Source of the DNA: an uncultured Phycisphaerales bacterium
GTDB lineage: Bacteria; Planctomycetota; B15-G4
DNA: 64,000 nt
Assembly: GCA_964490005.1 (NCBI GenBank)
Contig: CAZBBB010000002.1
Span: 7,299-71,298 of the forward strand
Direction: 5' to 3'
Shown: one piece after another, positions 1-64,000 of the stretch
How the letters are laid out: every line of letters starts with the position of its first letter
How positions within the stretch are numbered: the first letter of the stretch is position 1
Program-made: the position numbers and the translations under genes
The notes under the pieces: generated by a model
The model's database searches: none
The model's input: only the letters and a program-made list of their open reading frames with translations
Told to the model about the DNA's origin: nothing

Positions 1-1383
1 CGTGATCGTGAGCTGTCCGTCGACGGCGGCGGGGACGAGGGGCGGCGCGACCGCGCTCGGCGCGGGCGGCTCGATCGACACGACCCAGACCTTGCCGGCC
101 GCGGTCGACGAGGCACCCACCTTGGCCCACGGCTCACCGACGACCCAGTCGCGATGGCCGTCGCCGTCGAGGTCGCCGCCCGCGGCGAGCGCCGAGCCGA
201 ACTCGCCGTCGGTGTCCGAGGTGAAGGCGTGCAGCAGCGTGCCGTCGGCGCCGCGGTAGATGCGCAGCGTGCCCGGCGCGGTCCCCAGCGAGTGGTGGTC
301 GGGCGCGCCGACGAGGAACTCGCTGCGCCCGTCGCCGTCGAGATCGCCGGCCGTGCCGACGGCCGCGCCGAAGCCGCTCACGAGGTGATCGTCGTGCACG
401 GAGTGGATCAGCGCGCCCGTGGCGCCCGACCAGATCAGCGCGGTGCCGATGCTGTACTCGTTGAGGTAGCGCGGCGAGCCGGCGATCAGGTCGGGCAAGC
501 CGTCGCCGTCGACGTCGCCCGCCGAGGCGATCGCTCCGCCCAGGCCGTCGCCGAGCGATCCGCCGATGAACTGCAAGCGCACGGCGCCCGTCGCGCCGTC
601 GTGAACGCGCACGTAGCCCGGCAGGTCGTCGGAGTACGGGTAGAAGGCCGGTGTCTGCGGCGCGCCGATCGCGTACTCCGCGCGGCCGTCGCCGTTCAGA
701 TCGCCGAGGCCCGTGAGCCCGAGGCCGAGCTGGTCGTAGTCCAGCGCGCCGTAGTGCGCGCGGATCAAGCCGCCCGTCGCGCCCGAGAGCACCCACGCGC
801 TGCCGGCCCGCACGTGGCCGTGCCAGGTGTGGTACCAGGCGCCGCCGAGCACGTCGGGCACGCCGTCACCGTCCACGTCGCCGGCCGCCGCCACGGTGAT
901 GCCGAACTCGGAGTACTCGTCCGTCACGGGCCGGTAGACGTGGATCGTCGCGCCCGTGCGTCCCGAGATCAGCCAGACCGCGCCGGCGCGATCCTCGTGG
1001 AAGTCGTCGCTCGGCGCGCCGACGATCACCTCCGCGCAGCCGTCGCCGTCCACGTCGCCGGTCATCGCGACCGACGCGCCGAAGGCGTCGTGGCCGAAGA
1101 GCGTCGGGAAGGGCGGGTCGGTGCCCTTGAGCACGTGCAGCACCGAGCCGTCGGCGCCCGAGACCACGAACACGCGGCCGTACCAGGTGTCGTCGTCGTT
1201 CATGCTCGGCGCGCCGATGACGAAGTCGGGCCGGCCGTCGCCGTTGGTGTCGCGCCCGCCCGCCACCGCGACGCCGAAGCCGTCCTGGTGGTCGAGGCCC
1301 TCGAGCGTCTGCTTGACGACCTGCGGGCTCGCCGGCGCTGCCAGCGCCGAGGAAAGCAGCAGCGCGAGCGCGCGGGCATCCAT
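1..1383 (-). CDS. FG-GAP/VCBS (integrin-alpha-like) repeat secreted protein, N-terminal part. The ORF runs off the left edge, which is why it is absent from the supplied track (no stop in window).
   Basis: Own translation of the minus strand from ATG at 1383..1381 gives MDARALALLLSSALAAPASPQ (signal-like). More than 440 stop-free codons follow, with repeated blades such as GDVDGDGCAEVIVGAP, GDLNGDGRAEYAIGAP, GDVDGDGLPDLIAGSP and GDLDGDGRSEFLVGAP. Confidence 0.75.
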   Translation of the reverse strand, partial: MDARALALLLSSALAAPASPQVVKQTLEGLDHQDGFGVAVAGGRDTNGDGRPDFVIGAPSMNDDDTWYGRVFVVSGADGSVLHVLKGTDPPFPTLFGHDAFGASVAMTGDVDGDGCAEVIVGAPSDDFHEDRAGAVWLISGRTGATIHVYRPVTDEYSEFGITVAAAGDVDGDGVPDVLGGAWYHTWHGHVRAGSAWVLSGATGGLIRAHYGALDYDQLGLGLTGLGDLNGDGRAEYAIGAPQTPAFYPYSDDLPGYVRVHDGATGAVRLQFIGGSLGDGLGGAIASAGDVDGDGLPDLIAGSPRYLNEYSIGTALIWSGATGALIHSVHDDHLVSGFGAAVGTAGDLDGDGRSEFLVGAPDHHSLGTAPGTLRIYRGADGTLLHAFTSDTDGEFGSALAAGGDLDGDGHRDWVVGEPWAKVGASSTAAGKVWVVSIEPPAPSAVAPPLVPAAVDGQLTIT

Positions 1384-1469
1384 CGCGGGGCCTCCGGGGC
1401 GTCGAGGTCGGACGCACCGTAGCACCGATCCGCCGAGCCGTCGACTCGCGCTGTCGCTGAGCCGCGCCC

Positions 1470-3365
1470 TCAGGGCGTCGTGGTCGTCATCGCGTTCGTC
1501 ATGGCCCAGCCGCAGGGCGCGCCCGGGTCGGGGAACAGGGCCTGTACCGTGATCGTCACGCCCGAGGGGATCAGCGCCGGCCAGACGAAGGGGATCTTCA
1601 CGAACCCGGCGACGTCGGTGAAGTTCACGAACAGCAGTTGCGGCAGGAAGGCCGCGAGCAGCCCGCAGTGGAAGGGGATGGCCGCGGGCGGCGCGAAGCT
1701 GATCACGAACCAGATCGGGTGGAAGGGCAGCGCGTCGGCCACTTCGAAGCAGCCGTTGTTCAGAGGGGCCGGATCACCGATCACATCGAGCGTGGGCAGG
1801 CCGTTCGTCCCCGGCGTCCCGGGCTCTTCGTACGAGACCCACGGCGGGCAGTTGATGAACGTCACGGTCGTGGTCTGGCCGTTCACGACCGTCACGCTGG
1901 CCGAGCCGCTCGCCGGCGACTTGGCCGTCCAGCCGGCGACGAGTTCTTCGCTCACCGTGTAGGTGCCGGCGGGCAGCATGAACATCACGCAGCCGTTCTC
2001 GTCGGTCGCGCCGGTGTCGCCGCTCGGCTGCACCTCGAACAGCCAGTCCGCGACCGCCGCGCCGCTCACGTCCGGCGTGCCGTTGCAGTCGGTGTCCTTC
2101 AGCTTGTAGACCGCCAGCAGTCCGAGCGTGGGGCAGTTGAGGAAGTCGATCGTCTGCGACGAGCCCGCCGTGACCACGACCGTCATCGACCCGGACGCCG
2201 GGTTGCTCGGTTCCCAGCCGACGTAGGACTTCTCGGTGATGGTGTAGGTGCCCGCCTCCAGCGTGATCGTCGCGTAGCCCGAGGCGTTGGTGTGGATGAA
2301 GAAGTTGTCGGGCGAGACGAGGAAGCCCCAGTCCGCCAGGGGCACGGAGGGGACGTCCTTGATGCCGTCGCAGTCGGCGTCGAGGAACTTGCAGACCGTG
2401 ACGGTGCCGGTCGTCGGGCAGTTGAGGAACTCGGTGCTCTGCACCGTGCCGGCCTCGATCGTCACCGGCAGCGTGCCGCCGGCCGGCGTGCCGAAGGTCC
2501 AGCCCGGCGGCGGCGTCTCGACCAGCGTGTAGTCGCCCGCCGGGACGGTGAAGTAGGCGTAGCCGGCCGCGTCGGTGGTCGCGACGTGATTCCCGGGTTG
2601 CAGCGTGAACGTGACGCCCGACATCGGCTGGGCCGGGAAGTCCTTCACGCCGTTGCAGTCGGCGTCCTTGAACTTGCACACGATCAGCTTGCCCTCGTCG
2701 GTGCAGCACAGCGGCGAGAGCATGATCGGCGTGCCCGGCGGCGAGGACGTGATGCTGCCCGCGAGCGAGAAGCCCATCGCGATGCCCGAGAGGTTGCGCA
2801 GCTCGACGCGCAGGCAGTGCTCGCCGGCCGCGACCGGCACAGTGACGTCGACCGACAGGGGCTCCTGGAAGCTGGCCGTGCTCGTGTCGGTCTGCGAGGC
2901 GATGAGCGTGTTGTCCAGGTACACGTCGCCGACGTTGTCGATGAGCAGGTCGAACACGATGCGCAGGTCGGTCGGCTCGCACACGCAGAAGCAGCGCTCG
3001 AAGGAGTACGGGGCCGCCGGCGCCCAGTTGTTCTGGTTGAATGCCGACGTCGAGTAGGCCGAGAGCCAACCGGCGCCGGGCAGGGTCGACCAGGCCGAGT
3101 GGGGCTCGATCACCCACCCGGGGCTGGGGACGACCAGATCGGTGTTCGGGCTCTCCACCAGCGTCCACCAGAAATCGGCCGCCACCGGGTCGTACAGCTC
3201 CGCGTTCAGATGGTCGTAGCCGGTGGAGATGTCGATCGTGTCCACCTCGCACCGCGGGTTGCCGCACTCGTCGAACACGGCCGACTGGCCGAAGGCGGGA
3301 GCGGCGATCGACAGCACACCAGCGGCCGCGACCAACGCGGCCCGCGAGAGCAGGCGCAGGGACAT
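1470..3365 (-). CDS. Secreted repeat protein with four tandem Cys-containing beta-sandwich-like modules (SdrD-B/Cna-B-like suspected), plus the C-terminal domain shared with three other proteins in this window.
   Basis: Track ORF 1470..3410. The internal Met16 (MSLRLLSRAALVAAAGVLSIAAPAFGQ) is a good signal peptide, so I place the start at 3365. Modules recur as CCTDEGKLIVCKFKDADCNGVKD, LNCPTTGTVTVCKFLDADCDGIKD, LNCPTLGLLAVYKLKDTDCNGTPD and FINCPP. Confidence 0.7.
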   Translation of the reverse strand: MSLRLLSRAALVAAAGVLSIAAPAFGQSAVFDECGNPRCEVDTIDISTGYDHLNAELYDPVAADFWWTLVESPNTDLVVPSPGWVIEPHSAWSTLPGAGWLSAYSTSAFNQNNWAPAAPYSFERCFCVCEPTDLRIVFDLLIDNVGDVYLDNTLIASQTDTSTASFQEPLSVDVTVPVAAGEHCLRVELRNLSGIAMGFSLAGSITSSPPGTPIMLSPLCCTDEGKLIVCKFKDADCNGVKDFPAQPMSGVTFTLQPGNHVATTDAAGYAYFTVPAGDYTLVETPPPGWTFGTPAGGTLPVTIEAGTVQSTEFLNCPTTGTVTVCKFLDADCDGIKDVPSVPLADWGFLVSPDNFFIHTNASGYATITLEAGTYTITEKSYVGWEPSNPASGSMTVVVTAGSSQTIDFLNCPTLGLLAVYKLKDTDCNGTPDVSGAAVADWLFEVQPSGDTGATDENGCVMFMLPAGTYTVSEELVAGWTAKSPASGSASVTVVNGQTTTVTFINCPPWVSYEEPGTPGTNGLPTLDVIGDPAPLNNGCFEVADALPFHPIWFVISFAPPAAIPFHCGLLAAFLPQLLFVNFTDVAGFVKIPFVWPALIPSGVTITVQALFPDPGAPCGWAMTNAMTTTTP

Positions 3366-3503
3366 GGAGGCGATCCGGAGCGGGGACGGCGGGCAGGATG
3401 CGCGCCGCACCGGCGGCGTCTCCGGCGCGGAACGTTAACCGGGAACCCGCGCGGCGCACAGGGTGCGCTTCGCGTGCGCGACGTTCGCGGTGCGCGGCTG
3501 CCA

Positions 3504-3555
3504 CGGGGGCCTTCTCGCCTCCGGCCACGTGACGCCTCCGGCTCAAAGGCCCCCG
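3504..3555 (-). repeat. E2 hairpin element, copy a (core in sense on the minus strand).
   Basis: 10-bp arms cgggggcctt / aaggcccccg (minus-strand reading) flank the 30-nt core GAGCCGGAGGCGTCACGTGGCCGGAGGCGA at 3515..3544. The core is identical to the copies at 59587 and 61744. Confidence 0.7.
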
Positions 3556-3585
3556 GGCGCGCCGCGGGGGACGCGCGCGTGCCGC

Positions 3586-3720
3586 TGCGCCTCGTGCGGG
3601 GGCTCGCGAACGGCAGCCTTTCGGGGGGCGGAGTGAGCGAGCCCCCGCACGAGGCGCCCGCGCCCACCGTGCCGCGCTACGGCTGTTGTCCTTCGCCGCC
3701 CGCCGCGCGCCTGGCCGCGA
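3586..3720. repeat. Direct repeat DR-A (135 bp). An orphan copy of the 3' end of the SGNH/TPR gene plus its downstream hairpin; left boundary of the CRISPR-cas block.
   Basis: Aligns base-for-base with 16472..16606 with 3 mismatches (by eye). On the minus strand it reads ...AARRAAGGEGQQP-stop, against the genuine gene end ...AARRAADGEGQQP-stop at 16563. It ends 2 bp before the csb3 stop codon. Confidence 0.85.
3587..3657. repeat. E1 hairpin element, copy a (inside DR-A).
   Basis: Perfect 21-bp arms gcgcctcgtgcgggggctcgc / gcgagcccccgcacgaggcgc surround the 29-nt centre gaacggcagcctttcggggggcggagtga. Confidence 0.75.
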
Positions 3721-3722
3721 GA

Positions 3723-4619
3723 TCACATCACTGCTGCGGGCTCGAAGGACCCATAGCCACCCTGATCGCTCCGCGCAATGCCACAACTAAACACGACGCC
3801 GATTCCTCGCGCCGTGCGTTCATCGCTACTCATGGCGACGCTGTCCAGGCGCGTGAGTGTGCGTACCATGTCGCGTGATAGTGGTTGCGTCCACAAGGCC
3901 CAGCGGAAGTGGCCAGCCTTCCATTTTCCTATGCAGCCGGTGGTCCTCACTCTCGACCCGACGGGTACCGTGGGGAGGCACGGCAGCCCGCGCAGTGCCA
4001 GCCAATCGGCGCCGGGCACGCCGAGCTTCTTGTCCGTGGATGGGTTCGATGCGCGGAGCGCGTAGGCCCGATCGGCTGTGGCATCCCAGCCCATGACCGG
4101 CAACGGGCTCACGCACAGCCACGGGCCGACGATAGCCTCACGAGTTTGGTCTGGCGTGACGCCGTCGCCAATTCTGCGAGCCATCTCGAGGAACTGCTGC
4201 TGGCCTGCCGTAAAGTGCAGCGCGCTAGGTTTCGTGTTGCCGTTGTTGTCGACGGCGACGTCTGTGCCGAACGCACTCGCCCAGTCGACGCCCCTGCGGT
4301 TTGCGGGGGAGCAGGTGGAGACGAGGGCTTGGAGGTAGGCGCGAAAGACCTCAGGAGGCGGCTTGAGGTCGCGCTTGCCCTCGTACTCGAGCGCGAGCGC
4401 CGGCTCCGAAGCGCAGGCAATCCTGTCTTCGTCAATCCACGCAACGATCTCGTCGATGGACGCATCGATGCCACTCAGGATGGGGCGCCATTGCCCGCTC
4501 TCATGCCAGTGCAGCCGGGCAGGCAGGCCGCGGTCCGAGAGCACTTCAAGGACGCCTAGCGCCGCGAAGTATCCCAGGGGGTTTCCGCCGTCGAGGCCGG
4601 TCAGCGTGATGCCGCTCAC
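3723..4619 (-). CDS. csb3: Type I-G/I-U accessory or large-subunit candidate (Csb3/Cas8u1-like, 298 aa).
   Basis: Last gene of the effector operon. Its GTG start overlaps the cas3 stop (GTGA). The assignment rests on position and size in Csb3-type I-U loci; I recognise no diagnostic motif (N-terminus MSGITLTGLDGGNPLGYFAALGVLEVL). Confidence 0.5.
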   Translation of the reverse strand: MSGITLTGLDGGNPLGYFAALGVLEVLSDRGLPARLHWHESGQWRPILSGIDASIDEIVAWIDEDRIACASEPALALEYEGKRDLKPPPEVFRAYLQALVSTCSPANRRGVDWASAFGTDVAVDNNGNTKPSALHFTAGQQQFLEMARRIGDGVTPDQTREAIVGPWLCVSPLPVMGWDATADRAYALRASNPSTDKKLGVPGADWLALRGLPCLPTVPVGSRVRTTGCIGKWKAGHFRWALWTQPLSRDMVRTLTRLDSVAMSSDERTARGIGVVFSCGIARSDQGGYGSFEPAAVM

Positions 4620-7549
4620 GCGGACCTCCGAGGCAACTGCTGCTCTTCCTCACTTCGGCGATGGTCGCCGAGTCGGAGCACGGTCTCGATCCATGCCAAT
4701 CCCCACCAACCGTAGCGCCGTACAAGCCGCCAGAACCGCTCACCTGCTCCCGAGTCGAGCCGGGCGAGTTCGTGGGCACTCGACGCGGCGACATCGATAC
4801 CATCGAGCGACCACAGCATGTCCACCGGCTGAGGGTCCGCGATCCATGGGGCGAGCGGCCTGCACCTGCCGTGGTGCGATGCGACGAGGTGCTGCACGAG
4901 GTCCCAGTCGTTTGCCTGAGACACGAGCCGATCTCCGGCGCTCTCCATGAGCGCGAGCGACATAAGTTCGTGCCGCGCACCGCGCGGGTACTTTGACCGC
5001 CGCTCGGCACGCTCCCTTGCGCGCCAGTCACTCATTGCTGCCGCGGACTTGGCGATTGGCTCGTCCTGCACGATCGCCTTGAATGCACTTCCGCCATGGA
5101 GCAGACGCTGGAACCGTGGATCGATCTTGCCGACGTCGTGCCATCGTCCGGCCAACCGCACATCGGCAGCGATTGCTGACGGAAGCTGCAAGCTGTCGGC
5201 AAACTGACCAGCAACATCGCGTACACCGGCCAAGTGCTCAACGAGAGGCACCTCGACGCCCGTGAAAGAAGCACGATCATCCTCGGTGCTCACCTCGCTG
5301 CCGTCAAAGCTGACGCGGCTGCGTGTGCTCACGACGAAGTACTCGCCGTCGGCGGGTTCGACACTGCGCGGGAGTCGCTCCACTCGGAGGCCTCGTCCAG
5401 AGGATTCCTTGGCGAGGGCCGTCAGCAGCCCAATGACTGCGGGCTCAAGATCGTTCGATAGCGTGCGTGAGAGCCATTCGCTCACGGCCTCTCGATCGTC
5501 GATGCTCTCTGCGTCGAGCGGGGCAGGCACCGGCGGGGCGGGCGCCGCGGCACCGAGCAGGTCGATGATGACTGCCGGGTGCATGCGCAGCACGGCCCGT
5601 CCGCGTTGCCTGAGCGACGTGACCTCTGCGGCGTCGACGATCGCCTCGGTCGCGCCCGGCGCCCACGTGCCGTTTGCGATGCCGCCATACGTGGACGGAA
5701 CGATCAACGTGTCGCCGGGTCGGATGCCCGACGGCTCCACGACATCAGACGCGTCGCCACGCCAAGCAATTGCCCGGCGCGTTGCTCGAACCTGATCAGC
5801 CTTCCAGTCGTCGAAAGTGACCTCACGAGATCCCTCGACATCAAAGGTCGGGGGCTCCGATCGGCCATCGAGCCAGCGGCGTGCCGCGGCAAACGGGACG
5901 GCCATGGCCTCTCCGCTGGCGGGCGTCACGGCGCCAATGGAGCCGAGCAGAACGTCGCGAGCAGCCACTGCGAGGCCCGGTTGCGTCTCACTGCCCGTCG
6001 CCTGCAGGACCTCGGCGCTGACGTCGGCGCGCCAGATGACCTGGACATCGGCAACGCCCCGGTCTGGTCCGTGCAGCCAGAGCGCGACATCCGGGTCGGG
6101 TGTCGGCTTGGGCGACGTCTGCACCCAAGCGTCGATGTGGCTCGGCAGCAGTACCGGAGCATGGGCCGCGGGTGAAAGCAGGCCAAGCTCGTCGGCATCG
6201 TGCGGTACGGATAGGCCACGGATGCCGAAGTCGATCGTGCCGTCCTTCCTGCCGCCGGTGAGTGCCGCCAGCCAAGCCCATGTCTTGCCAAGTGCATCTC
6301 CGTACACAGGATCGTCGCTCAACGCGTCGCTGCGAGCGACGATGACTCCTCGAGCCTCGTTGGCGTTCCGCCCAAGTCGATCAAGGCGGCCGAACCGCTG
6401 TCGCAGCGCGTCCAGGCTTGCGCACTCGGTGACCAGGCCATCGAAGTCGAGGTCGGCTCCGGCTTCGATGCATTGGGTTGCGACGACAATGATGGGAGGT
6501 GCGCTCGCATCACGCGCTCGGCTCGCGCTGATGCGCGGGATGATTCGCATCTCGAGTGCATTCCTGTCGACAGGTCGCATGCGACCGGTGATGAGGTGTA
6601 CGTCGATGCCTGCGAAGGCCGCCTTAAGCCGCTCGTGAATCTCGCGTGCAGCCGCGACTCGGTTCACGACGACCGCAACAGTGGCGCCGCGGCGCGAGAC
6701 GAGCGGCTTGACGGCGGACTCGATCTCATCAAGGAAAGACCTGGGTGTTGCGAGGACGAGGGTCGTCGGCTTCGAAGCCGAAAGCCGCCCAGCCAGGGCA
6801 GCATGGTTCTCGTCCTCGGGTTCGAGTCGAAATGTACCGGTCCGCGGTGTGCCCGGAGTGGCGGACATCTCCACGACGGTGAACGGACGCGGCAGCGGGT
6901 GGGTCGCCCACTTGCCGTACCGGTGACCGACGGCTTCGAGTGTCTCGCGAAACGGGCGTGAGAGGTGTACTTCGTCGAGCAGATAGAGCACGTCGTTGCC
7001 GAGCAGGCCGGCGTGGATGGGCTTCATCGTGTCGGAGACGCCGTAGCCGCGGAACAGCAGGCGGGAGCCGACTTGGTCGACGGTCGAAAGCACGATCAGT
7101 GGCTGGTCCGGACTCCGTGCCCATGTGTCATTGCGCGCGATTGCGCCCCTCAGCAGTACGGACCTCAGTGGTACGCCGTCGCGGCCGTAGCGCGCCAGCC
7201 GAGCACGAACGCGTGCCAGGAGTGGGGAAGCACCATTCTCAATGGCCTCCGTGATCCTCATAACCCGTTCATGCGCCTGATCGACGATCGTGCGTCGATC
7301 CACGACGTATACGATGCGAAGCGCCGCCGTGCGCGTGACCGCAGTCGCCTGCATCGCCAGTTGGAACACCGCAACATCGAGCAGTGCGGTCTTGCCGGTG
7401 CCGGTCGGCAGGTCGATGACCGATGGCCAGTCGTGGCCTGCGGCAAGGCGAGCGGAGAGCCTCGATTGCCACGGGAACGGGTCGTGCCCATGGACTTCCT
7501 TGAAGAACGCGGCAAACTCACTGGAGACGAGTGCGGCGGGCTCAGTCAT
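4616..7549 (-). CDS. cas3: Cas3 helicase-nuclease with a C-terminal HD domain (the type I-G/I-U arrangement).
   Basis: Walker A DLPTGTGKT, DEAH-box LLDEVHLS, C-terminal HD motifs HDVGKIDPRFQ ... ARHELMSL ... LVASHHGRCRP. I place the start at Met17 (MTEPAAL), which overlaps the csb2 stop by 8 nt; Met14 (7558) or the track start 7597 are alternatives. Confidence 0.9.
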   Translation of the reverse strand: MTEPAALVSSEFAAFFKEVHGHDPFPWQSRLSARLAAGHDWPSVIDLPTGTGKTALLDVAVFQLAMQATAVTRTAALRIVYVVDRRTIVDQAHERVMRITEAIENGASPLLARVRARLARYGRDGVPLRSVLLRGAIARNDTWARSPDQPLIVLSTVDQVGSRLLFRGYGVSDTMKPIHAGLLGNDVLYLLDEVHLSRPFRETLEAVGHRYGKWATHPLPRPFTVVEMSATPGTPRTGTFRLEPEDENHAALAGRLSASKPTTLVLATPRSFLDEIESAVKPLVSRRGATVAVVVNRVAAAREIHERLKAAFAGIDVHLITGRMRPVDRNALEMRIIPRISASRARDASAPPIIVVATQCIEAGADLDFDGLVTECASLDALRQRFGRLDRLGRNANEARGVIVARSDALSDDPVYGDALGKTWAWLAALTGGRKDGTIDFGIRGLSVPHDADELGLLSPAAHAPVLLPSHIDAWVQTSPKPTPDPDVALWLHGPDRGVADVQVIWRADVSAEVLQATGSETQPGLAVAARDVLLGSIGAVTPASGEAMAVPFAAARRWLDGRSEPPTFDVEGSREVTFDDWKADQVRATRRAIAWRGDASDVVEPSGIRPGDTLIVPSTYGGIANGTWAPGATEAIVDAAEVTSLRQRGRAVLRMHPAVIIDLLGAAAPAPPVPAPLDAESIDDREAVSEWLSRTLSNDLEPAVIGLLTALAKESSGRGLRVERLPRSVEPADGEYFVVSTRSRVSFDGSEVSTEDDRASFTGVEVPLVEHLAGVRDVAGQFADSLQLPSAIAADVRLAGRWHDVGKIDPRFQRLLHGGSAFKAIVQDEPIAKSAAAMSDWRARERAERRSKYPRGARHELMSLALMESAGDRLVSQANDWDLVQHLVASHHGRCRPLAPWIADPQPVDMLWSLDGIDVAASSAHELARLDSGAGERFWRLVRRYGWWGLAWIETVLRLGDHRRSEEEQQLPRRSA

Positions 7550-9191
7550 GGAAAGCATGCGGCCGGAGCAGGCCAAGGCCAAAGTAGCGCCCGGCACCTA
7601 GCAGGACCGGGCCGCGCACCTGCTCGCCAAACTCAATCCGGACGTGGCTCAACACGCGGCGGGTCCGCCTTTCCTCCTCAGGGAAACCCGGGTAGGACCG
7701 CGCCTTTGCCGACCCTGCCCATGGTGCTGCGGGCAGTATCTGGACGCTGACGGGTTCCGGGAGGCCGGTGCGCTGGCAGGCACGGCGCACCGTCGCTTCA
7801 GCCTCCACAATTGCAGCGGCAAGCTTTCTCGGGTCGCGGGAGCAGAGATCACCCGGGTTGCGATCGAGTGCGATCGGCGTGACCGTACTCCAGCTCGTCG
7901 AGGGCTGACACCACGTTGGCGGCCGCAGCGTCGTTTGCACAGTTGTCCACTCCACCCGCTCGAGTTCGAGCACTCCCGCAGGACCGAGTGTCAGTGGTAT
8001 CCGTGGCACTTCCTCATCTTCGATGCGGTGCGCACTTTCCCACGCATTCAAGGCGGCGAAGACCGCGCTACGGTCCCGGGGCGAGGCCTCTCTCGGAAGG
8101 ACGAGAGCGACACCGAGGATCGATCCAGATGCGTTGGCATGTCCGACGAAGGGAAGCGGCACGATCGCAAGGTGATCTCGCTCGGATGGGGCCCCTTTGG
8201 CGTCATGACTGGAGAGGACTTCCGGCACGTCGGTCCCTGCGAACGACAACAACGCCTTGCGCACCGCCTTTGCGACGCCGGCGCACGCGACACTGGAAGG
8301 GCTCGCGCCGCCGACCCGTCGGAGGACCAACCACTCCTCTGAGAAACAGGAGCGCGACGCGGTGGCCTCAACCTCGGGCGCACGCCTCGTATACGCCTGG
8401 AAGCGCGCGGGCATCACGCGAGGCTCGGCCTCTCGATGCAGGTCGTAGCTGGCATCGAGGGCCTCGAGTTGCCCCGCTCGGGCTGTCCTGAAGATCTCCT
8501 CGCCGTTCTTCGCCGGTCGCCAGGTCGGCGTGACCAGGTCATCGATGATTCGTGCCGCGACAAGGCTGGACGAGTGACCGAGTCGAACAAGCCGTGCGAG
8601 CAGGCCGTCAAGCGCACTGCGCTGCGATGCTGTCGGTTCAGCGCCGATCCAGACATAGGTCACTCGCGGCTCGGCTGGCGTCACTGATGGGAACGTACGA
8701 GGTTGGCGCACGCGACCCTCGGGAAGGACTGCGAGCCCCATGGCCGGGTTGGCGGCTCGGGTCGGTACCGCTATCTGTCGCTTGATTGCTGCGGCGAGTC
8801 TTGCTTCGGCCTTCATCGCTCGCGACTCAGCGGCCTTGATGGTCTTCGGCGGGGCCTTGGCTCTCGCCTCGTCGAGTTGGATTCTGGCCGCATCGAGATC
8901 ACGCGCCTCTTCATCGACATCCGTCATGCCCGCGTCGTTCACTGGGACAAAGACCGTCACGACCTCCCGACGGCTGGCCTCTGACGCTCGGATCGCCGGA
9001 GGCTCCAGGGCCTCAAGCCACAGCAGGGCCGCGCGCTCATCTGGCGATCGGGCCTCGCTCGCATAGTGCGTCGCTACCAGAGCAGAGTAGAGTCTCGCGG
9101 GATGCGGCGGCCACTCGGCATCGAAGCGCGAGTTGTACTTCGTTGCCACGTAGCGGCCGGTGAGGAACTCAACCTCTATCACCAACGGCAC
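7542..9191 (-). CDS. csb2: Csb2 (Cas5-Cas6 fusion RAMP, GSU0054 family) of type I-G/I-U.
   Basis: The N-terminus VPLVIEVEFLTGRYVATKYNSRFDAEWPPHPARLYSALVA matches the family hallmark (L.G.Y.A...EWPP.P.RL..AL). It has a GTG start 2 nt after the cas7 stop and is 549 aa long. Confidence 0.8.
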   Translation of the reverse strand: MPLVIEVEFLTGRYVATKYNSRFDAEWPPHPARLYSALVATHYASEARSPDERAALLWLEALEPPAIRASEASRREVVTVFVPVNDAGMTDVDEEARDLDAARIQLDEARAKAPPKTIKAAESRAMKAEARLAAAIKRQIAVPTRAANPAMGLAVLPEGRVRQPRTFPSVTPAEPRVTYVWIGAEPTASQRSALDGLLARLVRLGHSSSLVAARIIDDLVTPTWRPAKNGEEIFRTARAGQLEALDASYDLHREAEPRVMPARFQAYTRRAPEVEATASRSCFSEEWLVLRRVGGASPSSVACAGVAKAVRKALLSFAGTDVPEVLSSHDAKGAPSERDHLAIVPLPFVGHANASGSILGVALVLPREASPRDRSAVFAALNAWESAHRIEDEEVPRIPLTLGPAGVLELERVEWTTVQTTLRPPTWCQPSTSWSTVTPIALDRNPGDLCSRDPRKLAAAIVEAEATVRRACQRTGLPEPVSVQILPAAPWAGSAKARSYPGFPEEERRTRRVLSHVRIEFGEQVRGPVLLGAGRYFGLGLLRPHAFHD

Positions 9192-9193
9192 GA

Positions 9194-10465
9194 TCAGCCC
9201 TCACCGTCACCTGCCGAGGTGAGTGCGCGCGACTTGACGATGAGGTGAACCAGTTTCGGTGTTGGCGTCAGCTTGAATGCGTCAGGTTCCCAACCGAAGC
9301 CGAGGTCACTCGCCGCCTTTGACGCCGCTTCCAGGAGAGCCGCAGCGTCATCGAGCGCGTATCGTGAGGGTGCGCCGCCGTCGCGACCGAGGATCTCGAA
9401 AACCAGCGGCTCATCGGCCACGAGCAAGGACCGGGACCGCAGGTCGTACCCCGACTTGCGCTGATACGAGACGCCGGCGAGCGCAAGCGCGGCGAGCGCT
9501 GTACGCGCCGCGGTCTCCGCAGCATCGCGCTTGTCAGCGGCGAGCGGCTCTCCGTCGACCCTTCTTTGGAACCGCAACCGTCGCAGCCCAGCGAGGGAAA
9601 GCACGACCGTATGGACCGCGTGCGACATCGTGACGCCTCCGGCCGAGTCGTCGATGGTTGGTGGGATATTGCCGTGATTGATGCCCGCCGGGCTGCCCTT
9701 GTCCCCGGAACCAGTGCGGCTGAACAACCGCGGCTTGCCTTTGTCTGTCGCGGCCTCGCTCTCGAGAGTCGTCCATTCGCCTGCGTTACCCTTCATCTCG
9801 TAGATCGGGCCGGCCTTCTTCTCAATGGCTGCCGGATCAATGCGGCTGGATGTCTTGACGCCCGCGACGATGTCGTAGCCCACGATCTCGGAGACGAGAT
9901 TGCGTTGGAACTTCGCCCCAAGGCCTCCCTTGGGCCCGGTCGAGTCCCAAACGCCGAAGAGAAGAGCCGTCGGACAGTGCTTGTACATCCCCGTCGCGTG
10001 GTTCGGACGAGCGTCCGTGCAGTCCTTGCCAACAGCTGTCTGCCGGAATGGAGTGCCTTCGTTGTCGATGCTGTCTCGTAGAAGTGCGTCCGCGATGCGG
10101 TGTGGTGCTTGCAATGACGTGATCTGCTCGAGGTCCTCCAGGCCGGCCTGATTGCTGAAGTCCACCGACACGACCGGGAATCTCAGCTCACCGCGCCGCC
10201 ATCCCTCGAGCAATGCCTCCTCGATGCGATTCGCTTGCGACGCAACGGAGTCGAGCAGCACTGTCTGAATGCGCTGCCCGTTGACGACACGCTCTTCCAT
10301 GGCGTAGTTCGTCAGGCTCTTTCCTTCCTTGGTGTACGTGGGGGGGAAAACCTTGTCGCCCGGACCTCCTGCCGGAGTGAGGGTGGTGACCGCTCGAATG
10401 GCCACGGCCCCACCTGCCACAGCCTCCTGCAGGACGCCGAGCGACAGCTTGGGAAGTGCAGTCAT
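9194..10465 (-). CDS. cas7: Cas7 (Csb1, GSU0053 family) backbone subunit of type I-G/I-U.
   Basis: Motifs GDKVFPPTY and VLLDSVASQANRIEEAL resemble the Csb1 signature (..F.PTGF.. / DSvqSqANR.E). I place the start at Met53 of the track ORF (MTALPKLSL), which is preceded by a GGAGA RBS. Confidence 0.8.
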   Translation of the reverse strand: MTALPKLSLGVLQEAVAGGAVAIRAVTTLTPAGGPGDKVFPPTYTKEGKSLTNYAMEERVVNGQRIQTVLLDSVASQANRIEEALLEGWRRGELRFPVVSVDFSNQAGLEDLEQITSLQAPHRIADALLRDSIDNEGTPFRQTAVGKDCTDARPNHATGMYKHCPTALLFGVWDSTGPKGGLGAKFQRNLVSEIVGYDIVAGVKTSSRIDPAAIEKKAGPIYEMKGNAGEWTTLESEAATDKGKPRLFSRTGSGDKGSPAGINHGNIPPTIDDSAGGVTMSHAVHTVVLSLAGLRRLRFQRRVDGEPLAADKRDAAETAARTALAALALAGVSYQRKSGYDLRSRSLLVADEPLVFEILGRDGGAPSRYALDDAAALLEAASKAASDLGFGWEPDAFKLTPTPKLVHLIVKSRALTSAGDGEG

Positions 10466-10694
10466 GGGGTCTCCAAGAATGGGTTGGCGGCGGTAGCTGA
10501 TCGAGTCAGTGCCATGGGTGCACCGGGTTCCCTGAGTGAATCGTGCAGTGGAGCTTCGGGATGGCGGTGGACACGGAGTGTCCATCTGAGGCCGCGCTTC
10601 GAGTCTCCCTGCGGAGTTCACGGCAGCCGTGATGTTCCCTCAACTCAGCCCCCTGCATGAACCCGATACATCGGCAAGGGACGGAGCATGCAGC
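10466..10694. promoter_or_regulatory. Divergent intergenic region between the cas7 operon and cas4/cas1, with candidate operator palindromes.
   Basis: Perfect palindrome TGGACAC-GGA-GTGTCCA at 10568..10584. Second palindrome CACGGC-A-GCCGTG at 10619..10631. I could not place a confident -35/-10 pair. Confidence 0.4.
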
Positions 10695-12395
10695 ATGCAC
10701 GACGACCTTGGCAAGAGGGGCGCAGGTGCGCGCCATGTAGGGTCCGGCAATGCGGAGTTGCTCCCCGCCCGCATGCTCAATGAGTTCACCTACTGTCCAC
10801 GCCTCTTCCACCTCGAGTGGGTCCAGCGCGAGTGGGCGGAGAGCGCCGACACGCTGGCCGGCGAGCACGATCATCGGCGGGTGGACACGGAGTCCGGGGA
10901 GCTCCCGCCGCCCGAGGAGCTGGCCGGCCAGGAGGGGACGGCCCGCTCGGTGCAGCTCGAGGCGCCGGTCGCCGGGCTCGTCGCCAAGCTCGATCTCGTC
11001 GAACTGGCCGGCGGGGCGGTGGTGCCGGTCGACTACAAGCACGGCAAGGCGCCGAAAGTCGAGGGCGAACTCTGGCCGGCCGATCGCATCCAGCTCGGGG
11101 CGCAGGCGCTCGCGTTGCGCGAGAACGGCTACCGCTGCGAGCAGGCCGTCATCTACTACGTCGGCTCGCGGCGCCGGGTGTCCGTGGTCGTCGACGATGC
11201 GTTGCTCGAAGATGTCCGGGCCACGATCGCCGCGGCGCGTGCCGCGGCCGCCGACCCGCGGCCACCCGCGCCGCTCGTCGACAGTCCCAAGTGCCCGCGC
11301 TGCTCGCTCGTGGGCATCTGTCTTCCGGACGAGATCAATGCGCTCACGGGCGACGGAGGAGAGCGTGAAGTGCGGCGCCTGTACGCCTCGCGCGACGAGG
11401 CCCTCCCGCTCTACGTGCAGAGCCACGGTTCACGCGTCGGCAAGTCCGGTGATCGGCTCGAAATCACCGACCGCGAGGGCGCGACCCGCTCGGTGCGCTT
11501 GCTCGACGTGAGCCAACTGGCGGTCTTCGGCAGCGTGCAGGTGACGTCCGCGGCCTTCGGTGAGCTGTTCCGCCGCAACGTGCCCATCACGCACTTCAGC
11601 TTCGGCGGCTGGTTTCTCGGCCTCTCGCATGCCGTGGGGCCCCAGCAGGGCCACGTGCGCCGTCATCAGTTCCGCGCCGCCGACGACGAGCGCTTGCGCC
11701 TCTCGCTCGCGCGCGGCTTCGTGCACCGCAAGGTCCTCAACTGTCGCACGCTGCTGCGCCGCAACGCACCGGAAGTGTCGGGCGAAGTCCTCGACGAACT
11801 CGAGCGGCATGCCGCTGCGGCCCCGAGAGCAGAGTCACTCGCCAGCCTTCTCGGGATCGAAGGCGCCGCGGCCCGATGCTACTTCGGCGCCTTTGCGGCG
11901 ATGCTCAAGCCGGCCGACACGACCGAGTTCGACTTCTCGCAACGCAATCGCCGGCCGCCACGCGACCCGGTCAACGCGCTTCTCTCGCTCGCCTACTCGG
12001 TGCTCTCCCGCGACTGGATGGTCGCACTGCTGGCCGTCGGCCTCGACCCCGCGCTCGGCTTCTTCCACGAGCCGCGTGCGGGCCGACCGGCGCTCGCGCT
12101 CGACCTGATGGAGGAGTTTCGGCCGCTCATCGGCGACTCGGTCGTGATCCAGGTGATCAACAACGGCGAGGTGCGACCGAAGGACTTCTTGCGTCGCGGC
12201 GAGGCGGTCGCGCTCACCGATGGAGGCCGCAAGAGCTTCTTTCTCGCGTACGAACGGCGCATGGCGCAGGAAGTGCGCCATCCGATCTTTGGCTACCAGG
12301 TCAGCTACCGTCGCCTGCTCGAGGTGCAGGCGCGCCTGCTCGCTCGACACCTCGCCGGCGAGCTGCCGAGTTACGACGGCTTTCGCACGCGATGA
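10695..12395 (+). CDS. cas1: Cas4-Cas1 fusion (adaptation nuclease/integrase).
   Basis: The N-terminal Cas4 part has LNEFTYCPRLFHLEW and the C-terminal Cys cluster SPKCPRCSLVGICLPDE. The Cas1 body follows (LYVQSHGSRVGKSGDRLEI ... FHEPRAGRPALALDLMEEFRP). The start could be 10629 or 10632 (track) or Met23 at 10695, which has a GGACGGAG RBS-like sequence upstream. Confidence 0.9.
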   Translation: MHDDLGKRGAGARHVGSGNAELLPARMLNEFTYCPRLFHLEWVQREWAESADTLAGEHDHRRVDTESGELPPPEELAGQEGTARSVQLEAPVAGLVAKLDLVELAGGAVVPVDYKHGKAPKVEGELWPADRIQLGAQALALRENGYRCEQAVIYYVGSRRRVSVVVDDALLEDVRATIAAARAAAADPRPPAPLVDSPKCPRCSLVGICLPDEINALTGDGGEREVRRLYASRDEALPLYVQSHGSRVGKSGDRLEITDREGATRSVRLLDVSQLAVFGSVQVTSAAFGELFRRNVPITHFSFGGWFLGLSHAVGPQQGHVRRHQFRAADDERLRLSLARGFVHRKVLNCRTLLRRNAPEVSGEVLDELERHAAAAPRAESLASLLGIEGAAARCYFGAFAAMLKPADTTEFDFSQRNRRPPRDPVNALLSLAYSVLSRDWMVALLAVGLDPALGFFHEPRAGRPALALDLMEEFRPLIGDSVVIQVINNGEVRPKDFLRRGEAVALTDGGRKSFFLAYERRMAQEVRHPIFGYQVSYRRLLEVQARLLARHLAGELPSYDGFRTR

Positions 12396-12688
12396 GCGAG
12401 CGCAACCTGTATCTCGTCGCCTACGACGTGCGCCATCCCAAGCGCCTGAAGAAGATGCACAAGACGCTGTGCGGCTACGGCGACAGCCTGCAGTACTCGG
12501 TTTTCCAGTGCGCGTTGACCGCCGCCGAACGGCAGCGGATGATCACGGACGTGACGGAGATCATTCAGCACAACCACGATCGTGTTCTGGTCGTCGACAT
12601 GGGGCCGCAGGACGGCCGAGGTCGCAAGGCCATCGAGGTGCTCGGTGTGCAGGAGGTGCCGCCGAAGCGGGGGCCGCTGGTGCTGTGA
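12392..12688 (+). CDS. cas2: Cas2.
   Basis: 98 aa, MSERNLYLVAYDVRHPKRLKKMHKTLCGYGDSLQYSVFQC... (classic Cas2 YD.. / QYSVF motifs). Its ATG overlaps the cas1 stop (ATGA). Confidence 0.9.
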   Translation: MSERNLYLVAYDVRHPKRLKKMHKTLCGYGDSLQYSVFQCALTAAERQRMITDVTEIIQHNHDRVLVVDMGPQDGRGRKAIEVLGVQEVPPKRGPLVL

Positions 12689-12912
12689 GCGCTCCGTTTT
12701 CCACCATCTGGTCGATGTCTGCCGCCTGGCGTAGGCTGCGAGCGCTCCGGTGCCGCGCCGGAACCCGGGCAGCGCTCGCAACCGCACGTTCCTTGACAAC
12801 AAGTACTTATGGACGCCGAGCTGCTACCGCGCACTCCCTTGCCAACCACCAGCCCGACCTCTCGCAATCGAAGCTCTACGCGCTCTTCGTTTCCCGACTT
12901 ACGATGCCCGCC
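12689..12912 (+). promoter_or_regulatory. CRISPR leader (candidate).
   Basis: Lies between cas2 and the first repeat. It contains a 10-bp-stem hairpin (12737..12746 / 12771..12780), a possible cas2 terminator, and the only AT-richer patch nearby (ccTTGACAacaagtacttatgg, 12793..). The degenerate repeat is at the far end of the array, which supports this end as the leader. Confidence 0.6.
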
Positions 12913-15900
12913 CTTTCCGCAGTCGCAAGACTGCGGCCCCGTTGAAGCGACATGCGGATGCGCGCGCTCGAGGCGAGCGTCGAGCCTTTCCGCAGTCGCA
13001 AGACTGCGGCCCCGTTGAAGCGATGCCGCCACGGCGGGCGTGGACACGGTCGGGGAGCTTTCCGCAGTCGCAAGACTGCGGCCCCGTTGAAGCCGATGCC
13101 GGTTTTGCGGATCGTAGAGACGGCGAGCTTTCCGCAGTCGCAAGACTGCGGCCCCGTTGAAGCGGCATGGGCTTGCCTCCGGGGATCAACGCGGTCCAGA
13201 GCTTTCCGCAGTCGCAAGACTGTGGCCCCGTTGAAGCGCGCGCAGATCGCTCACGTCCACGCCGAGCGCTTCCCTTTCCGCAGTCGCAAGACTGCGGCCC
13301 CGTTGAAGCCCGGCGACGCGGCCACGCAGATCGCGCGCACGATCCTTTCCGCAGTCGCAAGACTGCGGCCCCGTTGAAGCACGACCAACGAGCGCGACGA
13401 GTTCGTCTGCGGATACTTTCCGCAGTCGCAAGACTGCGGCCCCGTTGAAGCAGGCGCAGCACCACCTTGTCGACGGCGGCCGGCGAGCTTTCCGCAGTCG
13501 CAAGACTGCGGCCCCGTTGAAGCACGATGCGCCGCGATGCGTGCGCGGTAGGTGGCGGCGACTTTCCGCAGTCGCAAGACTGCGGCCCCGTTGAAGCCTC
13601 GACATGACGCAGCCGGGCGGCCCGGGGCGCTGGATCTTTCCGCAGTCGCAAGACTGCGGCCCCGTTGAAGCCACGTCGCGGATGTCGCGTGTCGTCAGGG
13701 CCTCGGCCCTTTCCGCAGTCGCAAGACTGCGGCCCCGTTGAAGCCTTGTTCATGCGCGGCCACGGTAGCGATTCGCGCGGGGCCTTTCCGCAGTCGCAAG
13801 ACTGCGGCCCCGTTGAAGCTACGAGGGCCTGAGCGACATGCCGCTGCGCCAGAGCGCTTTCCGCAGTCGCAAGACTGCGGCCCCGTTGAAGCTCCAGCAT
13901 CGCGAACACCAGGCCAAGGCGATCCGTCTTTCCGCAGTCGCAAGACTGCGGCCCCGTTGAAGCCTCCTAAGCCTAGTATCGCTGATATCGGGCTTCCGCT
14001 TTCCGCAGTCGCAAGACTGCGGCCCCGTTGAAGCCAGCGTGGCCGACGCGCGGCCGACCTGCTGGACGACTTTCCGCAGTCGCAAGACTGCGGCCCCGTT
14101 GAAGCGTGCCACACGGCTGGGGCCTGGACTCCACGCACGACCTTTCCGCAGTCGCAAGACTGCGGCCCCGTTGAAGCACGGCCAGGACGGTGACCTGCAC
14201 GGCCTCGGCGATCCTTTCCGCAGTCGCAAGACTGCGGCCCCGTTGAAGCCTGCGCAGGCACCGCTCGGCGCTCGGATGGTCCGGCTTTCCGCAGTCGCAA
14301 GACTGCGGCCCCGTTGAAGCAATACGGGAAATCTCTTCTCACCCCGCCGCGTTTCCTTTCCGCAGTCGCAAGACTGCGGCCCCGTTGAAGCGTGTTCGTC
14401 GACGGCGTGACGGTCGCGGCGGCGGCGCTTTCCGCAGTCGCAAGACTGCGGCCCCGTTGAAGCGCGTTCCTGCGCAGCGTGAACGAGAACTCCGGGCTGG
14501 CTTTCCGCAGTCGCAAGACTGCGGCCCCGTTGAAGCGACAGCACGAGGCGGCGGTGCTCGTTCGCGATCCGCTGCTTTCCGCAGTCGCAAGACTGCGGCC
14601 CCGTTGAAGCATCAAGCAAGCGCAGGGGCTCGGCTTCGCGGGCCGCGCTTTCCGCAGTCGCAAGACTGCGGCCCCGTTGAAGCACAACCACGGAAGGACA
14701 GGACATCGGCGATTCGGCACTTTCCGCAGTCGCAAGACTGCGGCCCCGTTGAAGCGCGAGAATCGCGTCGTGATTCTTGCCCGCCCCGCTGACTTTCCGC
14801 AGTCGCAAGACTGCGGCCCCGTTGAAGCCACGAGCACCGCGCGATTGATGCGCTGCGACGTGCGCTTTCCGCAGTCGCAAGACTGCGGCCCCGTTGAAGC
14901 AGGGCGTCGCCATCGCCATCGCCGAGCCCGCGATCCTTTCCGCAGTCGCAAGACTGCGGCCCCGTTGAAGCACGAGGACCGTGTACCCCGGCAGCGTCAT
15001 CGCGAGGCCTTTCCGCAATCGCAAGACTGCGGCCCCGTTGAAGCCAGCTCGCCGCCCTCGCCGCCGCCGCCGCCCTCGCCTTTCCGCAGTCGCAAGACTG
15101 CGGCCCCGTTGAAGCTCCGAGACCGGGATCACGACGACGTGGAACAGTTGCCTTTCCGCAGTCGCAAGACTGCGGCCCCGTTGAAGCAATGCGCCGATCA
15201 TGTCCCTAGTCTCCGGCGACCTACTTTCCGCAGTCGCAAGACTGCGGCCCCGTTGAAGCATCGCTCTCGGGGTGGCTCAGCTCGTCGCTGTGGCCCTTTC
15301 CGCAGTCGCAAGACTGCGGCCCCGTTGAAGCCACGACGAAGAAACCGATACGCGCGTGGAAATCGTCCTTTCCGCAGTCGCAAGACTGCGGCCCCGTTGA
15401 AGCGCGAGGTCGGGGCCTTCATCCAGATCGCCGAACCATCCTTTCCGCAGTCGCAAGACTGCGGCCCCGTTGAAGCGTGCCGCCGTCCGACTGGGTCGCC
15501 AACACGGCCGGCAACTTTCCGCAGTCGCAAGACTGCGGCCCCGTTGAAGCGGATCGGACGCGGGCCACGTCGAGCGCGCCCCCGGCGCTTTCCGCAGTCG
15601 CAAGACTGCGGCCCCGTTGAAGCCGCCGCCTCCCTCAGCGCCGCCGCCGCCTCCTCGCGCACTTTCCGCAGTCGCAAGACTGCGGCCCCGTTGAAGCGAG
15701 CCGGTGGAAGTGCTCAAGGCGCTCGCCTGCTACCTTTCCGCAGTCGCAAGACTGCGGCCCCGTTGAAGCCCCCTAGTGCCCCGTGATTTGAAGCGCGCGC
15801 GCGATCCTTTCCGCAGTCGCAAGACTGCGGCCCCGTTGAAGCACACACGCGCGAGCCGAGGCCGCAGCGACGGCGCTGGCTTTCCGCAGTCGCAAGACTG

Positions 15901-16421
15901 CGGCCCCGTTGAAGCACGACCGGCGTGAACGTGATTCCCTGGGCGGCAATCCTTTCCGCAGTCGCAAGACTGCGGCCCCGTTGAAGCGCGTTGCCGTTGC
16001 GGCCGAGCCACTCGGCAGCGGTCTCTTTCCGCAGTCGCAAGACTGCGGCCCCGTTGAAGCGTCGACCTCGCGCGCACGCGCCCCGACCTCGCGTGGACTT
16101 TCCGCAGTCGCAAGACTGCGGCCCCGTTGAAGCCTCTCGGCGTGCCCGAACTGCCACGGCTGAATGATCTCTTTCCGCAGTCGCAAGACTGCGGCCCCGT
16201 TGAAGCGCCTCGGCGTGGTACAGGTAGAACTTCGGCGTAGACTTTCCGCAGTCGCAAGACTGCGGCCCCGTTGAAGCGACGTGACCGTCAACTCGGATGC
16301 CGTCGAGCGGATCCTTTCCACAGTCGCAAGACTGCGGCCCCGTTGAAGCAAGAGGGCCGCCGCGCAGCTTGGCGTTGGGCGCTACCTTTCCGCAGTCGCA
16401 AGACTGCGGCCCCGTTGATGA
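12913..16421 (+). CRISPR. CRISPR array: 49 repeats of 36 bp (CTTTCCGCAGTCGCAAGACTGCGGCCCCGTTGAAGC) and 48 spacers of 34-39 bp.
   Basis: Repeats counted one by one. The repeat has an 8-bp stem CCGCAGTC/GACTGCGG with a GCAA loop and a 12-nt tail ending GTTGAAGC (I-C/I-U-like). Variant repeats: R5 (13202, C22T), R30 (15009, G10A) and R48 (16314, G7A). The terminal R49 (16386) is degenerate at its 3' end (GTTGATGA). Confidence 0.97.
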
Positions 16422-16471
16422 GGTCGCGTGCCAATGCCAATTGGCTCGTTCCGCACTTCACACGCGTTCCA

Positions 16472-16606
16472 TGCGCCTCGTGCGGGGGCTCGCGAACGGC
16501 AGCCTTTCGGGGGGCGGAGTGAGCGAGCCCCCGCACGAGGCGCCCGCGCCGACCGTGCCGCGCTACGGCTGCTGTCCTTCGCCGTCCGCCGCGCGCCTGG
16601 CCGCGA
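16472..16606. repeat. Direct repeat DR-B (135 bp): the genuine 3' end of the SGNH/TPR gene plus its downstream hairpin; right boundary of the CRISPR-cas block.
   Basis: 132/135 identical to 3586..3720. It covers the last 14 codons and stop codon (16563..16565) of the minus-strand gene and 91 bp downstream. Confidence 0.85.
16473..16543. repeat. E1 hairpin element, copy b (inside DR-B); likely terminator of the SGNH/TPR gene.
   Basis: Same sequence as 3587..3657. It ends 19 nt before the minus-strand stop codon, i.e. it lies just downstream of the gene. Confidence 0.75.
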
Positions 16607-18650
16607 TCTCGCGCAGCAGCGGCGCGACGTCGACCGGGTCGGTGATGATGACGGCGGCCGAGCGCAGGTGCCGCTCGGCCTCGTCGAAGTCGCCGCGGTC
16701 GATGAGGATGCGGGCGAGGGCGACGCGGGCGCGGCTGGCGGTGGCCTCCTTGGCGATGGCGGCGCGCAGTTCGGTCTCGGCGGTCGTGCGGTCGCCGGCC
16801 TCGAAGGCCTGCACGCCGGCGATCAGGTGCGCGAGGCCGGTGCCGGGCAGCGCGGCGACGACGGCGGCCAGCTCGGCCTTGCCTTCGGCGCCGCGGCCCA
16901 GCTTGCGCAGCGCCAGGCCGCGCTGGTAGCGGGCCTCGTGGCAGGCGGGCGCGAGCGCGAGCACCTCGTCGACGAGGGACAGGGCGGCCGCCGCGTCGCC
17001 CGCGCGCAGCGCGAGCACGGCTTCGCTCAGGCGCCGGTCGCGGCCGGGCGGAGTGGCGCCGATGGACGCCTCGAGGACGACGAGGGCGCGCGCGATCGCG
17101 ATGCGGCGGGCGTCGGCGTCCTGCCAACCCTGCCGGCCGCCGAGCAAGGCGAGGAAGACGTCGGTCGGCGCGACGTGCCGCTCGACCTCGGCGGCGCGTG
17201 CGAGCCAGGCGGAGGCCTCCTCGGCGCGGCCCGCCTGCGCCGCCGAGCGCGCCGCCAGGCGGAAGGCGCCCTCGTGCCAGGGCGAACGCGCGCTGCCGTG
17301 CAGCGGGTCGAAGGCGCGCAGCGCGGCGGGCAGCGTCTCGTCGCCGGCCGCCAGCCGGGCGTCGATGTCGGGCAGCGCGAGCGCCGCGAGAGTCTCGGTC
17401 ACGAGCGGCGGCGCCGAGACCGCGCCCAGCGCCTGCTCGAAGCCCGCCACGCCCCGCTCGCGCGCCTGCGCCCAGGCCGCGACGAACTCGCCGCGCGTGC
17501 CGACGACGGTGCCGACGCGCAGCGCGGCCGGGTCGCGGCACAGCGCGCGCGCCACGCCCAGCGCGATGAGCTGCTGGCCGAGCGGGATGAAGTGGATCTG
17601 GTCGCTGAACAGGTCGTGCGGCGCGTAGGCGGCGAAGTCGGCGCGCACGTCGACGCCGCGCACGACGTCCTGCTGCGCGATCACGTCGAGCACGCGCTGC
17701 TCGGAGGGCTGCAGGTCGGGGACGCGCGCGGCGAGGTCCGGGTCGTGCGGCGTGACGATGTAGACGGCCGGGATGGCGGCCTGCCGCGCGAGCTGCGCGA
17801 TGGCGTGCAGGTTCTGCACGAACTCGTCGGCGGACACGCGCGGCCGCGCGTCGGGGTCGCCGGCCAGGCGGATGCCGTCGGCGCGGAAGGTCTCGTCGGT
17901 GTGCCCGAGGCCCAGCATGCGCACGACGTGCAGCTGGTCGAGGCGCGCGCGCAGCTCGGAGTTGTCGTCGAGCACGGCGCGGTCGCCGGCGCTGGCGCGC
18001 AGGCTGGCGTCGTTCTGGCCGGTGGGGCACAGCAGCAGCACGTCGGGGCGCAGCGGGAGCAGGTCGCGGCGCAGCTGGCGCAGGTTGTGCTCGGTGGAGT
18101 AGCCGGGCACGGCGCCGTTGACGACCTCGACGCGCGCGGCCCCCTCGAGCAGCCCGCCGAGGATGCGCTGCAGCTGCGCGGGCCAGGTCTCGTCGTCGTT
18201 CACGCCCAGGCCGAAGGTCGAGCTGTCGCCGGTGGCGACCAGGCGCAGCGTGCCGGGGGGCGGGGCGTCCTCCACGCTCGGGCCGCGCCGGCCCTGCCCG
18301 TTGATGTGGTAGCGGCCGAACATGACCGTGTCGGGGCGCAGCCGGTAGAAGAGCAGCTCGTCCCAGAGCGTGATGGCCGTGTCGGGCATGCGCTGGCCGG
18401 GCACGCGCAGCACGTCGGCGGGCGGGGCGCCGAGCCCGAGGGCCCGCAGCGAGAACTCCAGCGCCGCCAGCAGCAGCAGCAGCCAGGCCAGCGAGAAGAG
18501 GCTGCCGCCGAGCGGTGACAGTCTCAGGCGCTTCTCGTCGGGCGCGGACACGCTGGGCCGGCACGATAGCACGGCGCGACGATGATCGGCGGGCGCGTCG
18601 CGGCTATGCTCTGGCCGTTTCGTCGCCGGACCGCACGGCGCCCCGAGCAC
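16563..18650 (-). CDS. Membrane-anchored SGNH/GDSL hydrolase with a C-terminal TPR domain.
   Basis: N-terminal TM segment (LFSLAWLLLLLAALEFSL), GDSL block I LVATGDSSTFGLG, and a C-terminal half of TPR-like helices. The true start is probably internal (e.g. GTG near 18551), because the track start lies 10 bp from the wzm start. Confidence 0.75.
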   Translation of the reverse strand: MLGAPCGPATKRPEHSRDAPADHRRAVLSCRPSVSAPDEKRLRLSPLGGSLFSLAWLLLLLAALEFSLRALGLGAPPADVLRVPGQRMPDTAITLWDELLFYRLRPDTVMFGRYHINGQGRRGPSVEDAPPPGTLRLVATGDSSTFGLGVNDDETWPAQLQRILGGLLEGAARVEVVNGAVPGYSTEHNLRQLRRDLLPLRPDVLLLCPTGQNDASLRASAGDRAVLDDNSELRARLDQLHVVRMLGLGHTDETFRADGIRLAGDPDARPRVSADEFVQNLHAIAQLARQAAIPAVYIVTPHDPDLAARVPDLQPSEQRVLDVIAQQDVVRGVDVRADFAAYAPHDLFSDQIHFIPLGQQLIALGVARALCRDPAALRVGTVVGTRGEFVAAWAQARERGVAGFEQALGAVSAPPLVTETLAALALPDIDARLAAGDETLPAALRAFDPLHGSARSPWHEGAFRLAARSAAQAGRAEEASAWLARAAEVERHVAPTDVFLALLGGRQGWQDADARRIAIARALVVLEASIGATPPGRDRRLSEAVLALRAGDAAAALSLVDEVLALAPACHEARYQRGLALRKLGRGAEGKAELAAVVAALPGTGLAHLIAGVQAFEAGDRTTAETELRAAIAKEATASRARVALARILIDRGDFDEAERHLRSAAVIITDPVDVAPLLREIAARRAADGEGQQP

Positions 18651-18660
18651 GCCCCGCCGA

Positions 18661-19557
18661 ATGAACCCGCTGATCGCCGCCTTCCGCCTGCCGGCCGTGC
18701 TCGTGCGCTACCGCGAGCTGCTCGGCGCCTTCGTGCGCCGCGAGCTGAAGGCCCGCATCGAGGGCAGCATCCTGGGGCGCGTCTGGCCCATCGCCCAGCC
18801 GGCGCTGCTCTTCGGCATCTACTACTTCATCTTCGTCAAGCTGCTGCGCATCCCCTTCACCGACACGCTGGCGCCGCACGGGCAGGGCGTGGCGGAGGTC
18901 GGCTGGCGCTCGACCTTCTACCTGGTCACCGGCATCCTGCCCTGGACGGCGCTGGCCGAGAGCCTCTCGCGCGGCACGAACGTGGTGCTCGAGCACGCCA
19001 ACCTGATCAAGAAGATCGCCTTCCCGTCGGAGCTGCTGCCCGTCTACCAGGTGCTCGTCTACCACGTGTACTTCCTGGTGGGTTTCGCGGTGCTGCTGGC
19101 GATGCAGCTCGCCGTCAACGGCGCGCTGCCGCTCGACCTGCTGTGGTTCCCGGTGATCCTGCTGGTGCAGGTGGCCTTCATCTCGGGCCTCACGATGGTG
19201 CTCTCGGCCGCCAACGTGTTCGTGCGCGACGTCGCCCAGGCCGTGCCCGTGCTGCTCACCTTCTGGATGTTCACCACGCCGGTCTTCTACGACCCGGTCG
19301 CGATCACCGGCGACGCCAGCCCCGAGGGCATCTTCCTGCCGAGCGGCGAGATCGACTGGGCCAACCTGGCCTTCACCGGCATGGCCTACAACCCGATGGC
19401 GATCCTGCTCGGGCTGTACCGGGCGATCTTCAGCTACGGGCTGGTGCCCTTCCCGCTCGCGGGCCTCGGGAAGCTGGCGCTCATCTCGGCCGGCACGCTG
19501 CTGCTGGGTTACGCCTGGTTCCTGCGCTGCAAGGGCCGCTTCGCGGACGAGGTCTGA
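18661..19557 (+). CDS. wzm: ABC-2 type polysaccharide/O-antigen exporter permease.
   Basis: 298 aa, about six predicted TM helices, N-terminal YRELLGAFVRRELKARIEGSILGRVWPIAQP typical of Wzm/TagG/KpsM. Its stop overlaps the start of the ATPase gene. Confidence 0.8.
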   Translation: MNPLIAAFRLPAVLVRYRELLGAFVRRELKARIEGSILGRVWPIAQPALLFGIYYFIFVKLLRIPFTDTLAPHGQGVAEVGWRSTFYLVTGILPWTALAESLSRGTNVVLEHANLIKKIAFPSELLPVYQVLVYHVYFLVGFAVLLAMQLAVNGALPLDLLWFPVILLVQVAFISGLTMVLSAANVFVRDVAQAVPVLLTFWMFTTPVFYDPVAITGDASPEGIFLPSGEIDWANLAFTGMAYNPMAILLGLYRAIFSYGLVPFPLAGLGKLALISAGTLLLGYAWFLRCKGRFADEV

Positions 19558-20825
19558 TGGACGCCGTCGTCGTCGACAAGCTCAGCAAGGACTACCGCAT
19601 CTACCCGGGCTCCTTCGCGCGGCTCAAGGAGGCGCTGACCTTCGGGCGCCGGAGCTACCACAAGCGCTACCGCGCGCTCGACGAGGTCTCGTTCAACGTG
19701 CCGCGCGGCAAGGCGCTGGGCATCATCGGCGAGAACGGCGCGGGCAAGTCGACCCTGCTCAAGATGCTCGCCGGCACCTCGCTGCCGACCTCGGGGAGCT
19801 TCGCCATCCACGGCAGCGTGAGCAGCCTGCTCGAGCTGGGGACGGGCTTCCACGCCGAGTTCACCGGACGCGCCAACATCTGGCTGGCGGCGCAGGTGCA
19901 GGGCTACCTCAAGCGCGACATCGAGAAGAAGCTGCCCGGCATCATCGAGTTCGCCGAGCTGGGCGAGTACATCGACCGGCCGGTGCGCACCTACAGCTCG
20001 GGCATGGTCATGCGCCTGGGGTTCTCGGTGGCGACCGCCATCGACCCCGAAGTGCTGATCATCGACGAGATCCTGGCGGTGGGCGACCTGTACTTCCAGA
20101 AGAAGTGCATCGACCGCATCTTCGACTTCCGCAAGCGCGGCAAGTCGATCCTGTTCTGCAGCCATTCGCTGTACGACGTGCGGCAGGTCTGCGACGAGGT
20201 CATCTGGATCAAGGACGGCCGGATCGAGATGCGCGGCCTGCCGCAGGACGTCACGCTGGCCTACGCCAACTACGAGCGCTCGCTCGAGAGCAAGAAGGAC
20301 ATCCTCACGGCCGGGCACAAGCAGGCCCTCGGCGAGCGGCTGCCGGTCATCGAGGCCGTCGCGCTGCGCCACGCCGACGGGCGGCCGCTGGGCGACACGG
20401 TGCCCACCGGCGCCGACCTGGCCTTCGAGATCGACTACCGCGTGCGGGCCGCCGGGCAGGGCGTGAACACCGGCGTGGCCGTCTTCCGCACCGACAACGT
20501 GCTGGCCGCGACCTTCAACTCGCTGCTCGACGGCCTGCCGGCGGTGCGCGAGCCGGGCCGGCACCGCGCGCGCCTGGACCTGCCCGACCTGCGCCTCTCG
20601 GAAGGCGAGTACAGCGTCGTCGGCTACCTGTTCGACGAGAACGGCGTGCACATGTACGACCACCGGCAGCTCGACAAGAACCTGCTCGTGAGCCAGGAGC
20701 AGAACCACCCGGGCCTCGTGCGACTGCATCACGCCTTTTCCCGCGAGCGGCTGCCCGACGCGCCGGGCGGCGGCGACGACGCCGCGCGGCAGCCCGACGC
20801 CACGCCGGCCCCCGGCAGGACCTGA
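19557..20825 (+). CDS. wzt: ABC exporter ATPase (Wzt/TagH type) with a roughly 170-aa C-terminal extension.
   Basis: Walker A GENGAGKST, signature YSSGMVMRLGFS, Walker B LIIDEILAVGD. The start ATG at 19557 overlaps the wzm TGA. This protein is the 3' part of track ORF 18582..20825. Confidence 0.85.
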   Translation: MDAVVVDKLSKDYRIYPGSFARLKEALTFGRRSYHKRYRALDEVSFNVPRGKALGIIGENGAGKSTLLKMLAGTSLPTSGSFAIHGSVSSLLELGTGFHAEFTGRANIWLAAQVQGYLKRDIEKKLPGIIEFAELGEYIDRPVRTYSSGMVMRLGFSVATAIDPEVLIIDEILAVGDLYFQKKCIDRIFDFRKRGKSILFCSHSLYDVRQVCDEVIWIKDGRIEMRGLPQDVTLAYANYERSLESKKDILTAGHKQALGERLPVIEAVALRHADGRPLGDTVPTGADLAFEIDYRVRAAGQGVNTGVAVFRTDNVLAATFNSLLDGLPAVREPGRHRARLDLPDLRLSEGEYSVVGYLFDENGVHMYDHRQLDKNLLVSQEQNHPGLVRLHHAFSRERLPDAPGGGDDAARQPDATPAPGRT

Positions 20826-20892
20826 AAGGGCCGCCCCGGCTTCGTTATCCTGCGCGCCGGATCCACGACCCGCGGCGGCAGACGAGAGCTCG

Positions 20893-22080
20893 ATGACCCC
20901 GAAGCCCGACATCAGCGTCCTGATCGTGAACTGGCGCAGCGGCGCGATGGCGCGCGCGCTGCTCGCCAACCTGCGCCGACAGCGCTTCGTCGGGCGCGAC
21001 GGTGCGCCCGGCACGCTGCAGTTCGTCGTCGTCGACAACGCCAGCGGGCCGGCCGAGGAGCCGCACCTGCGGGCGCTGGCCGCCGAGCCCGACGTGACGC
21101 TGCTGCGCTCGGGCCAGAACGGCGGCTACGCCGTCGGCATGAACCTCGCCATGGCCCGGGCGACGGGCGACTTCGTGCTCGTGAGCAATCCCGACGTGAT
21201 GGCCTTCCGCGGGGCGCTCGCGGCGCTGCTCGAGCACCTGCGCGCCACGCCGCGCTGCGGCCTGGCCGGTCCGCGCGGCTTCCTCGACGCGCAGCGCTTC
21301 TTCCAGTTGCCGCCCGTCGAGCTGCCCTCGCTCGGGGGCCTGCTGCGCGAGACGCTCGCGCGCCGGGTGCGCGCCGCCGGCCGCTGCCACGCGCAGGCCC
21401 GCAGCCGGGCCGCGCTCGAGGCCTGGACGGCGATCGAGCCCGTGTCGCTCAGCCAGGTGAGCGGCTTCTGCTTCCTCATGCCGGCCGAGCTGGCGCGGAC
21501 GCTGGGGCCCTTCGATCCGGGCTACCCCTTCTACTACGAGGACAGCGACCTCTGCCTGCGGCTGCACCGCAAGGGCTTCACGACCGACTTCGTGCCGCGC
21601 GCGCAGATGGTGCACTTCTTCAACCGCAGCGCCGGGCAGGCGCAGTCGGCGGCGCTCGCGCGCTACGCCGTCTCGCGCCGGCGCTTCCACGCGCGGCGCT
21701 ACGGCCCGCTCGGCGCGCTGCTCTACGACGGGCTGATCGCGCTCTCGGGGCACAGCGGCCAGGGCCACGACTTCACCGCGATCGACGACCTCGGGACGCA
21801 CGAGGAGCGCGTGCCCGAGATCAAGGTGCCGGGCAGCGGCGCCTACCTGGCCGAGATCTCGGCCGACCCGGGCTTCCTGTTCGCGGCCGGGCGGCTCGAC
21901 GTCGTGCGCCGCTTCCAGGTGCCCGACGCGGTCTGGCAGGGCCTCGTGCCGACGACCTACTACGTGCGCTTCCTCGAGCGGCGGAGCTGGGAGATCCTGC
22001 GCACGGTCTCGATCACCAAGACCGGCGCGAGCGTGCCGATCACGGCCGAGGACGCCGGGCGGGGCCTCGTCCACGCATGA
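20893..22080 (+). CDS. Glycosyltransferase family 2.
   Basis: ISVLIVNWRS ... VVVDNASG ... GGYAVGMN motifs (GT-A, DxD-type). Confidence 0.8.
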   Translation: MTPKPDISVLIVNWRSGAMARALLANLRRQRFVGRDGAPGTLQFVVVDNASGPAEEPHLRALAAEPDVTLLRSGQNGGYAVGMNLAMARATGDFVLVSNPDVMAFRGALAALLEHLRATPRCGLAGPRGFLDAQRFFQLPPVELPSLGGLLRETLARRVRAAGRCHAQARSRAALEAWTAIEPVSLSQVSGFCFLMPAELARTLGPFDPGYPFYYEDSDLCLRLHRKGFTTDFVPRAQMVHFFNRSAGQAQSAALARYAVSRRRFHARRYGPLGALLYDGLIALSGHSGQGHDFTAIDDLGTHEERVPEIKVPGSGAYLAEISADPGFLFAAGRLDVVRRFQVPDAVWQGLVPTTYYVRFLERRSWEILRTVSITKTGASVPITAEDAGRGLVHA

Positions 22081-23003
22081 GCGAGGGCGGCCGCCCTGCC
22101 GCGCCGAAGGTCTCGGTCGTCGTCCTGAGCTGGAACACGCGCGAGCTGCTGGCCGCCTGCCTGGAGACGGTGCGGGCGACGGCGCGCGAGGTCGCGCTGG
22201 AGTGCATCGTCGTCGACAACGCCAGCGCCGACGGCAGCGCCGAGCTGGTCGCGCAGCGCTTTCCCGAGATGACGCTGCTGCGCAACGCGCGCAACGAGGG
22301 CTACGCGATCGGCAACAACCTCGGCGCGGCGCGCGCGCGTGGCGAGCACCTGTTCCTGCTCAACTCCGACACCGAGCTGCGGCCGGGCGCGCTGGCCGCG
22401 CTGGTCGCCTTCCTCGACGCCCACCCGGGCCACGGCGCCTGCGCGCCGCGCCTCGAACGGCCCGACGGCAGCCCGCAGCCCTCGTGCAAGGCCTTTCCGC
22501 GCCTCGCGACGGCGGTCTTCTTCGACACGGTCTTCGAGCGCTGGTTCCCCGGCAACCGCGAGATCCCGCGCTACTTCATGAAGGACTTCGACCACGCGCA
22601 CACGCGCGACGTCGACCAGCCGCCGGGCGCGGCGCTGCTCGTGCGGCGCGCGCTGTGGGAGGAGTTGGGCGGCTTCGACCCCGAGCTGTGGCTGTTCTTC
22701 AACGACGTCGACCTGTGCCGGCGCATCGCGCAGCGCGGCCTTCTCCGCGCCTACGTGGCCGAGGCGCGCGTGCTGCACCACGAGGGCAGGAGCACCGCGC
22801 AGTTCCCGCGCTTCGGCGCGATCTGGCATCGCAACCGCCTGGCCTACTACCGCAAGACCTGGGGCTGGCGCGGTACCCTGCTCGCGCGCCTGATGACCTG
22901 GGTGCGCGGCCGCGAAGAGCTGGCCCGGCTGCGGCGGGCCGGCGCCCCGGCCTCGGCGCTCGACGACATCCGGCAGGCGGTGGCCGAGGTCTGGAGAGCA
23001 TGA
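22077..23003 (+). CDS. Glycosyltransferase family 2.
   Basis: VSVVVLSWNTRELL ... IVVDNASADGS ... NEGYAIGNN. The start overlaps the previous stop. Confidence 0.8.
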   Translation: MSEGGRPAAPKVSVVVLSWNTRELLAACLETVRATAREVALECIVVDNASADGSAELVAQRFPEMTLLRNARNEGYAIGNNLGAARARGEHLFLLNSDTELRPGALAALVAFLDAHPGHGACAPRLERPDGSPQPSCKAFPRLATAVFFDTVFERWFPGNREIPRYFMKDFDHAHTRDVDQPPGAALLVRRALWEELGGFDPELWLFFNDVDLCRRIAQRGLLRAYVAEARVLHHEGRSTAQFPRFGAIWHRNRLAYYRKTWGWRGTLLARLMTWVRGREELARLRRAGAPASALDDIRQAVAEVWRA

Positions 23004-24037
23004 GCAGCTTCACGGTGCGTCCCTACGAGCGCGGCGACGAGGTCGAGATCGTCGACCTCTTCAACCGCGTGTTCTCCGAGGAGAACCCGAGCTTCGAGCC
23101 GCGCACGGTCGAGGACTGGCAGGGGATCTACCTGCACAACCCGGCCGGCATCCAGACCTTCGTGGCCGAGGACCGCCAGCGCCGCATCATCGCCAACTAC
23201 GGCGCGCTGCCCGCGCCGGCCGTCGTGCGCGGGAACCGCGCGCTGTGCAGCCAGCCCGTGGACACCTGCGTCGACCGCGCCTTCCGCGGCTCGCTGCGCA
23301 AGTCGAGCGTGTTCGTCACGATCGCGCGCGCCTTCATCGAGGAGTACTGCCGCGAGGGCGACACGCACGACGAATACATGTTCGGGCTGCCCAACGACAA
23401 GGCCTACCCGATCGGCACGCGCATCGTCGGCTATCAGCCGGTGCACGTGCCGATGCCCGGCCTGGTGCTCGAGTTCGACGCGGGCACCGACGCCTGGCTC
23501 GCGCGCCTCGACGCGTTGTCGGACGGCCTCGTCGTGAGCGACCACGCCGCGCCGGCGCTCGGGTCCGCGCGGGGCGAGATCGCCGCGCTGTTCGCGCGCT
23601 GCCTCGACGAGGTGCCGCTGGGCATCTGGCGCGACGAGGGCTACCTGCGCTGGCGCTACCGCGACACGAGCAAGGTGCAGTACCGCGCGCTGCTGGCGCG
23701 CCGGGACGGCGCGCTCGTCGGCGCGGCCTACTACCGGCTGGGTTGGTGGGGCCATCCGGTGCTGCCGCTCGTCGACTGGGTGGGGCCCGGCGCCGACCGC
23801 GCGGCGCTGGCGGCGCTGCTGGCGGCCGCCGCGCGCATCGCGCGCCCGCTGGGCGGGCGGCGACTCGAGACCTGGGTCACGCCCAACATGCCGCAGCACG
23901 CCACGCTCGCGGGCTTCGGCTTCGCGAGCCGGCCGAGCACCTTCAACCTGTGCATCATGACCTTCAGCTCGCGCTTCGATCTGGAGTGGGCGAAGGCGAA
24001 CTGGTTCTTTACGATGGGCGATTCGGACATCTACTGA
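23000..24037 (+). CDS. GNAT-like N-acetyltransferase (two-domain, 345 aa).
   Basis: The N-terminus MSSFTVRPYERGDEVEIVDLFNRVF is typical of GNAT proteins. Its ATG overlaps the upstream TGA. The function is a weak call. Confidence 0.5.
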   Translation: MSSFTVRPYERGDEVEIVDLFNRVFSEENPSFEPRTVEDWQGIYLHNPAGIQTFVAEDRQRRIIANYGALPAPAVVRGNRALCSQPVDTCVDRAFRGSLRKSSVFVTIARAFIEEYCREGDTHDEYMFGLPNDKAYPIGTRIVGYQPVHVPMPGLVLEFDAGTDAWLARLDALSDGLVVSDHAAPALGSARGEIAALFARCLDEVPLGIWRDEGYLRWRYRDTSKVQYRALLARRDGALVGAAYYRLGWWGHPVLPLVDWVGPGADRAALAALLAAAARIARPLGGRRLETWVTPNMPQHATLAGFGFASRPSTFNLCIMTFSSRFDLEWAKANWFFTMGDSDIY

Positions 24038-24072
24038 AACCACCGCAACCCGACAGGCGGCGCGCTGCTCCC

Positions 24073-25248
24073 ATGTCCCACGGCACTCCCGGCTGGTCCT
24101 CGCGCATCCGCGCGCTCTCGCTGCCGCTGATCGTCGGCGTCTTCGCGGGCCTCGCCACGGCCAACATCGACAGCCACGGCTACCACGCGCTGGTCGACTT
24201 CGACCTCGGCTTCGGCATCCTCGGCCACGGGGTCACGCCGCACTTCCTGATCAACGACATCTTCATGGTGTTCTTCTTCGGCGTGGCGGCCAAGGAGATC
24301 ATGGACGCGGTGCGGCCCGGCGGCGCGCTCAACCCGCCCAGCCGCGCGATCAACCCGCTGCTGGGCACGATCGGCGGCGTGGTGGGGCCGGCGCTGACCT
24401 TTCTCGCGCTCACGCACCTGTACTTCGACGGCACGCCCGCCGAGCCGGTCGTGGCCAACGGCTGGGGCATCCCGACCGCGACCGACATCGCGCTGGCCTG
24501 GCTGTGCGCGCGCATCGTGTTCGGCGCGCGCCACCCGGCGGTCAACTTCCTGCTGCTGCTCGCGGTGGCCGACGACGCCATCGGCCTGGTGATCATCGCG
24601 ATCTTCTACCCCGACCCGGTGCATCCGGCGAACCCGGTCATGCTCGGCTGGACGGTCGCCGGCATGGCCGCGGCGATCGCGCTGGCGAAGCTGAAGGTGC
24701 AGTCCTGGGCTCCCTACATCCTGATCGCGGGCGGGTTGGCCTGGGTCGGGCTGCTCTCGGCGAGCCTGCACCCGGCGCTGGCGCTGGTCTTCATCGTGCC
24801 CTTCCTGCCGGCCGCGCGCGAAGGCCGCTCGACGCTGCAGGACTTCGAGCACGCGGTGAAGCCCAGCGTCGACTGGGGCCTGTTCTTCTTCGCCTTCGCG
24901 AACGCCGGCGTGGAGTTCGCCAACATCGGCCCGGTGACCTGGATCGTGCTGGGCTCGCTGGTCATCGGCAAGGTCCTCGGCATCACGCTGCTCTCGTGGC
25001 TCGGCACCAAGGTCGGCTTCCCGCTGCCCGTCGGCATGGACGTGCGCTCGCTGGCCACGGCCGCGCTCGTGGCGGGCCTCGGCCTGACGGTCGCGCTGTT
25101 CGTCGCCGGCCAGGCCTACACCGACGAGGTCCTCAAGGCCGAGGCCAAGATGGGCGCGCTGTTCTCGGGCGCCGTGTTCCTGCTCGCGATCCTGCTCGGC
25201 CGCGCGCTGCGCATCCGCAAGTGGGGCGAGGACGGCCCGCCGGCGTGA
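24073..25248 (+). CDS. nhaA: Na+/H+ antiporter NhaA.
   Basis: 391 aa polytopic protein with the GWGIPTATDIALAWL motif (NhaA ATDIAF box) and FANAGVEF. Confidence 0.85.
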   Translation: MSHGTPGWSSRIRALSLPLIVGVFAGLATANIDSHGYHALVDFDLGFGILGHGVTPHFLINDIFMVFFFGVAAKEIMDAVRPGGALNPPSRAINPLLGTIGGVVGPALTFLALTHLYFDGTPAEPVVANGWGIPTATDIALAWLCARIVFGARHPAVNFLLLLAVADDAIGLVIIAIFYPDPVHPANPVMLGWTVAGMAAAIALAKLKVQSWAPYILIAGGLAWVGLLSASLHPALALVFIVPFLPAAREGRSTLQDFEHAVKPSVDWGLFFFAFANAGVEFANIGPVTWIVLGSLVIGKVLGITLLSWLGTKVGFPLPVGMDVRSLATAALVAGLGLTVALFVAGQAYTDEVLKAEAKMGALFSGAVFLLAILLGRALRIRKWGEDGPPA

Positions 25249-25252
25249 GCGC

Positions 25253-26761
25253 ATGACGCCCGTGTTCCGCGGCGCCGCCGCGGCCTGCATCGCGCTGGGT
25301 CTGGCCGGTTGCGCGTCGGTCGCCGAGCGCGCGGCGGGACGGCTGCCGCTCGAAGTCGGCCGGCCGGCGGGGCTCTCCGAAGACGTGCTCGTCGGGCGGC
25401 TGGACGTCCCCGAGGATCCGACGCGGCCCGGCGCGCGGAGGCTCCCGCTCAACGTCGTCGTCGTGCCTGCGCGGACCGCCGAACCGGCGGCGCCTCCGCT
25501 GTTCTGGATCGTGGGCGGGCCCGGCGGAGCGGCGACGCACGAGGCCGGGCTGTTCCTCGGCGAGTATGCGCGGCTGCGCGAGGAGCGCGACATCGTGCTC
25601 GTCGACGTGCGCGGCACCGGCGGTTCGGGCGCGCTGCACTTCGGGCCGCGCGGACCGGGCGCCGTCCCGGAACTGCTCGGCGAGCCCTATCCGACGGCGT
25701 GGGTCGTCGAGAACCGCGCGGCGCTGGGGCAGCAGGCCGACCTCGCGCAGTACACGACCGCGCGCATCGCCGACGACCTCGACGCGGTGCGCGGCTGGCT
25801 GGGCGCGCCCGTCGTCGACGTGTACGGCCTGTCGTACGGCACGCGCGTCGCGCTCGAGTGGCTGCGCCGGCACCCCGACCGCGTGCGTTGCGCGGTGCTG
25901 CAGGGCCCGGCACCCGCGGCGCTCACGATGCCTTCGCAGCACGCGCCTGCGGCGCAGGCGGCGCTCGACCTCCTCCTGGCCGAAGCCGCCGCCGATCCCG
26001 CCTGCCGCGCGGCCCTCGGGGACGCGCGGTCCAAGCTGCAGCGCGTGCTCGCGCGGCTCGAACGCGCGCCGCTCGATCTGCCCTCACCCGGAGCGGACGG
26101 CGCGACGGCCAGCAGGCCGCTGTCGCGCGGCGCCTTCGCCGAGATCCTGCGACGCCTGCTCTACGAGCGCGGGACGGCGCAGGCCGTCCCGCTGGTCATC
26201 GACCGCGCCGAGGCCGAAGACGTGGAGTGGTTGGCGCGCCTGGTGGCCTTCATGTCGGGGCCCGAGGATGCGCCGCCTCGATTCGCCGAGGGCCTGTACC
26301 TGTGCGTGGCCTGCGCGGAGGACGCGCCCTTCCTCGACCTCGGGCTGGCCGAGCGTCTCGCCGACGGCACGTTGTTCGGCCCCGAGCGGGTGCGACGACA
26401 GTTGGCCGCTTGCGCGATCTGGTCCGTGCCGCCCGCGACGCGCGCGTGGCGCGAGCCGGTCAGCTCCGCCGTACCGACCCTCGTGATCACGGGCGGCCTC
26501 GATCCCGTGACCCGTCCCGAGTGGGGCGACGACGTCGTGGCCCGGCTGCCGCGCGGGAGGCACGTGAACGTGTCCGCCATGGCGCACCTCGAAACGGGGC
26601 TGGTTCTCGACGGCGTGCCGGGGACGGGGTGGTTCGAACGGCTGCTGCTCGATTTCCTGTCGACCGGCTCGGCCGAGGGACTCGATCTCTCGGCGCTCGA
26701 CCGACTGCATCCGGTGCCCTTCGTGCTCGATGCCGACGCGTTCCCCCCGGTCGACGCCTGA
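25253..26761 (+). CDS. Alpha/beta hydrolase lipoprotein (tripeptidyl-aminopeptidase/S33-like).
   Basis: Lipobox LGLAGC and a nucleophile elbow YGLSYGT. Overall layout resembles TAP-like hydrolases. Confidence 0.7.
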   Translation: MTPVFRGAAAACIALGLAGCASVAERAAGRLPLEVGRPAGLSEDVLVGRLDVPEDPTRPGARRLPLNVVVVPARTAEPAAPPLFWIVGGPGGAATHEAGLFLGEYARLREERDIVLVDVRGTGGSGALHFGPRGPGAVPELLGEPYPTAWVVENRAALGQQADLAQYTTARIADDLDAVRGWLGAPVVDVYGLSYGTRVALEWLRRHPDRVRCAVLQGPAPAALTMPSQHAPAAQAALDLLLAEAAADPACRAALGDARSKLQRVLARLERAPLDLPSPGADGATASRPLSRGAFAEILRRLLYERGTAQAVPLVIDRAEAEDVEWLARLVAFMSGPEDAPPRFAEGLYLCVACAEDAPFLDLGLAERLADGTLFGPERVRRQLAACAIWSVPPATRAWREPVSSAVPTLVITGGLDPVTRPEWGDDVVARLPRGRHVNVSAMAHLETGLVLDGVPGTGWFERLLLDFLSTGSAEGLDLSALDRLHPVPFVLDADAFPPVDA

Positions 26762-26811
26762 GCGCGGCCCGGCGCTCGACGGGTCATTGATCGGGCGGCG
26801 CCCGTCGGCAC

Positions 26812-27636
26812 ATGCTGGCCGCGATGCACGCGAGCACACCCTTGGCGGAGAACGACGGCGACGCGCTGGCCGGGCTGCGCGCGCGGCTGGCGGGGCATCG
26901 GCTCTACGAGGTGCTGCGCAGCGCCGCGGACCTGCGGCGCTTCACCGAGCACCACGTCGTGTGCGTGCTCGACTTCATGTCGCTGCTCAAGAGCCTGCAG
27001 CGCGAGCTGAGCTGCGTCGAGGTGCCGTGGACGCCGGGGCCCGATCCCGACGCGGCGCGACTCATCGGGGCCATCGTGCTCGACGAGGAGAGCGACGTGC
27101 GCGCCGACGGGCGCGTGATGAGCCACTTCGCGTGGTATCTCGAGGCGATGGAGGAGATCTCCGCCGACACCGGTCCGGCGCGCGCGCTGCTCGCGTCCCT
27201 CGCTGCGACGCGCTCGTGGGAGGCGGCGCTCGCGGGCAGCGGTCTGCCGCCCGCCGCGCGCGCCTTTTCCGCCGTGACGGCCGCCGCGCTCGGCGCGCCG
27301 CTGCACGTGCGCGCGGCGGTCTTCTTCCACGGCCGCGAAGAACTCATCCCGCGCCTGTTCGTGCCGATCGTCGAGCGCCTGGCGCGGCAGGGGCTGCCCT
27401 GCGCGGCGCTGCTCGGCTACCTGCAGCGGCACATCGAGATCGACGGCGGCGAGCACGGCCCGGCCGCGCAGCGGCTGCTCGAGCGGCTCTACGCCGGCGA
27501 TGCCGCGCGGCGCGGCGAGGCGCGGGCCGCCGCGCGCACCGCGCTGCTCGCGCGCCTCGCGCTGTGGGACGCGATCGCGGCCGGCATGGACGCGTCGGCC
27601 TCCGCGGGCCTTTCGGCGGCCGGGGCGGCGGGGTAG
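26812..27636 (+). CDS. DUF3050 (heme-oxygenase-like fold) family protein.
   Basis: HRLYEVLRSAADLRRFTEHHVVCVLDFMSLLKSLQ resembles the family consensus as I remember it. Confidence 0.6.
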   Translation: MLAAMHASTPLAENDGDALAGLRARLAGHRLYEVLRSAADLRRFTEHHVVCVLDFMSLLKSLQRELSCVEVPWTPGPDPDAARLIGAIVLDEESDVRADGRVMSHFAWYLEAMEEISADTGPARALLASLAATRSWEAALAGSGLPPAARAFSAVTAAALGAPLHVRAAVFFHGREELIPRLFVPIVERLARQGLPCAALLGYLQRHIEIDGGEHGPAAQRLLERLYAGDAARRGEARAAARTALLARLALWDAIAAGMDASASAGLSAAGAAG

Positions 27637-27677
27637 GCTCGCGCTCCGTCCGCTCCCGCCCCCCCGGAGTCCGAGAG

Positions 27678-28250
27678 ATGTCGCGCCCGCTCGCCGCCGC
27701 GTCCCTGCTGCTGCTCGCCCTCGCCGCCTGCCGAGGGCCCGCCCCGGCGCCGCACTTCGACATGCCGGAGGCACCGGCGCCGCACCCGCAGGCGGCCTGG
27801 CTCGCGCAACTCGTCGGCGAGTGGGACGTGCGCATCGAGTCGACGATGGAGCCCGGCGCCGAGCCGATCATGATGGAGAGCCGCGAGTCGGTGCGCGCTC
27901 TCGGCGAGCACTGGGTCGTCAGCGACGGACAGGCGCTGCTGGGCGGCATGCCCTTCAGCTCGCTCATGACGCTGGGCTACGACGCCGGGAAGGAGCGCTT
28001 CGTCGGCACCTGGGTGGACTCGATGCTGCCCCACATGTGGCACTACGAGGGGGCGCTCGACGCGGCCGGCCGCACGCTCACGCTCGACACGCGCGGCCCG
28101 GCCTTCGACGGCTCGGCGCGCCTCGACGACTACCGCGACGCCATCGAGATCGTCTCGCCCGACCGCAAGATCCTGACCTCGTCGGTGCGGCAGGCCGACG
28201 GCACCTGGCAGACCTTCATGCGCGCCCAATACACGCGCCGCCGCGGATGA
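27678..28250 (+). CDS. DUF1579-like lipoprotein.
   Basis: Lipobox LLALAAC. The motifs LVGEWDV ... ERFVGTWVDSM ... are reminiscent of DUF1579. This is the 3' part of track ORF 26730..28250. Confidence 0.55.
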   Translation: MSRPLAAASLLLLALAACRGPAPAPHFDMPEAPAPHPQAAWLAQLVGEWDVRIESTMEPGAEPIMMESRESVRALGEHWVVSDGQALLGGMPFSSLMTLGYDAGKERFVGTWVDSMLPHMWHYEGALDAAGRTLTLDTRGPAFDGSARLDDYRDAIEIVSPDRKILTSSVRQADGTWQTFMRAQYTRRRG

Positions 28251-28942
28251 GCGACCCGCTCCCGCTGCCGCCGCCCAAGCAGGCCCGGCAGACGAAGGCG
28301 CCGCCGCATCGCGGGCGCGTGCTGGTCTTCTCGCCGCACCCCGACGACGAGTCGATCGGGCCGGGCGCGACGCTGGTCAAGCACGTGGCCTTGGGCGACC
28401 GCGTCGAGACCGTGTTCGTCACCTCCGGCATCAACGGCGATCCCGAGCGGCGCCACGACCCGGCGCAGTACGTCGAGCTGCGCCGGCGCGAGGCCGAGGC
28501 GGCGGCGGCGGTGCTGGGCGTCTCGCGCTGCGAGTTCTGGGGCTACCCCGACTCGATGGTCGTGACCGCCGGCGACCTGGCGGCGATCACCGGGCGCATG
28601 GCGCAGGCGCTCGCCGAGCTGCGTCCCGACGTGATCTACGCGCCGCACCGGGGCGAGCAGCACAGCGACCACCACTTCGTCGCGCTCGCCGCGATCGAGG
28701 CGCGCCGGCAGGCGCTGCCGCGCGCGCGCCTGCTGCTCTACGAGGTCTGGTCGCCGCTCGACGCCGACTGGGCCGTCGACGTGGCCGACGTCTACCCGCG
28801 CAAGCTCGAGGCCATCCGCTGCTACCGCAGCCAGCTCGAGCGCAACGACATCCCGCGCGCGGTCGACGGGCTCAACCGGTTCCGCGCGGTGCTGCTGCCG
28901 CCCGGCGGGCAGTGGGCGGAGGTCTTCGAGGAGCCCGCGTGA
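28247..28942 (+). CDS. PIG-L/LmbE family de-N-acetylase.
   Basis: VLVFSPHPDDESIGPG motif plus HSDHH. The ATG overlaps the upstream stop (ATGA). Confidence 0.8.
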   Translation: MSDPLPLPPPKQARQTKAPPHRGRVLVFSPHPDDESIGPGATLVKHVALGDRVETVFVTSGINGDPERRHDPAQYVELRRREAEAAAAVLGVSRCEFWGYPDSMVVTAGDLAAITGRMAQALAELRPDVIYAPHRGEQHSDHHFVALAAIEARRQALPRARLLLYEVWSPLDADWAVDVADVYPRKLEAIRCYRSQLERNDIPRAVDGLNRFRAVLLPPGGQWAEVFEEPA

Positions 28943-30174
28943 GGGTCGGCCACGTCGTGCACCAGTTCCCGCCCGAGTTCCGCGGCGGGACGGAGGCCTG
29001 CGTGCAGACCCTGGGCCAGGCGCAGCTCGCGCGCGGCGACGAGGTGCTCGTCGTGGCGGGCAGCGATGTGCGCTCGCCGGGCGGCGAGGTGCGCCGGGAG
29101 ACGGTCGAGGCGCTGCACGTGGCGCGCGTGCTGCGGCGGCCGGGCGAGAACTACACGATGGACTTCCGCCTGCCGCGCGTGCGCGACGAGGTGCGCCGGC
29201 TCCTGGCCGGGTTTTCGCCCGACGTCGTGCACCTGCACCACGGCCTGAACCTGTCGGGCGATCTGGCCGCCAGCCTGTCGGCCGACGGCCACGCGGTGCT
29301 CGCCACGCTGCACGACTACACGCTCGTCTGCGCGCGCTTCTTCCTCACGCGCCCCGACGGCGAGAGCTGCGAGCAGGCCTTTCCGCTGCCGGCGCTGCCG
29401 CGCTGCGTCGACTGCGTGCTGCCCGACTTCCCGGCGGGGCGCGCGGCGCTCGAGCACGAGACGAAGGCGCGCGCCGCCACGGCGGCGGCCGAGGCGGCGG
29501 CGCTGGCGGCGGCCATCGTGCCGAGCGCGTCGGTCGCGACGCGCTGGCGCCGCAGCGGCCTGTTCCCGGACGACAAGCTCGTGCTGCTGCCGCATCCCGC
29601 GCCGCTGCCGGCGCGCCCGCCCGCCGCGCCGCGTCCGCGCGACGACGGCCGGCTGGTGCTCGCGACCTGGGGGCACCTGGCGCCCGCCAAGGGCGTGCTC
29701 GACCTGCTCGAGGCGCTGCGCCTGGCGCGCGATCCGCGCCTGGCGCTGATCGTGCTCGGCGATCCCGTCGACGCGCGCCACGCCGAGGAGCTGCTCGACG
29801 CGGCCGAGGGCCTCGACGTGAGCTTCCGCGGGCGCTACACGGCGGCCGACCTGCCCGCGCTGCGCGGACAGGCCGACCTGGCGGTGTTCGCGAGTCGCGC
29901 CGAGGAGACCTTCGGCCTCGTCGTGGCCGAGGCGCGCGCGCTGGGTTTCCCGGTCGTCGTCAGCGACCGCGGCGCGCTGCCCGAGCGCGTGGGCGAGGCC
30001 GGCGCGGTGCTGCCGGCGAACGATCCGGCGCTGTGGGCGCACCTGTTCGTCGCGCTGCTCAAGGACCCGTCGCCGCTCGCCGCGTGGGGCGCGGCGGCGC
30101 GCGACGAACTCCCGGGTCCGGCCGAGCATGCCGCGGCGGTCGCCGGAATCTATGCTCGGGCGCGGTCGCCTTGA
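28939..30174 (+). CDS. Glycosyltransferase family 4 (GT-B) with a four-Cys insertion.
   Basis: VRVGHVVHQFPPEFRGGTE N-terminus and a C-terminal E..FGLVVAEA motif. Cys140/153/165/168 of the track ORF fall at 29329..29415. The GTG start overlaps the upstream TGA. Confidence 0.75.
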   Translation: MRVGHVVHQFPPEFRGGTEACVQTLGQAQLARGDEVLVVAGSDVRSPGGEVRRETVEALHVARVLRRPGENYTMDFRLPRVRDEVRRLLAGFSPDVVHLHHGLNLSGDLAASLSADGHAVLATLHDYTLVCARFFLTRPDGESCEQAFPLPALPRCVDCVLPDFPAGRAALEHETKARAATAAAEAAALAAAIVPSASVATRWRRSGLFPDDKLVLLPHPAPLPARPPAAPRPRDDGRLVLATWGHLAPAKGVLDLLEALRLARDPRLALIVLGDPVDARHAEELLDAAEGLDVSFRGRYTAADLPALRGQADLAVFASRAEETFGLVVAEARALGFPVVVSDRGALPERVGEAGAVLPANDPALWAHLFVALLKDPSPLAAWGAAARDELPGPAEHAAAVAGIYARARSP

Positions 30175-30211
30175 GCCGGCCGCCGCCGCCGGTCGAAAGC
30201 AGGCCCTTCCC

Positions 30212-30934
30212 GTGAGCGCACCCGTCCACACCTTTCCGCCGCTGCACGACCTCTCGCGGGTGCCCGCGGGCAACGTGCTCGTCGTGGCGCCGCATCCCGA
30301 CGACGAGGTCATCGGCGTGGGCGGCACGATCGCGCTGCACGGCCGGCGCGGCGACGCCGTCACGGTCGCGCTCGTCACGGCCGGCGAAGGCGGCGGCGAC
30401 CCGCAGCGGCGGCTGGCCGAGTCGAGCGAGAGCGGCGAGGGGCTCGGCGCGCGGCGCACGGTCTGCCTGCACGCCCCCGACGGCGGCGTGGCGCGCGACG
30501 CCGGCCTCGTGGCGCGCCTGGCCGAACTGGTCCGCGAGGTCGGGCCGGCCGTGGTCTACGCACCCTCGCCCTTCGAGATGCATCCCGACCACGTCGCCAC
30601 GCTGCACGCCACGGCGCGGGCGCTGGAGGGCGGGCCGGACGCGACGCTGCTGCTCTACGAGGTGAACACCGAGTGCATGGCGAGCTTCCTGATCGACATC
30701 ACGCCCGTGGCCGCGGCCAAGCGCGCGGCCCTTGCGGCCTTCGCCAGCCAGCTCGGGCGCGTCGACCTGCTTGACAAGGTCGAGGCCCGCGCCCGCGCGC
30801 GCACCGTGAACGTCGACCTGCCGGCCGTCACGCACGCCGAGGCCTTCCTGCAGCTCCCGGTGGCGCGCGTGGCGGCGGCCAGCCGGGCGCTGGGGCAGCT
30901 CGCGGCGACGCTGGGCCTTGCGCCGGGCGGATGA
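30212..30934 (+). CDS. PIG-L/LmbE family de-N-acetylase (second copy).
   Basis: VLVVAPHPDDEVIGVGG motif and HPDH. The start is uncertain: GTG at 30212, or the Met at 30152. Confidence 0.75.
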   Translation: MSAPVHTFPPLHDLSRVPAGNVLVVAPHPDDEVIGVGGTIALHGRRGDAVTVALVTAGEGGGDPQRRLAESSESGEGLGARRTVCLHAPDGGVARDAGLVARLAELVREVGPAVVYAPSPFEMHPDHVATLHATARALEGGPDATLLLYEVNTECMASFLIDITPVAAAKRAALAAFASQLGRVDLLDKVEARARARTVNVDLPAVTHAEAFLQLPVARVAAASRALGQLAATLGLAPGG

Positions 30935-30935
30935 C

Positions 30936-31874
30936 GTGAAGGTCTCGGCCGTCATCTCGACCTGGAACAAGAAGGCCGACGTGCTGGCCAACATCGCGGC
31001 CCTGAAGGCCGGGCGCCGCGTGCCCGACGAGATCGTCGTCGTCGACAACTGCAGCTCCGACGGCACGGCCGACGCGATCGCCGCCGCGCACCCCGACGTC
31101 GTGCTGCTGCGCATGCCGCACGACCGCAAGGGTGCCTGCGAGACCTTCAATCTCGGCTTCGCGGCCGCGACGGGCGACGCGATCGCGATCATGGACGACG
31201 ACGTGCTCGCGACGCGCGACTGGCTGGCGACGCTGGTCGAGGCGCTGCTGCGCGAGCCGCCGAGCACGGCCATGATCAGTTCGCGCGTGATCGAGCCGGC
31301 CATGCCCGAGAGCTACCAGCGCGCCGAACTCGCGCGCGGCCGCTACTACGCCAGCACCTTCCGCGGCTGCGGCACGCTGGCGCGCACCGAGGTGCTGCGC
31401 GCCACGGGCGGCTACGACGAGCGCTTCTTCATCTACGGCAACGAGCGCGACCTGGCGGCGCGCGTGCTGGCGCGCGGCGGGCGCATCCTGCAGCTGCCCG
31501 AGGCCGTGATCCACCACGCCACGCCCTTCGGCATGAAGGCCGGCCGCCGCTCGCTCTACTACCACGTGCGCAACTTCTGGCTGTACGCCTTCAAGAACTG
31601 CCCCTGGAGCGCGGTGGCGCGTTCGGCCTTCTCGCTCGTGCGCAAGGGGCTGTCGCGCGGCGGCACGCGCACGGCGCCGGCCGCGACCGCCAGCGCCGAG
31701 GAGGGCGAGCTCGAGGCCACCGGCACGATGGGGCTGGCGCGCGCGATGCGCGAGACCGAGGGCGCCTGGTGGATCGCCTTCAAGGCGAGCCTCAACGCGC
31801 TGCTCAACCTGCCCTACTGCCTGGCGCGGCGGCAGGTCGTGCGCGCCCCGGACTTCCGCGTCCCGGGGCTCTGA
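30936..31874 (+). CDS. Glycosyltransferase family 2.
   Basis: VKVSAVISTWNKK ... IVVVDNCSSDGT ... IMDDD. The GTG at 30936 lies 1 nt after the upstream stop; the track start 30918 is a TTG. Confidence 0.75.
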   Translation: MKVSAVISTWNKKADVLANIAALKAGRRVPDEIVVVDNCSSDGTADAIAAAHPDVVLLRMPHDRKGACETFNLGFAAATGDAIAIMDDDVLATRDWLATLVEALLREPPSTAMISSRVIEPAMPESYQRAELARGRYYASTFRGCGTLARTEVLRATGGYDERFFIYGNERDLAARVLARGGRILQLPEAVIHHATPFGMKAGRRSLYYHVRNFWLYAFKNCPWSAVARSAFSLVRKGLSRGGTRTAPAATASAEEGELEATGTMGLARAMRETEGAWWIAFKASLNALLNLPYCLARRQVVRAPDFRVPGL

Positions 31875-31875
31875 G

Positions 31876-32958
31876 ATGGGCGAGCGCGTCACCGTCGCCG
31901 TGACGAACTGGAACGGCGAGGCGTATCTGGGCGACTGTCTCGACGCGATCGCGGCGCTGCAGGGCGACGTCGCCGAGGTGCTCGTCGTCGACAACGCCTC
32001 GACCGACGGCAGCCAGGCGATCGTGCGCGCGCGGCCCGGCGTGCGGCTGATCGTGCTGGCCTCCAACGAGGGGCCCTGCCCGGCGCGCAACGAGGGGCTG
32101 CGGCAGGCGCGCACGCGCTGGGTGCTGCAGCTCGACAGCGACGTCCTGGTGCGGCCTGACACGCTGCAGCGCCTGCTGCCGCAGACGGAGCTGCCGGGCG
32201 TGGCGGCCGTGCAGCCGCGCGCGGTGCTCGCGGCCGACCCGTCGGTGGTGCACTACGACGGCGGCCGGATGCACTACGTCGGCATGATGACGCTCGACAA
32301 CCTGCTGGCGCGCGCGAGCGGCCCGCCGCCGCCGCCCGCCGACGTCGACGCGGTCATCAGCATGGCGCTGCTGCTCGACCGCGAGGTCGTGCTGGACCTG
32401 GGCGGCTACGACCCGGCCTACTTCATCCTGTTCGAGGACCACGACCTGTCGTACCGGCTGCGCGCGACGGGTCATCGCCTGCGGCGCGTGAGCGAGGCGC
32501 TCGTGCTGCACCGCGAGGGGACGGCGGGGCTGTCGTTCCGTCCCGGGGCGCCGAGCTACCCCGCGCGGCGGGCCTTCCTGCACGGGCGCAACCGCACCTA
32601 CCTCGTGCTCAAGAACTACTCGCTGCCGGCGCTCGTGGCGAGTTGGCCGGGGCGCCTGCTGTACGCCGCGGCCTACCTCGTCTTCGCGGCCCGCCGCGGC
32701 GTCCTCGGCAGCTACCTGAAGGGGCGGCTGGGCGCGCTGGCGCTGCTTCCGCGCGCGCTCTCGCTGCGGCGCGGGCTGGCCGGCCGTCGCTCGGTCTGCG
32801 ACCGAAGGCTGCTGCATGCCGATGATCTGACGGTCTCGCCGCACCTGTCCCGCGCTCCGCTGGAAGCCCGTGCCGAAAGAACGTTCAATGTCGTCCTGCG
32901 CGGCTGGTGGCGGCTGGCGCGCCTGCTGCTTCCCGCTCAACGTCCCGAGACGCGCTGA
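31876..32958 (+). CDS. Glycosyltransferase family 2.
   Basis: VTVAVTNWNGE ... LVVDNASTDGS ... QLDSD. Confidence 0.75.
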   Translation: MGERVTVAVTNWNGEAYLGDCLDAIAALQGDVAEVLVVDNASTDGSQAIVRARPGVRLIVLASNEGPCPARNEGLRQARTRWVLQLDSDVLVRPDTLQRLLPQTELPGVAAVQPRAVLAADPSVVHYDGGRMHYVGMMTLDNLLARASGPPPPPADVDAVISMALLLDREVVLDLGGYDPAYFILFEDHDLSYRLRATGHRLRRVSEALVLHREGTAGLSFRPGAPSYPARRAFLHGRNRTYLVLKNYSLPALVASWPGRLLYAAAYLVFAARRGVLGSYLKGRLGALALLPRALSLRRGLAGRRSVCDRRLLHADDLTVSPHLSRAPLEARAERTFNVVLRGWWRLARLLLPAQRPETR

Positions 32959-33038
32959 GATGACCCGCCGAAGTCGCCGACTCCGTCGTCGCCGCGCCCG
33001 CGGCGGGCCGCCCGCGGGGTGCGCATGACGGTGCGCGC

Positions 33039-34007
33039 ATGACGGGGCCGGCGCGGGGCACGGCGCAGGGCGAGCGCATCGTCGCGATCGTCCTGAACTG
33101 GAACGGCGGCGACGAGACGCTGCAGTGCCTGCGCTCGCTCGCGGGCGTGCTCGACCCGCCGGTCGTGCCGCTGCTGGCCGACAACGGCAGCGAGGACGAC
33201 TCGGTGGCGGCGGCCGTGCGCGCCCTGCCCGGCCTGGCCGTGCTGCGCTTCTCCGAGAACCTCGGTTACGCGGGCGGCAACAACCGCGCCATGCGGCACG
33301 CCTTCGACGCGCTGCACGCCGACTGGGTCTGCCTGCTCAACAGCGACGTCGTCGTCGCGCCCGAGACCTTCGCGCTGCTCCTCGACGCCGTCACGGCCTA
33401 CGAGGCCAAGGGGCGCCGCCGCGTCGGCGCGGCCGGCCCCTGCCTGCTGTACCGCGACGAACCGCAGACCGTCTGGGCCTGCGGGGGCCGCATCGGCGCG
33501 CAGCTCAACGTGACGCAGCTCGTCGGGCACGGCCGCCGACCCAAGGGCGGCCCCGCGCGCGAGGTCGACTACCTGCCCGGCGCCTTCCTGCTCGTGCGGC
33601 GCGCGGCCTTCGAGGCGGTCGGCCCGCTCGACGAGAGCTTCTTCTGCTACCTCGAGGACGCCGACTGGGGCGTGCGCCTGCGTGCGGCCGGCTTCGTGTC
33701 GCTGGCCGTGCCCGAGGCCATCGCCTGGCACGCGCTCTCGGCCAGCACCGGCGGCGGCTACTCGGCCGGCCGCAAGTACATGACCGGCGTCAACTCGGTG
33801 CGCTTCCTGCGCAAGCACGGCCGCCCGACGGGCTGGGCCGCGCTCATCGTCTTCGACATCCTGCTCTGGCCGCTGGCCTTCCTGCGCGCGCTCATCGGCG
33901 GACGCAGCGCCGGCGCGACGGCCAAGCTGCGCGGCGTCTTCGCCGGCCTGTGCGGCGCCCGCGTCGACGCCGAGGTCGCCGCGCGCTTCGCGAGGCGGGT
34001 CGAATGA
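33039..34007 (+). CDS. Glycosyltransferase family 2.
   Basis: IVAIVLNWNGGDETL ... ADNGSEDDS ... NLGYAGGNN ... YLEDADW. Confidence 0.75.
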   Translation: MTGPARGTAQGERIVAIVLNWNGGDETLQCLRSLAGVLDPPVVPLLADNGSEDDSVAAAVRALPGLAVLRFSENLGYAGGNNRAMRHAFDALHADWVCLLNSDVVVAPETFALLLDAVTAYEAKGRRRVGAAGPCLLYRDEPQTVWACGGRIGAQLNVTQLVGHGRRPKGGPAREVDYLPGAFLLVRRAAFEAVGPLDESFFCYLEDADWGVRLRAAGFVSLAVPEAIAWHALSASTGGGYSAGRKYMTGVNSVRFLRKHGRPTGWAALIVFDILLWPLAFLRALIGGRSAGATAKLRGVFAGLCGARVDAEVAARFARRVE

Positions 34008-35428
34008 AGATCCTCATGCCGGTGCATGTCTTCCTGCCGGGCCACAGCGCCGGCACCGAGGTCTACACCTACAACCTGGCGCGCGCGCTCGTGGCCCGCG
34101 GCCACGAGGTCGAGATCTTCACCTCCGAGAAGGAGGTCTCGCGCCGGAGCTGGTCGGTGCACGTCGAGCAGGTCGACGGTCTCAAGGTGCACGTCCTGGT
34201 CAACAACCTCGACCACGACGACTTCTCCGAGACCTTCGCCAACGTCGAGGCCGAGGGCGCCTTCCAGCGCGTGCTCGACGCCTTCAAGCCCGACATCGTC
34301 CACGTGCAGCACCTGATGCTGCTCTCGATGGGGCTGCCGCGCCAGGCGCGCTCGGCCGGCGCGCGCGTCGTCATGACGCTCAACGACTTCTGGCTGTTCT
34401 GCCCGCGCTTCGGGCAGCTGCTGCTGCCCAACGGCCACCTTTGCGACGGCCCGAACCTGTCCGACTGCGAGAACTGCCTGCAGGACTTCACCTTCAGCCA
34501 GGGCAAGCCCGAGAAGGCGCTGATCAGGCTCATGCAGTACACGCGCGAGCTGTCGGGCGTCGACCTCGCGCCGATCGTCTACTGGGCGCAGGACCGCAGC
34601 CGCTGGCTGCGCACGCGCAAGCAGCGGGGCGGGCGCTCGGCCAAGGCCGGCAAGGCCAACCCCGACGGGTCGCTGCGCGAGGAGCTCAAGCACCGGCAGC
34701 GCAAGGTCGAGCTGCTCATCGAGCAGGTCGACCTGTTCCTCTCGCCGAGCAACACGGTGGCCGAGCGCGCCATCGAGTGGGGCATCCCGCGCGCGCGCCT
34801 GAAGGTCTCGCGCTACGGCATCGACACGCGCCCCTTCGGGCAGCAGCCGCGCCGCGAGAAGGGCGAGGACGAGCAGCTGGTGTTCGGCTTCATCGGCACG
34901 ATCGCGCCGCACAAGGGCGTGCACGTGCTCGTCGACGCCGCGCTGCGCCTGCCGAAGGGCGCCTGCAGGGTGGCCATCTACGGCAGCGACGCGCACCATC
35001 TCGAGTACGGCCGCTCGCTGCGCGCGCAGGCCGAGGGGCGCGAGATCGAGTTCCGCGGCAAGCTGGCCCGCGACCAGATCGCGCAGGCCTTCCACTCCAT
35101 CGACTGCCTCGTCATGCCCTCGCTGTGGCTCGAGAACAGCCCGGTCGTGATCCAGGAGTCCTTCGCGGCGGGCGTGCCCGTGATCGCCAGCGGGCAGGGC
35201 GGCATGGCCGAACTCATCACCGACGGGCGATCGGGGCGGCTGTTCCCGGCGGGCGACGCGCAGGCGCTCGCGCGCCACATGGCGGCCGTGATCGCCAACC
35301 CGACGACGCTGCGCGCCTGGAGCGTCGCGATGGACGAGGCGCGCAGCATCGAGGACGACGCGGCGGGCGTCGAGCAGCACTACCTCGACGTGCTGCACCA
35401 CGACGGGCGTCCTCCGGTCGACGCATGA
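34004..35428 (+). CDS. Glycosyltransferase family 4 with a four-Cys insertion.
   Basis: MKILMPVHVFLPGHSAGTEVYTYNLARAL ... LENSPVVIQESFAAGVPVIAS. Cys133/147/155/158 fall at 34400..34477. The ATG overlaps the upstream TGA. Confidence 0.8.
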   Translation: MKILMPVHVFLPGHSAGTEVYTYNLARALVARGHEVEIFTSEKEVSRRSWSVHVEQVDGLKVHVLVNNLDHDDFSETFANVEAEGAFQRVLDAFKPDIVHVQHLMLLSMGLPRQARSAGARVVMTLNDFWLFCPRFGQLLLPNGHLCDGPNLSDCENCLQDFTFSQGKPEKALIRLMQYTRELSGVDLAPIVYWAQDRSRWLRTRKQRGGRSAKAGKANPDGSLREELKHRQRKVELLIEQVDLFLSPSNTVAERAIEWGIPRARLKVSRYGIDTRPFGQQPRREKGEDEQLVFGFIGTIAPHKGVHVLVDAALRLPKGACRVAIYGSDAHHLEYGRSLRAQAEGREIEFRGKLARDQIAQAFHSIDCLVMPSLWLENSPVVIQESFAAGVPVIASGQGGMAELITDGRSGRLFPAGDAQALARHMAAVIANPTTLRAWSVAMDEARSIEDDAAGVEQHYLDVLHHDGRPPVDA

Positions 35429-36801
35429 CGCGCGTCGGCCTCGTCGTGCACGGCCAACCGCCGGAGCTGGTGGGCGGCACCGAGCGGCTCGTCGCCGACG
35501 TCGCCGCCGAGCTGGCGCGGCGCGGTCACGAGGTGGCGATCCTCTCGGGCAGCATCGCCTGGGAGGCGGCCTTCCGCGTCGCGGACGACGCGGCCGGCCC
35601 GGTGGCGGTGCGGCGCCTGCACCGCGACGATCTGTACTTCGAGCGCTGGGACAAGATCGAGAACCCGCGCGTCGAGCGCGCCTACCTCGACTGGCTCGAC
35701 GAGTTCCGGCCCGAGGTCGTGCACGTGCACCACTGGGCGCGGCTGACGACCACGCTCGTGCGGCGCGCGCACGAGCGCGGCCTGCCCGTCGCGGCGAGCC
35801 TGCACGACCTGCTGCCGAGCTGCCCGCGCTACCACCGCGTGAAGGCCGATCTGTCCTTCTGCGAGCAGCCGCCGGGGCCCGAGGCCTGCCGGCGCTGCGC
35901 CCCGCGCTGGACCTTCCAGCAGGATGAGGAGATCGACGCGCAGCTCGTGCGCTTCGTCGCCGAGCTGCGGGCCGAGCTGTCGGCCGCCGACCTGCTGCTG
36001 GCGCCGACGGAAGGCCACGCCGAGCGCCTGCTGCGCTGGATGGGGCTGCGGCTGCCCGTGACGGCGCTCGCGCCGGCGGGCGGGTCGCTGCCCGCGCCCG
36101 CCGCGCCGCCGCTCGCCGGACGCGCCGCGAGCGCCAACGCTCCGCTGCGCGTCTGTGCCTTCGGGCACCTGCATCCGCTCAAGGGCGTCGAGGTGCTGCT
36201 CGACGCGCAGGCGGCGCTGCCCGATCCGGCGCTCGTCGAACTGCACGTGTGGGGGGCGAGCCCGACGCCGGAGATGGACGCCGCGCTGCGCGCGCGCGCC
36301 GGCTCGCGCGCCGTCGTCTGGCACGGCGCCTACGGGCCGGCCGATCTCTCGGGCGCGCCGATCGACGTCGTCGTGCTGCCGACGCTGTGCGCCGAGAGCT
36401 GGTCGCTGGCGCTCGACGAGGCCGCCGCGCTGGGCGTGCCGATCCTCGCGACCGACCTGGGCGCGCTGGCCGACCGCGCGACGCCGCGCATGGCGCTCTT
36501 TCCGCGCGGCGACGCGCGGGCCCTCGCCGCGCACCTGCAGCGCCTCGCCCCCGATCCGGCCGCGCGCGCCGCGATGTCGCGTGCGCCGGGGCCCGCCAGC
36601 AGCTCGCTGTCCCGCCACGTCGACGCGCTGGCCGAGCACTACGCGCGGCTGACGCGCCGCCCGCGCGCGGCCCGAGCGCCGTCCGCCGCGGCGCAGGCCG
36701 CGCGCCTCGCCGAGCAGGAGGCGGCCTTCGCGCGGCGCGAGGCCGCCTGGCACGAGGGCCTGCGCAGCGAGCCGCAAGTGGAGGGCGCCGACGGCCGATA
36801 G
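35425..36801 (+). CDS. Glycosyltransferase family 4 with a four-Cys insertion.
   Basis: MTRVGLVVHGQPPELVGGTERLVADVAAEL ... ESWSLALDEAAALGVPILAT. Cys133/146/155/158 fall at 35821..35898. The ATG overlaps the upstream TGA. Confidence 0.75.
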   Translation: MTRVGLVVHGQPPELVGGTERLVADVAAELARRGHEVAILSGSIAWEAAFRVADDAAGPVAVRRLHRDDLYFERWDKIENPRVERAYLDWLDEFRPEVVHVHHWARLTTTLVRRAHERGLPVAASLHDLLPSCPRYHRVKADLSFCEQPPGPEACRRCAPRWTFQQDEEIDAQLVRFVAELRAELSAADLLLAPTEGHAERLLRWMGLRLPVTALAPAGGSLPAPAAPPLAGRAASANAPLRVCAFGHLHPLKGVEVLLDAQAALPDPALVELHVWGASPTPEMDAALRARAGSRAVVWHGAYGPADLSGAPIDVVVLPTLCAESWSLALDEAAALGVPILATDLGALADRATPRMALFPRGDARALAAHLQRLAPDPAARAAMSRAPGPASSSLSRHVDALAEHYARLTRRPRAARAPSAAAQAARLAEQEAAFARREAAWHEGLRSEPQVEGADGR

Positions 36802-36851
36802 GGAGCGGCGATGGCCCGCCCGCTCCAGACACCGCTGCCGGGCGTCCCGGC

Positions 36852-38384
36852 GTGAACGGCTCGCTGCGCGCCCTGCTGGCGGGCCTCGCCGCCGCCGTGT
36901 CGATCTTCGTGATCACGCTGTCGCTGCCGGCCGCGTCGATCGCGCAGGGCGCGGCGCTGGTGCTGTTCGCCCTCGTCGCCAACGCCTGGATCGTGGCCGT
37001 GGCCGAACGCGTCCGCCCGCTGCAGGGCAGTCACCGCCTGCCGCGCTTCCCGCTCGGGCCGCGCCTGCTCAAGGCCTACCCGGGGCTCGGCACGCAGTTC
37101 CTGGCCTTCGTGGTCGTGCTCGGCGTGGCGGCCGGCTCGCCGGCGATCTTCGGCTGGACGCTGCTCATCGTGACGGTGGTCTGCATCGACGTGCTGCGGC
37201 GCATGGCCTGGTACGTCGTGCCGGCCGTCGCCGTGATCCACACGCTGCTCAACATGCCCGAGTTCCACACGCTCGGCGACCTCGTGCAGGACGCGCACGG
37301 CTGGCTCGTCGGCCTGGTCTGGTTCGTCGTGCAGGCCTTCGCCGTCTGCGGCTCGCTGCTGCGCACCGACGTCGGCGCGCCGCTGCCCCTCGTGACGCGG
37401 GCGGTCGCCGCGCTCGCGTCGCTGCCCGGCTACGGCGCGGCCTTCTGGATCGTGTCCTCGCTGCCCGTCTTCGCCGGACGCCCCGAGCTGGAGTCCTTCG
37501 TGATCGTGCTGCTGCTCGGCGGCATCCTGCAGTCGGTGCTGCTCTCGGTCGCGGCCAGCGTGCTCTCGATCCGCGACCGCTCGGCCGACGGCCTGCCGGC
37601 GGCGAGCGCGCGCGCGGTGGGTATGGCGCTGCTGCCGCTGCTGCTGCCGGCGCTGCTCGCGGGCCTGGCCCTGCTCGCGCGCGACCTGCCCGGCGACCTT
37701 CTGCCGTCGCTGCCCGTCGAGGGCCTGGCCCTGTTCGCGCTGCTGCTCATCGCGCCCGCCGTCCCGGCCGGCGTGCTCGTCGGCGCCGGCCTCGACGCGC
37801 TCGACCGGCGGCGCTCGGCGGGCCTCGCGACGGCGGGCGCGCTGGCCGCCCTCGGGGCGTGGTTCGTCTTCGGCCCGGCCGCGCTCGGCGCGCTCTACGC
37901 GCCCGGCGGCGTGGGCGACGGCCTGCGCGCGGCCTTCCCGATGCCGGGCGGCGCCGAACCGCTCGTCGCCGAGACGCTGGCCTTCGCCGACCGCTTCGCC
38001 TTCGGAATGCCGGGCGGCGAGCTGGCCCTCTGGCAGCTCCCCGCCGCCGACCTGTGCCGCGCGACCACGCTCTTCGTCGGGCTGCTCGGCCTGTTCTGCG
38101 CGCGCGCCCTGCGCCACGCGCGGCCCCTGCAGGTCTCCGTCGGCTGGACGAGCCACCTCTCGCTGCTCGCCGCGAGCCTCGGCGGCGCGTGGCTCCTGCT
38201 GCCGCGCCTGGGACTGCTCGCGCTGCCGCTGTGCGCGGCCACGGCCTGCGCGCTGCTGCTGCTGCGCGACGCCTTCCGCCGGGAGATCCTCCCGCCCAAG
38301 CTGCCGGAGGTCGCCGTCGACGAACAGGTCTTCACGCGCGAGCAGCTCGCGGCGCCGGCCAAGGCGCGCGAGATCGTGACCTGA
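36852..38384 (+). CDS. Polytopic membrane protein of unknown function. Last gene of the GT operon; a polymerase- or ligase-like role is possible but unsupported.
   Basis: About 510 aa, almost entirely hydrophobic helices (VSIFVITLSLPAASIAQGAALVLFALVANAWIVAV ...). I recognise no motif. The start is a guess (GTG at 36852, in frame with track ORF 36249..38384). Confidence 0.55.
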   Translation: MNGSLRALLAGLAAAVSIFVITLSLPAASIAQGAALVLFALVANAWIVAVAERVRPLQGSHRLPRFPLGPRLLKAYPGLGTQFLAFVVVLGVAAGSPAIFGWTLLIVTVVCIDVLRRMAWYVVPAVAVIHTLLNMPEFHTLGDLVQDAHGWLVGLVWFVVQAFAVCGSLLRTDVGAPLPLVTRAVAALASLPGYGAAFWIVSSLPVFAGRPELESFVIVLLLGGILQSVLLSVAASVLSIRDRSADGLPAASARAVGMALLPLLLPALLAGLALLARDLPGDLLPSLPVEGLALFALLLIAPAVPAGVLVGAGLDALDRRRSAGLATAGALAALGAWFVFGPAALGALYAPGGVGDGLRAAFPMPGGAEPLVAETLAFADRFAFGMPGGELALWQLPAADLCRATTLFVGLLGLFCARALRHARPLQVSVGWTSHLSLLAASLGGAWLLLPRLGLLALPLCAATACALLLLRDAFRREILPPKLPEVAVDEQVFTREQLAAPAKAREIVT

Positions 38385-38395
38385 GCGCGGCGCGG

Positions 38396-38468
38396 GGCGG
38401 TGTGCTGCGGGGTCTCCTCGCTCCGCCCCCCGAAAGGCTGCCGCTCGGAGACCCCGCAGCACACCGCC
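38396..38468 (+). repeat. E1 hairpin element, copy c (opposite orientation on the plus strand to copies a and b).
   Basis: Perfect 22-bp arms ggcggtgtgctgcggggtctcc / ggagaccccgcagcacaccgcc surround tcgctccgccccccgaaaggctgccgctc. That centre is the reverse complement of the E1a/b centre except for 2 positions. The element starts 12 nt after the stop of the membrane-protein gene. Confidence 0.75.
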
Positions 38469-38554
38469 TGGATGCGTCGGGGGCGGGCGCGGCGCACCAA
38501 CCCGCTCGCTCAGCTCCGTGCTACGCTCCTCGGCGCTTCGGCGAGGTTGCTGCT

Positions 38555-41500
38555 ATGGGTTGCCCTGCCCGTGTGCCGTGGTTGGCCGTGGTCTTCACGG
38601 CGCTGTTGTTGCTCTTGCCCGTCGGCGCGCAATCGGATCCCGACCCGGCCGCGCTTGCCGCGCCGTCCTTCGGCAGGTCGCGCGGCGCCGACGTGCCAAG
38701 CCGACTGCCCGAGGGGCTCTCCGCGCTGGACTGGTTGGCGATCGTGGCGGTGCGCGATACGGCGGTACACGCGGTCGTCGCGACGGACACGGGTCACGAG
38801 GCGCGCAACCCCGGCCAGCGCTGGACCACGAGCTTCGACGGCAGCGGATTCACCGTCGTGCCCGATCACGGCGAATGGACCTGGGGCTTGGGGCTCGTGA
38901 GTTGGGGCATCGCAGGTGCCGAGTCGCGCGTCGCGGGCCCGTCGGCTCAGGTGCGCGTGGATGGCTCGCGCGTCGAGTACGCGTGGAGCGACGCGTTGAC
39001 GGAGTGGTTCGTCAACGACGGGCGGGGTCTGGAGCACGGCTACACGGTGCATGGGCCGCCGTGCGAGGCCACCGCCGGCGGTCCGCTCGTCTTTCGGCTG
39101 GCGCCGCGTGGGCCGCTGCGGCCGCGCGTTGCGGACGACGGGCTCGGCGCCGCGTTCGTCGACGCCACGGGCGCGACCGCCCTGCACTATGACGGGCTGC
39201 TCGTTCACGACGCCGATGGGCGGACCGTCGAGGCACGCATGGTCGACGATGGCGCGTCGCTGAGCCTGCTCGTCGAGGTCGGCACGGCGCGCTACCCGCT
39301 CACGATCGACCCGATCGCACAGCAGGCATATCTAAAGGCCTCGAACACGGGCGCGGCCGACTGGTTCGGCTTTTCGGTTGCGGTCTCGGGAGACACCGTC
39401 GTGGTCGGGGCGCGCGGCGAGGCCAGCGCGGCGACGGGCGTGAACGGCAACCAGGCCGACAACAGCGCAGGTCAATCCGGCGCGGCCTACGTCTTCGTGC
39501 GCAGCGGAGCGAGCTGGAGCCAACAGGCCTATTTGAAGGCCTCGAACACGAATGCGGGCGACTCGTTCGGCACCTCGGTTGCGATCTCGGGCGACACCGT
39601 CGTGGTCGGGGTGCCCAACGAGGACAGCGCGGCGACGGGCGTGAACGGCAACCAGGCCGACAACAGCGCAGGTAGCGCCGGAGCGGCTTACGTCTTCGTG
39701 CGCAGCGGAACGAGCTGGAGCCAGCAGGCCTATCTGAAGGCCTCGAACACGGGTGCGGGCGACCGATTCGGATCTTCTGTTGCGGTCTCGGGTGACACCG
39801 TCGTGGTCGGGGTGCCCAACGAGGACAGCGCGGCGACGGGCGTGAATGGCAACCAGGCTGACAACAGCGCACCTTTGGCCGGCGCGGCTTACGTCTTCGT
39901 GCGAGGCGGAACGAGCTGGAGCCAACAGGCCTACCTCAAGGCCTCGAACACGAACGAAGCTGACTTGTTTGGCGATTCGATTGCGATCTCGGGCGACACG
40001 GTAGTGGTCGGGGCGTTCGGCGAGGACAGCGCGGCGACGGGCGTGAATGGCAACCAAGCTGACGACAGCGCAACTGGTGCCGGCGCGGCCTACGTCTTCG
40101 TGCGCAGCGGAGCAAGTTGGAGCCAGCAGGCGTACCTGAAGGCCTCGAACACGAACGAACTCGTCGAATTCTCTAGGTCGGTTGCGATCTCGGGCGACAC
40201 CGTCGTGGTCTCGGCGTACCTCGAGGGCAGCGCTGCGACGGGTGTGAACGGCAACCAGTTCGACAACAGCCTTGCTGATGCCGGCGCGGCTTACGTCTTC
40301 GTGCGCAGCGGATCGAGCTGGAGCCAACAGGCATACTTGAAGGCCTCGAACACGAATGCGACCGACTACTTCGGCTGGTCGGTTGCGATCTCTGGCGACA
40401 CGGTGGTCGTCGGGGCGTTCGGCGAGAGTAGCGCGGCGACGGGAGTGAACGGCAATCAGTCCGACAACAGCGCAACTGATGCCGGTGCGGCCTACGTCTT
40501 CGTGCGCAGCGGAACGCGCTGGAGCCAACAGGCCTACTTGAAGGCCGCGAACACGAATGCGACCGACTACTTCGGCTGGTCGGCAGCGATCTCGGGCGAC
40601 ACCGTCGTGGTCGGGTCGTGGCGCGAGGCGAGCTCGGCGACGGGCGTGAACGGCAACCAGTCCGACAACAGCACCTTCGCTGCCGGCGCGGCCTACGTCT
40701 TCGATCTCGACGCCGCGCCGCAGGCCGCGCTGTGCCTCGACGTCACCGCGCCGATCGCGAAGGTCTGGACGGCCGGCACGTCGCCGACGCCGGCCGAGGT
40801 GCTGCGCAAGGTGATCAACTGCGGCGCGGCGGGCACGACGCTGCAGTGGTTGGTCACGGAGTCGCCGAGCGTGGGGTGGTTGAGCGTCACGCCTTCATCC
40901 GGTTCGGTCAGCAGTGCCAGCACCGGCACGCAGGTCTCGATCCAGTTCCACACGGCGGGTTTGACGCCGGGGCTGAAGTCGACCACGCTGATCTTCAAGA
41001 ACAGCAAGAACGCGGCCAACTTCATCAGCGTGCCCGTCTCGCTGGACGTGCTCGCGCAGCCGGCACCGGACCTCGCGCTGAGCGACACCACCAAGGTCTC
41101 GGCGGCGTTTCAGTTCTTCGGGCCGCCACCGACTCCGATCCAGCGCAAGGTGCTCAACGTTGGCGGAGCCGGCACGCTGCTGAACTGGAGCACGAGCATC
41201 AGCCCGCCGTCGGCCGGCAACTGGCTGCAACTCGTGCAGCCGGCCGGCAGCACGTCGGCCGGGCCGGCGGGTACCGACGTGTTCTTCACCTTCGACGCCA
41301 CGCAGCTCGATGCGGGCACGTACGCCGCTGCGGTCACGTTCCAGAACCAGGCCGACCCGTCCGACGCGCAGGTGGTCGAGGTCGTCCTCGGCGTGAGCGA
41401 GCCGCCCCCCGGCGTCGGCACCAACGCGCTCGTCTTCGGCGGCCTGACGCTCCACGCCTCCAAGATCGACTTCGATCCGCCAAGCCACTACGTGCTCTCG

Positions 41501-44500
41501 GGCGACGTGACGATCGACGACTTCATCGCCGTGGGCGGCACGGCGAACGTCGATACGGCCGCCAAGACGCTGCACACGAACGGCTCCTTGTTCCTGCTCA
41601 CGGCTGCCGGGACGGTTCCGCTGCTGCAGGGCAACATCGCGTTGGCCGAGAACTCGGCACAACTCACGGTGCTGCCGGGCCCGGGGCTCCAGCACAAGCT
41701 GTCCGTCGGCGGGCTGTCGATCGCGATCGACAAGCTCACCGTCGTGCTCGCGCCGGCCAAGGGCATCGGCATCGGCGGAACGGTGACGCTGCCCCCCGCG
41801 ATGGGCGGAATCAAGGCCAGCATCAACAACCTGTCGTGGAGCGAGGCGACGAACGCCTTCCAGCTCCAGGGGCAAGTCACCATTCCGAACGTGCCCATTC
41901 CGCCGACGGGGTGGTCGGTGACGCCGCTGCTGCTGGGCTTCGATACGGTCGCGCAGAACTACTCGGTGAGCGGAACCTTCAAGAGCGGCGCGCCGCCCTT
42001 CAGCGTCGTGGCCGGCGGCTCGATCGTCGCCGGACAGATCCAGTCGCTCGGCGCCACCTACAGCGGCCCGGTGATTCCGATCGCCGCCAACGCCGGCATC
42101 GACAGCCTCGGTGCCTCCGTGAGCGGGCTCGCGGCGCCTCCGATCGTGCTGCAGGGCAGCGTCGGCCTGGTGACGCAGCCATCCATTCCGATTCCGTCGA
42201 ACGCCATCAACGTTCTCGATGTCGATGCCGGGCTCGAACTGACCGCCGCGGCGGCCTGGGCCATGAAACTGAATGGCGGGGCGACGGCGCTGAGGCCCGT
42301 CACGCCCATCGCGGGCAACGTGTTCGGTTGGGCCTACTCCTACGACGGCCTGCCCCTGGCTTCGGCAGCGCTGGTGCTCCAACCCGGGTCGTTCTACGGC
42401 TCGGCCGACCTCAATGTCCTCGACGTGGTGATCGGCAACGCCTGGCTGATGCTGCTTTCCGACGCGCAGACGGGCGGGATCGACCTGGACGGAGCGGTGG
42501 CCGGGGCGCTGCAGATCCCGCCGGGCTGGCCCTTCGGCCCGATCATCCTGGCGTCGCAGCAGATCGACGTCGACAACGACGGGCTCACCGCTTCGGCCTA
42601 CATCGGACCCGTGGCCGTCGTGTTGTCGCTCGGAATCGACGGGAGCATCGCGTTCGGCGAGACCGGAGGGAGTACCGACGCGGCCGATGGCGGCGGGCTC
42701 GAGGTGCCGCCCGGCACGTCGGCCGTCCTGATCGGCGCGCGCGCCGACGGAGGCGAGTTGTCGTCCATCGACCTGATCGCGCCGGGCGGAATGAGTTGGT
42801 CGCCCGCCACGGCGCCGGCCTTCATCCCCGACCTGGGATCGACGCGCCAGACGGTCATGTATCTGGGATCCGTGGGCGGCGACGACGCACTGTGGTACGC
42901 GGTGCAGAATCCTGCGCCCGGCTCATGGGATGTCGAGGCACCGGCGGGCACGGGAGCCTTCGAGAAGCTCCTCGTGAGGGGCAATGCGCGGCCGAGGCTC
43001 GACGTGAGCGGCCCGGCGCAGGACGTGCTCGGCACCAACGTCAGCGTGAGCTGGGACGCGCACGACAGCGACGACGATGCCGAGATCCGCTTCCTGCTTG
43101 ACGGCCGGGGCAACGCACCCGTGGGTGTGCCCGTCGGGCCGAGGCTGCTGGAGTCGGACGGCCCTGGCGCGACGACGCTCGACCTGACCGGTATCCCGGC
43201 CGGCGAGTACCGAGTGGTCGTGGTGGTCGACGACGGCCACGGTGCGTCGGTGAGAGCGGCTGCTCCCGGTCATGTGACCGTCGTTCCTCCCGGCGCCCTG
43301 CCGTCGCCGACCGGGCTGAACGTGACTCCCGAGCCTGACGGTCGGCTGCGCGCGCGGTGGAACCCCGTCGCGGGCTCGGAGGGCTATCGCGTCGAGTGGC
43401 GGCCCGAGCGCGAGGAGGCGGATCCCGATTTCTCCGTGCTGTCCGGTTCCGGCAGCACCGAGGCGCTGCTCGATGTCGCGCCGGGTCGCGGCTGGACCGT
43501 GCGCGTGTCGGCCTTCAGCGGTGCCGGCGAGCCGGGACTGCCGAGCGAGGGCGTGACGGCGCGTGCCGGTTTGTCCGGGGTCAACGACGCGCCGGTGCCC
43601 GTCGGGCCTGTGCGACTCGTCGCGCGGGAGGGCACGCCATTCGCTGCGCCGCTGTACGCGGAAGACGCCGAGGGCGATCCGTTGACTTGGCAACTCGCGT
43701 CGGGTCCGGCCGGCATGTCGCTCGACGCTGCGAGCGGCTTGCTGACATGGCTGCCATCCGATCAGGTCACCGGGCTGGTGCCGTTCGAGGTGCTCGTCAC
43801 GGACGGGCAGGGCGGCGAGGTGGTCCGGGCGATGGAGTTGCTCGTCGTTCCGCGCTTCACGCCGGGGCAGATGCCGGTGCACTCGGGCCGCCCGGCGCTG
43901 ACGGCGACGCCCGGAGTGCCGTACGTGGCCGATCTTCGAGCATTCGATCCGGACGGCGAGAGCGTGACGCACTTGCTGGAGACGAGTCCGAATGGCATGG
44001 CGGTCGGCGCGGTGAGCGGCCTGCTCACTTGGCTTCCGACCGCGGCCGATGTCGGCACGCACGTCGTTTCCGTCGTGGCGGTCGACGAGTCCGGAGAGAG
44101 CAGTCGACTGCGCTTCCGGATCGGAGTCGAGTCCGGGCAGACGACGGGATTCTCGTTGGGCGAAGCGCTGGCCATCGAGGTGGCGCCGAGCGGCATGTAC
44201 GGTGCGACGTTCGCAGGAGCGAAGGGTGCGACCGCGCGCTTCATCACGACGGATGTGGTCGGGCTGCAGCCGGTGCTGCGCATCCTTGGGCCGGACGGAA
44301 CCGTGTTGCATGACGGTCCCGCGCAGCCCGGTGTTGCCGGGGGCGCCGTCACGCCGTTCGGGCGTCGGGCCAAGACGGTCGTCGTGCCGATCGTCGCGAC
44401 CGGCCTGCATCGGCTGGAGTTGCGCGATGCAACGGGAAGCGCGGGGTCCTGCACGATCCACACGGCCGCCGGGCCGCCGCCGAAGACCGTTCAGACTCTG

Positions 44501-44794
44501 GAGCTCGTCGCGGGCGCTTCGGGGCGCTTCAGCTTCGACGGCGCGCCCGGCATGCGCATCCGGCGGGCCGTCGTGAAGGACGGCGGGGCCGGAACGCTCG
44601 CTCCCGACGTGTCCATCGTCGGCCCGTCGGGATTGCCGCTGGACCTGGGTTTCCACACGGAGGTCGCCGCTTCCGGCGACCTCGTCTCGATCGAGGACGT
44701 GCCGCTTGCGCTACTCGGGCAGTACCAGTTCAGAGTTGTTCAAACGGCCGGGTTGCCGGCCTCGGCCGTGGTAACGATCGAGTACGGCTGGTAG
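38555..44794 (+). CDS. Giant secreted adhesin-like protein (2079 aa): signal peptide, seven-bladed FG-GAP_2-type propeller, several Ig/BACON-like domains, cadherin-like/He_PIG-type Ig repeats and an FN3-like domain.
   Basis: Start at Met233 of the track ORF (MGCPARVPWLAVVFTALLLLLPVGAQS). Seven QQAYLKASNT...FG.SVAISGDTVVVGA...SAATGVNGNQ.DNS...GAAYVF blades. Later motifs: PLTWQLASGPAGMSLDAASGLLTWLP and SPNGMAVGAVSGLLTWLP. Confidence 0.85.
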   Translation: MGCPARVPWLAVVFTALLLLLPVGAQSDPDPAALAAPSFGRSRGADVPSRLPEGLSALDWLAIVAVRDTAVHAVVATDTGHEARNPGQRWTTSFDGSGFTVVPDHGEWTWGLGLVSWGIAGAESRVAGPSAQVRVDGSRVEYAWSDALTEWFVNDGRGLEHGYTVHGPPCEATAGGPLVFRLAPRGPLRPRVADDGLGAAFVDATGATALHYDGLLVHDADGRTVEARMVDDGASLSLLVEVGTARYPLTIDPIAQQAYLKASNTGAADWFGFSVAVSGDTVVVGARGEASAATGVNGNQADNSAGQSGAAYVFVRSGASWSQQAYLKASNTNAGDSFGTSVAISGDTVVVGVPNEDSAATGVNGNQADNSAGSAGAAYVFVRSGTSWSQQAYLKASNTGAGDRFGSSVAVSGDTVVVGVPNEDSAATGVNGNQADNSAPLAGAAYVFVRGGTSWSQQAYLKASNTNEADLFGDSIAISGDTVVVGAFGEDSAATGVNGNQADDSATGAGAAYVFVRSGASWSQQAYLKASNTNELVEFSRSVAISGDTVVVSAYLEGSAATGVNGNQFDNSLADAGAAYVFVRSGSSWSQQAYLKASNTNATDYFGWSVAISGDTVVVGAFGESSAATGVNGNQSDNSATDAGAAYVFVRSGTRWSQQAYLKAANTNATDYFGWSAAISGDTVVVGSWREASSATGVNGNQSDNSTFAAGAAYVFDLDAAPQAALCLDVTAPIAKVWTAGTSPTPAEVLRKVINCGAAGTTLQWLVTESPSVGWLSVTPSSGSVSSASTGTQVSIQFHTAGLTPGLKSTTLIFKNSKNAANFISVPVSLDVLAQPAPDLALSDTTKVSAAFQFFGPPPTPIQRKVLNVGGAGTLLNWSTSISPPSAGNWLQLVQPAGSTSAGPAGTDVFFTFDATQLDAGTYAAAVTFQNQADPSDAQVVEVVLGVSEPPPGVGTNALVFGGLTLHASKIDFDPPSHYVLSGDVTIDDFIAVGGTANVDTAAKTLHTNGSLFLLTAAGTVPLLQGNIALAENSAQLTVLPGPGLQHKLSVGGLSIAIDKLTVVLAPAKGIGIGGTVTLPPAMGGIKASINNLSWSEATNAFQLQGQVTIPNVPIPPTGWSVTPLLLGFDTVAQNYSVSGTFKSGAPPFSVVAGGSIVAGQIQSLGATYSGPVIPIAANAGIDSLGASVSGLAAPPIVLQGSVGLVTQPSIPIPSNAINVLDVDAGLELTAAAAWAMKLNGGATALRPVTPIAGNVFGWAYSYDGLPLASAALVLQPGSFYGSADLNVLDVVIGNAWLMLLSDAQTGGIDLDGAVAGALQIPPGWPFGPIILASQQIDVDNDGLTASAYIGPVAVVLSLGIDGSIAFGETGGSTDAADGGGLEVPPGTSAVLIGARADGGELSSIDLIAPGGMSWSPATAPAFIPDLGSTRQTVMYLGSVGGDDALWYAVQNPAPGSWDVEAPAGTGAFEKLLVRGNARPRLDVSGPAQDVLGTNVSVSWDAHDSDDDAEIRFLLDGRGNAPVGVPVGPRLLESDGPGATTLDLTGIPAGEYRVVVVVDDGHGASVRAAAPGHVTVVPPGALPSPTGLNVTPEPDGRLRARWNPVAGSEGYRVEWRPEREEADPDFSVLSGSGSTEALLDVAPGRGWTVRVSAFSGAGEPGLPSEGVTARAGLSGVNDAPVPVGPVRLVAREGTPFAAPLYAEDAEGDPLTWQLASGPAGMSLDAASGLLTWLPSDQVTGLVPFEVLVTDGQGGEVVRAMELLVVPRFTPGQMPVHSGRPALTATPGVPYVADLRAFDPDGESVTHLLETSPNGMAVGAVSGLLTWLPTAADVGTHVVSVVAVDESGESSRLRFRIGVESGQTTGFSLGEALAIEVAPSGMYGATFAGAKGATARFITTDVVGLQPVLRILGPDGTVLHDGPAQPGVAGGAVTPFGRRAKTVVVPIVATGLHRLELRDATGSAGSCTIHTAAGPPPKTVQTLELVAGASGRFSFDGAPGMRIRRAVVKDGGAGTLAPDVSIVGPSGLPLDLGFHTEVAASGDLVSIEDVPLALLGQYQFRVVQTAGLPASAVVTIEYGW
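39320..40726 (+). repeat. Seven tandem 201-bp coding repeats (67 aa each) inside the giant protein gene.
   Basis: The AAGGCCTCGAACACG landmark recurs at an exact 201-bp period (about 39335, 39536, 39737, 39938, 40139, 40340, 40541). Protein blades are mostly identical to one another. Confidence 0.85.
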
Positions 44795-44849
44795 CGGGTC
44801 CAGGCGCCGTCGTTATGATCGTCGGCTCCCCCGCGACGGAGAACCGACG

Positions 44850-45506
44850 ATGACCGAGCACGCCACGCACGCCGCTCCCCTGCGCCTCGGTGACAAGGCG
44901 CCCGACTTCGAGGCCAACTCGACGCACGGGCCGCTCAAGTTCTCCGAGTTCGCCGACGGCCACTGGGTCATCCTGTTCAGCCACCCGGCCGACTTCACGC
45001 CGGTCTGCACGACCGAGTTCGTGGGCTTCGCGAGCAAGGCCGCCGACTTCGCCAAGCGCGGCGTCAAGCTCATCGGCAACTCGATCGACAGCGTCTACGC
45101 GCACATCGCGTGGGTGCGCGACATCGAGAAGAACCACGCCGTGAAGATCCCCTTTCCGGTGATCGCCGACCTCGACCAGAAGGTCGCGCGGCTCTACGGC
45201 ATGGTGCACGAGCCGATGGCCGTGACGGCGACGGTGCGCTGCGTGTTCATCATCGACCCCAAGCGCACGCTGCGCGCGATGATCTACTACCCGCTCTCGA
45301 CCGGCCGCAGCGTGGACGAGATCCTGCGCGTCATCGACGCGCTGCAGACGACCGACGAGAAGGGGCTGGCGACGCCGCAGGGTTGGAAGCCCGGCGACGA
45401 CTGCATCGTGCCGCCGCCCGCCACGCAGTCCGACGCCGAGAAGCGCGTGGCCGACAAGAGCCTCAAGGTCACCGACTGGTACTTCAGCAAGAAGGCGGCG
45501 ACGTAA
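44850..45506 (+). CDS. 1-Cys peroxiredoxin (Prx6 type).
   Basis: WVILFSHPADFTPVCTTEF active-site motif; 218 aa. Confidence 0.9.
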   Translation: MTEHATHAAPLRLGDKAPDFEANSTHGPLKFSEFADGHWVILFSHPADFTPVCTTEFVGFASKAADFAKRGVKLIGNSIDSVYAHIAWVRDIEKNHAVKIPFPVIADLDQKVARLYGMVHEPMAVTATVRCVFIIDPKRTLRAMIYYPLSTGRSVDEILRVIDALQTTDEKGLATPQGWKPGDDCIVPPPATQSDAEKRVADKSLKVTDWYFSKKAAT

Positions 45507-45578
45507 CGGGGGGTCGCCGCTGGCTTGCGCCCGAGCCGGGGCTAGACTTGCGGCCCTCCCTCCCCGAGAGCCCTCCGC

Positions 45579-47561
45579 GTGTCCCTCGTCGTGCGCGGGT
45601 GCGCGTCCGGTCCCGAACCCGGACGTGTGCCGCCGGTCTCCCCGCCGGTCTTGCTGGCAGTCCTGTTGCTCACCTTCGGCGCCTGCGCGCCCGAGGGCGG
45701 TGCGCCGCCTTCGGCGGCGGATGCCGGCAGGCTCGCGCCGACCGTCGTGCTCGTGACCTGGGATACGGTGCGCGCCGATCGCGTCGGCGCCTACGGGGCG
45801 TCCAGCGGCGCGACGCCCCGACTCGACGCCCTCGCGCGGGAGGGCCTGCTCGTCGAGTCGGCGCGCGCGCCGGCGCCGATCACGCTCGTCTCGCACGCCA
45901 GCCTGCTCACGGGGCTGCAGCCGGCGGCGCACGGGGTGCGCGACAACGGCAGCTACCGGCTGGCGGCCGAGCACGTGTCGCTGCCCGAGCGGCTCGCGGC
46001 GGCCGGCTGGCGCACGGGTGCCTTCGTCGGCGCCTTCGTGCTCGACGCCAAGTACGGGCTCGACCAGGGTTTCGAGGTCTACGGCACGCCGGAGTTCCGC
46101 CGGCTGGGGCTGCCGCTGCAGGGCGCCGAGCGGCCCGCCGCGCGGGTGGTCGACGAGGCGCTGGCCTGGGTGGACGGCGTGCGCGCCGACGCGCCGGTCT
46201 TCCTGTGGGCGCACTTCTACGAGCCGCACCTGCCCTACGCGCCGCCCGCGGCGCAGGCGAGCCGCTTCGCCGACCCCTACGACGGCGAACTCGCCGAATG
46301 CGACGAGCAGCTCGGGCGCCTGCTCGAGGGGCTGGACGCGGCGGGGCGCGCCGGCGCGCGGCTCGTGATCGTGACCTCCGACCACGGCGAGGCCTTCGGC
46401 GAACACGGCGAGCAGACGCACGGCGTCTTCGTCTACGACGCCACGCAGCGCGTGCCGCTCGTGCTGCACGGCCGCGGCATCGCGCCCGGGCGCCTCACCG
46501 GACCGGCCTCGCTCGTCGACGTCGCGCCCACCGTGCTCGACTGGGCCGGCCTGCCGCGGCCGCCCGGCGACGGCGTCTCGCTGCTCGGCGGTCGCGCGCT
46601 CGACGTGACGCGCGCGCTGCCCCTCGAGAGCTGGCTGCCCTGGCACGCCCATGGCTGGATGCCGCAGCGGGCGCTGGTGTGGAACGACTACAAGTACGTG
46701 GCGGCGCGCGTCCCCGAGCTGTACGCGCTGCGCGACGATCCCGCCGAGCTGCGCAACCTCTACGCGACGCTGCCGGAGGTCGCGGCCGCCTGCGAACGAC
46801 GGCTGGAGGCGCTGCCCGGAGCGGCCCTGCCGGCGCCCGCGGCCTCCGCGCTGCCCTGGACGGGTGACGACCTCGACCGGCTCGTCGCGCTCGGCTACGT
46901 CTCGGGCGGCGTGCGCGCCGGCGACGCGCTGCAGGCGCCCGATCCGCGCGAGCGCCTGCCGCAACTCGAGGCGCGCGATCGGGCGCTGCGGGCGCTGTGG
47001 GCGGGGCGCGTCCGGCTGGGCCTGACCGGGACGCTCGCGCTCGACGCGGCGCGCGAGGTCGGGGCGGCGCAGCGCGCCGAGGGCCTCGCGCTGGTCGAAG
47101 CGGCCCTGCTCGAACTGCACGCGCTGCGGGCCGAGGCGCCCGACGATCCGGGGCTGCTGGAGTTGATCGGTTTGGCCGAGGTTTCGCGCGGACGATGGGA
47201 GGCCGCCGTCACCGCCTACTCCGAGCATCTGTTGGCGCAGCCGGGCGCGGCGACCTCGCACTTCAACCTGGCGATCAGTCTCGAGCGGCTCGGCGAGACC
47301 GAGGGCGCGCGCGCGCACATGCTGCATGCGCTGCACCTCGAGCCGCGCGCCACGGCGGCGACGCGCTGGATGGCCGAAGCGGAGGCCGAGCGCAACGCGT
47401 GGGGCCACGCGGCCTGGTGGTACGAGCGGCTGCGCGAGGCCGTCGGCGGGGAACTCGACGGCGAACTCGCGCCGCTCGAGGCGCTGCGCAGCGAGGCGCT
47501 GAGCCTGGCCGCCCGCCACGGCCAGGCCGTGGCCGCCCCCGACGACCTGCCCGCAGGCTGA
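45579..47561 (+). CDS. Sulfatase-like (alkaline-phosphatase superfamily) lipoprotein fused to C-terminal TPR repeats.
   Basis: Lipobox LLTFGAC, then VVLVTWDTVRADRVGAYG, PITLVSHASLLTG (Thr/Ser rather than Cys at the nucleophile position) and SDHGEAFGEHG. TPR-like helices fill the last roughly 200 aa. Confidence 0.7.
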   Translation: MSLVVRGCASGPEPGRVPPVSPPVLLAVLLLTFGACAPEGGAPPSAADAGRLAPTVVLVTWDTVRADRVGAYGASSGATPRLDALAREGLLVESARAPAPITLVSHASLLTGLQPAAHGVRDNGSYRLAAEHVSLPERLAAAGWRTGAFVGAFVLDAKYGLDQGFEVYGTPEFRRLGLPLQGAERPAARVVDEALAWVDGVRADAPVFLWAHFYEPHLPYAPPAAQASRFADPYDGELAECDEQLGRLLEGLDAAGRAGARLVIVTSDHGEAFGEHGEQTHGVFVYDATQRVPLVLHGRGIAPGRLTGPASLVDVAPTVLDWAGLPRPPGDGVSLLGGRALDVTRALPLESWLPWHAHGWMPQRALVWNDYKYVAARVPELYALRDDPAELRNLYATLPEVAAACERRLEALPGAALPAPAASALPWTGDDLDRLVALGYVSGGVRAGDALQAPDPRERLPQLEARDRALRALWAGRVRLGLTGTLALDAAREVGAAQRAEGLALVEAALLELHALRAEAPDDPGLLELIGLAEVSRGRWEAAVTAYSEHLLAQPGAATSHFNLAISLERLGETEGARAHMLHALHLEPRATAATRWMAEAEAERNAWGHAAWWYERLREAVGGELDGELAPLEALRSEALSLAARHGQAVAAPDDLPAG

Positions 47562-47585
47562 TCGCGGGGGCGGCGCGACGGCTGC

Positions 47586-49013
47586 TCAGCCCGCCTGCAC
47601 GCGCAGGCCGTTGCTGAGCGAGACGCCCTGGGCGGCCGCGGCGTCGAGGAAGCCCGCCTGCAGGTAGATGCTCAGCCCGGTCAGCAGCGGGTCGGCGATC
47701 AAGACCGGCAGCGAGAGGCTGCCCGCGCCGGCGACGCCCGGCGTGCCGCCCACGGCGATGGGTACCTGCAGCAGCACCGAGCCGAGGTGGAAGGTGCCGC
47801 CCTTGAACGGCAGCGCTCCGCTGCTCAGACCCACGAACAGGATGCCGCTCGCGCCGCCGACGACGTTCTGGATGGCGAGGGTGAAGGGATTGCCGATGTC
47901 GGGGCAGCCGAGCGCGCCGAGCGTGGGCGTGACGCTGCCCTGGCCGGCCAGTCCCGCGCCGTAGGGAATCGCGAAGCCGTCGCAGGCCGGTCCGTTGGTG
48001 TCGGCCTCGACGAGCAGGGCCACGGGCATCAGTCCGAGGCCCCACGGCATCGGCGCCGCCGTCGCGATCGGCAGGCCCCCGCCCGCTTCGCCGGCGCCGA
48101 AGCGACGCAGCGACTGGGGCTGGTTGTAGGCCAGCGCCACGGCGCGCCCCAGACGCGCCGACCAGATCGCGCCCTTGAGGTCGAAGGCGTCGGGGTCGGC
48201 CCAGTCGGCCAGCGTCATGCTCGCGGGCGACAGGGCCCGCAGGCGTGCGTCGGTCGACCACGCCACCGCGTGCGAAGTCGCGACGAGCACGCGGCCGTCG
48301 GGCAGCAGTTCGAGCGAGGTGATGTTCTCCCACGATCCGAGGATCGAGGTGGTGATGCAGGTCACCGGGCCGCTGACGCGCAGGCCGTCGGACGAGAGCG
48401 GGATGCGGAACAGCGACGCGCCGTTCCCTCCGCAGCCCCCGGCCGCCGAATAATCCAGCGTCGTGCTCGCGATGAGCGAGTTCGTGGCGGGGTGGTAGAG
48501 CAGGTGCTCGACCTCCTGCTCGTAGGGCGTGATGCCGTCGGCCTGCTTGAGCGAGACGATCTGGTCGCTCGCGTCGAGGAACTCGATCGGGCGCGGACCC
48601 TGGCCGGCGTTCGAGTGCCGCTGGAAGAACAGTCGGCCGTCGCCGGCGGCGTGCAGGCTGCGCACGACGGTGTCGAGGCCGGCCACCTTGGTGGCGCTGC
48701 CGTCCGCCGCGAGGAACCACAAGCGGTTCTGCCCGGCGAAGTCGGGGTCGAGCGCCACGCAGGCGAAGACGCCGCCGCGATGGGCGTCGAAGCTCATGAG
48801 CCCCGGCACGATGGCGAAGCTCTTGAGGCTCCTGAACACCGCGCTCGCGCCGGTTTCGGGGTCGATGCGGTGCAGGGCCGGGGTCTGCAGGCCCGGCAGC
48901 GTCGAGAGCAGCAGCAGCTCACCGTCGGCGAAGGGCCCGGTCTGGGCGGCGGGTCGGCCGGCGAGCAGCGCGGCGGCCAAGGTCAGGGCGAGGGTCGGAC
49001 GGAAGCGGGACAT
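47586..49013 (-). CDS. Secreted hypothetical protein carrying the shared C-terminal domain.
   Basis: Signal peptide MSRFRPTLALTLAAALLAGRPAAQ. The C-terminus LPFKGGTFHLG ... SLSNGL is homologous to the C-termini of the genes at 1470, 55018 and 57979. Confidence 0.6.
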   Translation of the reverse strand: MSRFRPTLALTLAAALLAGRPAAQTGPFADGELLLLSTLPGLQTPALHRIDPETGASAVFRSLKSFAIVPGLMSFDAHRGGVFACVALDPDFAGQNRLWFLAADGSATKVAGLDTVVRSLHAAGDGRLFFQRHSNAGQGPRPIEFLDASDQIVSLKQADGITPYEQEVEHLLYHPATNSLIASTTLDYSAAGGCGGNGASLFRIPLSSDGLRVSGPVTCITTSILGSWENITSLELLPDGRVLVATSHAVAWSTDARLRALSPASMTLADWADPDAFDLKGAIWSARLGRAVALAYNQPQSLRRFGAGEAGGGLPIATAAPMPWGLGLMPVALLVEADTNGPACDGFAIPYGAGLAGQGSVTPTLGALGCPDIGNPFTLAIQNVVGGASGILFVGLSSGALPFKGGTFHLGSVLLQVPIAVGGTPGVAGAGSLSLPVLIADPLLTGLSIYLQAGFLDAAAAQGVSLSNGLRVQAG

Positions 49014-49167
49014 GCGCGTTCTCTTGCCTTTCAGCGTGGGTGAAGGTCGCGGGGGCCCTCGGAGGCCGCCGGGAGTCGGGTGGCCCGAAGGGCCCTGCGA
49101 TGGTCTGAACCGGAAGCGTGGGCGGGCGTGACGGGGGCAGCCTGTCGCGCGGGCGCAAGCCGCCGCG

Positions 49168-52100
49168 CTACAGCTCGCGGATCGCGATGCTGCGATACGC
49201 GACGCGGTCGCCGTGGTCCTGCAGGGCGATGTGGCCGGTCGGGTTCCTGCCGAAGCGCGGCATCGAAGCGAACTTGCTGTTGGCGACGCGCCGCTCCCAG
49301 TCGGGCGAGAACAGTTCGTACTCGAGCAGCTTCGTTCCGTTGAGCCAGTGCTCGACGTGCGTGCCGCGCACGAGCAGGCGCACGGAGTTCCAGCGGCCCG
49401 GGGCCAGCGTCGTGTCGAGGGCGGGGGCGTGCAGGGCGTAGTTGGCGCCGGCCGAGGTCAGCGCGCTCCTGCCGTCGGCGTGCCGCGCGTTGTCGAGCAC
49501 CTGCATCTCGGGGCCCGTGAGCCAGACGTGGTCTTCGTCCTCGGCGACGCGGAAGAAGATGCCGCTGTTGCCGCCCGGCTCGATCTGCCACTGCAGGCGC
49601 AGCTCGAAATCGGTGAAGCGCTCCTCGCTGACGATGTCGCCGCCGGGGCCGGTGCGCACGAGCGCGCCGTCGATAACCTCCCAGCCGGCGGGCATCGCGG
49701 TCTGCCGGAAGCCGCGCCAGCCGGCCGTGCTCGTGCCGTCGAAGAGCAGCCGCCAGCCTTCGGCGCGCTCGGTTTCGCTGAGCACGTTCGGCGGCGGAGG
49801 CGGCGGCGCGGGCGGCGCGCGCAGCGGGTGCTCGGCCGGGATGCGGTTGAGCGTGTAGAAGGTCTCGGTGGTCCAGAGCGCGCGGCCAGCGTTGTCGCGC
49901 AGCGTGTGCGAGGCGCGCAGATGCACGACGCGGCCGGCGGCGAGGTCGCCGACGTGCAGCTCGATGGCGCGCGCGGCGGGGTCGAAACCGAGCGCCGTGA
50001 CGACGTGTTCGCGCTCGTCGAGCTTCGGGCCGCCGTAGGCGGAGGTCGGCTCGTAGCGCCAGCTCGTCACGCGCCAGTCGTCGGGAGCCAGGCCGGCGGA
50101 CGGATCGATGTCCTGGCTGAACTCGATGCGGAACCCGTCACTGTGCGCGCGCACGACGAGCGGCTCGAAGCACGGCGCGCCGGTGTAGCTCAGTCGCTGC
50201 AGGCCGAAGCGCGCCTTGCCCTGCTGGCCCCAGTTGCCGGTGCTGCCGATGCCGCCGAGATACAGCGCGCCGTCGGGGCCCCACGCGAGGCGATTGATGC
50301 CGGCCTCGAAACCCTGGCTGAACTTGAACACCGTGCCCTGCGGCACGCCCGCGATCTCCTCGACGAAGACGCGAGCCAGGCCGCCGTAGGTCACGTCGCC
50401 GAGCAGCAGTTGCCCGGCCCAGGGGCCGATCGTCAGCGGCACGGGTTGGCTGGGCGAGTTGCCGATCTCGCCCTGCGGCAGCCACGCGACGGGCGGCGTG
50501 ACGGGCAGCGCCGCCGCCGCCTCCCCGAGCACGTCGCGACTGCCATAGAAAGCGCGCGGCTCGACGCGCAGCAGCTTGCTCACCGGCAGCCAGTCGCCCT
50601 GATTGTCGGTGACGTAGACGTGGCCGTCGGCGCCGTGGCCGATGCCGTTGGGCGTGCGCAGGCCGTGTGCGACGAAGTCGAGCTTGCCGTCGTCCGCGAT
50701 GCGCAGCACCGAGCCGCGGCCCGGCACCTGCGGCTGCGTCGAGGCGCCGCCCGGGTCGATCGCGACGGCGAGCGTGGCGAGCAAGGCGCCCTCGTGCCGC
50801 ACCAGGCCGAAGGCGAACTCGTGGAAGTTGCCGGAGGTCTCCCAGCCGGCCGCCACGCAGCGATACGCGTCGGCGACATCGTCGCCGTCGTAGTCGATCA
50901 GTTCGGTGAGTTCCTGCTTCTGCAGCACGAAGATGCGGCCGTCGACGACGCACAGGCCCAAGGGTTCGGCCAGTCCGCGTGCGAAGCGCGTCGCGCGGAT
51001 CGCCTCCGGGTCGCCGCCCTGCACGCCCGAGAGCAACCAGACGGCACCCTCGGCGTCCCAGGTGCTCACGGCCAGGCGCCCGTCGGGCAGGAAGGCCAGC
51101 CCGCCGACCTTCGGCTCGAAGTCCGGCGGGCGGGCCTGCGCCAATTGAAAGGAGGGGTGGACGCCGGCGAGCGGTTCGCCGTCGCCCGGGCGGGTGCGTC
51201 GCAGCGGCCGCACGACGGCCTTGGGGCCCGGCGAGGTCACGCGCACCTCGTCGGCCGTGCAGGAGAGCGCCGAACCCGGCACCACGTCGAAGCGCGCCGC
51301 GCCCGGCGGGCGCCACTGCAGCGCGAGCACCTCGTCGCCGCCGTTCTCGAAGTGCTCGACGTTGAAGGCGTAGCGACCGGCTCCCAGCAGCGCCCAGCCG
51401 TCGAGCGCCGTCGCCGAGTGCAGGCCGTCGTGATCGATGAGCTGCACGCCGCCGAGCCACAGGCGGCTGCCGTCGTCGCTGATGAGCCGGAAGCCGTAGA
51501 CGCCGTCGACGGACGCGTCGAGAAAGCCGCTCGCCAGCGTGAGAAAGCGCGCGTCGTCGCCGCCGCCGGGAAGGGCGAAGTCGTCGCGCGCGCCATCGAG
51601 GTCGAGCTGCGGCACGACCTTGCTGACGTTGGGCGTCTGGCCCGGGACGAGCGGCGAAAGCTGCTCCAGGCCGCCCTCGATCGACCACAGCCGCAGCGCG
51701 ACGCCGGGCTCGCGCGGCCCCGTCTCGCCCGCGAGCGATGGCGTGGGCAGGCCCTCGGCGAGCGGCGGCGGCGGCTCGTCGGGGACGACGGGTACGGGGG
51801 CATCGTCCGGCGCAGGCGCCGCGGGCGGCTCTTCGGCGGGCGGATCGTCGGTCGGCGGAGGAAACGCGATGGCGCGCTGCGCGTCGAACGGCAGGCGCGC
51901 CGTGTCGCGTCCCGCGCCGCGGAACTCGGCCACGAGCTGCAGCGCGCCGTCGCTCGCCTCGTGCACGAGCGCGAGGTCGGGCACGCGCAGCTCGGCCCGG
52001 CGCGCCGTCGTCACGCGCAGCGCCGGCGCGGCCTTCGACCCGGGGGCCGATTCGCCGGCCAGCACCTCCTCGATCTCGACGCGGCCGCCGTCGGGCAGAT

Positions 52101-52554
52101 GCAGCGTGGAGCGCAGCGCGACCTCTCGGCCACGCCGCTCGTGTCCGCGCCAGCTCGCCTTGAGCACGGGCCAGTCGGCGACGGGCAGCCCGCGCTGCAC
52201 GAGGCGCCAGCGCGCGCCCTGGCGCGGGTCGTTCCAGTCGAGGCCGTGCCCGATCGGCTGTGGGCCGTGGCGCGAGGTGTAGACCGGGCCGTCGAGGTCC
52301 ACGCCGCCCGACCAGATGCGCGTCAGCACGCAACTGCCCGTGTCGAAAGCGATCCACACGTCGGGCGCGAAGGCGATCGTGAGCATGCGCGGCCGTCCGT
52401 CGAGCACCGAGCGGAACACGAGCGGCGCCTCGCCGGGCGCCGGAGCCGGCGCCTGCGGCACGCTCTCGTCCTGCGCCGACGCCGCGCCGAGCAGGAGCAA
52501 GGCGAGCAGGGCAGGGCCGACAGCTCGCGCCGCCCGCCAGACGCGGCCGCTCAC
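49168..52554 (-). CDS. Secreted multidomain protein (1128 aa): PA14 domain, sugar-dehydrogenase-like beta-propeller and a C-terminal DUF1080 (3-keto-disaccharide hydrolase family) domain.
   Basis: The real start is GTG at 52554 (VSGRVWRAARAVGPALLALLLLGAASAQ), overlapping the MFS stop (GTGA). PA14: GVYGFRLISDDGSRLWLGGVQLIDHDG ... ENGGDEVLALQWRPPG. DUF1080: GWRLLFDGTSTAGWRGF ... NSGIFFRV ... IALQDHGDRVAYRSIAIREL. Confidence 0.75.
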   Translation of the reverse strand: MSGRVWRAARAVGPALLALLLLGAASAQDESVPQAPAPAPGEAPLVFRSVLDGRPRMLTIAFAPDVWIAFDTGSCVLTRIWSGGVDLDGPVYTSRHGPQPIGHGLDWNDPRQGARWRLVQRGLPVADWPVLKASWRGHERRGREVALRSTLHLPDGGRVEIEEVLAGESAPGSKAAPALRVTTARRAELRVPDLALVHEASDGALQLVAEFRGAGRDTARLPFDAQRAIAFPPPTDDPPAEEPPAAPAPDDAPVPVVPDEPPPPLAEGLPTPSLAGETGPREPGVALRLWSIEGGLEQLSPLVPGQTPNVSKVVPQLDLDGARDDFALPGGGDDARFLTLASGFLDASVDGVYGFRLISDDGSRLWLGGVQLIDHDGLHSATALDGWALLGAGRYAFNVEHFENGGDEVLALQWRPPGAARFDVVPGSALSCTADEVRVTSPGPKAVVRPLRRTRPGDGEPLAGVHPSFQLAQARPPDFEPKVGGLAFLPDGRLAVSTWDAEGAVWLLSGVQGGDPEAIRATRFARGLAEPLGLCVVDGRIFVLQKQELTELIDYDGDDVADAYRCVAAGWETSGNFHEFAFGLVRHEGALLATLAVAIDPGGASTQPQVPGRGSVLRIADDGKLDFVAHGLRTPNGIGHGADGHVYVTDNQGDWLPVSKLLRVEPRAFYGSRDVLGEAAAALPVTPPVAWLPQGEIGNSPSQPVPLTIGPWAGQLLLGDVTYGGLARVFVEEIAGVPQGTVFKFSQGFEAGINRLAWGPDGALYLGGIGSTGNWGQQGKARFGLQRLSYTGAPCFEPLVVRAHSDGFRIEFSQDIDPSAGLAPDDWRVTSWRYEPTSAYGGPKLDEREHVVTALGFDPAARAIELHVGDLAAGRVVHLRASHTLRDNAGRALWTTETFYTLNRIPAEHPLRAPPAPPPPPPNVLSETERAEGWRLLFDGTSTAGWRGFRQTAMPAGWEVIDGALVRTGPGGDIVSEERFTDFELRLQWQIEPGGNSGIFFRVAEDEDHVWLTGPEMQVLDNARHADGRSALTSAGANYALHAPALDTTLAPGRWNSVRLLVRGTHVEHWLNGTKLLEYELFSPDWERRVANSKFASMPRFGRNPTGHIALQDHGDRVAYRSIAIREL

Positions 52555-53855
52555 GGCGCCCCTTGGCGCGCCGTCTCGTGGCGGCCGCCCCGGTACGTCA
52601 GCGCGACGATGAGCAGGCAGGCCAGCGCGATCCACATCGGCACGCCGAAGAGCACGCGCGTGTGGCCCGGGTCGGCGTAGTCGAGGGCCGGCGCCGCGCC
52701 GCGCGCCTGGTCGGCGACCCAGCCGGCGAACTTGCTGCCGACGATGATGCCGATGCCCACGAGCACGACGTTGTACAGGCTCTGCGCCGAGGCGCGCACG
52801 TCGGCGGGGCACTCCTCGTCGACGATCATGAAGGCGACGAAGACGAAGCAGCCGAAGCACAGCCCGTGCAGGGCGACGCCGGCGACGAGGGCGGCGATCG
52901 GCTCGACCGGCAGCGCGTCGACGTAGGCGAAGAGCGCCATGCGCAGGGCGTAGGCGGCGAGGCCCACGAGCAGCAGCGTCTTGCGCGACAGCCCGCGCGC
53001 GACGAACGGGATGAGCGCCAGCACGCCGATCTCGACCATCTGGCCGATCGTCATCAGGCCGCCGCCGCCGACGCCCAGCACCGAGTTGATCGCCTGCACG
53101 GCGCCCTCCGCGCGCGTCTGGTAGACCGACAGGAAGCCCGCCGTGTGCACGAAGTAGAACTGGTGCACGCACGAGACCGGGATCGAGACCAGGAACAGCG
53201 TGAGCAGCGGGTTCCTGCTCACCGCGCCGAGCGCCTTGAAGGCGGCGTTGTCGCCCGCCGCGCCGGACGGCGGCGTGTGGGGGAGCATCCAGCACAGCCC
53301 GGCCATGACGAGGCCGAGGGCCGCGGAGAGCCGGAAGGCGTCGGCGCGCCCGGCGGCCTGCGCGGCGAGCACCTCGGCCTCGCCGCCGTGGGCGGGCGTC
53401 CAGTGGTGCAGCAGCCATTGGCCGACGGCGATGCCGACCGCGATCCAGCCGATCGTGCCCCACAGGCGCACCGGCCCGAACTCGCGGTCGCGGTCGCGCA
53501 GGTGGTGGAAGGCCAGCGAGTTGGTCAGCGACAGCGTCGGCGCGTAGACGATCGAGTAGGCCAGGCTGAAGCCGAGAAAGCCGGCGTAGCTGTCGATGCG
53601 CGCGAGATTCCAGACCAGCAGCGCGCCGACGAGGTGGCTGGCGGCGAGGAAGCGCTGCGTGGCGAAGGTCCGGTCGGCGAGCTGCCCCGCGATGAAGGGC
53701 GCGAGCAGCGCGCCGATCGCGCCGACCGCGAAGATGTTGCCGATCTGCTCGGGGCTGAACTGCAGGTGTCCGGCCAGATACGGCCACAGGATCGGCAGCC
53801 ACGCGCCCCAGATCGCGTACTGCAGGAACATCATCGCCGAGAGCGCGGTGCGCAC
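52551..53855 (-). CDS. MFS transporter, nucleoside:H+ symporter (NupG/XapB-like) family.
   Basis: LSAMMFLQYAIWGAWLPILWPYL is typical of the family N-terminus. About 12 TM helices. The start is uncertain: GTG at 53855, or Met at 53834 or 53831. The upstream 114 codons of the track ORF are Arg-rich junk. Confidence 0.75.
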   Translation of the reverse strand: MRTALSAMMFLQYAIWGAWLPILWPYLAGHLQFSPEQIGNIFAVGAIGALLAPFIAGQLADRTFATQRFLAASHLVGALLVWNLARIDSYAGFLGFSLAYSIVYAPTLSLTNSLAFHHLRDRDREFGPVRLWGTIGWIAVGIAVGQWLLHHWTPAHGGEAEVLAAQAAGRADAFRLSAALGLVMAGLCWMLPHTPPSGAAGDNAAFKALGAVSRNPLLTLFLVSIPVSCVHQFYFVHTAGFLSVYQTRAEGAVQAINSVLGVGGGGLMTIGQMVEIGVLALIPFVARGLSRKTLLLVGLAAYALRMALFAYVDALPVEPIAALVAGVALHGLCFGCFVFVAFMIVDEECPADVRASAQSLYNVVLVGIGIIVGSKFAGWVADQARGAAPALDYADPGHTRVLFGVPMWIALACLLIVALTYRGGRHETARQGAP

Positions 53856-53905
53856 GCCGGCGGGCGTGCGCTCGCCGTCGCCCTCGAGCGCCGCCAGCTC
53901 GGCGC

Positions 53906-54958
53906 TCAACCGCGGCCTTCCGAGAAGGCCGCATCGAAGGCCCGCCCGCTGGTCGCGAAGTCGAGCCGGCGCACGAAGGCGCAGGCCTCGGCGGCGCCGG
54001 CCTCGCGGTCCATCATCGGGTCCTCCCACTCGACCGTGAGCGGCCCGGCGTAGCCGCCGTGATTGAGCTGCCGCACGAGCGCCTCGAAGTCGAGGCTGCC
54101 GCGGCCGGGCGAGCGGAAATCCCACACGCGGCCGTCGGCGCCGAAGGGCGCGTGCCCGCCGAAGACGCCGGCTTCGCGCGGGCGATCCGACCACCACACG
54201 TCCTTCATGTGCACGTTGAGGATGCGCGGCCCGAACTCGCGCAGGAAGGCGAGGTGGTCGACGCCCTGGTAGCCGAAGTGGCTGGGGTCGAAGTTGAAGC
54301 CGAAGTGCGCGTGGTGGCCGACGGCGGCGAGCGCGCGGCGCGTGCTGGCGATGTCGAAGGCGATCTCGGTGGGGTGCACTTCGAGCGCGAAGTGCACGCC
54401 CTCCTTTTTGTACGCGTCGAGGATCGGCAGAAAGCGGCGGCCGAAGTCGGCGTAGCCCTCTTCGATGGCTCCGGGCGGCGGCGGCGGGAAGGCGTAGACA
54501 TACGTCCAGATCGAGCTGCCGGTGAAGCCGTTCACGACGGTCTTGCCGGTGCGCGAGAGCAGCGCCTTCACGGGGCCGGGCGCCGCGTCGAAGAAGCGGC
54601 GCGTGGCCTTCGCCGTGTCGATCAGCTCCTGCGCCGCACGGCGCGCCACGCCCTCGGGCTGGCCGTCGCCCCAGATGCGTTCGGGGAGGATCGCCTTGTG
54701 GCGCTCATCGATGCGGTCGCAGACCGCCTGCCCGACGAGGTGATTGCTGACGGCGTAGGCGCCGAGGCCGTGGTCGCCGAGCAACTCCCATTGCCGCTTG
54801 GCCCAGCCCTTGTCCGCGAGCGCCGCCGGCACGTCGAAGTGATCGCCCCAGCAGGCCAGCTCGAGCCCGTCGTAGCCGAAACCCTTGGCCTTCTTCGCGA
54901 TCGTCTCGAGCGGCAGGTCGGCCCACTGGCCGGTGAACAGGCAGACGGGACGGGGCAT
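53906..54958 (-). CDS. Sugar phosphate isomerase/epimerase (xylose-isomerase-like TIM barrel).
   Basis: [43 protein letters not shown] ... [13 protein letters not shown] ... NVHMKD are typical of the AP_endonuc_2 family. Confidence 0.8.
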
Positions 54959-55017
54959 GGCGCGGCTCCGACGGCGAGGCCGCGCAGGATAGCGAAACGC
55001 GTGTAGGATGCCGAACC

Positions 55018-57840
55018 ATGCGTGCCCTGCTCGTGCTCGTCGCCGCGTGCGCCGCCGCGCCGTACGGCGCGTCGCAGGGCGCGATCGCGACGATCACCGG
55101 CCAGTTCAGCGAGCCGCAGTTCGGCCGCGCCCTCGCGGGCGTCGGTGATCTCGACGGCGACGGCGTGCCCGACTTCGTCATCGCGCATCAGGACCCGGCG
55201 CAACCCGGCGAGGTCCACGCCTACTCCGGTGCGACGAGGCTCAGGCTCTGGACGGCGGTCGGTGACGGCACGGGCGACGACTTCGGCTGGTCGCTGGACG
55301 CGCTCGGCGACATCGACGGCGACGGCGTGCCCGATCTCGTCGTCGGCGCACCCGAGTTCTCGATGGGCGGCGCGGGCGCGGTGCACGTCCTGTCGGGCGC
55401 GGACGGAGTCACGCTCGAAAAGCTCGTCGGGCCATCGCCGGGGTCCCGCTTCGGAGTGTCGGTTGCCGGGCTCGGCGACGTGAACGGCGACGGCTCGGCC
55501 GACTTCGCCGTCGGCATCCCGGACGGGGACAGCTTCTTCTCGCAGACCGGACTCGTCGTCGTCGTGTCGGGGGGCACGTTCGCGACGCTGCACACGTTCG
55601 CGGGACTCTCGTCCGGAGACCACCTCGGCGGCTCGGTGGCCTGCGCCGGTGACGTCGATGCCGACGGAAGGCCCGACCTGATGGCGGGGACGGAGGACCA
55701 GTTCGGCGCAGGCGCCGACTACGCCCGCGTCTGGTCGCTCGCGAGCGGCGCGGTGCTGTACACGGTCATCGGAACGCAACTGGGCGACAGTACGGGCGAG
55801 CGCGTCGCGGGCGCGGGGGATGGCAACCGCGACGGGTACGCGGACTTCGCCGTCGCCGCTCCCGGATTCGACGGTGCTGCGGGCTTCGACGTCGGCCGGG
55901 TCGAGATCCGCTCGGGCCTCGACGGCTCGGTGCTGCATGCGATCGAGGGCGCAGCGGCGTTCGGCCGCCTCGGCAGCGCGCTCTCGTTCGCCGGCGACGT
56001 CGATGGCGATGGCCGGCCCGACGTGGCCGCGGCCGCGCCCTTCGAGGACGCGACCTTGGTCGGCGAGGGACGCGCCTGCGTCGTGTCGGGTCGCGACGGA
56101 TCGATCGTGCGCGCTTGGACGGGGCAGAGCGCGGGGGCCTGGTTCGGCTACTCGCTCGCGCGGATCGGGGATCTCGACGGCGACGGCTTCGACGAGTTGG
56201 CGGCCGGCGCGCCCGAGTTCGGCAACGGCGTCGTGCGCGTGCTGGCTGGTCGGTTGCCGCCCGCGCCGCTGCTCGCGATCCGCGGCGCGGCTTCGCTGCA
56301 GCAACTCGGCGCCAACGTGCTGGGCATTCCGGATCTCGATGCCGACGCGCATGACGATCTGCTCGTGAGCGACGCGACGGGCGTACGCGTGTACGGGTCG
56401 CTCAGCGGCGACCCGATCCTCGACCTCACGCCACCGGACGGCCACACGCTGAGTCTCGGCAGCGGGATGGCCCGCCTGGCCGACCTCGACGGCGACGGCG
56501 TCGACGAGTTCGCGGTCTCCGCTCCGAACTCGGGCGTGCTCGGCAACCCGAGCGGCGTCGTCCGCGTCTACTCCGGCGCGGACGCCGGCATCCTTCACGT
56601 GGTCACGGGAACGGGGGGCGAATTCGGGCGCGCGCTGCGGGCCGTGGGCGATGTGGACGGCGACGGCTTCGTGGACCTGCTGGCTGGCGCGCCCGACGAC
56701 GATACACAGGGCCACGACTGGGGCGCGGCCTTCGTGATCTCGGGTGCGAGCGGCGCGATCGTGCGAACGCTTCACGGCCCGACGCCCGGGTACCCCGAGA
56801 TCAACGGCACGCAATACGGCGAGGCCGTCGGTGCGGCCGGTGACGTGAACGGCGACGGTCATGCCGACCTGCTCGTGGGAGCGCCGGCAGACAACGTCGC
56901 CTTCGGAGGGGCCGGCAGGATCTGGGTGCACAGCGGACTGGACGGCTCGGTGCTCTACACCGTCGGCGGAACGCAGTTCGTCGATCGACTCGGGCGTGGT
57001 CTCGGCACGGTCGGCGACATCGACGGCGACGGCGTTCCCGACTTCGTCGCCGGCGCCGGCGGGCAGGACAACTTGAACGTCAAGGGTTCGTTGCGCGCCT
57101 ACTCGGGGGTGAACGGAGCCTTGCTCTGGAGCGTCACGCCCTCGCCGACTCATTTCGAACTCGGCGTGCCGATGCGCATCGACACCGATCTCGACGGCGA
57201 CGGTCTCCTCGATCCCGTCGTGGGCCACCCCTCCAACGGGCAAGCGGGCCCCGGAACGGGCGGCGTGCGCGTCCACTCGGGCCGCGACGGCGCGGTGCTG
57301 CGCATTCTGGGATGGAGCGACGACGGCAGCGATTTCCCCAAGCTCGGCGCCAGCGTGAGCTTCGTCCCGGATCTGGACGGGGACGCGTACTCCGAGATCG
57401 TCGCGACGGCGACCGGCGCCGACGTGCCCGGCAAGGACGCCGGTCTCGTGCTCGTGCATCGCGGCGTGCGGCCGGCCTTCTCGGGCCTGGGCCACGCGCT
57501 GCACGGCACGTGGGGCACGCCCAACCTGCACGCCGAGGGCGACCTGCTGCCGGGCACGCCGCTGGCCGTCACGCTGAACGGCTTGCGCGCGGGCCAGCTC
57601 GTCACGCTCGTCGTCGGCCTCGCCGACCTGTCGGCGCCCTTCAAGGGCGGGACGCTCGTGCCCTCCGTCGATGTCCTGCTGTGGCTCGCGACTGACGGCG
57701 ACGGCGCCGTGACGCTCTCGACGAGCTGGCCGGCCGGCATCCCGGGCACGGTCAGGTTGCGCATGCAGGGCTGGCAGGTCGACCCGGCCGGCCCGCTGGG
57801 TTTCGCCGCGAGCAACGCGCTGCTCGGCCGCACGCCCTGA
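55018..57840 (+). CDS. FG-GAP repeat secreted protein (940 aa, about 14 blades) with the shared C-terminal domain.
   Basis: Signal peptide [21 protein letters not shown]. Many FG.(A/S)(L/V)AG.GD(L/V)(D/N)GDG.(P/A)D(F/L)(V/A)(V/A)GAP repeats. C-terminus [11 protein letters not shown] ... WPAGIPG ... ASNAL. Confidence 0.85.
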
Positions 57841-57978
57841 GCGACGCGCGGCTCCGTGGGGCCGTGCGGGCCCGCGACGAGCGCGGCGAGGCCGCTCGGC
57901 AGACCCTTCAAGCGGCGGCCGCATCGGGTGCGTCGGCGAACGGTGCTACGATCGGGGGCCCGGCGAGAGGAGACTTGC

Positions 57979-59544
57979 ATGGCCTTGCTGCGCTTCGGGT
58001 GGCGCCTTGTCGCGGCGTGCTTCGTGTGCGTCGCGGTCCAGGCTCAGTTCGAACTGTTCGCGACCGAGGGGACCGCGTTCGCTCCCGTCGGCGATCGCGA
58101 CGGAGACGGATGGGCCGATCTCGCGGTGCAGCTTCCGGCGCCTGATGCGGGAGTCGTGCGGATCGTCTCGTCGGCGCACAACTCGATCCTGCTGACGATC
58201 ACGGGCGATGCGGGTCCGAACTCGACCGTGAAGCTGGCCGCAGCGGGCGATCTCGATCAGGACGGCGCGGCCGACCTGATCGTGGCATCGCCCTTGTCCG
58301 ATCTCGGCGGCATCGATGCGGGCAGCGTGCGCATCGTGTCCAGCGTCGATGGATCGACGCTGCGGCTCCTCGTCGGCAGTGCGCCCAACCAGCAACTGGG
58401 TTGGCGTGTCGTCATGATCCGCGACGCCGACTTCGACGGCACGCCCGACTATCTCGTGGCGACGCGCTTCATTCCGCCGAAACAGAACGCCGACGTGATC
58501 CTCTACTCGGGCGCCACGGGAGCGCTGCTGCGCCAGTGGACGAGCGGTCCGCTCGACACGTCCTTCGGCAATCGAGTCTTCGCGCCCGGGGATCTCGACG
58601 CCGATGGTGCCGACGACGTCGCGATCTTCGCCGCTCCTGTCGGTTGGGAAGACCCCAGCCTGCGGGTCTACTCCAGCGTGAGCGGCGCGCTGCTCCGCGA
58701 GTTTCCGATCACCGATGCCGCGCGCGTGCTGGTCGCCGCCGGCGACCGGGACGGGGACGGACACGGCGACGTGATCGTTCCGAGCCTCTACATCGATTGC
58801 ACGGTCCGCCTCGTCTCGGGGGCGACCGGAGCGACGCTGCTCGAACTGGGCGACCCGGCCGCCGAATCCACCACCTTCCTCATGGGCCTGGGGCGAGCCG
58901 ATGACATCGACAAGGATGGCGTAGGAGACTTTCTGCTGGGCCTGTGGGCCGAACACCCGGAAGGCAGCGCCTCCGTCCACGTCGTCTCGGGCGCCTCGGG
59001 CGACGTGCTCTTCAAGGCCTACCCGACTCAATCAGCGCCCAACCTCGTCGGCACTTCCTGGCCCTACTGGGGAGAGTCGGTCGACACGATCGGCGACGCC
59101 AACGGTGACGGCGTGCCCGACTTCGCGGTGACGGGCGCCTCGCAACCGGTTCGCGTGATGTCGGGGATGAAGTCGCCGTGGACTCTTGTGTTCCTCTCGG
59201 ACTTCAGTCTCAAGAACTTTCTCGTGGGTACGACCCCACTGCTCCCGCTGAAGCCGGTCGGTCTCGACTCGAGCAAGCACACGCCCGGCAATCGCGTGTT
59301 CCTCATCGTCGGCACCTCGCTGCTGGCCCTCCCGTGGAAAGGCGGCACGCTCTTGCCGAACCCGGACCTGATCCTCGGCCCGTTCAGTGCCGACGCCGAC
59401 GGACACGTCGCCTTGAGCGGAACGTGGCCGCCGGGCCTGCCGGCCGGGTTCTCGACCTGGTATCAGACCTGGGAGCTGACGAGTTCCACACCGTCGGGTC
59501 TCAAGTGGTCCAACGGCTTGCATGGCGTCGCCTCGGACTTCTGA
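57979..59544 (+). CDS. FG-GAP repeat secreted protein (521 aa) with the shared C-terminal domain.
   Basis: Start at Met42 of the track ORF (MALLRFGWRLVAACFVCVAVQAQ), with a GAGAGGAGA RBS upstream. Blades include GDRDGDGWADLAV and GDLDQDGAADLIVASP. C-terminus LPWKGGTLLP ... WPPGLPAG ... WSNGL. Confidence 0.8.
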   Translation: MALLRFGWRLVAACFVCVAVQAQFELFATEGTAFAPVGDRDGDGWADLAVQLPAPDAGVVRIVSSAHNSILLTITGDAGPNSTVKLAAAGDLDQDGAADLIVASPLSDLGGIDAGSVRIVSSVDGSTLRLLVGSAPNQQLGWRVVMIRDADFDGTPDYLVATRFIPPKQNADVILYSGATGALLRQWTSGPLDTSFGNRVFAPGDLDADGADDVAIFAAPVGWEDPSLRVYSSVSGALLREFPITDAARVLVAAGDRDGDGHGDVIVPSLYIDCTVRLVSGATGATLLELGDPAAESTTFLMGLGRADDIDKDGVGDFLLGLWAEHPEGSASVHVVSGASGDVLFKAYPTQSAPNLVGTSWPYWGESVDTIGDANGDGVPDFAVTGASQPVRVMSGMKSPWTLVFLSDFSLKNFLVGTTPLLPLKPVGLDSSKHTPGNRVFLIVGTSLLALPWKGGTLLPNPDLILGPFSADADGHVALSGTWPPGLPAGFSTWYQTWELTSSTPSGLKWSNGLHGVASDF

Positions 59545-59575
59545 GGCGGGGCGAGGGGGTGCTGGGCGGCGCGGC

Positions 59576-59627
59576 CGAGGGCCTCTGAGCCGGAGGCGTC
59601 ACGTGGCCGGAGGCGAAGAGGCCCTCG
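59576..59627 (+). repeat. E2 hairpin element, copy b (between convergent genes).
   Basis: 11-bp arms cgagggcctct / agaggccctcg flank the core GAGCCGGAGGCGTCACGTGGCCGGAGGCGA (59587..59616). Confidence 0.75.
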
Positions 59628-59657
59628 AGCCAGCCGCCTCACGCTGACCGCCACCGT

Positions 59658-60875
59658 TCAGCGCACCTCGCCGAGCTTCACCGCGCGCTTCTCGCGCGCC
59701 GCGAGCAGGGCGGCGGCCAGCACGCGCTGCGTCTCCCACGCGTCGGCGATGTCGGGCAGGGGGACGGGCGGCTTGTCGCCCGAGAGCGTCGCGAGGATGT
59801 CGGCGGCCATGTTCACGAAGCCGTGCTCGTAGCCGAGCATGTGGCCCTCGGGCCACCAGCGCGCGACCCAGGGGTGGCTCGGGTCGGTGGCGACGATGCG
59901 GCGCCAGCCGGCGCTGCGCGCGCCGTCGGGCGCGTCGTGCAGCCACAGTTCGTTGAGCGATTCGAAGGAGAAGCGCAGGCTGCCCTTGCTGCCGTTGAGT
60001 TCGATCTCGTTGCCGTTGAGATGGCCCGGCGCGTTGCGCGTGGCTTCGAAGGAGCCGACCGCACCGCCCGAGAAGCCGGCGAGAAACAGCAGCGCGTCGT
60101 CGACGTCGCTCCTGCCGGTCGCGACGCGCGTACGCTTGCCGGCGGCCTGGCCCTTGCCGCGCTTGCCGACGCCGTCGCCGGCACCCGCGAGCGGCCGGCG
60201 CGGCACGAAGGTGCGCGCGGTCGCGCCGTGCACTTCGGTGATCTCTTCGCCGGTGAGGAAGCGCGCGAGATCGATCAGGTGCGCGTTGAGGTCGCCGTGC
60301 GCGCCGCTGCCGGCGAGCTTGCGTTGGAAGCGCCAGCTCAGCGGCGTGCCCGGGCCGCCCCAGCTCTGCAGGTAGCGCGCGCGGACATGGTGCAGCGTAC
60401 CGAGGCGCCCCTCGCGCACGAGTTGCCAGGCCAGCGCGGCGGCCGGGCAGCGGCGGTAGTTGAACCAGACGAAGCTGTGTTGCCCGCGACGGGCGGCGAG
60501 GCGCGCGGCATCGCGCAGCGCGCGCGCGTCGTCGAGCGCGCCGGCCAGCGGCTTCTCGATCGCGACGTGCTTGCCGGCGGCCAGCGCGGCCAGGCCCTGC
60601 GGCGCGTGCAGGTGGTTGGGCGTGCCGATGTCGACGAGGTCGACGTCGGGGTCGGCGACCGCGGCCTTCCAGTCGGTCGTGTGGCGGGCAAAGCCCCAGG
60701 TGGCGGCGAAGGCCGCCAGGCGCTTGGCGTCGCGCGCGGCGACGATCTCCAGCGACGGCTTGCGGCGGGTCTCGAAGAAGCGCCCGGCCTGCCCCCAGGC
60801 ATTGGCGTGCGCGCGGCCCATGAACTGCTGGCCGAGCAGCGCGACGCGCAGCGGCCCGGTCTGCGAAGATGCCAT
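59658..60875 (-). CDS. Gfo/Idh/MocA family NAD(P)-dependent oxidoreductase (ThuB-like).
   Basis: Start at MASSQTGPLRVALLGQQFMGRAHA (Rossmann G.G..G region), then EKPLA and GTPNHLH motifs. The upstream 252 codons of the track ORF overlap the thuA-like gene and are rejected. Confidence 0.85.
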   Translation of the reverse strand: MASSQTGPLRVALLGQQFMGRAHANAWGQAGRFFETRRKPSLEIVAARDAKRLAAFAATWGFARHTTDWKAAVADPDVDLVDIGTPNHLHAPQGLAALAAGKHVAIEKPLAGALDDARALRDAARLAARRGQHSFVWFNYRRCPAAALAWQLVREGRLGTLHHVRARYLQSWGGPGTPLSWRFQRKLAGSGAHGDLNAHLIDLARFLTGEEITEVHGATARTFVPRRPLAGAGDGVGKRGKGQAAGKRTRVATGRSDVDDALLFLAGFSGGAVGSFEATRNAPGHLNGNEIELNGSKGSLRFSFESLNELWLHDAPDGARSAGWRRIVATDPSHPWVARWWPEGHMLGYEHGFVNMAADILATLSGDKPPVPLPDIADAWETQRVLAAALLAAREKRAVKLGEVR

Positions 60876-60908
60876 GCGTCGAAACCCTCTTGAGGCGAGG
60901 CCCACAGG

Positions 60909-61694
60909 ATGACATCCCCGCGTCGTGTCGTGCAGCTTGCCGTCGGCCTGCTCGCGCTGAGTCTGCTCGCGGCCTGTTCGCCCGCGCCCGGCGGCTCGCC
61001 GAGCGGATCGGTGCCTCCGCGCCCCGTGCGCGTGCTGCTCGTGACGGGCGGCGGCTACCACGACTTCGAAGGCAACCCGCGGCTGCTGCTCGACGGGTTG
61101 CGCGCCGAGACCGACCTGCACTTCGACACGAGCGCCAAGCTCGGCGAGGGCGCGCCCGACGCGGCGGCCGCGCTGTCGCTGCTCGCCGCGCCCGACCTCG
61201 GCGACCGCTTCGACGCGCTGCTGCTCTACACGCAGGGCGAGCTGGGTTTCACCGACGCGCAGCAGCTCAACATCGCGCGCGCCGTGTCGCAGGGCCTGGG
61301 CGTCGTCGCGCTGCACTGCGCGCTCGACAGCCACCCGAACTGGCCGGCGGGCGACATGCTGCTCGGCGCGCGCTTTCAGTCCCACCCGCCCTTCGGGGAG
61401 ATCGAGGTCACGGTCGACATCGGCGATCACCCCGTGAGCGCGGGCCTGCCGACGAGTTGGTCGCTGCGCGACGAGTTCTATCACCTCGAGAAGGTCAAGC
61501 TCGAGGACGCCGCCGTGCTCATGACGGGCATCTCGCCGGCCGGCGGCGCGCGCCGCCCCGTCACCTGGGCCAAGACCTACGGCGAGGGCCGCGTCGTCGC
61601 CACGATCCTCGGCCACGGGCCCGAAACCCACGCCGACCCGCGCTACCGCCGCCTCGTCGCGCAGGCCCTGCGCTGGGTCGCCGCGCCGCGCTGA
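60909..61694 (+). CDS. ThuA-domain (trehalose-utilisation, class-I amidotransferase-like fold) lipoprotein.
   Basis: Lipobox LSLLAAC; VRVLLVTGGGYHDFEGN ... GVVALHCA ... W.KTYGEGRV. Divergent from the oxidoreductase gene, with 33 bp between start codons. Confidence 0.7.
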   Translation: MTSPRRVVQLAVGLLALSLLAACSPAPGGSPSGSVPPRPVRVLLVTGGGYHDFEGNPRLLLDGLRAETDLHFDTSAKLGEGAPDAAAALSLLAAPDLGDRFDALLLYTQGELGFTDAQQLNIARAVSQGLGVVALHCALDSHPNWPAGDMLLGARFQSHPPFGEIEVTVDIGDHPVSAGLPTSWSLRDEFYHLEKVKLEDAAVLMTGISPAGGARRPVTWAKTYGEGRVVATILGHGPETHADPRYRRLVAQALRWVAAPR

Positions 61695-61732
61695 GATCGA
61701 CCGCTTCGCGGGGATCGCCCGGGCGCCGCGCC

Positions 61733-61784
61733 CGGGGGTCTTCGAGCCGGAGGCGTCACGTGGCCGGAGGCGAGAAGACCCCCG
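61733..61784 (+). repeat. E2 hairpin element, copy c (between convergent genes).
   Basis: 11-bp arms cgggggtcttc / gaagacccccg flank the identical 30-nt core (61744..61773). Confidence 0.75.
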
Positions 61785-61808
61785 AGGCAGGCGCCCTCGA
61801 GGTCGACG

Positions 61809-63404
61809 CTACTTCGCCGCGCGCGGCGGCGGGGGGCGCTCGTCGTCGTTGGCGAGCAGCCAGGCGGTGTTGTAGACGAGGCGCGCGGTCCGGGCGCACT
61901 TGTCGACGTCGACCAGGTCGATGGTGTCGCGCCAGGTGTGGTAGTCGGCGTTCCTGCTGATCGGCAGGCCCTCGAAGAAGAACAGCACGGGGATGCCGAT
62001 GCGGTGGAAGGAGTAGTGGTCGCTGCGCTCGAACAGCTCGCGGCCCTCGTCGGTGACGAGCTTTCTGATCTTCGTCGGCTGCAGCTTGTTGGCGGCCTTG
62101 AGCAGCTTCTCGAAGCCCGGGTTCTCGGGCACGCCGAGGATCGCGACCTCGTCGGCCTCGCCGCGGCCGACCATGTCCATGTTGATCATGGCGATCAGCG
62201 CGTCCTTCGGGACGGGCGGCTGGTCGCACAGCGCGGCGCTGCCGAGCAGGCCGTCCTCTTCGGCGGCGAAGAAGCAGGCCAGGATCGAGCGGCGCGGCGG
62301 CTGCGCGCCCAGCGCGCCGGCCACCTCGAGCAGCGCGGCGCAGCCGCTGGCGTTGTCGTCGGCGCCGAAGCCGATGCGCGAGCGCGCGTCGACGCCGACA
62401 TGGTCGTAGTGCGCGCCGAGGACGACGTGCTCGGCGGCCAGCGCCTGGTCGGCGCCCGGCAGCCGCCCGACGATGTTGTCGATCGAGACCTCGGCGACCT
62501 CGCTCGCCGAGGACAGGCTCACGCGCCGCCCGCTGCGCACGGGCCTGGGCGGCTTGGCGGTCTTGTCGGCGGCGGCGGCGATCTCGAGCGGGTCGACGCC
62601 GAGGATGGCCTGCGCCGCCGCCGGCGTGATCTCGAGCACCGGGATCGCGACCGCGCTCGGCGCGTCGGGCGGGCGTCCGTCGGCCCAGCTCGCCCACGTG
62701 TGCCGAAAGCCCAGGCGCGCGGGCTCGGGGTCGGTCCAGCCGTTCTTCTTCGGCGGCGGCTCGGGCGGACGGCGCACGACGAGCACGCCCGCGGCCTTCT
62801 CCGACTCGAGCAGCACGAGCTTGGAGTACAGCTCGGCGGCCGGCGAGACCTCGGGCCCTTGCAAGCGGCTCTTGTGGCGCGGCTCGCCCTCGACGATCAC
62901 GGCCACGGTGCCGGCGACCTCGCCGGTGACGTCGTCGTACTTGTCGGCGTCGCTGTCGATGCCGAAGCCGAACAGCACGGCCTCGCCCGCGCCGGTGCCG
63001 TTGGCGAGCCAGACGGGGACGAAGTCCTCGCCGTAGGCGAAGGTGCGGGCCGCTTCGCCCTCGCCCTGCAGCGCGAGGGCGCACTGCGCGGGCAGCGGCG
63101 CGGGCAGTTTGCGCGAGAAGGGGATGCGGAAGGACCCGCCCTCGCCCGCGCCGGTGAATCCGGCCTGCTGCAGGCGGCCGATCAGGTAGTCGCCGGCGCG
63201 CGTCAGGCCGAGGCTCGGCGAGTCGCGCCCCTCGAGCGGCGCGCTCGCGAGGGCGACCAGATCGGCGCGCAACTCGTCCTCGGTGATCGTCGCGAAGCCG
63301 ACCGCCGGATCGGAGGCGGGCGGCGCGGCGGCGGCGGGCGCGGCCGCCAGCCACGCCGCCAGCAGCGAGGCGAGCAAGGGGTGCAGGGCGGGCGCGGCGC
63401 GCAT
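61809..63404 (-). CDS. M28 family aminopeptidase with a PA domain.
   Basis: Start at Met150 of the track ORF (MRAAPALHPLLASLLAAWLAAAPAAA). Motifs HVVLGAHYDHVG, GADDNASGCAALLEVA, FFAAEEDGLLGS, NMDMVG and SDHYSFH. Confidence 0.85.
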   Translation of the reverse strand: MRAAPALHPLLASLLAAWLAAAPAAAAPPASDPAVGFATITEDELRADLVALASAPLEGRDSPSLGLTRAGDYLIGRLQQAGFTGAGEGGSFRIPFSRKLPAPLPAQCALALQGEGEAARTFAYGEDFVPVWLANGTGAGEAVLFGFGIDSDADKYDDVTGEVAGTVAVIVEGEPRHKSRLQGPEVSPAAELYSKLVLLESEKAAGVLVVRRPPEPPPKKNGWTDPEPARLGFRHTWASWADGRPPDAPSAVAIPVLEITPAAAQAILGVDPLEIAAAADKTAKPPRPVRSGRRVSLSSASEVAEVSIDNIVGRLPGADQALAAEHVVLGAHYDHVGVDARSRIGFGADDNASGCAALLEVAGALGAQPPRRSILACFFAAEEDGLLGSAALCDQPPVPKDALIAMINMDMVGRGEADEVAILGVPENPGFEKLLKAANKLQPTKIRKLVTDEGRELFERSDHYSFHRIGIPVLFFFEGLPISRNADYHTWRDTIDLVDVDKCARTARLVYNTAWLLANDDERPPPPRAAK

Positions 63405-63515
63405 CGGCGAGAGTGTAACGATCGCTTGGCGCGCCGGCCGCCGCCCGCGCACAATCGTCCCGCCGTGGCGCGGGGGCGCGTTGCGCCCTGGCTCTTGTGG
63501 CTTGCGGAGCACGCG

Positions 63516-64000
63516 ATGACCGACCGACTCTCGGGCCGATCGCGGCTGCTCGCGCTCGTCCTGCTCGCGGCGGTCGTCGCGGCGGCGATCCGCTGGCTGC
63601 CGCTGCAGCAGGGCGTCGACTGGGTGCGCGGCCTGGGGCCGCTGGGCCCGGTGGCGCTGGGCGGGCTGTACGTGCTGGCCTGCGTGCTGTTCGTGCCGGG
63701 GACGCTCCTGACGCTGGCGGCGGGCGGGCTGTTCGGCGTGCTCGTCGGCTCGATCACGGTCTCGATCGCGAGCACGCTCGGCGCGACGGCGGCCATGCTC
63801 GTCGGCCGCACGCTCGCGCGCGGCTGGGTCGCGGGGCTCGTGGCGGGCCACGCGCGCTTCGCCGCCGTCGACGCCGCCGTCGCGCAGCAGGGTTTCAAGG
63901 TCGTGCTGCTCACGCGGCTCTCGCCGGTCTTTCCCTTCAACCTGCTCAACTTCGCCTACGGCCTGACGCGCGTCTCGGTGCGCGACTTCGCGCTGGCCTC
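63516..64000 (+). CDS. TVP38/TMEM64 (DedA/SNARE-associated) family membrane protein, N-terminal part. The ORF runs off the right edge.
   Basis: Own translation from ATG at 63516: MTDRLSGRSRLLALVLLAAVVAAAIRWLP ... LACVLFVPGTLLTLAAGGLFG ... LLTRLSPVFPFNLLNFAYGLT (family signature). Not in the track because it has no stop in the window. Confidence 0.7.
   Translation, partial: MTDRLSGRSRLLALVLLAAVVAAAIRWLPLQQGVDWVRGLGPLGPVALGGLYVLACVLFVPGTLLTLAAGGLFGVLVGSITVSIASTLGATAAMLVGRTLARGWVAGLVAGHARFAAVDAAVAQQGFKVVLLTRLSPVFPFNLLNFAYGLTRVSVRDFALA

What the first reader, a model, noticed from the sequence alone, without database searches (positions are those of the whole stretch)
3586..16606. 135-bp direct repeats bracket the whole CRISPR-cas locus and duplicate the 3' end of the neighbouring gene; island-like, but no recombinase is visible
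Seen directly:
- 3586..3720 and 16472..16606 are the same sequence in the same orientation, with 3 mismatches in 135 bp.
- The right copy is the authentic end of the minus-strand SGNH/TPR gene: its last 14 codons, stop codon and 91 bp downstream, including a 21-bp-stem hairpin.
- The left copy is a redundant fragment of that gene end (AARRAAGGEGQQP-stop against AARRAADGEGQQP-stop). It sits 2 bp after the csb3 stop.
- All six cas genes, the leader and the 49-repeat array (12,751 bp) lie exactly between the two copies.

Inference:
- This is the geometry of an element integrated into a gene's 3' end with attL/attR duplication. It implies that the complete type I-G system arrived as one cassette.
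- I recognise no integrase, transposase or Cas1-independent recombinase inside. Mobilisation would therefore need a recombinase acting in trans, or homologous recombination.
- Recombination between the repeats would delete the whole immunity locus precisely and leave an intact host gene. That could act as a population-level on/off switch for CRISPR immunity.
- The cas operon also looks less GC-rich than its flanks by eye.
Basis: partly seen in the sequence, partly recalled or inferred. Interest (0 to 1): 0.75.

Follow-up and report, generated by a model that had tools for sequence, protein, structure and literature searches.

The report
CRISPR-Cas island between duplicated gene ends
A complete, foreign-looking CRISPR-Cas immune system sits between two near-identical copies of the end of a neighbouring gene, which marks it as a recently acquired block that can be lost again precisely; this is an ordinary kind of genomic island with an unusually clean anatomy, and how it got in is not settled.

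Summary
Positions 3586-3720 and 16472-16606 are direct repeats, 132 of 135 bases identical. Each carries the last 13 codons, the stop codon and a 21-bp-stem hairpin of the minus-strand SGNH/TPR gene. Exactly between them lie six type I-G cas genes, the leader and a 49-repeat array.

The block is foreign in composition: GC3 is 0.72-0.85 against 0.96-0.99 in the flanking genes. No protein at 90% identity or more to any of the six Cas proteins exists outside the source contig. All five flanking genes tested have such relatives in other samples. Two contigs from one related sample meet inside the hairpin, which fits an empty site but does not prove one.

I found no integrase, no transposase and no terminal inverted repeats. 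My preferred explanation is entry by one reciprocal crossover within the repeat, probably by host homologous recombination. A recombinase acting in trans, a duplication made on the spot, or an assembly phasing error are not excluded. Precise loss through the repeats is plausible; a reversible switch is not.

The hairpin belongs to a dispersed family with a conserved loop and covarying stems, which may be the more novel item.

The parts
3586..3720 (-). Left copy of the repeat (U_L). It is a redundant fragment of the SGNH/TPR gene end. Tail codons are at 3680-3720, the stop codon at 3677-3679 and the hairpin stem at 3587-3607 / 3637-3657. It lies 2 bases after the csb3 stop and could act as terminator of the cas3-csb3 operon (inferred).
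16472..16606 (-). Right copy of the repeat (U_R). It is the functional end of the SGNH/TPR gene. It contains 13 codons plus 2 bases, the stop at 16563-16565 and the hairpin stem at 16473-16493 / 16523-16543.
16463..16471 (-). Nine bases (TGGAACGCG on the minus strand) just outside U_R. They match the sequence that follows the hairpin in the related strain (L021). This is a native flank, or the degenerate outer end of the duplication.
3721..16471 (.). The bracketed 12,751-base block: a complete type I-G CRISPR-Cas cassette. GC is 66%, against 73% in the rest of the window. It has no terminal inverted repeats and no recombinase.
3723..4619 (-). csb3, the type I-G 'Cas3-extension' protein (298 aa)
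   Evidence: NF049934, 340.8 bits, cut-off 65; P0025, 100% identical
4616..7549 (-). cas3g helicase/nuclease (977 aa as annotated at NCBI)
   Evidence: TIGR02621, 765.7 bits, cut-off 400
7542..9191 (-). csb2, the Cas5/Cas6-like protein of type I-G (549 aa)
   Evidence: TIGR02165, 289.9 bits
9194..10465 (-). csb1 / Cas7g (423 aa)
   Evidence: TIGR02570, 58.8 bits, cut-off 38
10695..12395 (+). cas4g-cas1g fusion (566 aa), transcribed divergently from csb1
   Evidence: NF049935, 770.7 bits, cut-off 560
12392..12688 (+). cas2 (98 aa)
   Evidence: TIGR01573, 40.6 bits, cut-off 24.5
12689..12912 (+). Leader (inferred from its position between cas2 and the first repeat)
12913..16421 (+). CRISPR array. 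It has 49 repeats of 36 bases, 45 of them identical, and the last repeat is degenerate at its 3' end. It carries 48 unique spacers of 34-39 bases.
16563..18551 (-). SGNH (GDSL) esterase / TPR gene (662 aa). Its 3' end is the duplicated sequence. It is conserved in Planctomycetota-like relatives.
1470..3365 (-). Left neighbour 'gene X', a secreted protein with a SpaA/SdrD-like fold (631 aa). Its promoter and first ~16 codons match the paralogue X' of the related strain.
3491..3571 (+). B-type hairpin element in the spacer between U_L and gene X. It lies within about 98 bases that the related strain L021 lacks.

Best explanation
A complete type I-G CRISPR-Cas cassette of foreign origin was acquired as one block by this strain lineage. 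It sits at the 3' end of the SGNH/TPR gene.

**Proposed mechanism (inferred).**
- The cassette entered this chromosome as a circular, non-replicating molecule.
- That circle already carried one copy of the gene-tail-plus-hairpin segment, about 135-144 bases.
- It integrated by one reciprocal crossover within that segment. This is Campbell-type integration, most probably by the host's homologous recombination, because the cassette encodes no recombinase.
- The crossover leaves one copy of the segment on each side, and the gene stays intact.

**Consequences (inferred).**
- The left copy now supplies a hairpin directly after the last cas gene.
- The two copies are a substrate for precise RecA-type deletion of the whole immunity locus.

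**Shown:** the repeat, the cassette content, its foreign composition, its absence from the public relatives, and the absence of a recombinase.
**Inferred:** the circle, the single crossover and the enzyme.
**Unexplained:** how the first cassette-plus-segment junctions arose.
For: **Geometry and content**
- The cassette lies exactly between direct repeats that are 132/135 identical.
- The six cas genes and the array fill the interval. Two bases are spare at the csb3 end and 50 at the array end.

**Foreign origin**
- Cas genes have GC3 of 0.72-0.85, against 0.96-0.99 for flanking genes. The tetranucleotide distance to the rest of the window is 0.037-0.057, against 0.009-0.030 for other 4-kb segments.
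- The next best csb3 homologue is only 71% identical.

**Strain-specific presence**
- The 90%-identity clusters of all six Cas proteins contain only the source contig.
- TPR, gene X, ABC2 and GT2a have additional cluster members from Logan assemblies of sequencing runs. GT2b occurs there as the identical sequence.
- That is 0 of 6 against 5 of 5. My own hand calculation of Fisher's exact test gives p of about 0.002.

**Related strain (run SRR28842990)**
- Contig L012 runs from the TPR gene into the near arm of the hairpin.
- Contig L021 starts in the hairpin loop and runs into the spacer and genes X' and X. The two contigs meet in one hairpin.
- L021 continues about 40 bases into the unit without a break.

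**The segment is native**
- The related strain has the same tail and hairpin.
- Orthologues end in similar variable tails directly after the conserved PLLxEI motif.

**Marker pattern**
- The related strain shares the three internal variants with the left copy.
- It shares the outer flank (TGGAACGCG) with the right copy.
- One crossover in columns 1-79 between two diverged alleles would produce this split.

**No self-encoded machinery**
- No integrase or transposase hit in any major open reading frame of the window.
- No terminal inverted repeats at the cassette ends.
Against: - No contig crosses the hairpin in any relative, so no empty-site junction has been seen directly.
- No circular junction has been seen.
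- Only one genome carries the cassette.
- The marker argument rests on four sites. The related strain also differs from both copies at 4 further tail positions and 1 loop position. New mutations after an on-the-spot duplication could give the same pattern.
- The model does not explain how the first circle acquired the gene tail, or why the cassette ends only 2 bases after the csb3 stop.
- The source is probably a metagenome-assembled contig. The 79 identical bases of the repeat could have been threaded wrongly.
- Public contigs of the related strains are short (3-5 kb), so absence of cas genes there is not proof.
Confidence: 0.45

Rival explanations
1. Site-specific recombination by an integrase acting in trans. 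The cassette would be the integrase-less remnant or passenger of an integrative element, like a cis-mobilizable element (CIME). The two repeats would be attL and attR, and the right copy would be the element-supplied replacement of the gene end.
For: - The geometry is the classical one: insertion in the 3' end of a gene with that end restored.
- All three internal variants of the gene-attached copy differ from the related strain, as expected if that copy came with the element.
- CIMEs flanked by att sites and lacking an integrase are documented (PMC5704250, PMC7563491).
Against: - No integrase in the cassette or in any major open reading frame of the 64-kb window.
- No core-type inverted repeats were recognised.
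- The related strain's post-hairpin flank lies next to the gene-proximal copy, not the distal copy. A simple att model fits this only if the identity block extends further.
- The nearest type I-G relatives have no such flanking repeats.
Confidence: 0.15
2. The duplication was made on the spot when a linear foreign fragment was inserted. Possible routes are fill-in of a break with about 135-149-base staggered ends (for example nicking at the hairpin base), replicative template switching, or homology at one end plus illegitimate joining at the other.
For: - One boundary of the duplication coincides with the base of a strong hairpin.
- The outer 14 bases are much more diverged than the 135-base core, as at a repair junction.
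- No recombinase and no terminal inverted repeats.
- Homology-facilitated illegitimate recombination (PMC3240628) and merodiploid formation during transformation (PMC3784515) are documented.
Against: - Target duplications of this length are unusual.
- All three differences lie on the copy that is under selection and none on the free fragment.
- A random fragment ending 2 bases after a stop codon would be a coincidence.
Confidence: 0.2
3. Assembly or phasing artefact. In the real sample the chromosome has an empty site, and the cassette with one unit copy is a separate molecule or belongs to another strain. The assembler threaded the shared 79 bases the wrong way.
For: - The source looks like a metagenome contig: 102,613 bases, with no names attached to its proteins.
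- Swapping the two paths across columns 1-79 would give one allele that matches the related strain at all four markers and one that matches at none.
- Public assemblies of relatives break at this hairpin.
Against: - The copies differ at three positions, so this is not a trivial overlap duplication.
- A 12.9-kb circle without replication genes should not be abundant enough to be assembled.
- Both junction sequences must exist in reads in any case.
Confidence: 0.1
4. The cassette is old at this site. The left copy is a later local copy of the terminator region, and related strains lost the cassette.
For: - The hairpins of this family are themselves polymorphic between strains.
- The divergence between the two copies (2.2%) is not smaller than the divergence between strains.
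Against: - The GC3 of the cas genes is far from the host value, which argues against long residence.
- Deletion through the repeats would keep the left-copy flank. The related strain has the right-copy flank.
- No mechanism is known that would copy exactly tail plus hairpin to that spot.
Confidence: 0.1

Closest known systems
Cis-mobilizable elements (CIMEs) and other integrase-less genomic islands flanked by att direct repeats at the 3' end of a gene (for example next to ICESt1/ICESt3 at fda in Streptococcus thermophilus; reviews PMC5704250, PMC7563491)
   Same: - A cargo block sits between direct repeats that duplicate the 3' end of a host gene.
- The gene stays intact.
- No recombinase lies inside.
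- Mobility would need help in trans.
   Different: - CIME repeats are short att sites of a known partner element. Here the repeat is 135 bases and includes a hairpin.
- No partner element or integrase is known here.
- The cargo is only a CRISPR-Cas system.
Campbell-type integration of a non-replicating circle by homologous recombination (as with suicide plasmids; my own knowledge)
   Same: One crossover in a shared segment leaves that segment as a direct repeat on both sides of the insert. A second crossover reverses it precisely.
   Different: - A natural source of the circle and its route of transfer are unknown.
- 135 bases is a short but workable homology.
Phage, ICE and island attP sites that carry the 3' end of the target gene (tRNA or protein-coding; my own knowledge)
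   Same: The identity block runs from inside the gene through its end and beyond, so the gene is rebuilt after insertion.
   Different: No integrase, no excisionase, and no phage or conjugation genes.
Casposons (Cas1-driven self-synthesizing transposons; PMC4779613)
   Same: A Cas1-family integrase is encoded in the inserted block, and the insert is flanked by a duplicated target.
   Different: - Casposons have terminal inverted repeats and a family B polymerase. From my own knowledge, their target duplications are about 14-15 bp.
- Here there are no inverted repeats, no polymerase, and a 135-bp repeat.
- Cas1 here is the ordinary type I-G Cas4-Cas1 fusion.
Exchange of CRISPR-Cas loci between strains by homologous recombination in conserved flanks, and phage-assisted transfer through spacer-protospacer recombination (my own knowledge; not checked in the library)
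   Same: A whole CRISPR-Cas locus is present or absent between close strains without a transposase or integrase of its own.
   Different: Double crossover in the flanks leaves no duplication. Here a duplicated segment brackets the locus.

Membership tests
Type I-G (formerly I-U) CRISPR-Cas system | Cas3g with C-terminal HD domain | tested here: met
   TIGR02621, 765.7 bits (cut-off 400); HD domain at residues 785-912
Type I-G (formerly I-U) CRISPR-Cas system | Csb1 (Cas7g), Csb2 (Cas5/6-like) and the Cas3-adjacent type I-G protein | tested here: met
   TIGR02570, 58.8 bits (cut-off 38); TIGR02165, 289.9 bits (cut-off 45); NF049934, 340.8 bits (cut-off 65)
Type I-G (formerly I-U) CRISPR-Cas system | Fused Cas4-Cas1, Cas2 and an adjacent repeat-spacer array | tested here: met
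   NF049935, 770.7 bits (cut-off 560); TIGR01573, 40.6 bits (cut-off 24.5); 49 repeats of 36 bases
Self-mobile integrative element (prophage, ICE, IME, integrase-bearing island) | A tyrosine or serine recombinase encoded inside, next to one att site | tested here: not met
   Every open reading frame between the repeats is a cas gene. No recombinase hit in the other major ORFs of the window.
Self-mobile integrative element (prophage, ICE, IME, integrase-bearing island) | Direct repeats (attL/attR) at the ends that duplicate the target | tested here: met
   135-bp repeats, 98% identical, exactly at the ends
Cis-mobilizable element (CIME) | Flanked by att sites and lacking recombination and transfer genes | tested here: met
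   That the repeats function as att sites is assumed, not shown.
Cis-mobilizable element (CIME) | A related integrative element with an integrase that uses the same att site | not testable with these tools
   Only 64 kb of the genome is available. The source contig could not be fetched.
Transposon or casposon | Terminal inverted repeats and a short target duplication (up to about 15 bp) | tested here: not met
   No inverted repeat between the cassette ends above shuffled background. The duplication is 135 bp.
CRISPR-associated transposon (Tn7-like) | tnsA/B/C and tniQ genes next to a nuclease-deficient Cas module | tested here: not met
   No such genes. Cas3 is complete, with helicase and HD domains.
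Integron gene cassette | An attC site with conserved outer core sites and a nearby intI/attI | tested here: not met
   No integrase in the window. By reading the hairpin alignment I recognised no attC-type core sites; the loop is the conserved part and the stems vary. No attC model was run.

The most novel reading that the evidence does not exclude
The conserved-loop hairpin that forms half of the repeat may not be a passive terminator. It could be the recognition or breakage site of a recombination system acting in trans. That system would capture cargo next to gene ends and move it.
- At least five independent copies of two loop types lie in 64 kb.
- One copy is present in this strain and absent in a close relative.
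- Copies also occur in an unrelated 51%-GC metagenome contig.

The whole CRISPR-Cas locus would then be one such cargo, inserted between two copies of a palindromic unit.
Probability: 0.07. Interest if true: 0.8.

Novelty: new member of a known kind. Interest (0 to 1): 0.4.

Why it matters
CRISPR-Cas systems are patchily distributed among close strains, and how whole loci move without their own mobility genes is poorly documented. This locus is a clean example. It is a minimal cassette with nothing but immunity genes, clear foreign composition and a 135-bp duplicated host segment on each side.

If the single-crossover route were confirmed, it would show two things:
- A captured piece of a host gene is enough to shuttle a complete immune system between strains.
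- The same piece allows the system to be shed precisely when it is costly.

The claim is testable with reads from three named datasets. On its own, in one metagenome-derived contig, it remains a well-described island rather than a new mechanism.

Tried and rejected
**Searches that led nowhere**
- Species-representative genomes, searched with the TPR protein: only distant relatives at 43% identity or less over short stretches; no empty site.
- Exact look-ups of the window's csb3: not on record, so the source contig could not be fetched.
- More distant orthologous loci (L013, L015):
  - Synteny is conserved upstream of the TPR gene.
  - Different genes lie downstream (ROK, sulfatase, Der).
  - The comparison is too distant to serve as an empty site.
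- Homologue of gene X on a 67-kb JGI contig: no DNA available, and no TPR gene nearby.
- Nearest type I-G relatives (70% csb3 identity; loci L022, L023): no flanking direct repeats of 40 bp or more.
- Viral contigs searched for the hairpin loops and the CRISPR repeat: nothing.
- Plasmid collection searched with csb3: best hit 31% identity.
- Rfam: no family at the curated thresholds for the whole window, and only chance-level hits (E of 0.98 and above) around the right copy of the repeat.
- Terminal inverted repeats at the cassette ends: none.
- Spacers matching elsewhere in the window: none full length.
- Literature: no paper found that describes a CRISPR-Cas locus bracketed by a duplicated gene end. 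The loop sequence occurs in no paper.

**Ideas considered and set aside**
- Cas1-Cas2 inserting the whole locus like a giant spacer between two copies of a palindromic 'repeat'. The stagger would be about 135 bases and the insert 12.7 kb, far outside known behaviour.
- The repeat as a simple overlap artefact. This is rejected because the copies differ at 3 positions.
- Contig L014 as an empty site. Its homology to the window stops inside gene X because of a paralogue, so it says nothing about the cassette.
Full report
**1. The observation**

- The two stretches, 3586-3720 and 16472-16606, align without gaps. They differ at three positions: columns 80, 101 and 114.
- The stem sequence of the hairpin occurs only in these two places in the window. 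About 0.5 matches at up to 3 mismatches are expected by chance.
- The right copy is the true end of a minus-strand gene of 662 codons. The gene has a GDSL/SGNH esterase part and TPR repeats.
  - The copy contains 13 codons plus two bases of a 14th, and the TAG stop at 16563-16565.
  - It also contains 91 further bases with a perfect 21-bp stem and a 29-base spacer.
- The left copy encodes the same tail with one amino-acid change. It ends two bases before the stop codon of csb3.

**2. What lies between the copies**

Model scores are above the curated cut-offs for all six cas genes:

| Gene | Coordinates | Strand |
|---|---|---|
| csb3 ('Cas3-extension') | 3723-4619 | - |
| cas3g | 4616-7549 | - |
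| csb2 | 7542-9191 | - |
| csb1 / cas7g | 9194-10465 | - |
| cas4g-cas1g fusion | 10695-12395 | + |
| cas2 | 12392-12688 | + |

- The gene starts were confirmed by exact look-up of the annotated products.
- A leader and 49 repeats of 36 bases follow, with 48 unique spacers. The last repeat is degenerate, so the array is read away from cas2.
- There is no room for another gene.
- The cassette ends show no terminal inverted repeats.

**3. Is the block foreign?**

- GC is 66.3% inside, against 73.1% for the rest of the window.
- Third-codon-position GC is 0.72-0.77 for four cas genes and 0.85 for cas4-cas1. It is 0.96-0.99 for the five flanking genes tested.
- The tetranucleotide distance to the rest of the window is 0.037-0.057 for the three 4-kb segments inside the block. 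It is 0.009-0.030 for the other segments.
- The closest csb3 homologue in the 5.8 billion non-redundant protein sequences searched is 71% identical. The closest named ones come from Myxococcota-like bins.
- The host genes resemble Planctomycetota bins.
- The composition argues for acquisition recent enough that the codon usage has not yet adapted to the host.

**4. Related strains**

- The 90%-identity clusters of all six Cas proteins contain only the protein of the source contig, an NCBI record of 102,613 bases.
- The clusters of the TPR gene, gene X, ABC2 and one glycosyltransferase each contain additional members from Logan assemblies of sequencing runs. A second glycosyltransferase occurs there as the identical sequence.
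- That is 0 of 6 against 5 of 5. My own hand calculation of Fisher's exact test gives p of about 0.002.
- Three such contigs were read:
  - L012 (run SRR28842990) is 98.9% identical to window 20083-16534. It stops ten bases into the near arm of the hairpin, where an Illumina adapter follows.
  - L021 (same run) begins in the hairpin loop. It runs through the far arm, 120 bases of spacer, a paralogue X', gene X (96.5% identical) and the next gene.
  - L014 (run SRR22250828) covers X', X and the next gene but does not reach the hairpin.
- L012 and L021 therefore meet inside one hairpin. That fits an empty site, TPR-hairpin-spacer-X'-X.
- Neither contig crosses the hairpin, so this is not proof.
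- L021 runs about 40 bases into the unit without breaking. That is a little more than a 31-mer graph would allow if a second copy with another flank existed (inference).

**5. The fine structure of the two copies**

- At all three variable positions the related strain has the base of the left copy.
- Directly outside the hairpin the pattern is reversed. The related strain reads TGGAACGCG, which is the flank of the right copy (16463-16471). The left copy is followed by GCGGCACGCG.
- Two readings are possible:
  - **One crossover.** A single reciprocal crossover in columns 1-79, between an incoming unit resembling the related strain and a different resident unit, would split the markers in exactly this way.
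  - **Later mutation.** The duplication arose on the spot, extended about 14 bases further, and mutated afterwards. That needs three changes in the selected copy, none in the free fragment, and a burst of changes at the outer edge.
- The related strain also differs from both copies at four other tail positions and one loop position.

**6. Mechanism**

- No integrase, transposase or other recombinase was found, either in the cassette or in any major open reading frame of the window.
- A 135-bp identity block is long for a site-specific core. It is sufficient for RecA-type recombination (my own knowledge).
- I therefore rank the explanations as follows:
  1. Single-crossover integration of a circle that carries one unit, by homologous recombination.
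  2. A duplication made on the spot during illegitimate or template-switch insertion, perhaps helped by the hairpin.
  3. An integrase acting in trans, as for cis-mobilizable elements (PMC5704250, PMC7563491).
  4. Assembly mis-phasing, or an old cassette with a later local copy of the unit (about equally likely).
- None of these explains why the cassette ends only two bases after the csb3 stop. None explains how the very first junctions formed.
- Homology at one end combined with illegitimate joining at the other is documented (PMC3240628). So is merodiploid formation during transformation (PMC3784515). Both could have produced the first junctions.
- Recombination between the two copies would delete the locus and leave the gene intact. 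The excised circle has no means to persist, so this is a route of loss, not a reversible switch.

**7. The hairpin is a member of a family**

- **A third hairpin.**
  - It lies at 38396-38468, a few bases after the stop of another gene.
  - It has the same geometry and an identical 23-base loop core, but a different perfect stem.
- **Covariation.** Among three sequences, 13 of 27 predicted pairs keep pairing through changes on both sides. One of these pairs lies inside the 'loop'.
- **A second loop type ('B').**
  - A covariance model built from these three sequences finds three more hairpins in the window.
  - Their loop is identical among themselves, and their stems again differ.
  - They lie at 61717-61799 and 59560-59643 (both minus) and at 3491-3571 (plus).
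- **Position.**
  - Four of the five independent copies start 7-15 bases after a stop codon, in sense orientation. That suggests terminators or RNA 3'-end elements.
  - The fifth, at 3491-3571, lies within about 98 bases that the related strain lacks. At least this copy is therefore polymorphic between strains.
- **Other genomes.** Two A-type copies occur in a 51%-GC metagenome contig.
- **Known families.** No Rfam family reaches its curated threshold anywhere in the window, and only chance-level hits lie around the right copy of the repeat.
- **Bearing on the finding.**
  - The 135-bp unit, with its own stem and the gene tail, exists only at this locus.

**8. Comparison and verdict**

- The system is a standard type I-G CRISPR-Cas locus. 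All of its defining parts were tested and met.
- The island resembles a cis-mobilizable element or a Campbell-type insert.
- It fails the tests for a self-mobile integrative element, a transposon or casposon, a CRISPR-associated transposon and an integron cassette.
- I file it as a new member of a known kind: a strain-specific island bracketed by a duplicated gene end.
- Interest is moderate, because the anatomy is clean and the hypothesis can be tested with existing read sets.
- The evidence comes from one contig, and the mechanism is inferred.

Noticed in passing
window 16467-16548 (-), 3581-3662 (-), 38391-38473 (+); L019 8591-8655 (+) and 8802-8884 (-): A-type hairpin family. The stems are long (12-22 bp; perfect in the window copies) and differ between copies. 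The 23-29-base loop is almost identical (CTCCGCCCCCCGAAAGGCTGCCG), even in a 51%-GC metagenome contig. 13 of 27 pairs covary among three sequences. No Rfam match.
   Followed up: partly
window 61717-61799 (-), 59560-59643 (-), 3491-3571 (+): B-type hairpins, found with the covariance model. They share one identical loop (CUCGCCUCCGGCCACGUGACGCCUCCGGCUC) and have different, slightly imperfect stems. Two of them start 10-15 bases after a stop codon in sense orientation.
   Followed up: partly
window 3468-3585 against L021 41-60: The window has about 98 extra bases between the A-type hairpin and the shared spacer. These bases contain the B-type hairpin. The related strain has only 20 bases here. 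This is a presence/absence polymorphism of a hairpin element, possibly with a short imperfect duplicated target (GGAACGCGCGCG).
   Followed up: partly
window 3316-3467 against L021 60-2425 and L014 1-442: Gene X of the window has the promoter and first ~16 codons of the paralogue X', and the body of X. Related strains carry X' and X in tandem. This looks like a 2.2-kb deletion by recombination between tandem paralogues, separate from the cassette.
   Followed up: partly
window 16551-16585 against L012: Seven of the 39 differences between L012 and the window fall within 35 bases of the gene tail. The 2-kb gene body differs by only 0.5%. This is a small hypervariable or converted patch just inside the repeat.
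   Followed up: no
L012 3551-3572: This public Logan contig ends in Illumina adapter sequence (AGATCGGAAGAGCGTCGTGTAG), joined to the hairpin arm. It is an assembly artefact at a strong hairpin.
   Followed up: yes
L013 12020-17864 and L015 11901-17824 against the window: In relatives with 50-55% TPR identity, the gene is followed by ROK, sulfatase, Der GTPase and radical-SAM genes. None of these is in the window. The ten upstream genes are syntenic at 55-78% identity. The 3' end of the TPR gene is therefore a synteny breakpoint.
   Followed up: partly
L022 7614-10897 against L023 1569-8329: In the nearest type I-G relative, one sample carries a truncated cas3 (796 aa instead of 982 aa) joined to unrelated genes, with csb1 and csb2 missing. 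This is a natural partial deletion of a type I-G locus.
   Followed up: no
L019 8690-8820: A tandem repeat of about 59 bases lies between the two convergent A-type hairpins. Several short GGAGTCCCAACGG-like motifs lie upstream of it.
   Followed up: no
window 40001-44000: GC is lower (69%) and tetranucleotide distance higher (0.030) inside a very large open reading frame (37859-44794) with FG-GAP and Ig-like domains. This is the only other compositional outlier in the window.
   Followed up: no

Follow-up and report, generated by a model that had tools for sequence, protein, structure and literature searches.

Introduction

Dispersed palindromic repeats influence how stable mRNAs are, where operons begin and end and how genomes rearrange and, to our knowledge, are almost unstudied outside Proteobacteria. 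The ERIC/IRU and YPAL elements of Enterobacteria are imperfect palindromes of ~100–170 nt that lie in transcribed intergenic regions in either orientation and at low to moderate copy number, and that form long RNA hairpins altering mRNA stability. Integron attC sites are imperfect hairpins of 57–141 nt, found at gene 3′ ends and functional as folded strands. REPs are palindromes of 20–40 bp tagged by an unpaired GTAG or CGTC that mostly follow open reading frames and separate genes in unidirectional or convergent arrangement (Di Nocera et al., PMC3733652). RAYT genes are associated with GTAG REPs, no transposase is known for CGTC REPs, and untagged REP-like stem-loop families exist in several phyla (PMC3733652).

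Here, we describe E2, a family of hairpin repeats, together with its sister family E1, starting from a 64,000-nucleotide stretch of DNA (the window, C2:7299–71298 on contig C2) of an uncultured Phycisphaerales bacterium whose draft genome comprises 3.49 Mb in 204 contigs (73% G+C, 87% complete). A preliminary description of the locus had named three candidate roles for E2, and that of a REP-like element fits best by analogy. Like REPs, BIMEs and REPINs, E2 is a short, non-coding, imperfect palindrome that is multi-copy, lineage-specific, placed behind open reading frames and found in either orientation. As in REPs and BIMEs, copies sometimes cluster (E2a lies beside E1a, and two copies form a tandem pair on contig C13), subfamilies show compensated stem changes, and the elements are probably transcribed as 3′-UTR hairpins. 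The likeness does not extend to detail, since the 76-nt hairpin and ~100-nt unit of E2 stand against the 20–40 bp of REPs, about three times the REP length, and its feet (…GCGCGTKCC/GGGCGG and CCGCCC/NCCACCGAC…) have no conserved GTAG or CGTC. Furthermore, no gene for RAYT, a Y1 HUH transposase whose gene is typically flanked by REPs, was found in the assembly, the copy number is low (17 E2 and 13 E1), and conservation is inverted, with an invariant apex and a hypervariable middle stem.

ERIC/IRU and YPAL elements resemble E2 in palindrome size, orientation, copy number and intergenic place; ERIC, however, is unrelated in sequence, belongs to another phylum and is conserved over its full length, whereas E2 is tip-conserved and stem-variable. 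Integron attC sites share with E2 an imperfect hairpin at the 3′ ends of genes, but their stem base is conserved and their centre variable, the opposite of E2, and they form arrays beside an integrase gene, whereas E2 is scattered over 14 contigs. The Correia/NEMIS MITEs of Neisseria would resemble E2 in forming RNase III-type hairpins when transcribed, and like E2 they are small, non-coding and dispersed, consist of two inverted arms and can overlap gene 3′ ends (PMC3733652). Set beside MITE terminal inverted repeats, the E2 arms of at least 23 nt are inverted repeats that span most of the element; however, the terminal repeats are the conserved part of MITEs, whereas part of the arm is the most variable region of E2, for which neither a target-site duplication of at least 5 nt nor an autonomous partner with the same ends was found. 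Intrinsic terminators are also GC-rich hairpins that closely follow stop codons, and E2 is often found between convergent genes, but the usual terminator stem of 5–14 bp and loop of 3–8 nt differ from the 27 bp and 30-nt structured tip of E2, which has no U-tract on either side and a near-identical sequence at 17 sites. The most apt description of E2 is that of a new family of long, untagged palindromic repeats of REP/ERIC-like type, unusual in that the tip is conserved.

Results

E2 is a ~100-nt repeat present in 17 copies

The preliminary description had reported three copies of a 52-nt element with an identical 30-nt core. This core, GAGCCGGAGGCGTCACGTGGCCGGAGGCGA, which forms the tip of the E2 hairpin, has three exact matches in the window, at 3515–3544 on the minus strand (E2a) and at 59587–59616 (E2b) and 61744–61773 (E2c) on the plus strand, in agreement with that report; no further match was found in the window with up to three mismatches allowed. 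The core is not confined to these three sites, as the count over the whole genome gave 12 exact copies and 17 with at most three mismatches, nine in forward and eight in reverse orientation. A covariance model made from the 17 copies recovered the same 17 and one weaker match, which is an E1 copy. We ruled out that E2 is a product of chance or an artefact, since 100 dinucleotide-preserving shuffles of the window contained no core match and the 17 copies are spread over 14 contigs with different flanks.

Alignment of the copies with long flanks showed that the unit extends beyond 52 nt to ~100 nt. The earlier proposal of a structured repeat stands, and its size is revised to a 76-nt hairpin of 27 bp within the ~100-nt unit, with the consensus order …GCGCGTKCC-GGGCGGCGCGSCCGRGGGNCTNN-core-NNAGNCCCYCGAGSCAGCCGCCC-NCCACCGAC…. 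The full unit of E2b occupies 59555–59652 on the plus strand (hairpin 59564–59639), a 98-nt match to the model at C2:66853–66950 scoring 97.7 bits; E2c occupies 61712–61809 on the plus strand (hairpin 61721–61796; C2:69010–69107, 95.7 bits) and E2a 3479–3576 on the minus strand (hairpin 3492–3567; C2:10777–10874, 89 bits). A direct tandem pair at C13:18261–18459, which is a local duplication whose two members differ at one tip base and one arm base, has a period of 101 nt and thereby gives the unit length directly.

Some observations touch on how the assembly renders these repeats. Runs of exactly 100 N lie in intergenic spacers at C14:38814–38913, C30:16672–16771 and C48:3781–3880, and an E1 copy is 70 nt away from one of these runs. 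They may be scaffold gaps at more, unassembled repeat copies or stretches kept out of the sequence, so that the true copy number of E2 may exceed 17. The copy at C185:98–195, located 98 nt from the contig end, combines a left arm of the CTCT subtype with a right arm of the GCAG/CCCC subtype and has four mismatches; it is probably either a chimera made in assembly across the identical tip or a genuine product of recombination between copies.

Each copy folds into a single long hairpin with a structured tip

On either strand, each E2 copy folds into a single long hairpin of 76 nt and 27 bp. From the base up, 7 bp form a basal stem, which a 2-nt/1-nt bulge separates from 3 bp; a 1-nt bulge then leads to a middle stem of 11 bp. 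The core, earlier described as a conserved interior, is not an open loop; it is predicted to fold into a tandem GA/GA mismatch, a GCC/GGC helix of 3 bp, a GGA/GGA internal loop, a GGC/GCC helix of 3 bp and an 8-nt loop, GUCACGUG. RNA folding of the core strand gave about −66 to −67 kcal/mol among the copies (z = −3.6 to −4.4; E2b, −67.5 kcal/mol, z = −4.4), and −60 to −63 kcal/mol for the opposite strand. Folded as DNA, the two strands reach −31 and −29 kcal/mol (E2b, −31, z = −3.3).

In the 17-copy alignment, standard pairs occupy 97.4% of cells, compared to 89.4% after shuffling of partners among copies, and sliding the 3′ partner by 1–3 columns lowers pairing to 34–49%. Changes on both sides were seen at 10 pairs. 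All 27 pairs are Watson-Crick in 10 of the 17 copies, extending the paired arms well beyond the window, and most mismatches fall in four copies that are decayed or odd. Perfect pairing of the arms next to the core, as first described for all three window copies, is found in E2b and E2c (11 bp each), while E2a has 10 bp and an innermost T.G wobble. We also considered whether wobble pairs indicate an RNA strand; with eight G.T against three A.C cells, and four of the G.T contributed by one decayed copy, they are uninformative on this point.

Because the E2 fold exists as a palindrome in DNA and could also form in RNA, covariation alone is no proof of RNA selection. Quasi-palindromes are known to mutate through template switching, by which a change in one arm can be copied to the other.

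An invariant tip is carried on a hypervariable, compensated stem

Divergence from the E2 consensus amounts to 1.8% in the tip, 5–9% in the basal (outer) stem, 18–19% in the middle stem and 38–48% in the flanks, and the contrast between tip and arms is pronounced (Fisher p = 6e-14). E2 is a conserved tip and base with a hypervariable, compensated helix between them. The constrained interior and compensated exterior suggested at the outset are both visible in the contrast of tip and middle stem and in the 97.4% of paired cells. The 17 copies have a common tip, identical in 12, and must therefore have arisen from one another by copying.

The arms had been described as specific to each copy; we find instead that they follow the family consensus GGGCGGCGCGSCCGRGGGNCTNN, with few hypervariable, compensated positions. 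Four arm subfamilies can be told apart (CTCT/AGAG, CTGC/GCAG, CTGT/ACAG and CTTC/GAAG), each common to two to four copies, which is the pattern expected of a family spreading by copying. In a hand tabulation from the alignment, several covarying position pairs displayed all four combinations of states, indicating either recurrent double changes or exchange between copies, and consequently fewer independent compensatory events than the raw counts suggest.

E2 lies behind the 3′ ends of genes

Genes were called with a codon-usage model, for which the long open reading frames of this genome served as training set, and Pfam searches with some of the neighbours confirmed those genes. By these calls, all E2 copies are intergenic and near the 3′ end of a gene or tRNA. 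Among the 15 loci at which both neighbours are known, seven are convergent, eight tandem and none divergent; among all spacers of at least 20 nt, 13.5% are convergent and 26% divergent, and the convergent excess of E2 is significant (p = 0.002). With E1 and E2 pooled, p is ~3e-4 each for the convergent excess and for the absence of divergent sites. The association with convergent pairs and 3′ ends that had been proposed from the window thus holds genome-wide, and E2 survives only where a short spacer follows the 3′ end of a transcription unit, with both orientations represented.

At tandem sites, E2 adjoins the stop of the upstream gene in most cases, 23–75 nt from the core, and in several convergent spacers of 103–114 nt it takes up essentially the whole spacer. 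The stop-codon distances of the window copies, 25–39 nt, are those originally given. E2b lies between an FG-GAP repeat protein gene (57979–59544, plus strand; PF13517, PF01839), whose stop is 20 nt before the hairpin foot, and a convergent gene for a Gfo/Idh/MocA (ThuB-like) oxidoreductase (59658–60875, minus strand; PF01408, PF22725, PF02894). E2c is similarly placed between a ThuA-domain protein gene (60909–61694, plus strand; PF06283), which stops 27 nt before the hairpin foot, and a convergent peptidase M28 gene (61809–63404, minus strand; PF04389). Within C42:16073–16309, a copy lies 64 nt downstream of tRNA-Gln(UUG), on the opposite strand.

A neighbouring stop codon falls inside the outer part of E2 in two copies. 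At C132:2842–2920, the stop of an upstream 232-aa open reading frame overlaps the E2 tip and an arm encodes the last residues; here, the insertion seems to have replaced the original 3′ end of the gene.

Relative to the upstream gene, E2 at tandem sites is antisense in six cases and sense in two, and E1 in five and two. This bias is not significant (combined binomial p of ~0.12), and orientation is significantly related neither to GC skew nor to the strand that carries most of the local genes. We rejected a regulon or common neighbour function, as the adjoining genes (FG-GAP, Gfo/Idh/MocA, M28, M48 and M16 peptidases, FTCD, radical SAM, BNR) have no theme.

E2 lacks the marks of terminators, coding sequences and known RNA families

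One proposed role of E2 was that of a bidirectional terminator. After the hairpin, no copy has a T-run on either strand, with 0–5 scattered T in 20 nt, and a consensus terminator scan did not flag E2b or E2c. Ordinary terminators with a GC stem and T-tract are present elsewhere in the genome. The lack of a T-tract means that E2 is not a canonical intrinsic terminator, and the proposal is weakened accordingly. A Shine-Dalgarno or anti-Shine-Dalgarno sponge, a further suggested role, gained no support, as orientation relative to transcription is mixed, GGAGG is partly base-paired and the element is absent in the relatives searched.

An Rfam search of the window yielded no match at the gathering threshold, and the best match under relaxed settings was a plant miRNA model (E = 8.6). 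Three further candidates were rejected. A coding role was discarded, as the frames that start at the GUG behind the first GGAGG differ among copies in length and in where they end. Insertion of the tip into pre-existing terminators was discarded as well, since the arms follow the family consensus and no 'empty' scaffold hairpins exist. The third was a parS-like site: the CACGTG region has the central 7 nt in common with what we take to be the parS consensus, and this TCACGTG is all that is shared, its flanks not being palindromic.

A sister family, E1, and the borders of a CRISPR-cas region

In a scan of the genome for perfect large-loop hairpins, E1 and E2 were the sole recurrent families. 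E1 has 13 copies genome-wide, with the tip GAGCGGCAGCCTTTCGGGGGGCGGAGCGA on perfect stems of 12–23 bp that vary between copies. Its scaffold is that of E2, with GGGGGNCTNN arms, a junction bearing GA/GA mismatches and comparable outer flanks, and its tip is homologous to that of E2, the two agreeing at roughly two in three positions when aligned by hand. E1 and E2 are thus branches of a single superfamily, and the tip of either branch is nearly invariant.

Three E1 copies lie in the window. E1a (3587–3657, plus strand) carries the tip GAACGGCAGCCTTTCGGGGGGCGGAGTGA on a 21-bp stem and is 32 nt from E2a, the distance originally claimed; E1b (16473–16543, plus strand) is identical to E1a, and the two lie on either side of a CRISPR-cas region. 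The third copy (38396–38468, minus strand; C2:45694–45766) has a 22-bp stem of another arm sequence and the same tip.

The ~12.9-kb CRISPR-cas region is bracketed by a 134-bp direct repeat with three mismatches, at 3587–3720 and 16473–16606 (C2:10885–11018 and C2:23771–23904), and the start of this repeat is exactly the E1 hairpin foot. The CRISPR array, whose repeat contains GTCGCAAGACTGCGGCCCCGTTGAAG, abuts the second copy of the 134-bp repeat. It looks as if the CRISPR-cas island was inserted at, or duplicated with, an E1 element.

Mobility and distribution of E2

We searched the assembly for enzymes that might mobilise E2, including the RAYT/TnpA(REP)-like gene whose association had been considered earlier. 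In the 87%-complete assembly, and bearing in mind that repeats often fail to assemble, there was no match to Y1_Tnp/RAYT (PF01797), a family that the control search found in six of 14 genomes, and none to the IS110 and TnpB transposase families. The assembly likewise contained no match to Y2 transposase, a search that detected none in any control genome either. With respect to an autonomous partner, the outer-arm sequence of E2 occurs outside the copies only at unrelated, mostly coding sites. Target-site duplications of at least 5 nt were not seen beyond chance at any consistent offset; those of 2–4 nt would be hidden by the blurred ends of the element.

The core with up to three mismatches had no match in 40 related genomes, the covariance model none in either the 41 genomes searched from the order or a 150-genome sample from the phylum, and the exact 25-nt centre of the core none in genome, metagenome and viral collections; a pattern of the scaffold with any tip gave three unrelated chance matches only. 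E2 was thus not found in the ~190 other Planctomycetota genomes searched, nor in these collections.

We compared the loci flanking E2 with those of relatives. A Logan contig with ThuA at 88% identity continues for 460 nt past the stop codon without E2. In L056 (GCA_052387675.1, JBQTIY010000011.1:117484–130752), a 305-kb MAG contig with ThuB at 75% identity, the divergent ThuA/ThuB arrangement is kept without E2-like sequence. The convergent spacers of this relative measure 4 and 45 nt, against 113–114 nt here, of which ~100 nt is E2, and between ThuB and the convergent FG-GAP gene it has AP_endonuc_2 and MFS transporter genes where the window has E2b alone. The ThuA/ThuB comparisons fit a gain of E2 in the source lineage. 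Family-level relatives, with FTCD at 60–66% identity, have lost synteny and are uninformative here. A search through the flanking proteins gave no exact empty site, the nearest contigs being at 88%, 75% and at most 67% identity with changed neighbourhoods, and the mobility of E2 is therefore inferred.

Discussion

We regard it as probable that E2, which with E1 makes up a superfamily confined to this Planctomycetota lineage, is a non-autonomous palindromic repeat of the REP/ERIC/MITE-like kind that is kept at 3′ ends and whose transcript is a stable 3′-UTR hairpin. The tip would be the part that is read sequence-specifically, by a copying enzyme or by a host protein, and the middle stem would merely need to be a helix, kept perfect by selection for the hairpin or by templated arm-to-arm repair through quasi-palindrome template switching. 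Where RNA polymerase reads through, a very stable rod-like hairpin would be added to the 3′ UTR. Given what is known of REP, ERIC and Correia elements, a transcribed 27-bp hairpin is expected to impede 3′ exonucleases, to be cut by RNase III or to make the polymerase pause; canonical intrinsic termination would not be expected, because there is no U-tract. The restriction to 3′ ends would result mainly from selection against insertions elsewhere.

The same rod can form from both strands, and every copy lies about 10–60 nt behind a stop codon or tRNA gene; convergent spacers are strongly over-represented, and no divergent spacer has a copy. These features, and a constraint on the tip much stronger than that on the arms, could also point to an element adopted by the host at 3′ ends, either as a bidirectional transcription barrier or insulator between closely packed genes or as an mRNA 3′ stabiliser, with a tip-binding host protein that replaces the U-tract in factor-dependent termination or protection. 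An invariant tip on a hypervariable stem is not obviously needed by a purely selfish element, and a host function would fit it too. However, T-tract terminators exist in the genome while E2 has a T-tract on neither strand, only ~15 of the ~190 convergent spacers of at least 20 nt hold E2, and none of the relatives searched has the element, not even at the syntenic ThuA/ThuB locus, so that a host function would be dispensable. The same position bias is expected of any tolerated insertion (PMC3733652), and we consider host adoption unlikely. Very unlikely, in our assessment, is a role at the level of DNA, in which the hairpin or cruciform, or the tip with its two direct repeats of GCCGGAGGCG around CACGTG, would bind a recombinase or nucleoid protein and mark sites of island integration or deletion. 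The 134-bp direct repeat that begins with E1 and brackets the 12.9-kb CRISPR-cas region speaks for such a role, as does the placement of E2b where a relative has AP_endonuc_2 and an MFS transporter between ThuB and FG-GAP, and the few non-Watson-Crick cells and lack of strand preference relative to transcription agree with it. These two rearrangements are nevertheless single cases, mainly of E1, and no copy is accompanied by a gene for a recombinase or transposase. Moreover, E2b and E2c around ThuA/ThuB are of different subtypes and hence do not stem from a recent duplication, and the resemblance of CACGTG to parS is limited to the central 7 nt, without flanking palindromes.

Two further readings start from the tip itself. 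Its two invariant GGAGG motifs (CCUCC on the other strand), and the GGA triplets in the internal loop of the predicted fold, might suggest a trans-acting structured RNA that titrates ribosomes, the 16S 3′ end or a CsrA-like protein. We consider this extremely improbable, since a promoter-like signal is lacking, the fold leaves only half of each GGAGG unpaired, Rfam gives no match and E2 is absent from all relatives searched; in addition, orientation at tandem sites is mixed (six antisense, two sense), so that different copies would expose opposite motifs. Distinctly unlikely is that E1 and E2 represent an undescribed class of mobile hairpin whose enzyme reads the folded single-strand apex rather than the stem or ends and whose arms are regenerated, each from the other, by fold-back or template-switch synthesis whenever the element is copied; recognition of the apex combined with regeneration of the arms would yield an invariant tip on a variable, paired stem without RNA selection.

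As a non-autonomous palindromic repeat, E2 is modest in weight, being a new repeat family of a familiar general type in one sparsely sampled lineage. In this genome, the E2 family marks assembly breaks or possible chimeras, and one E1 copy marks the borders of a CRISPR-cas island. E2 nonetheless offers a clean case in Planctomycetota of a repeat whose conserved part is the hairpin tip, which neither the REP/RAYT nor the MITE model predicts, and a protein that reads this tip, if it exists, would be a new mobilising enzyme or a new 3′-end factor.
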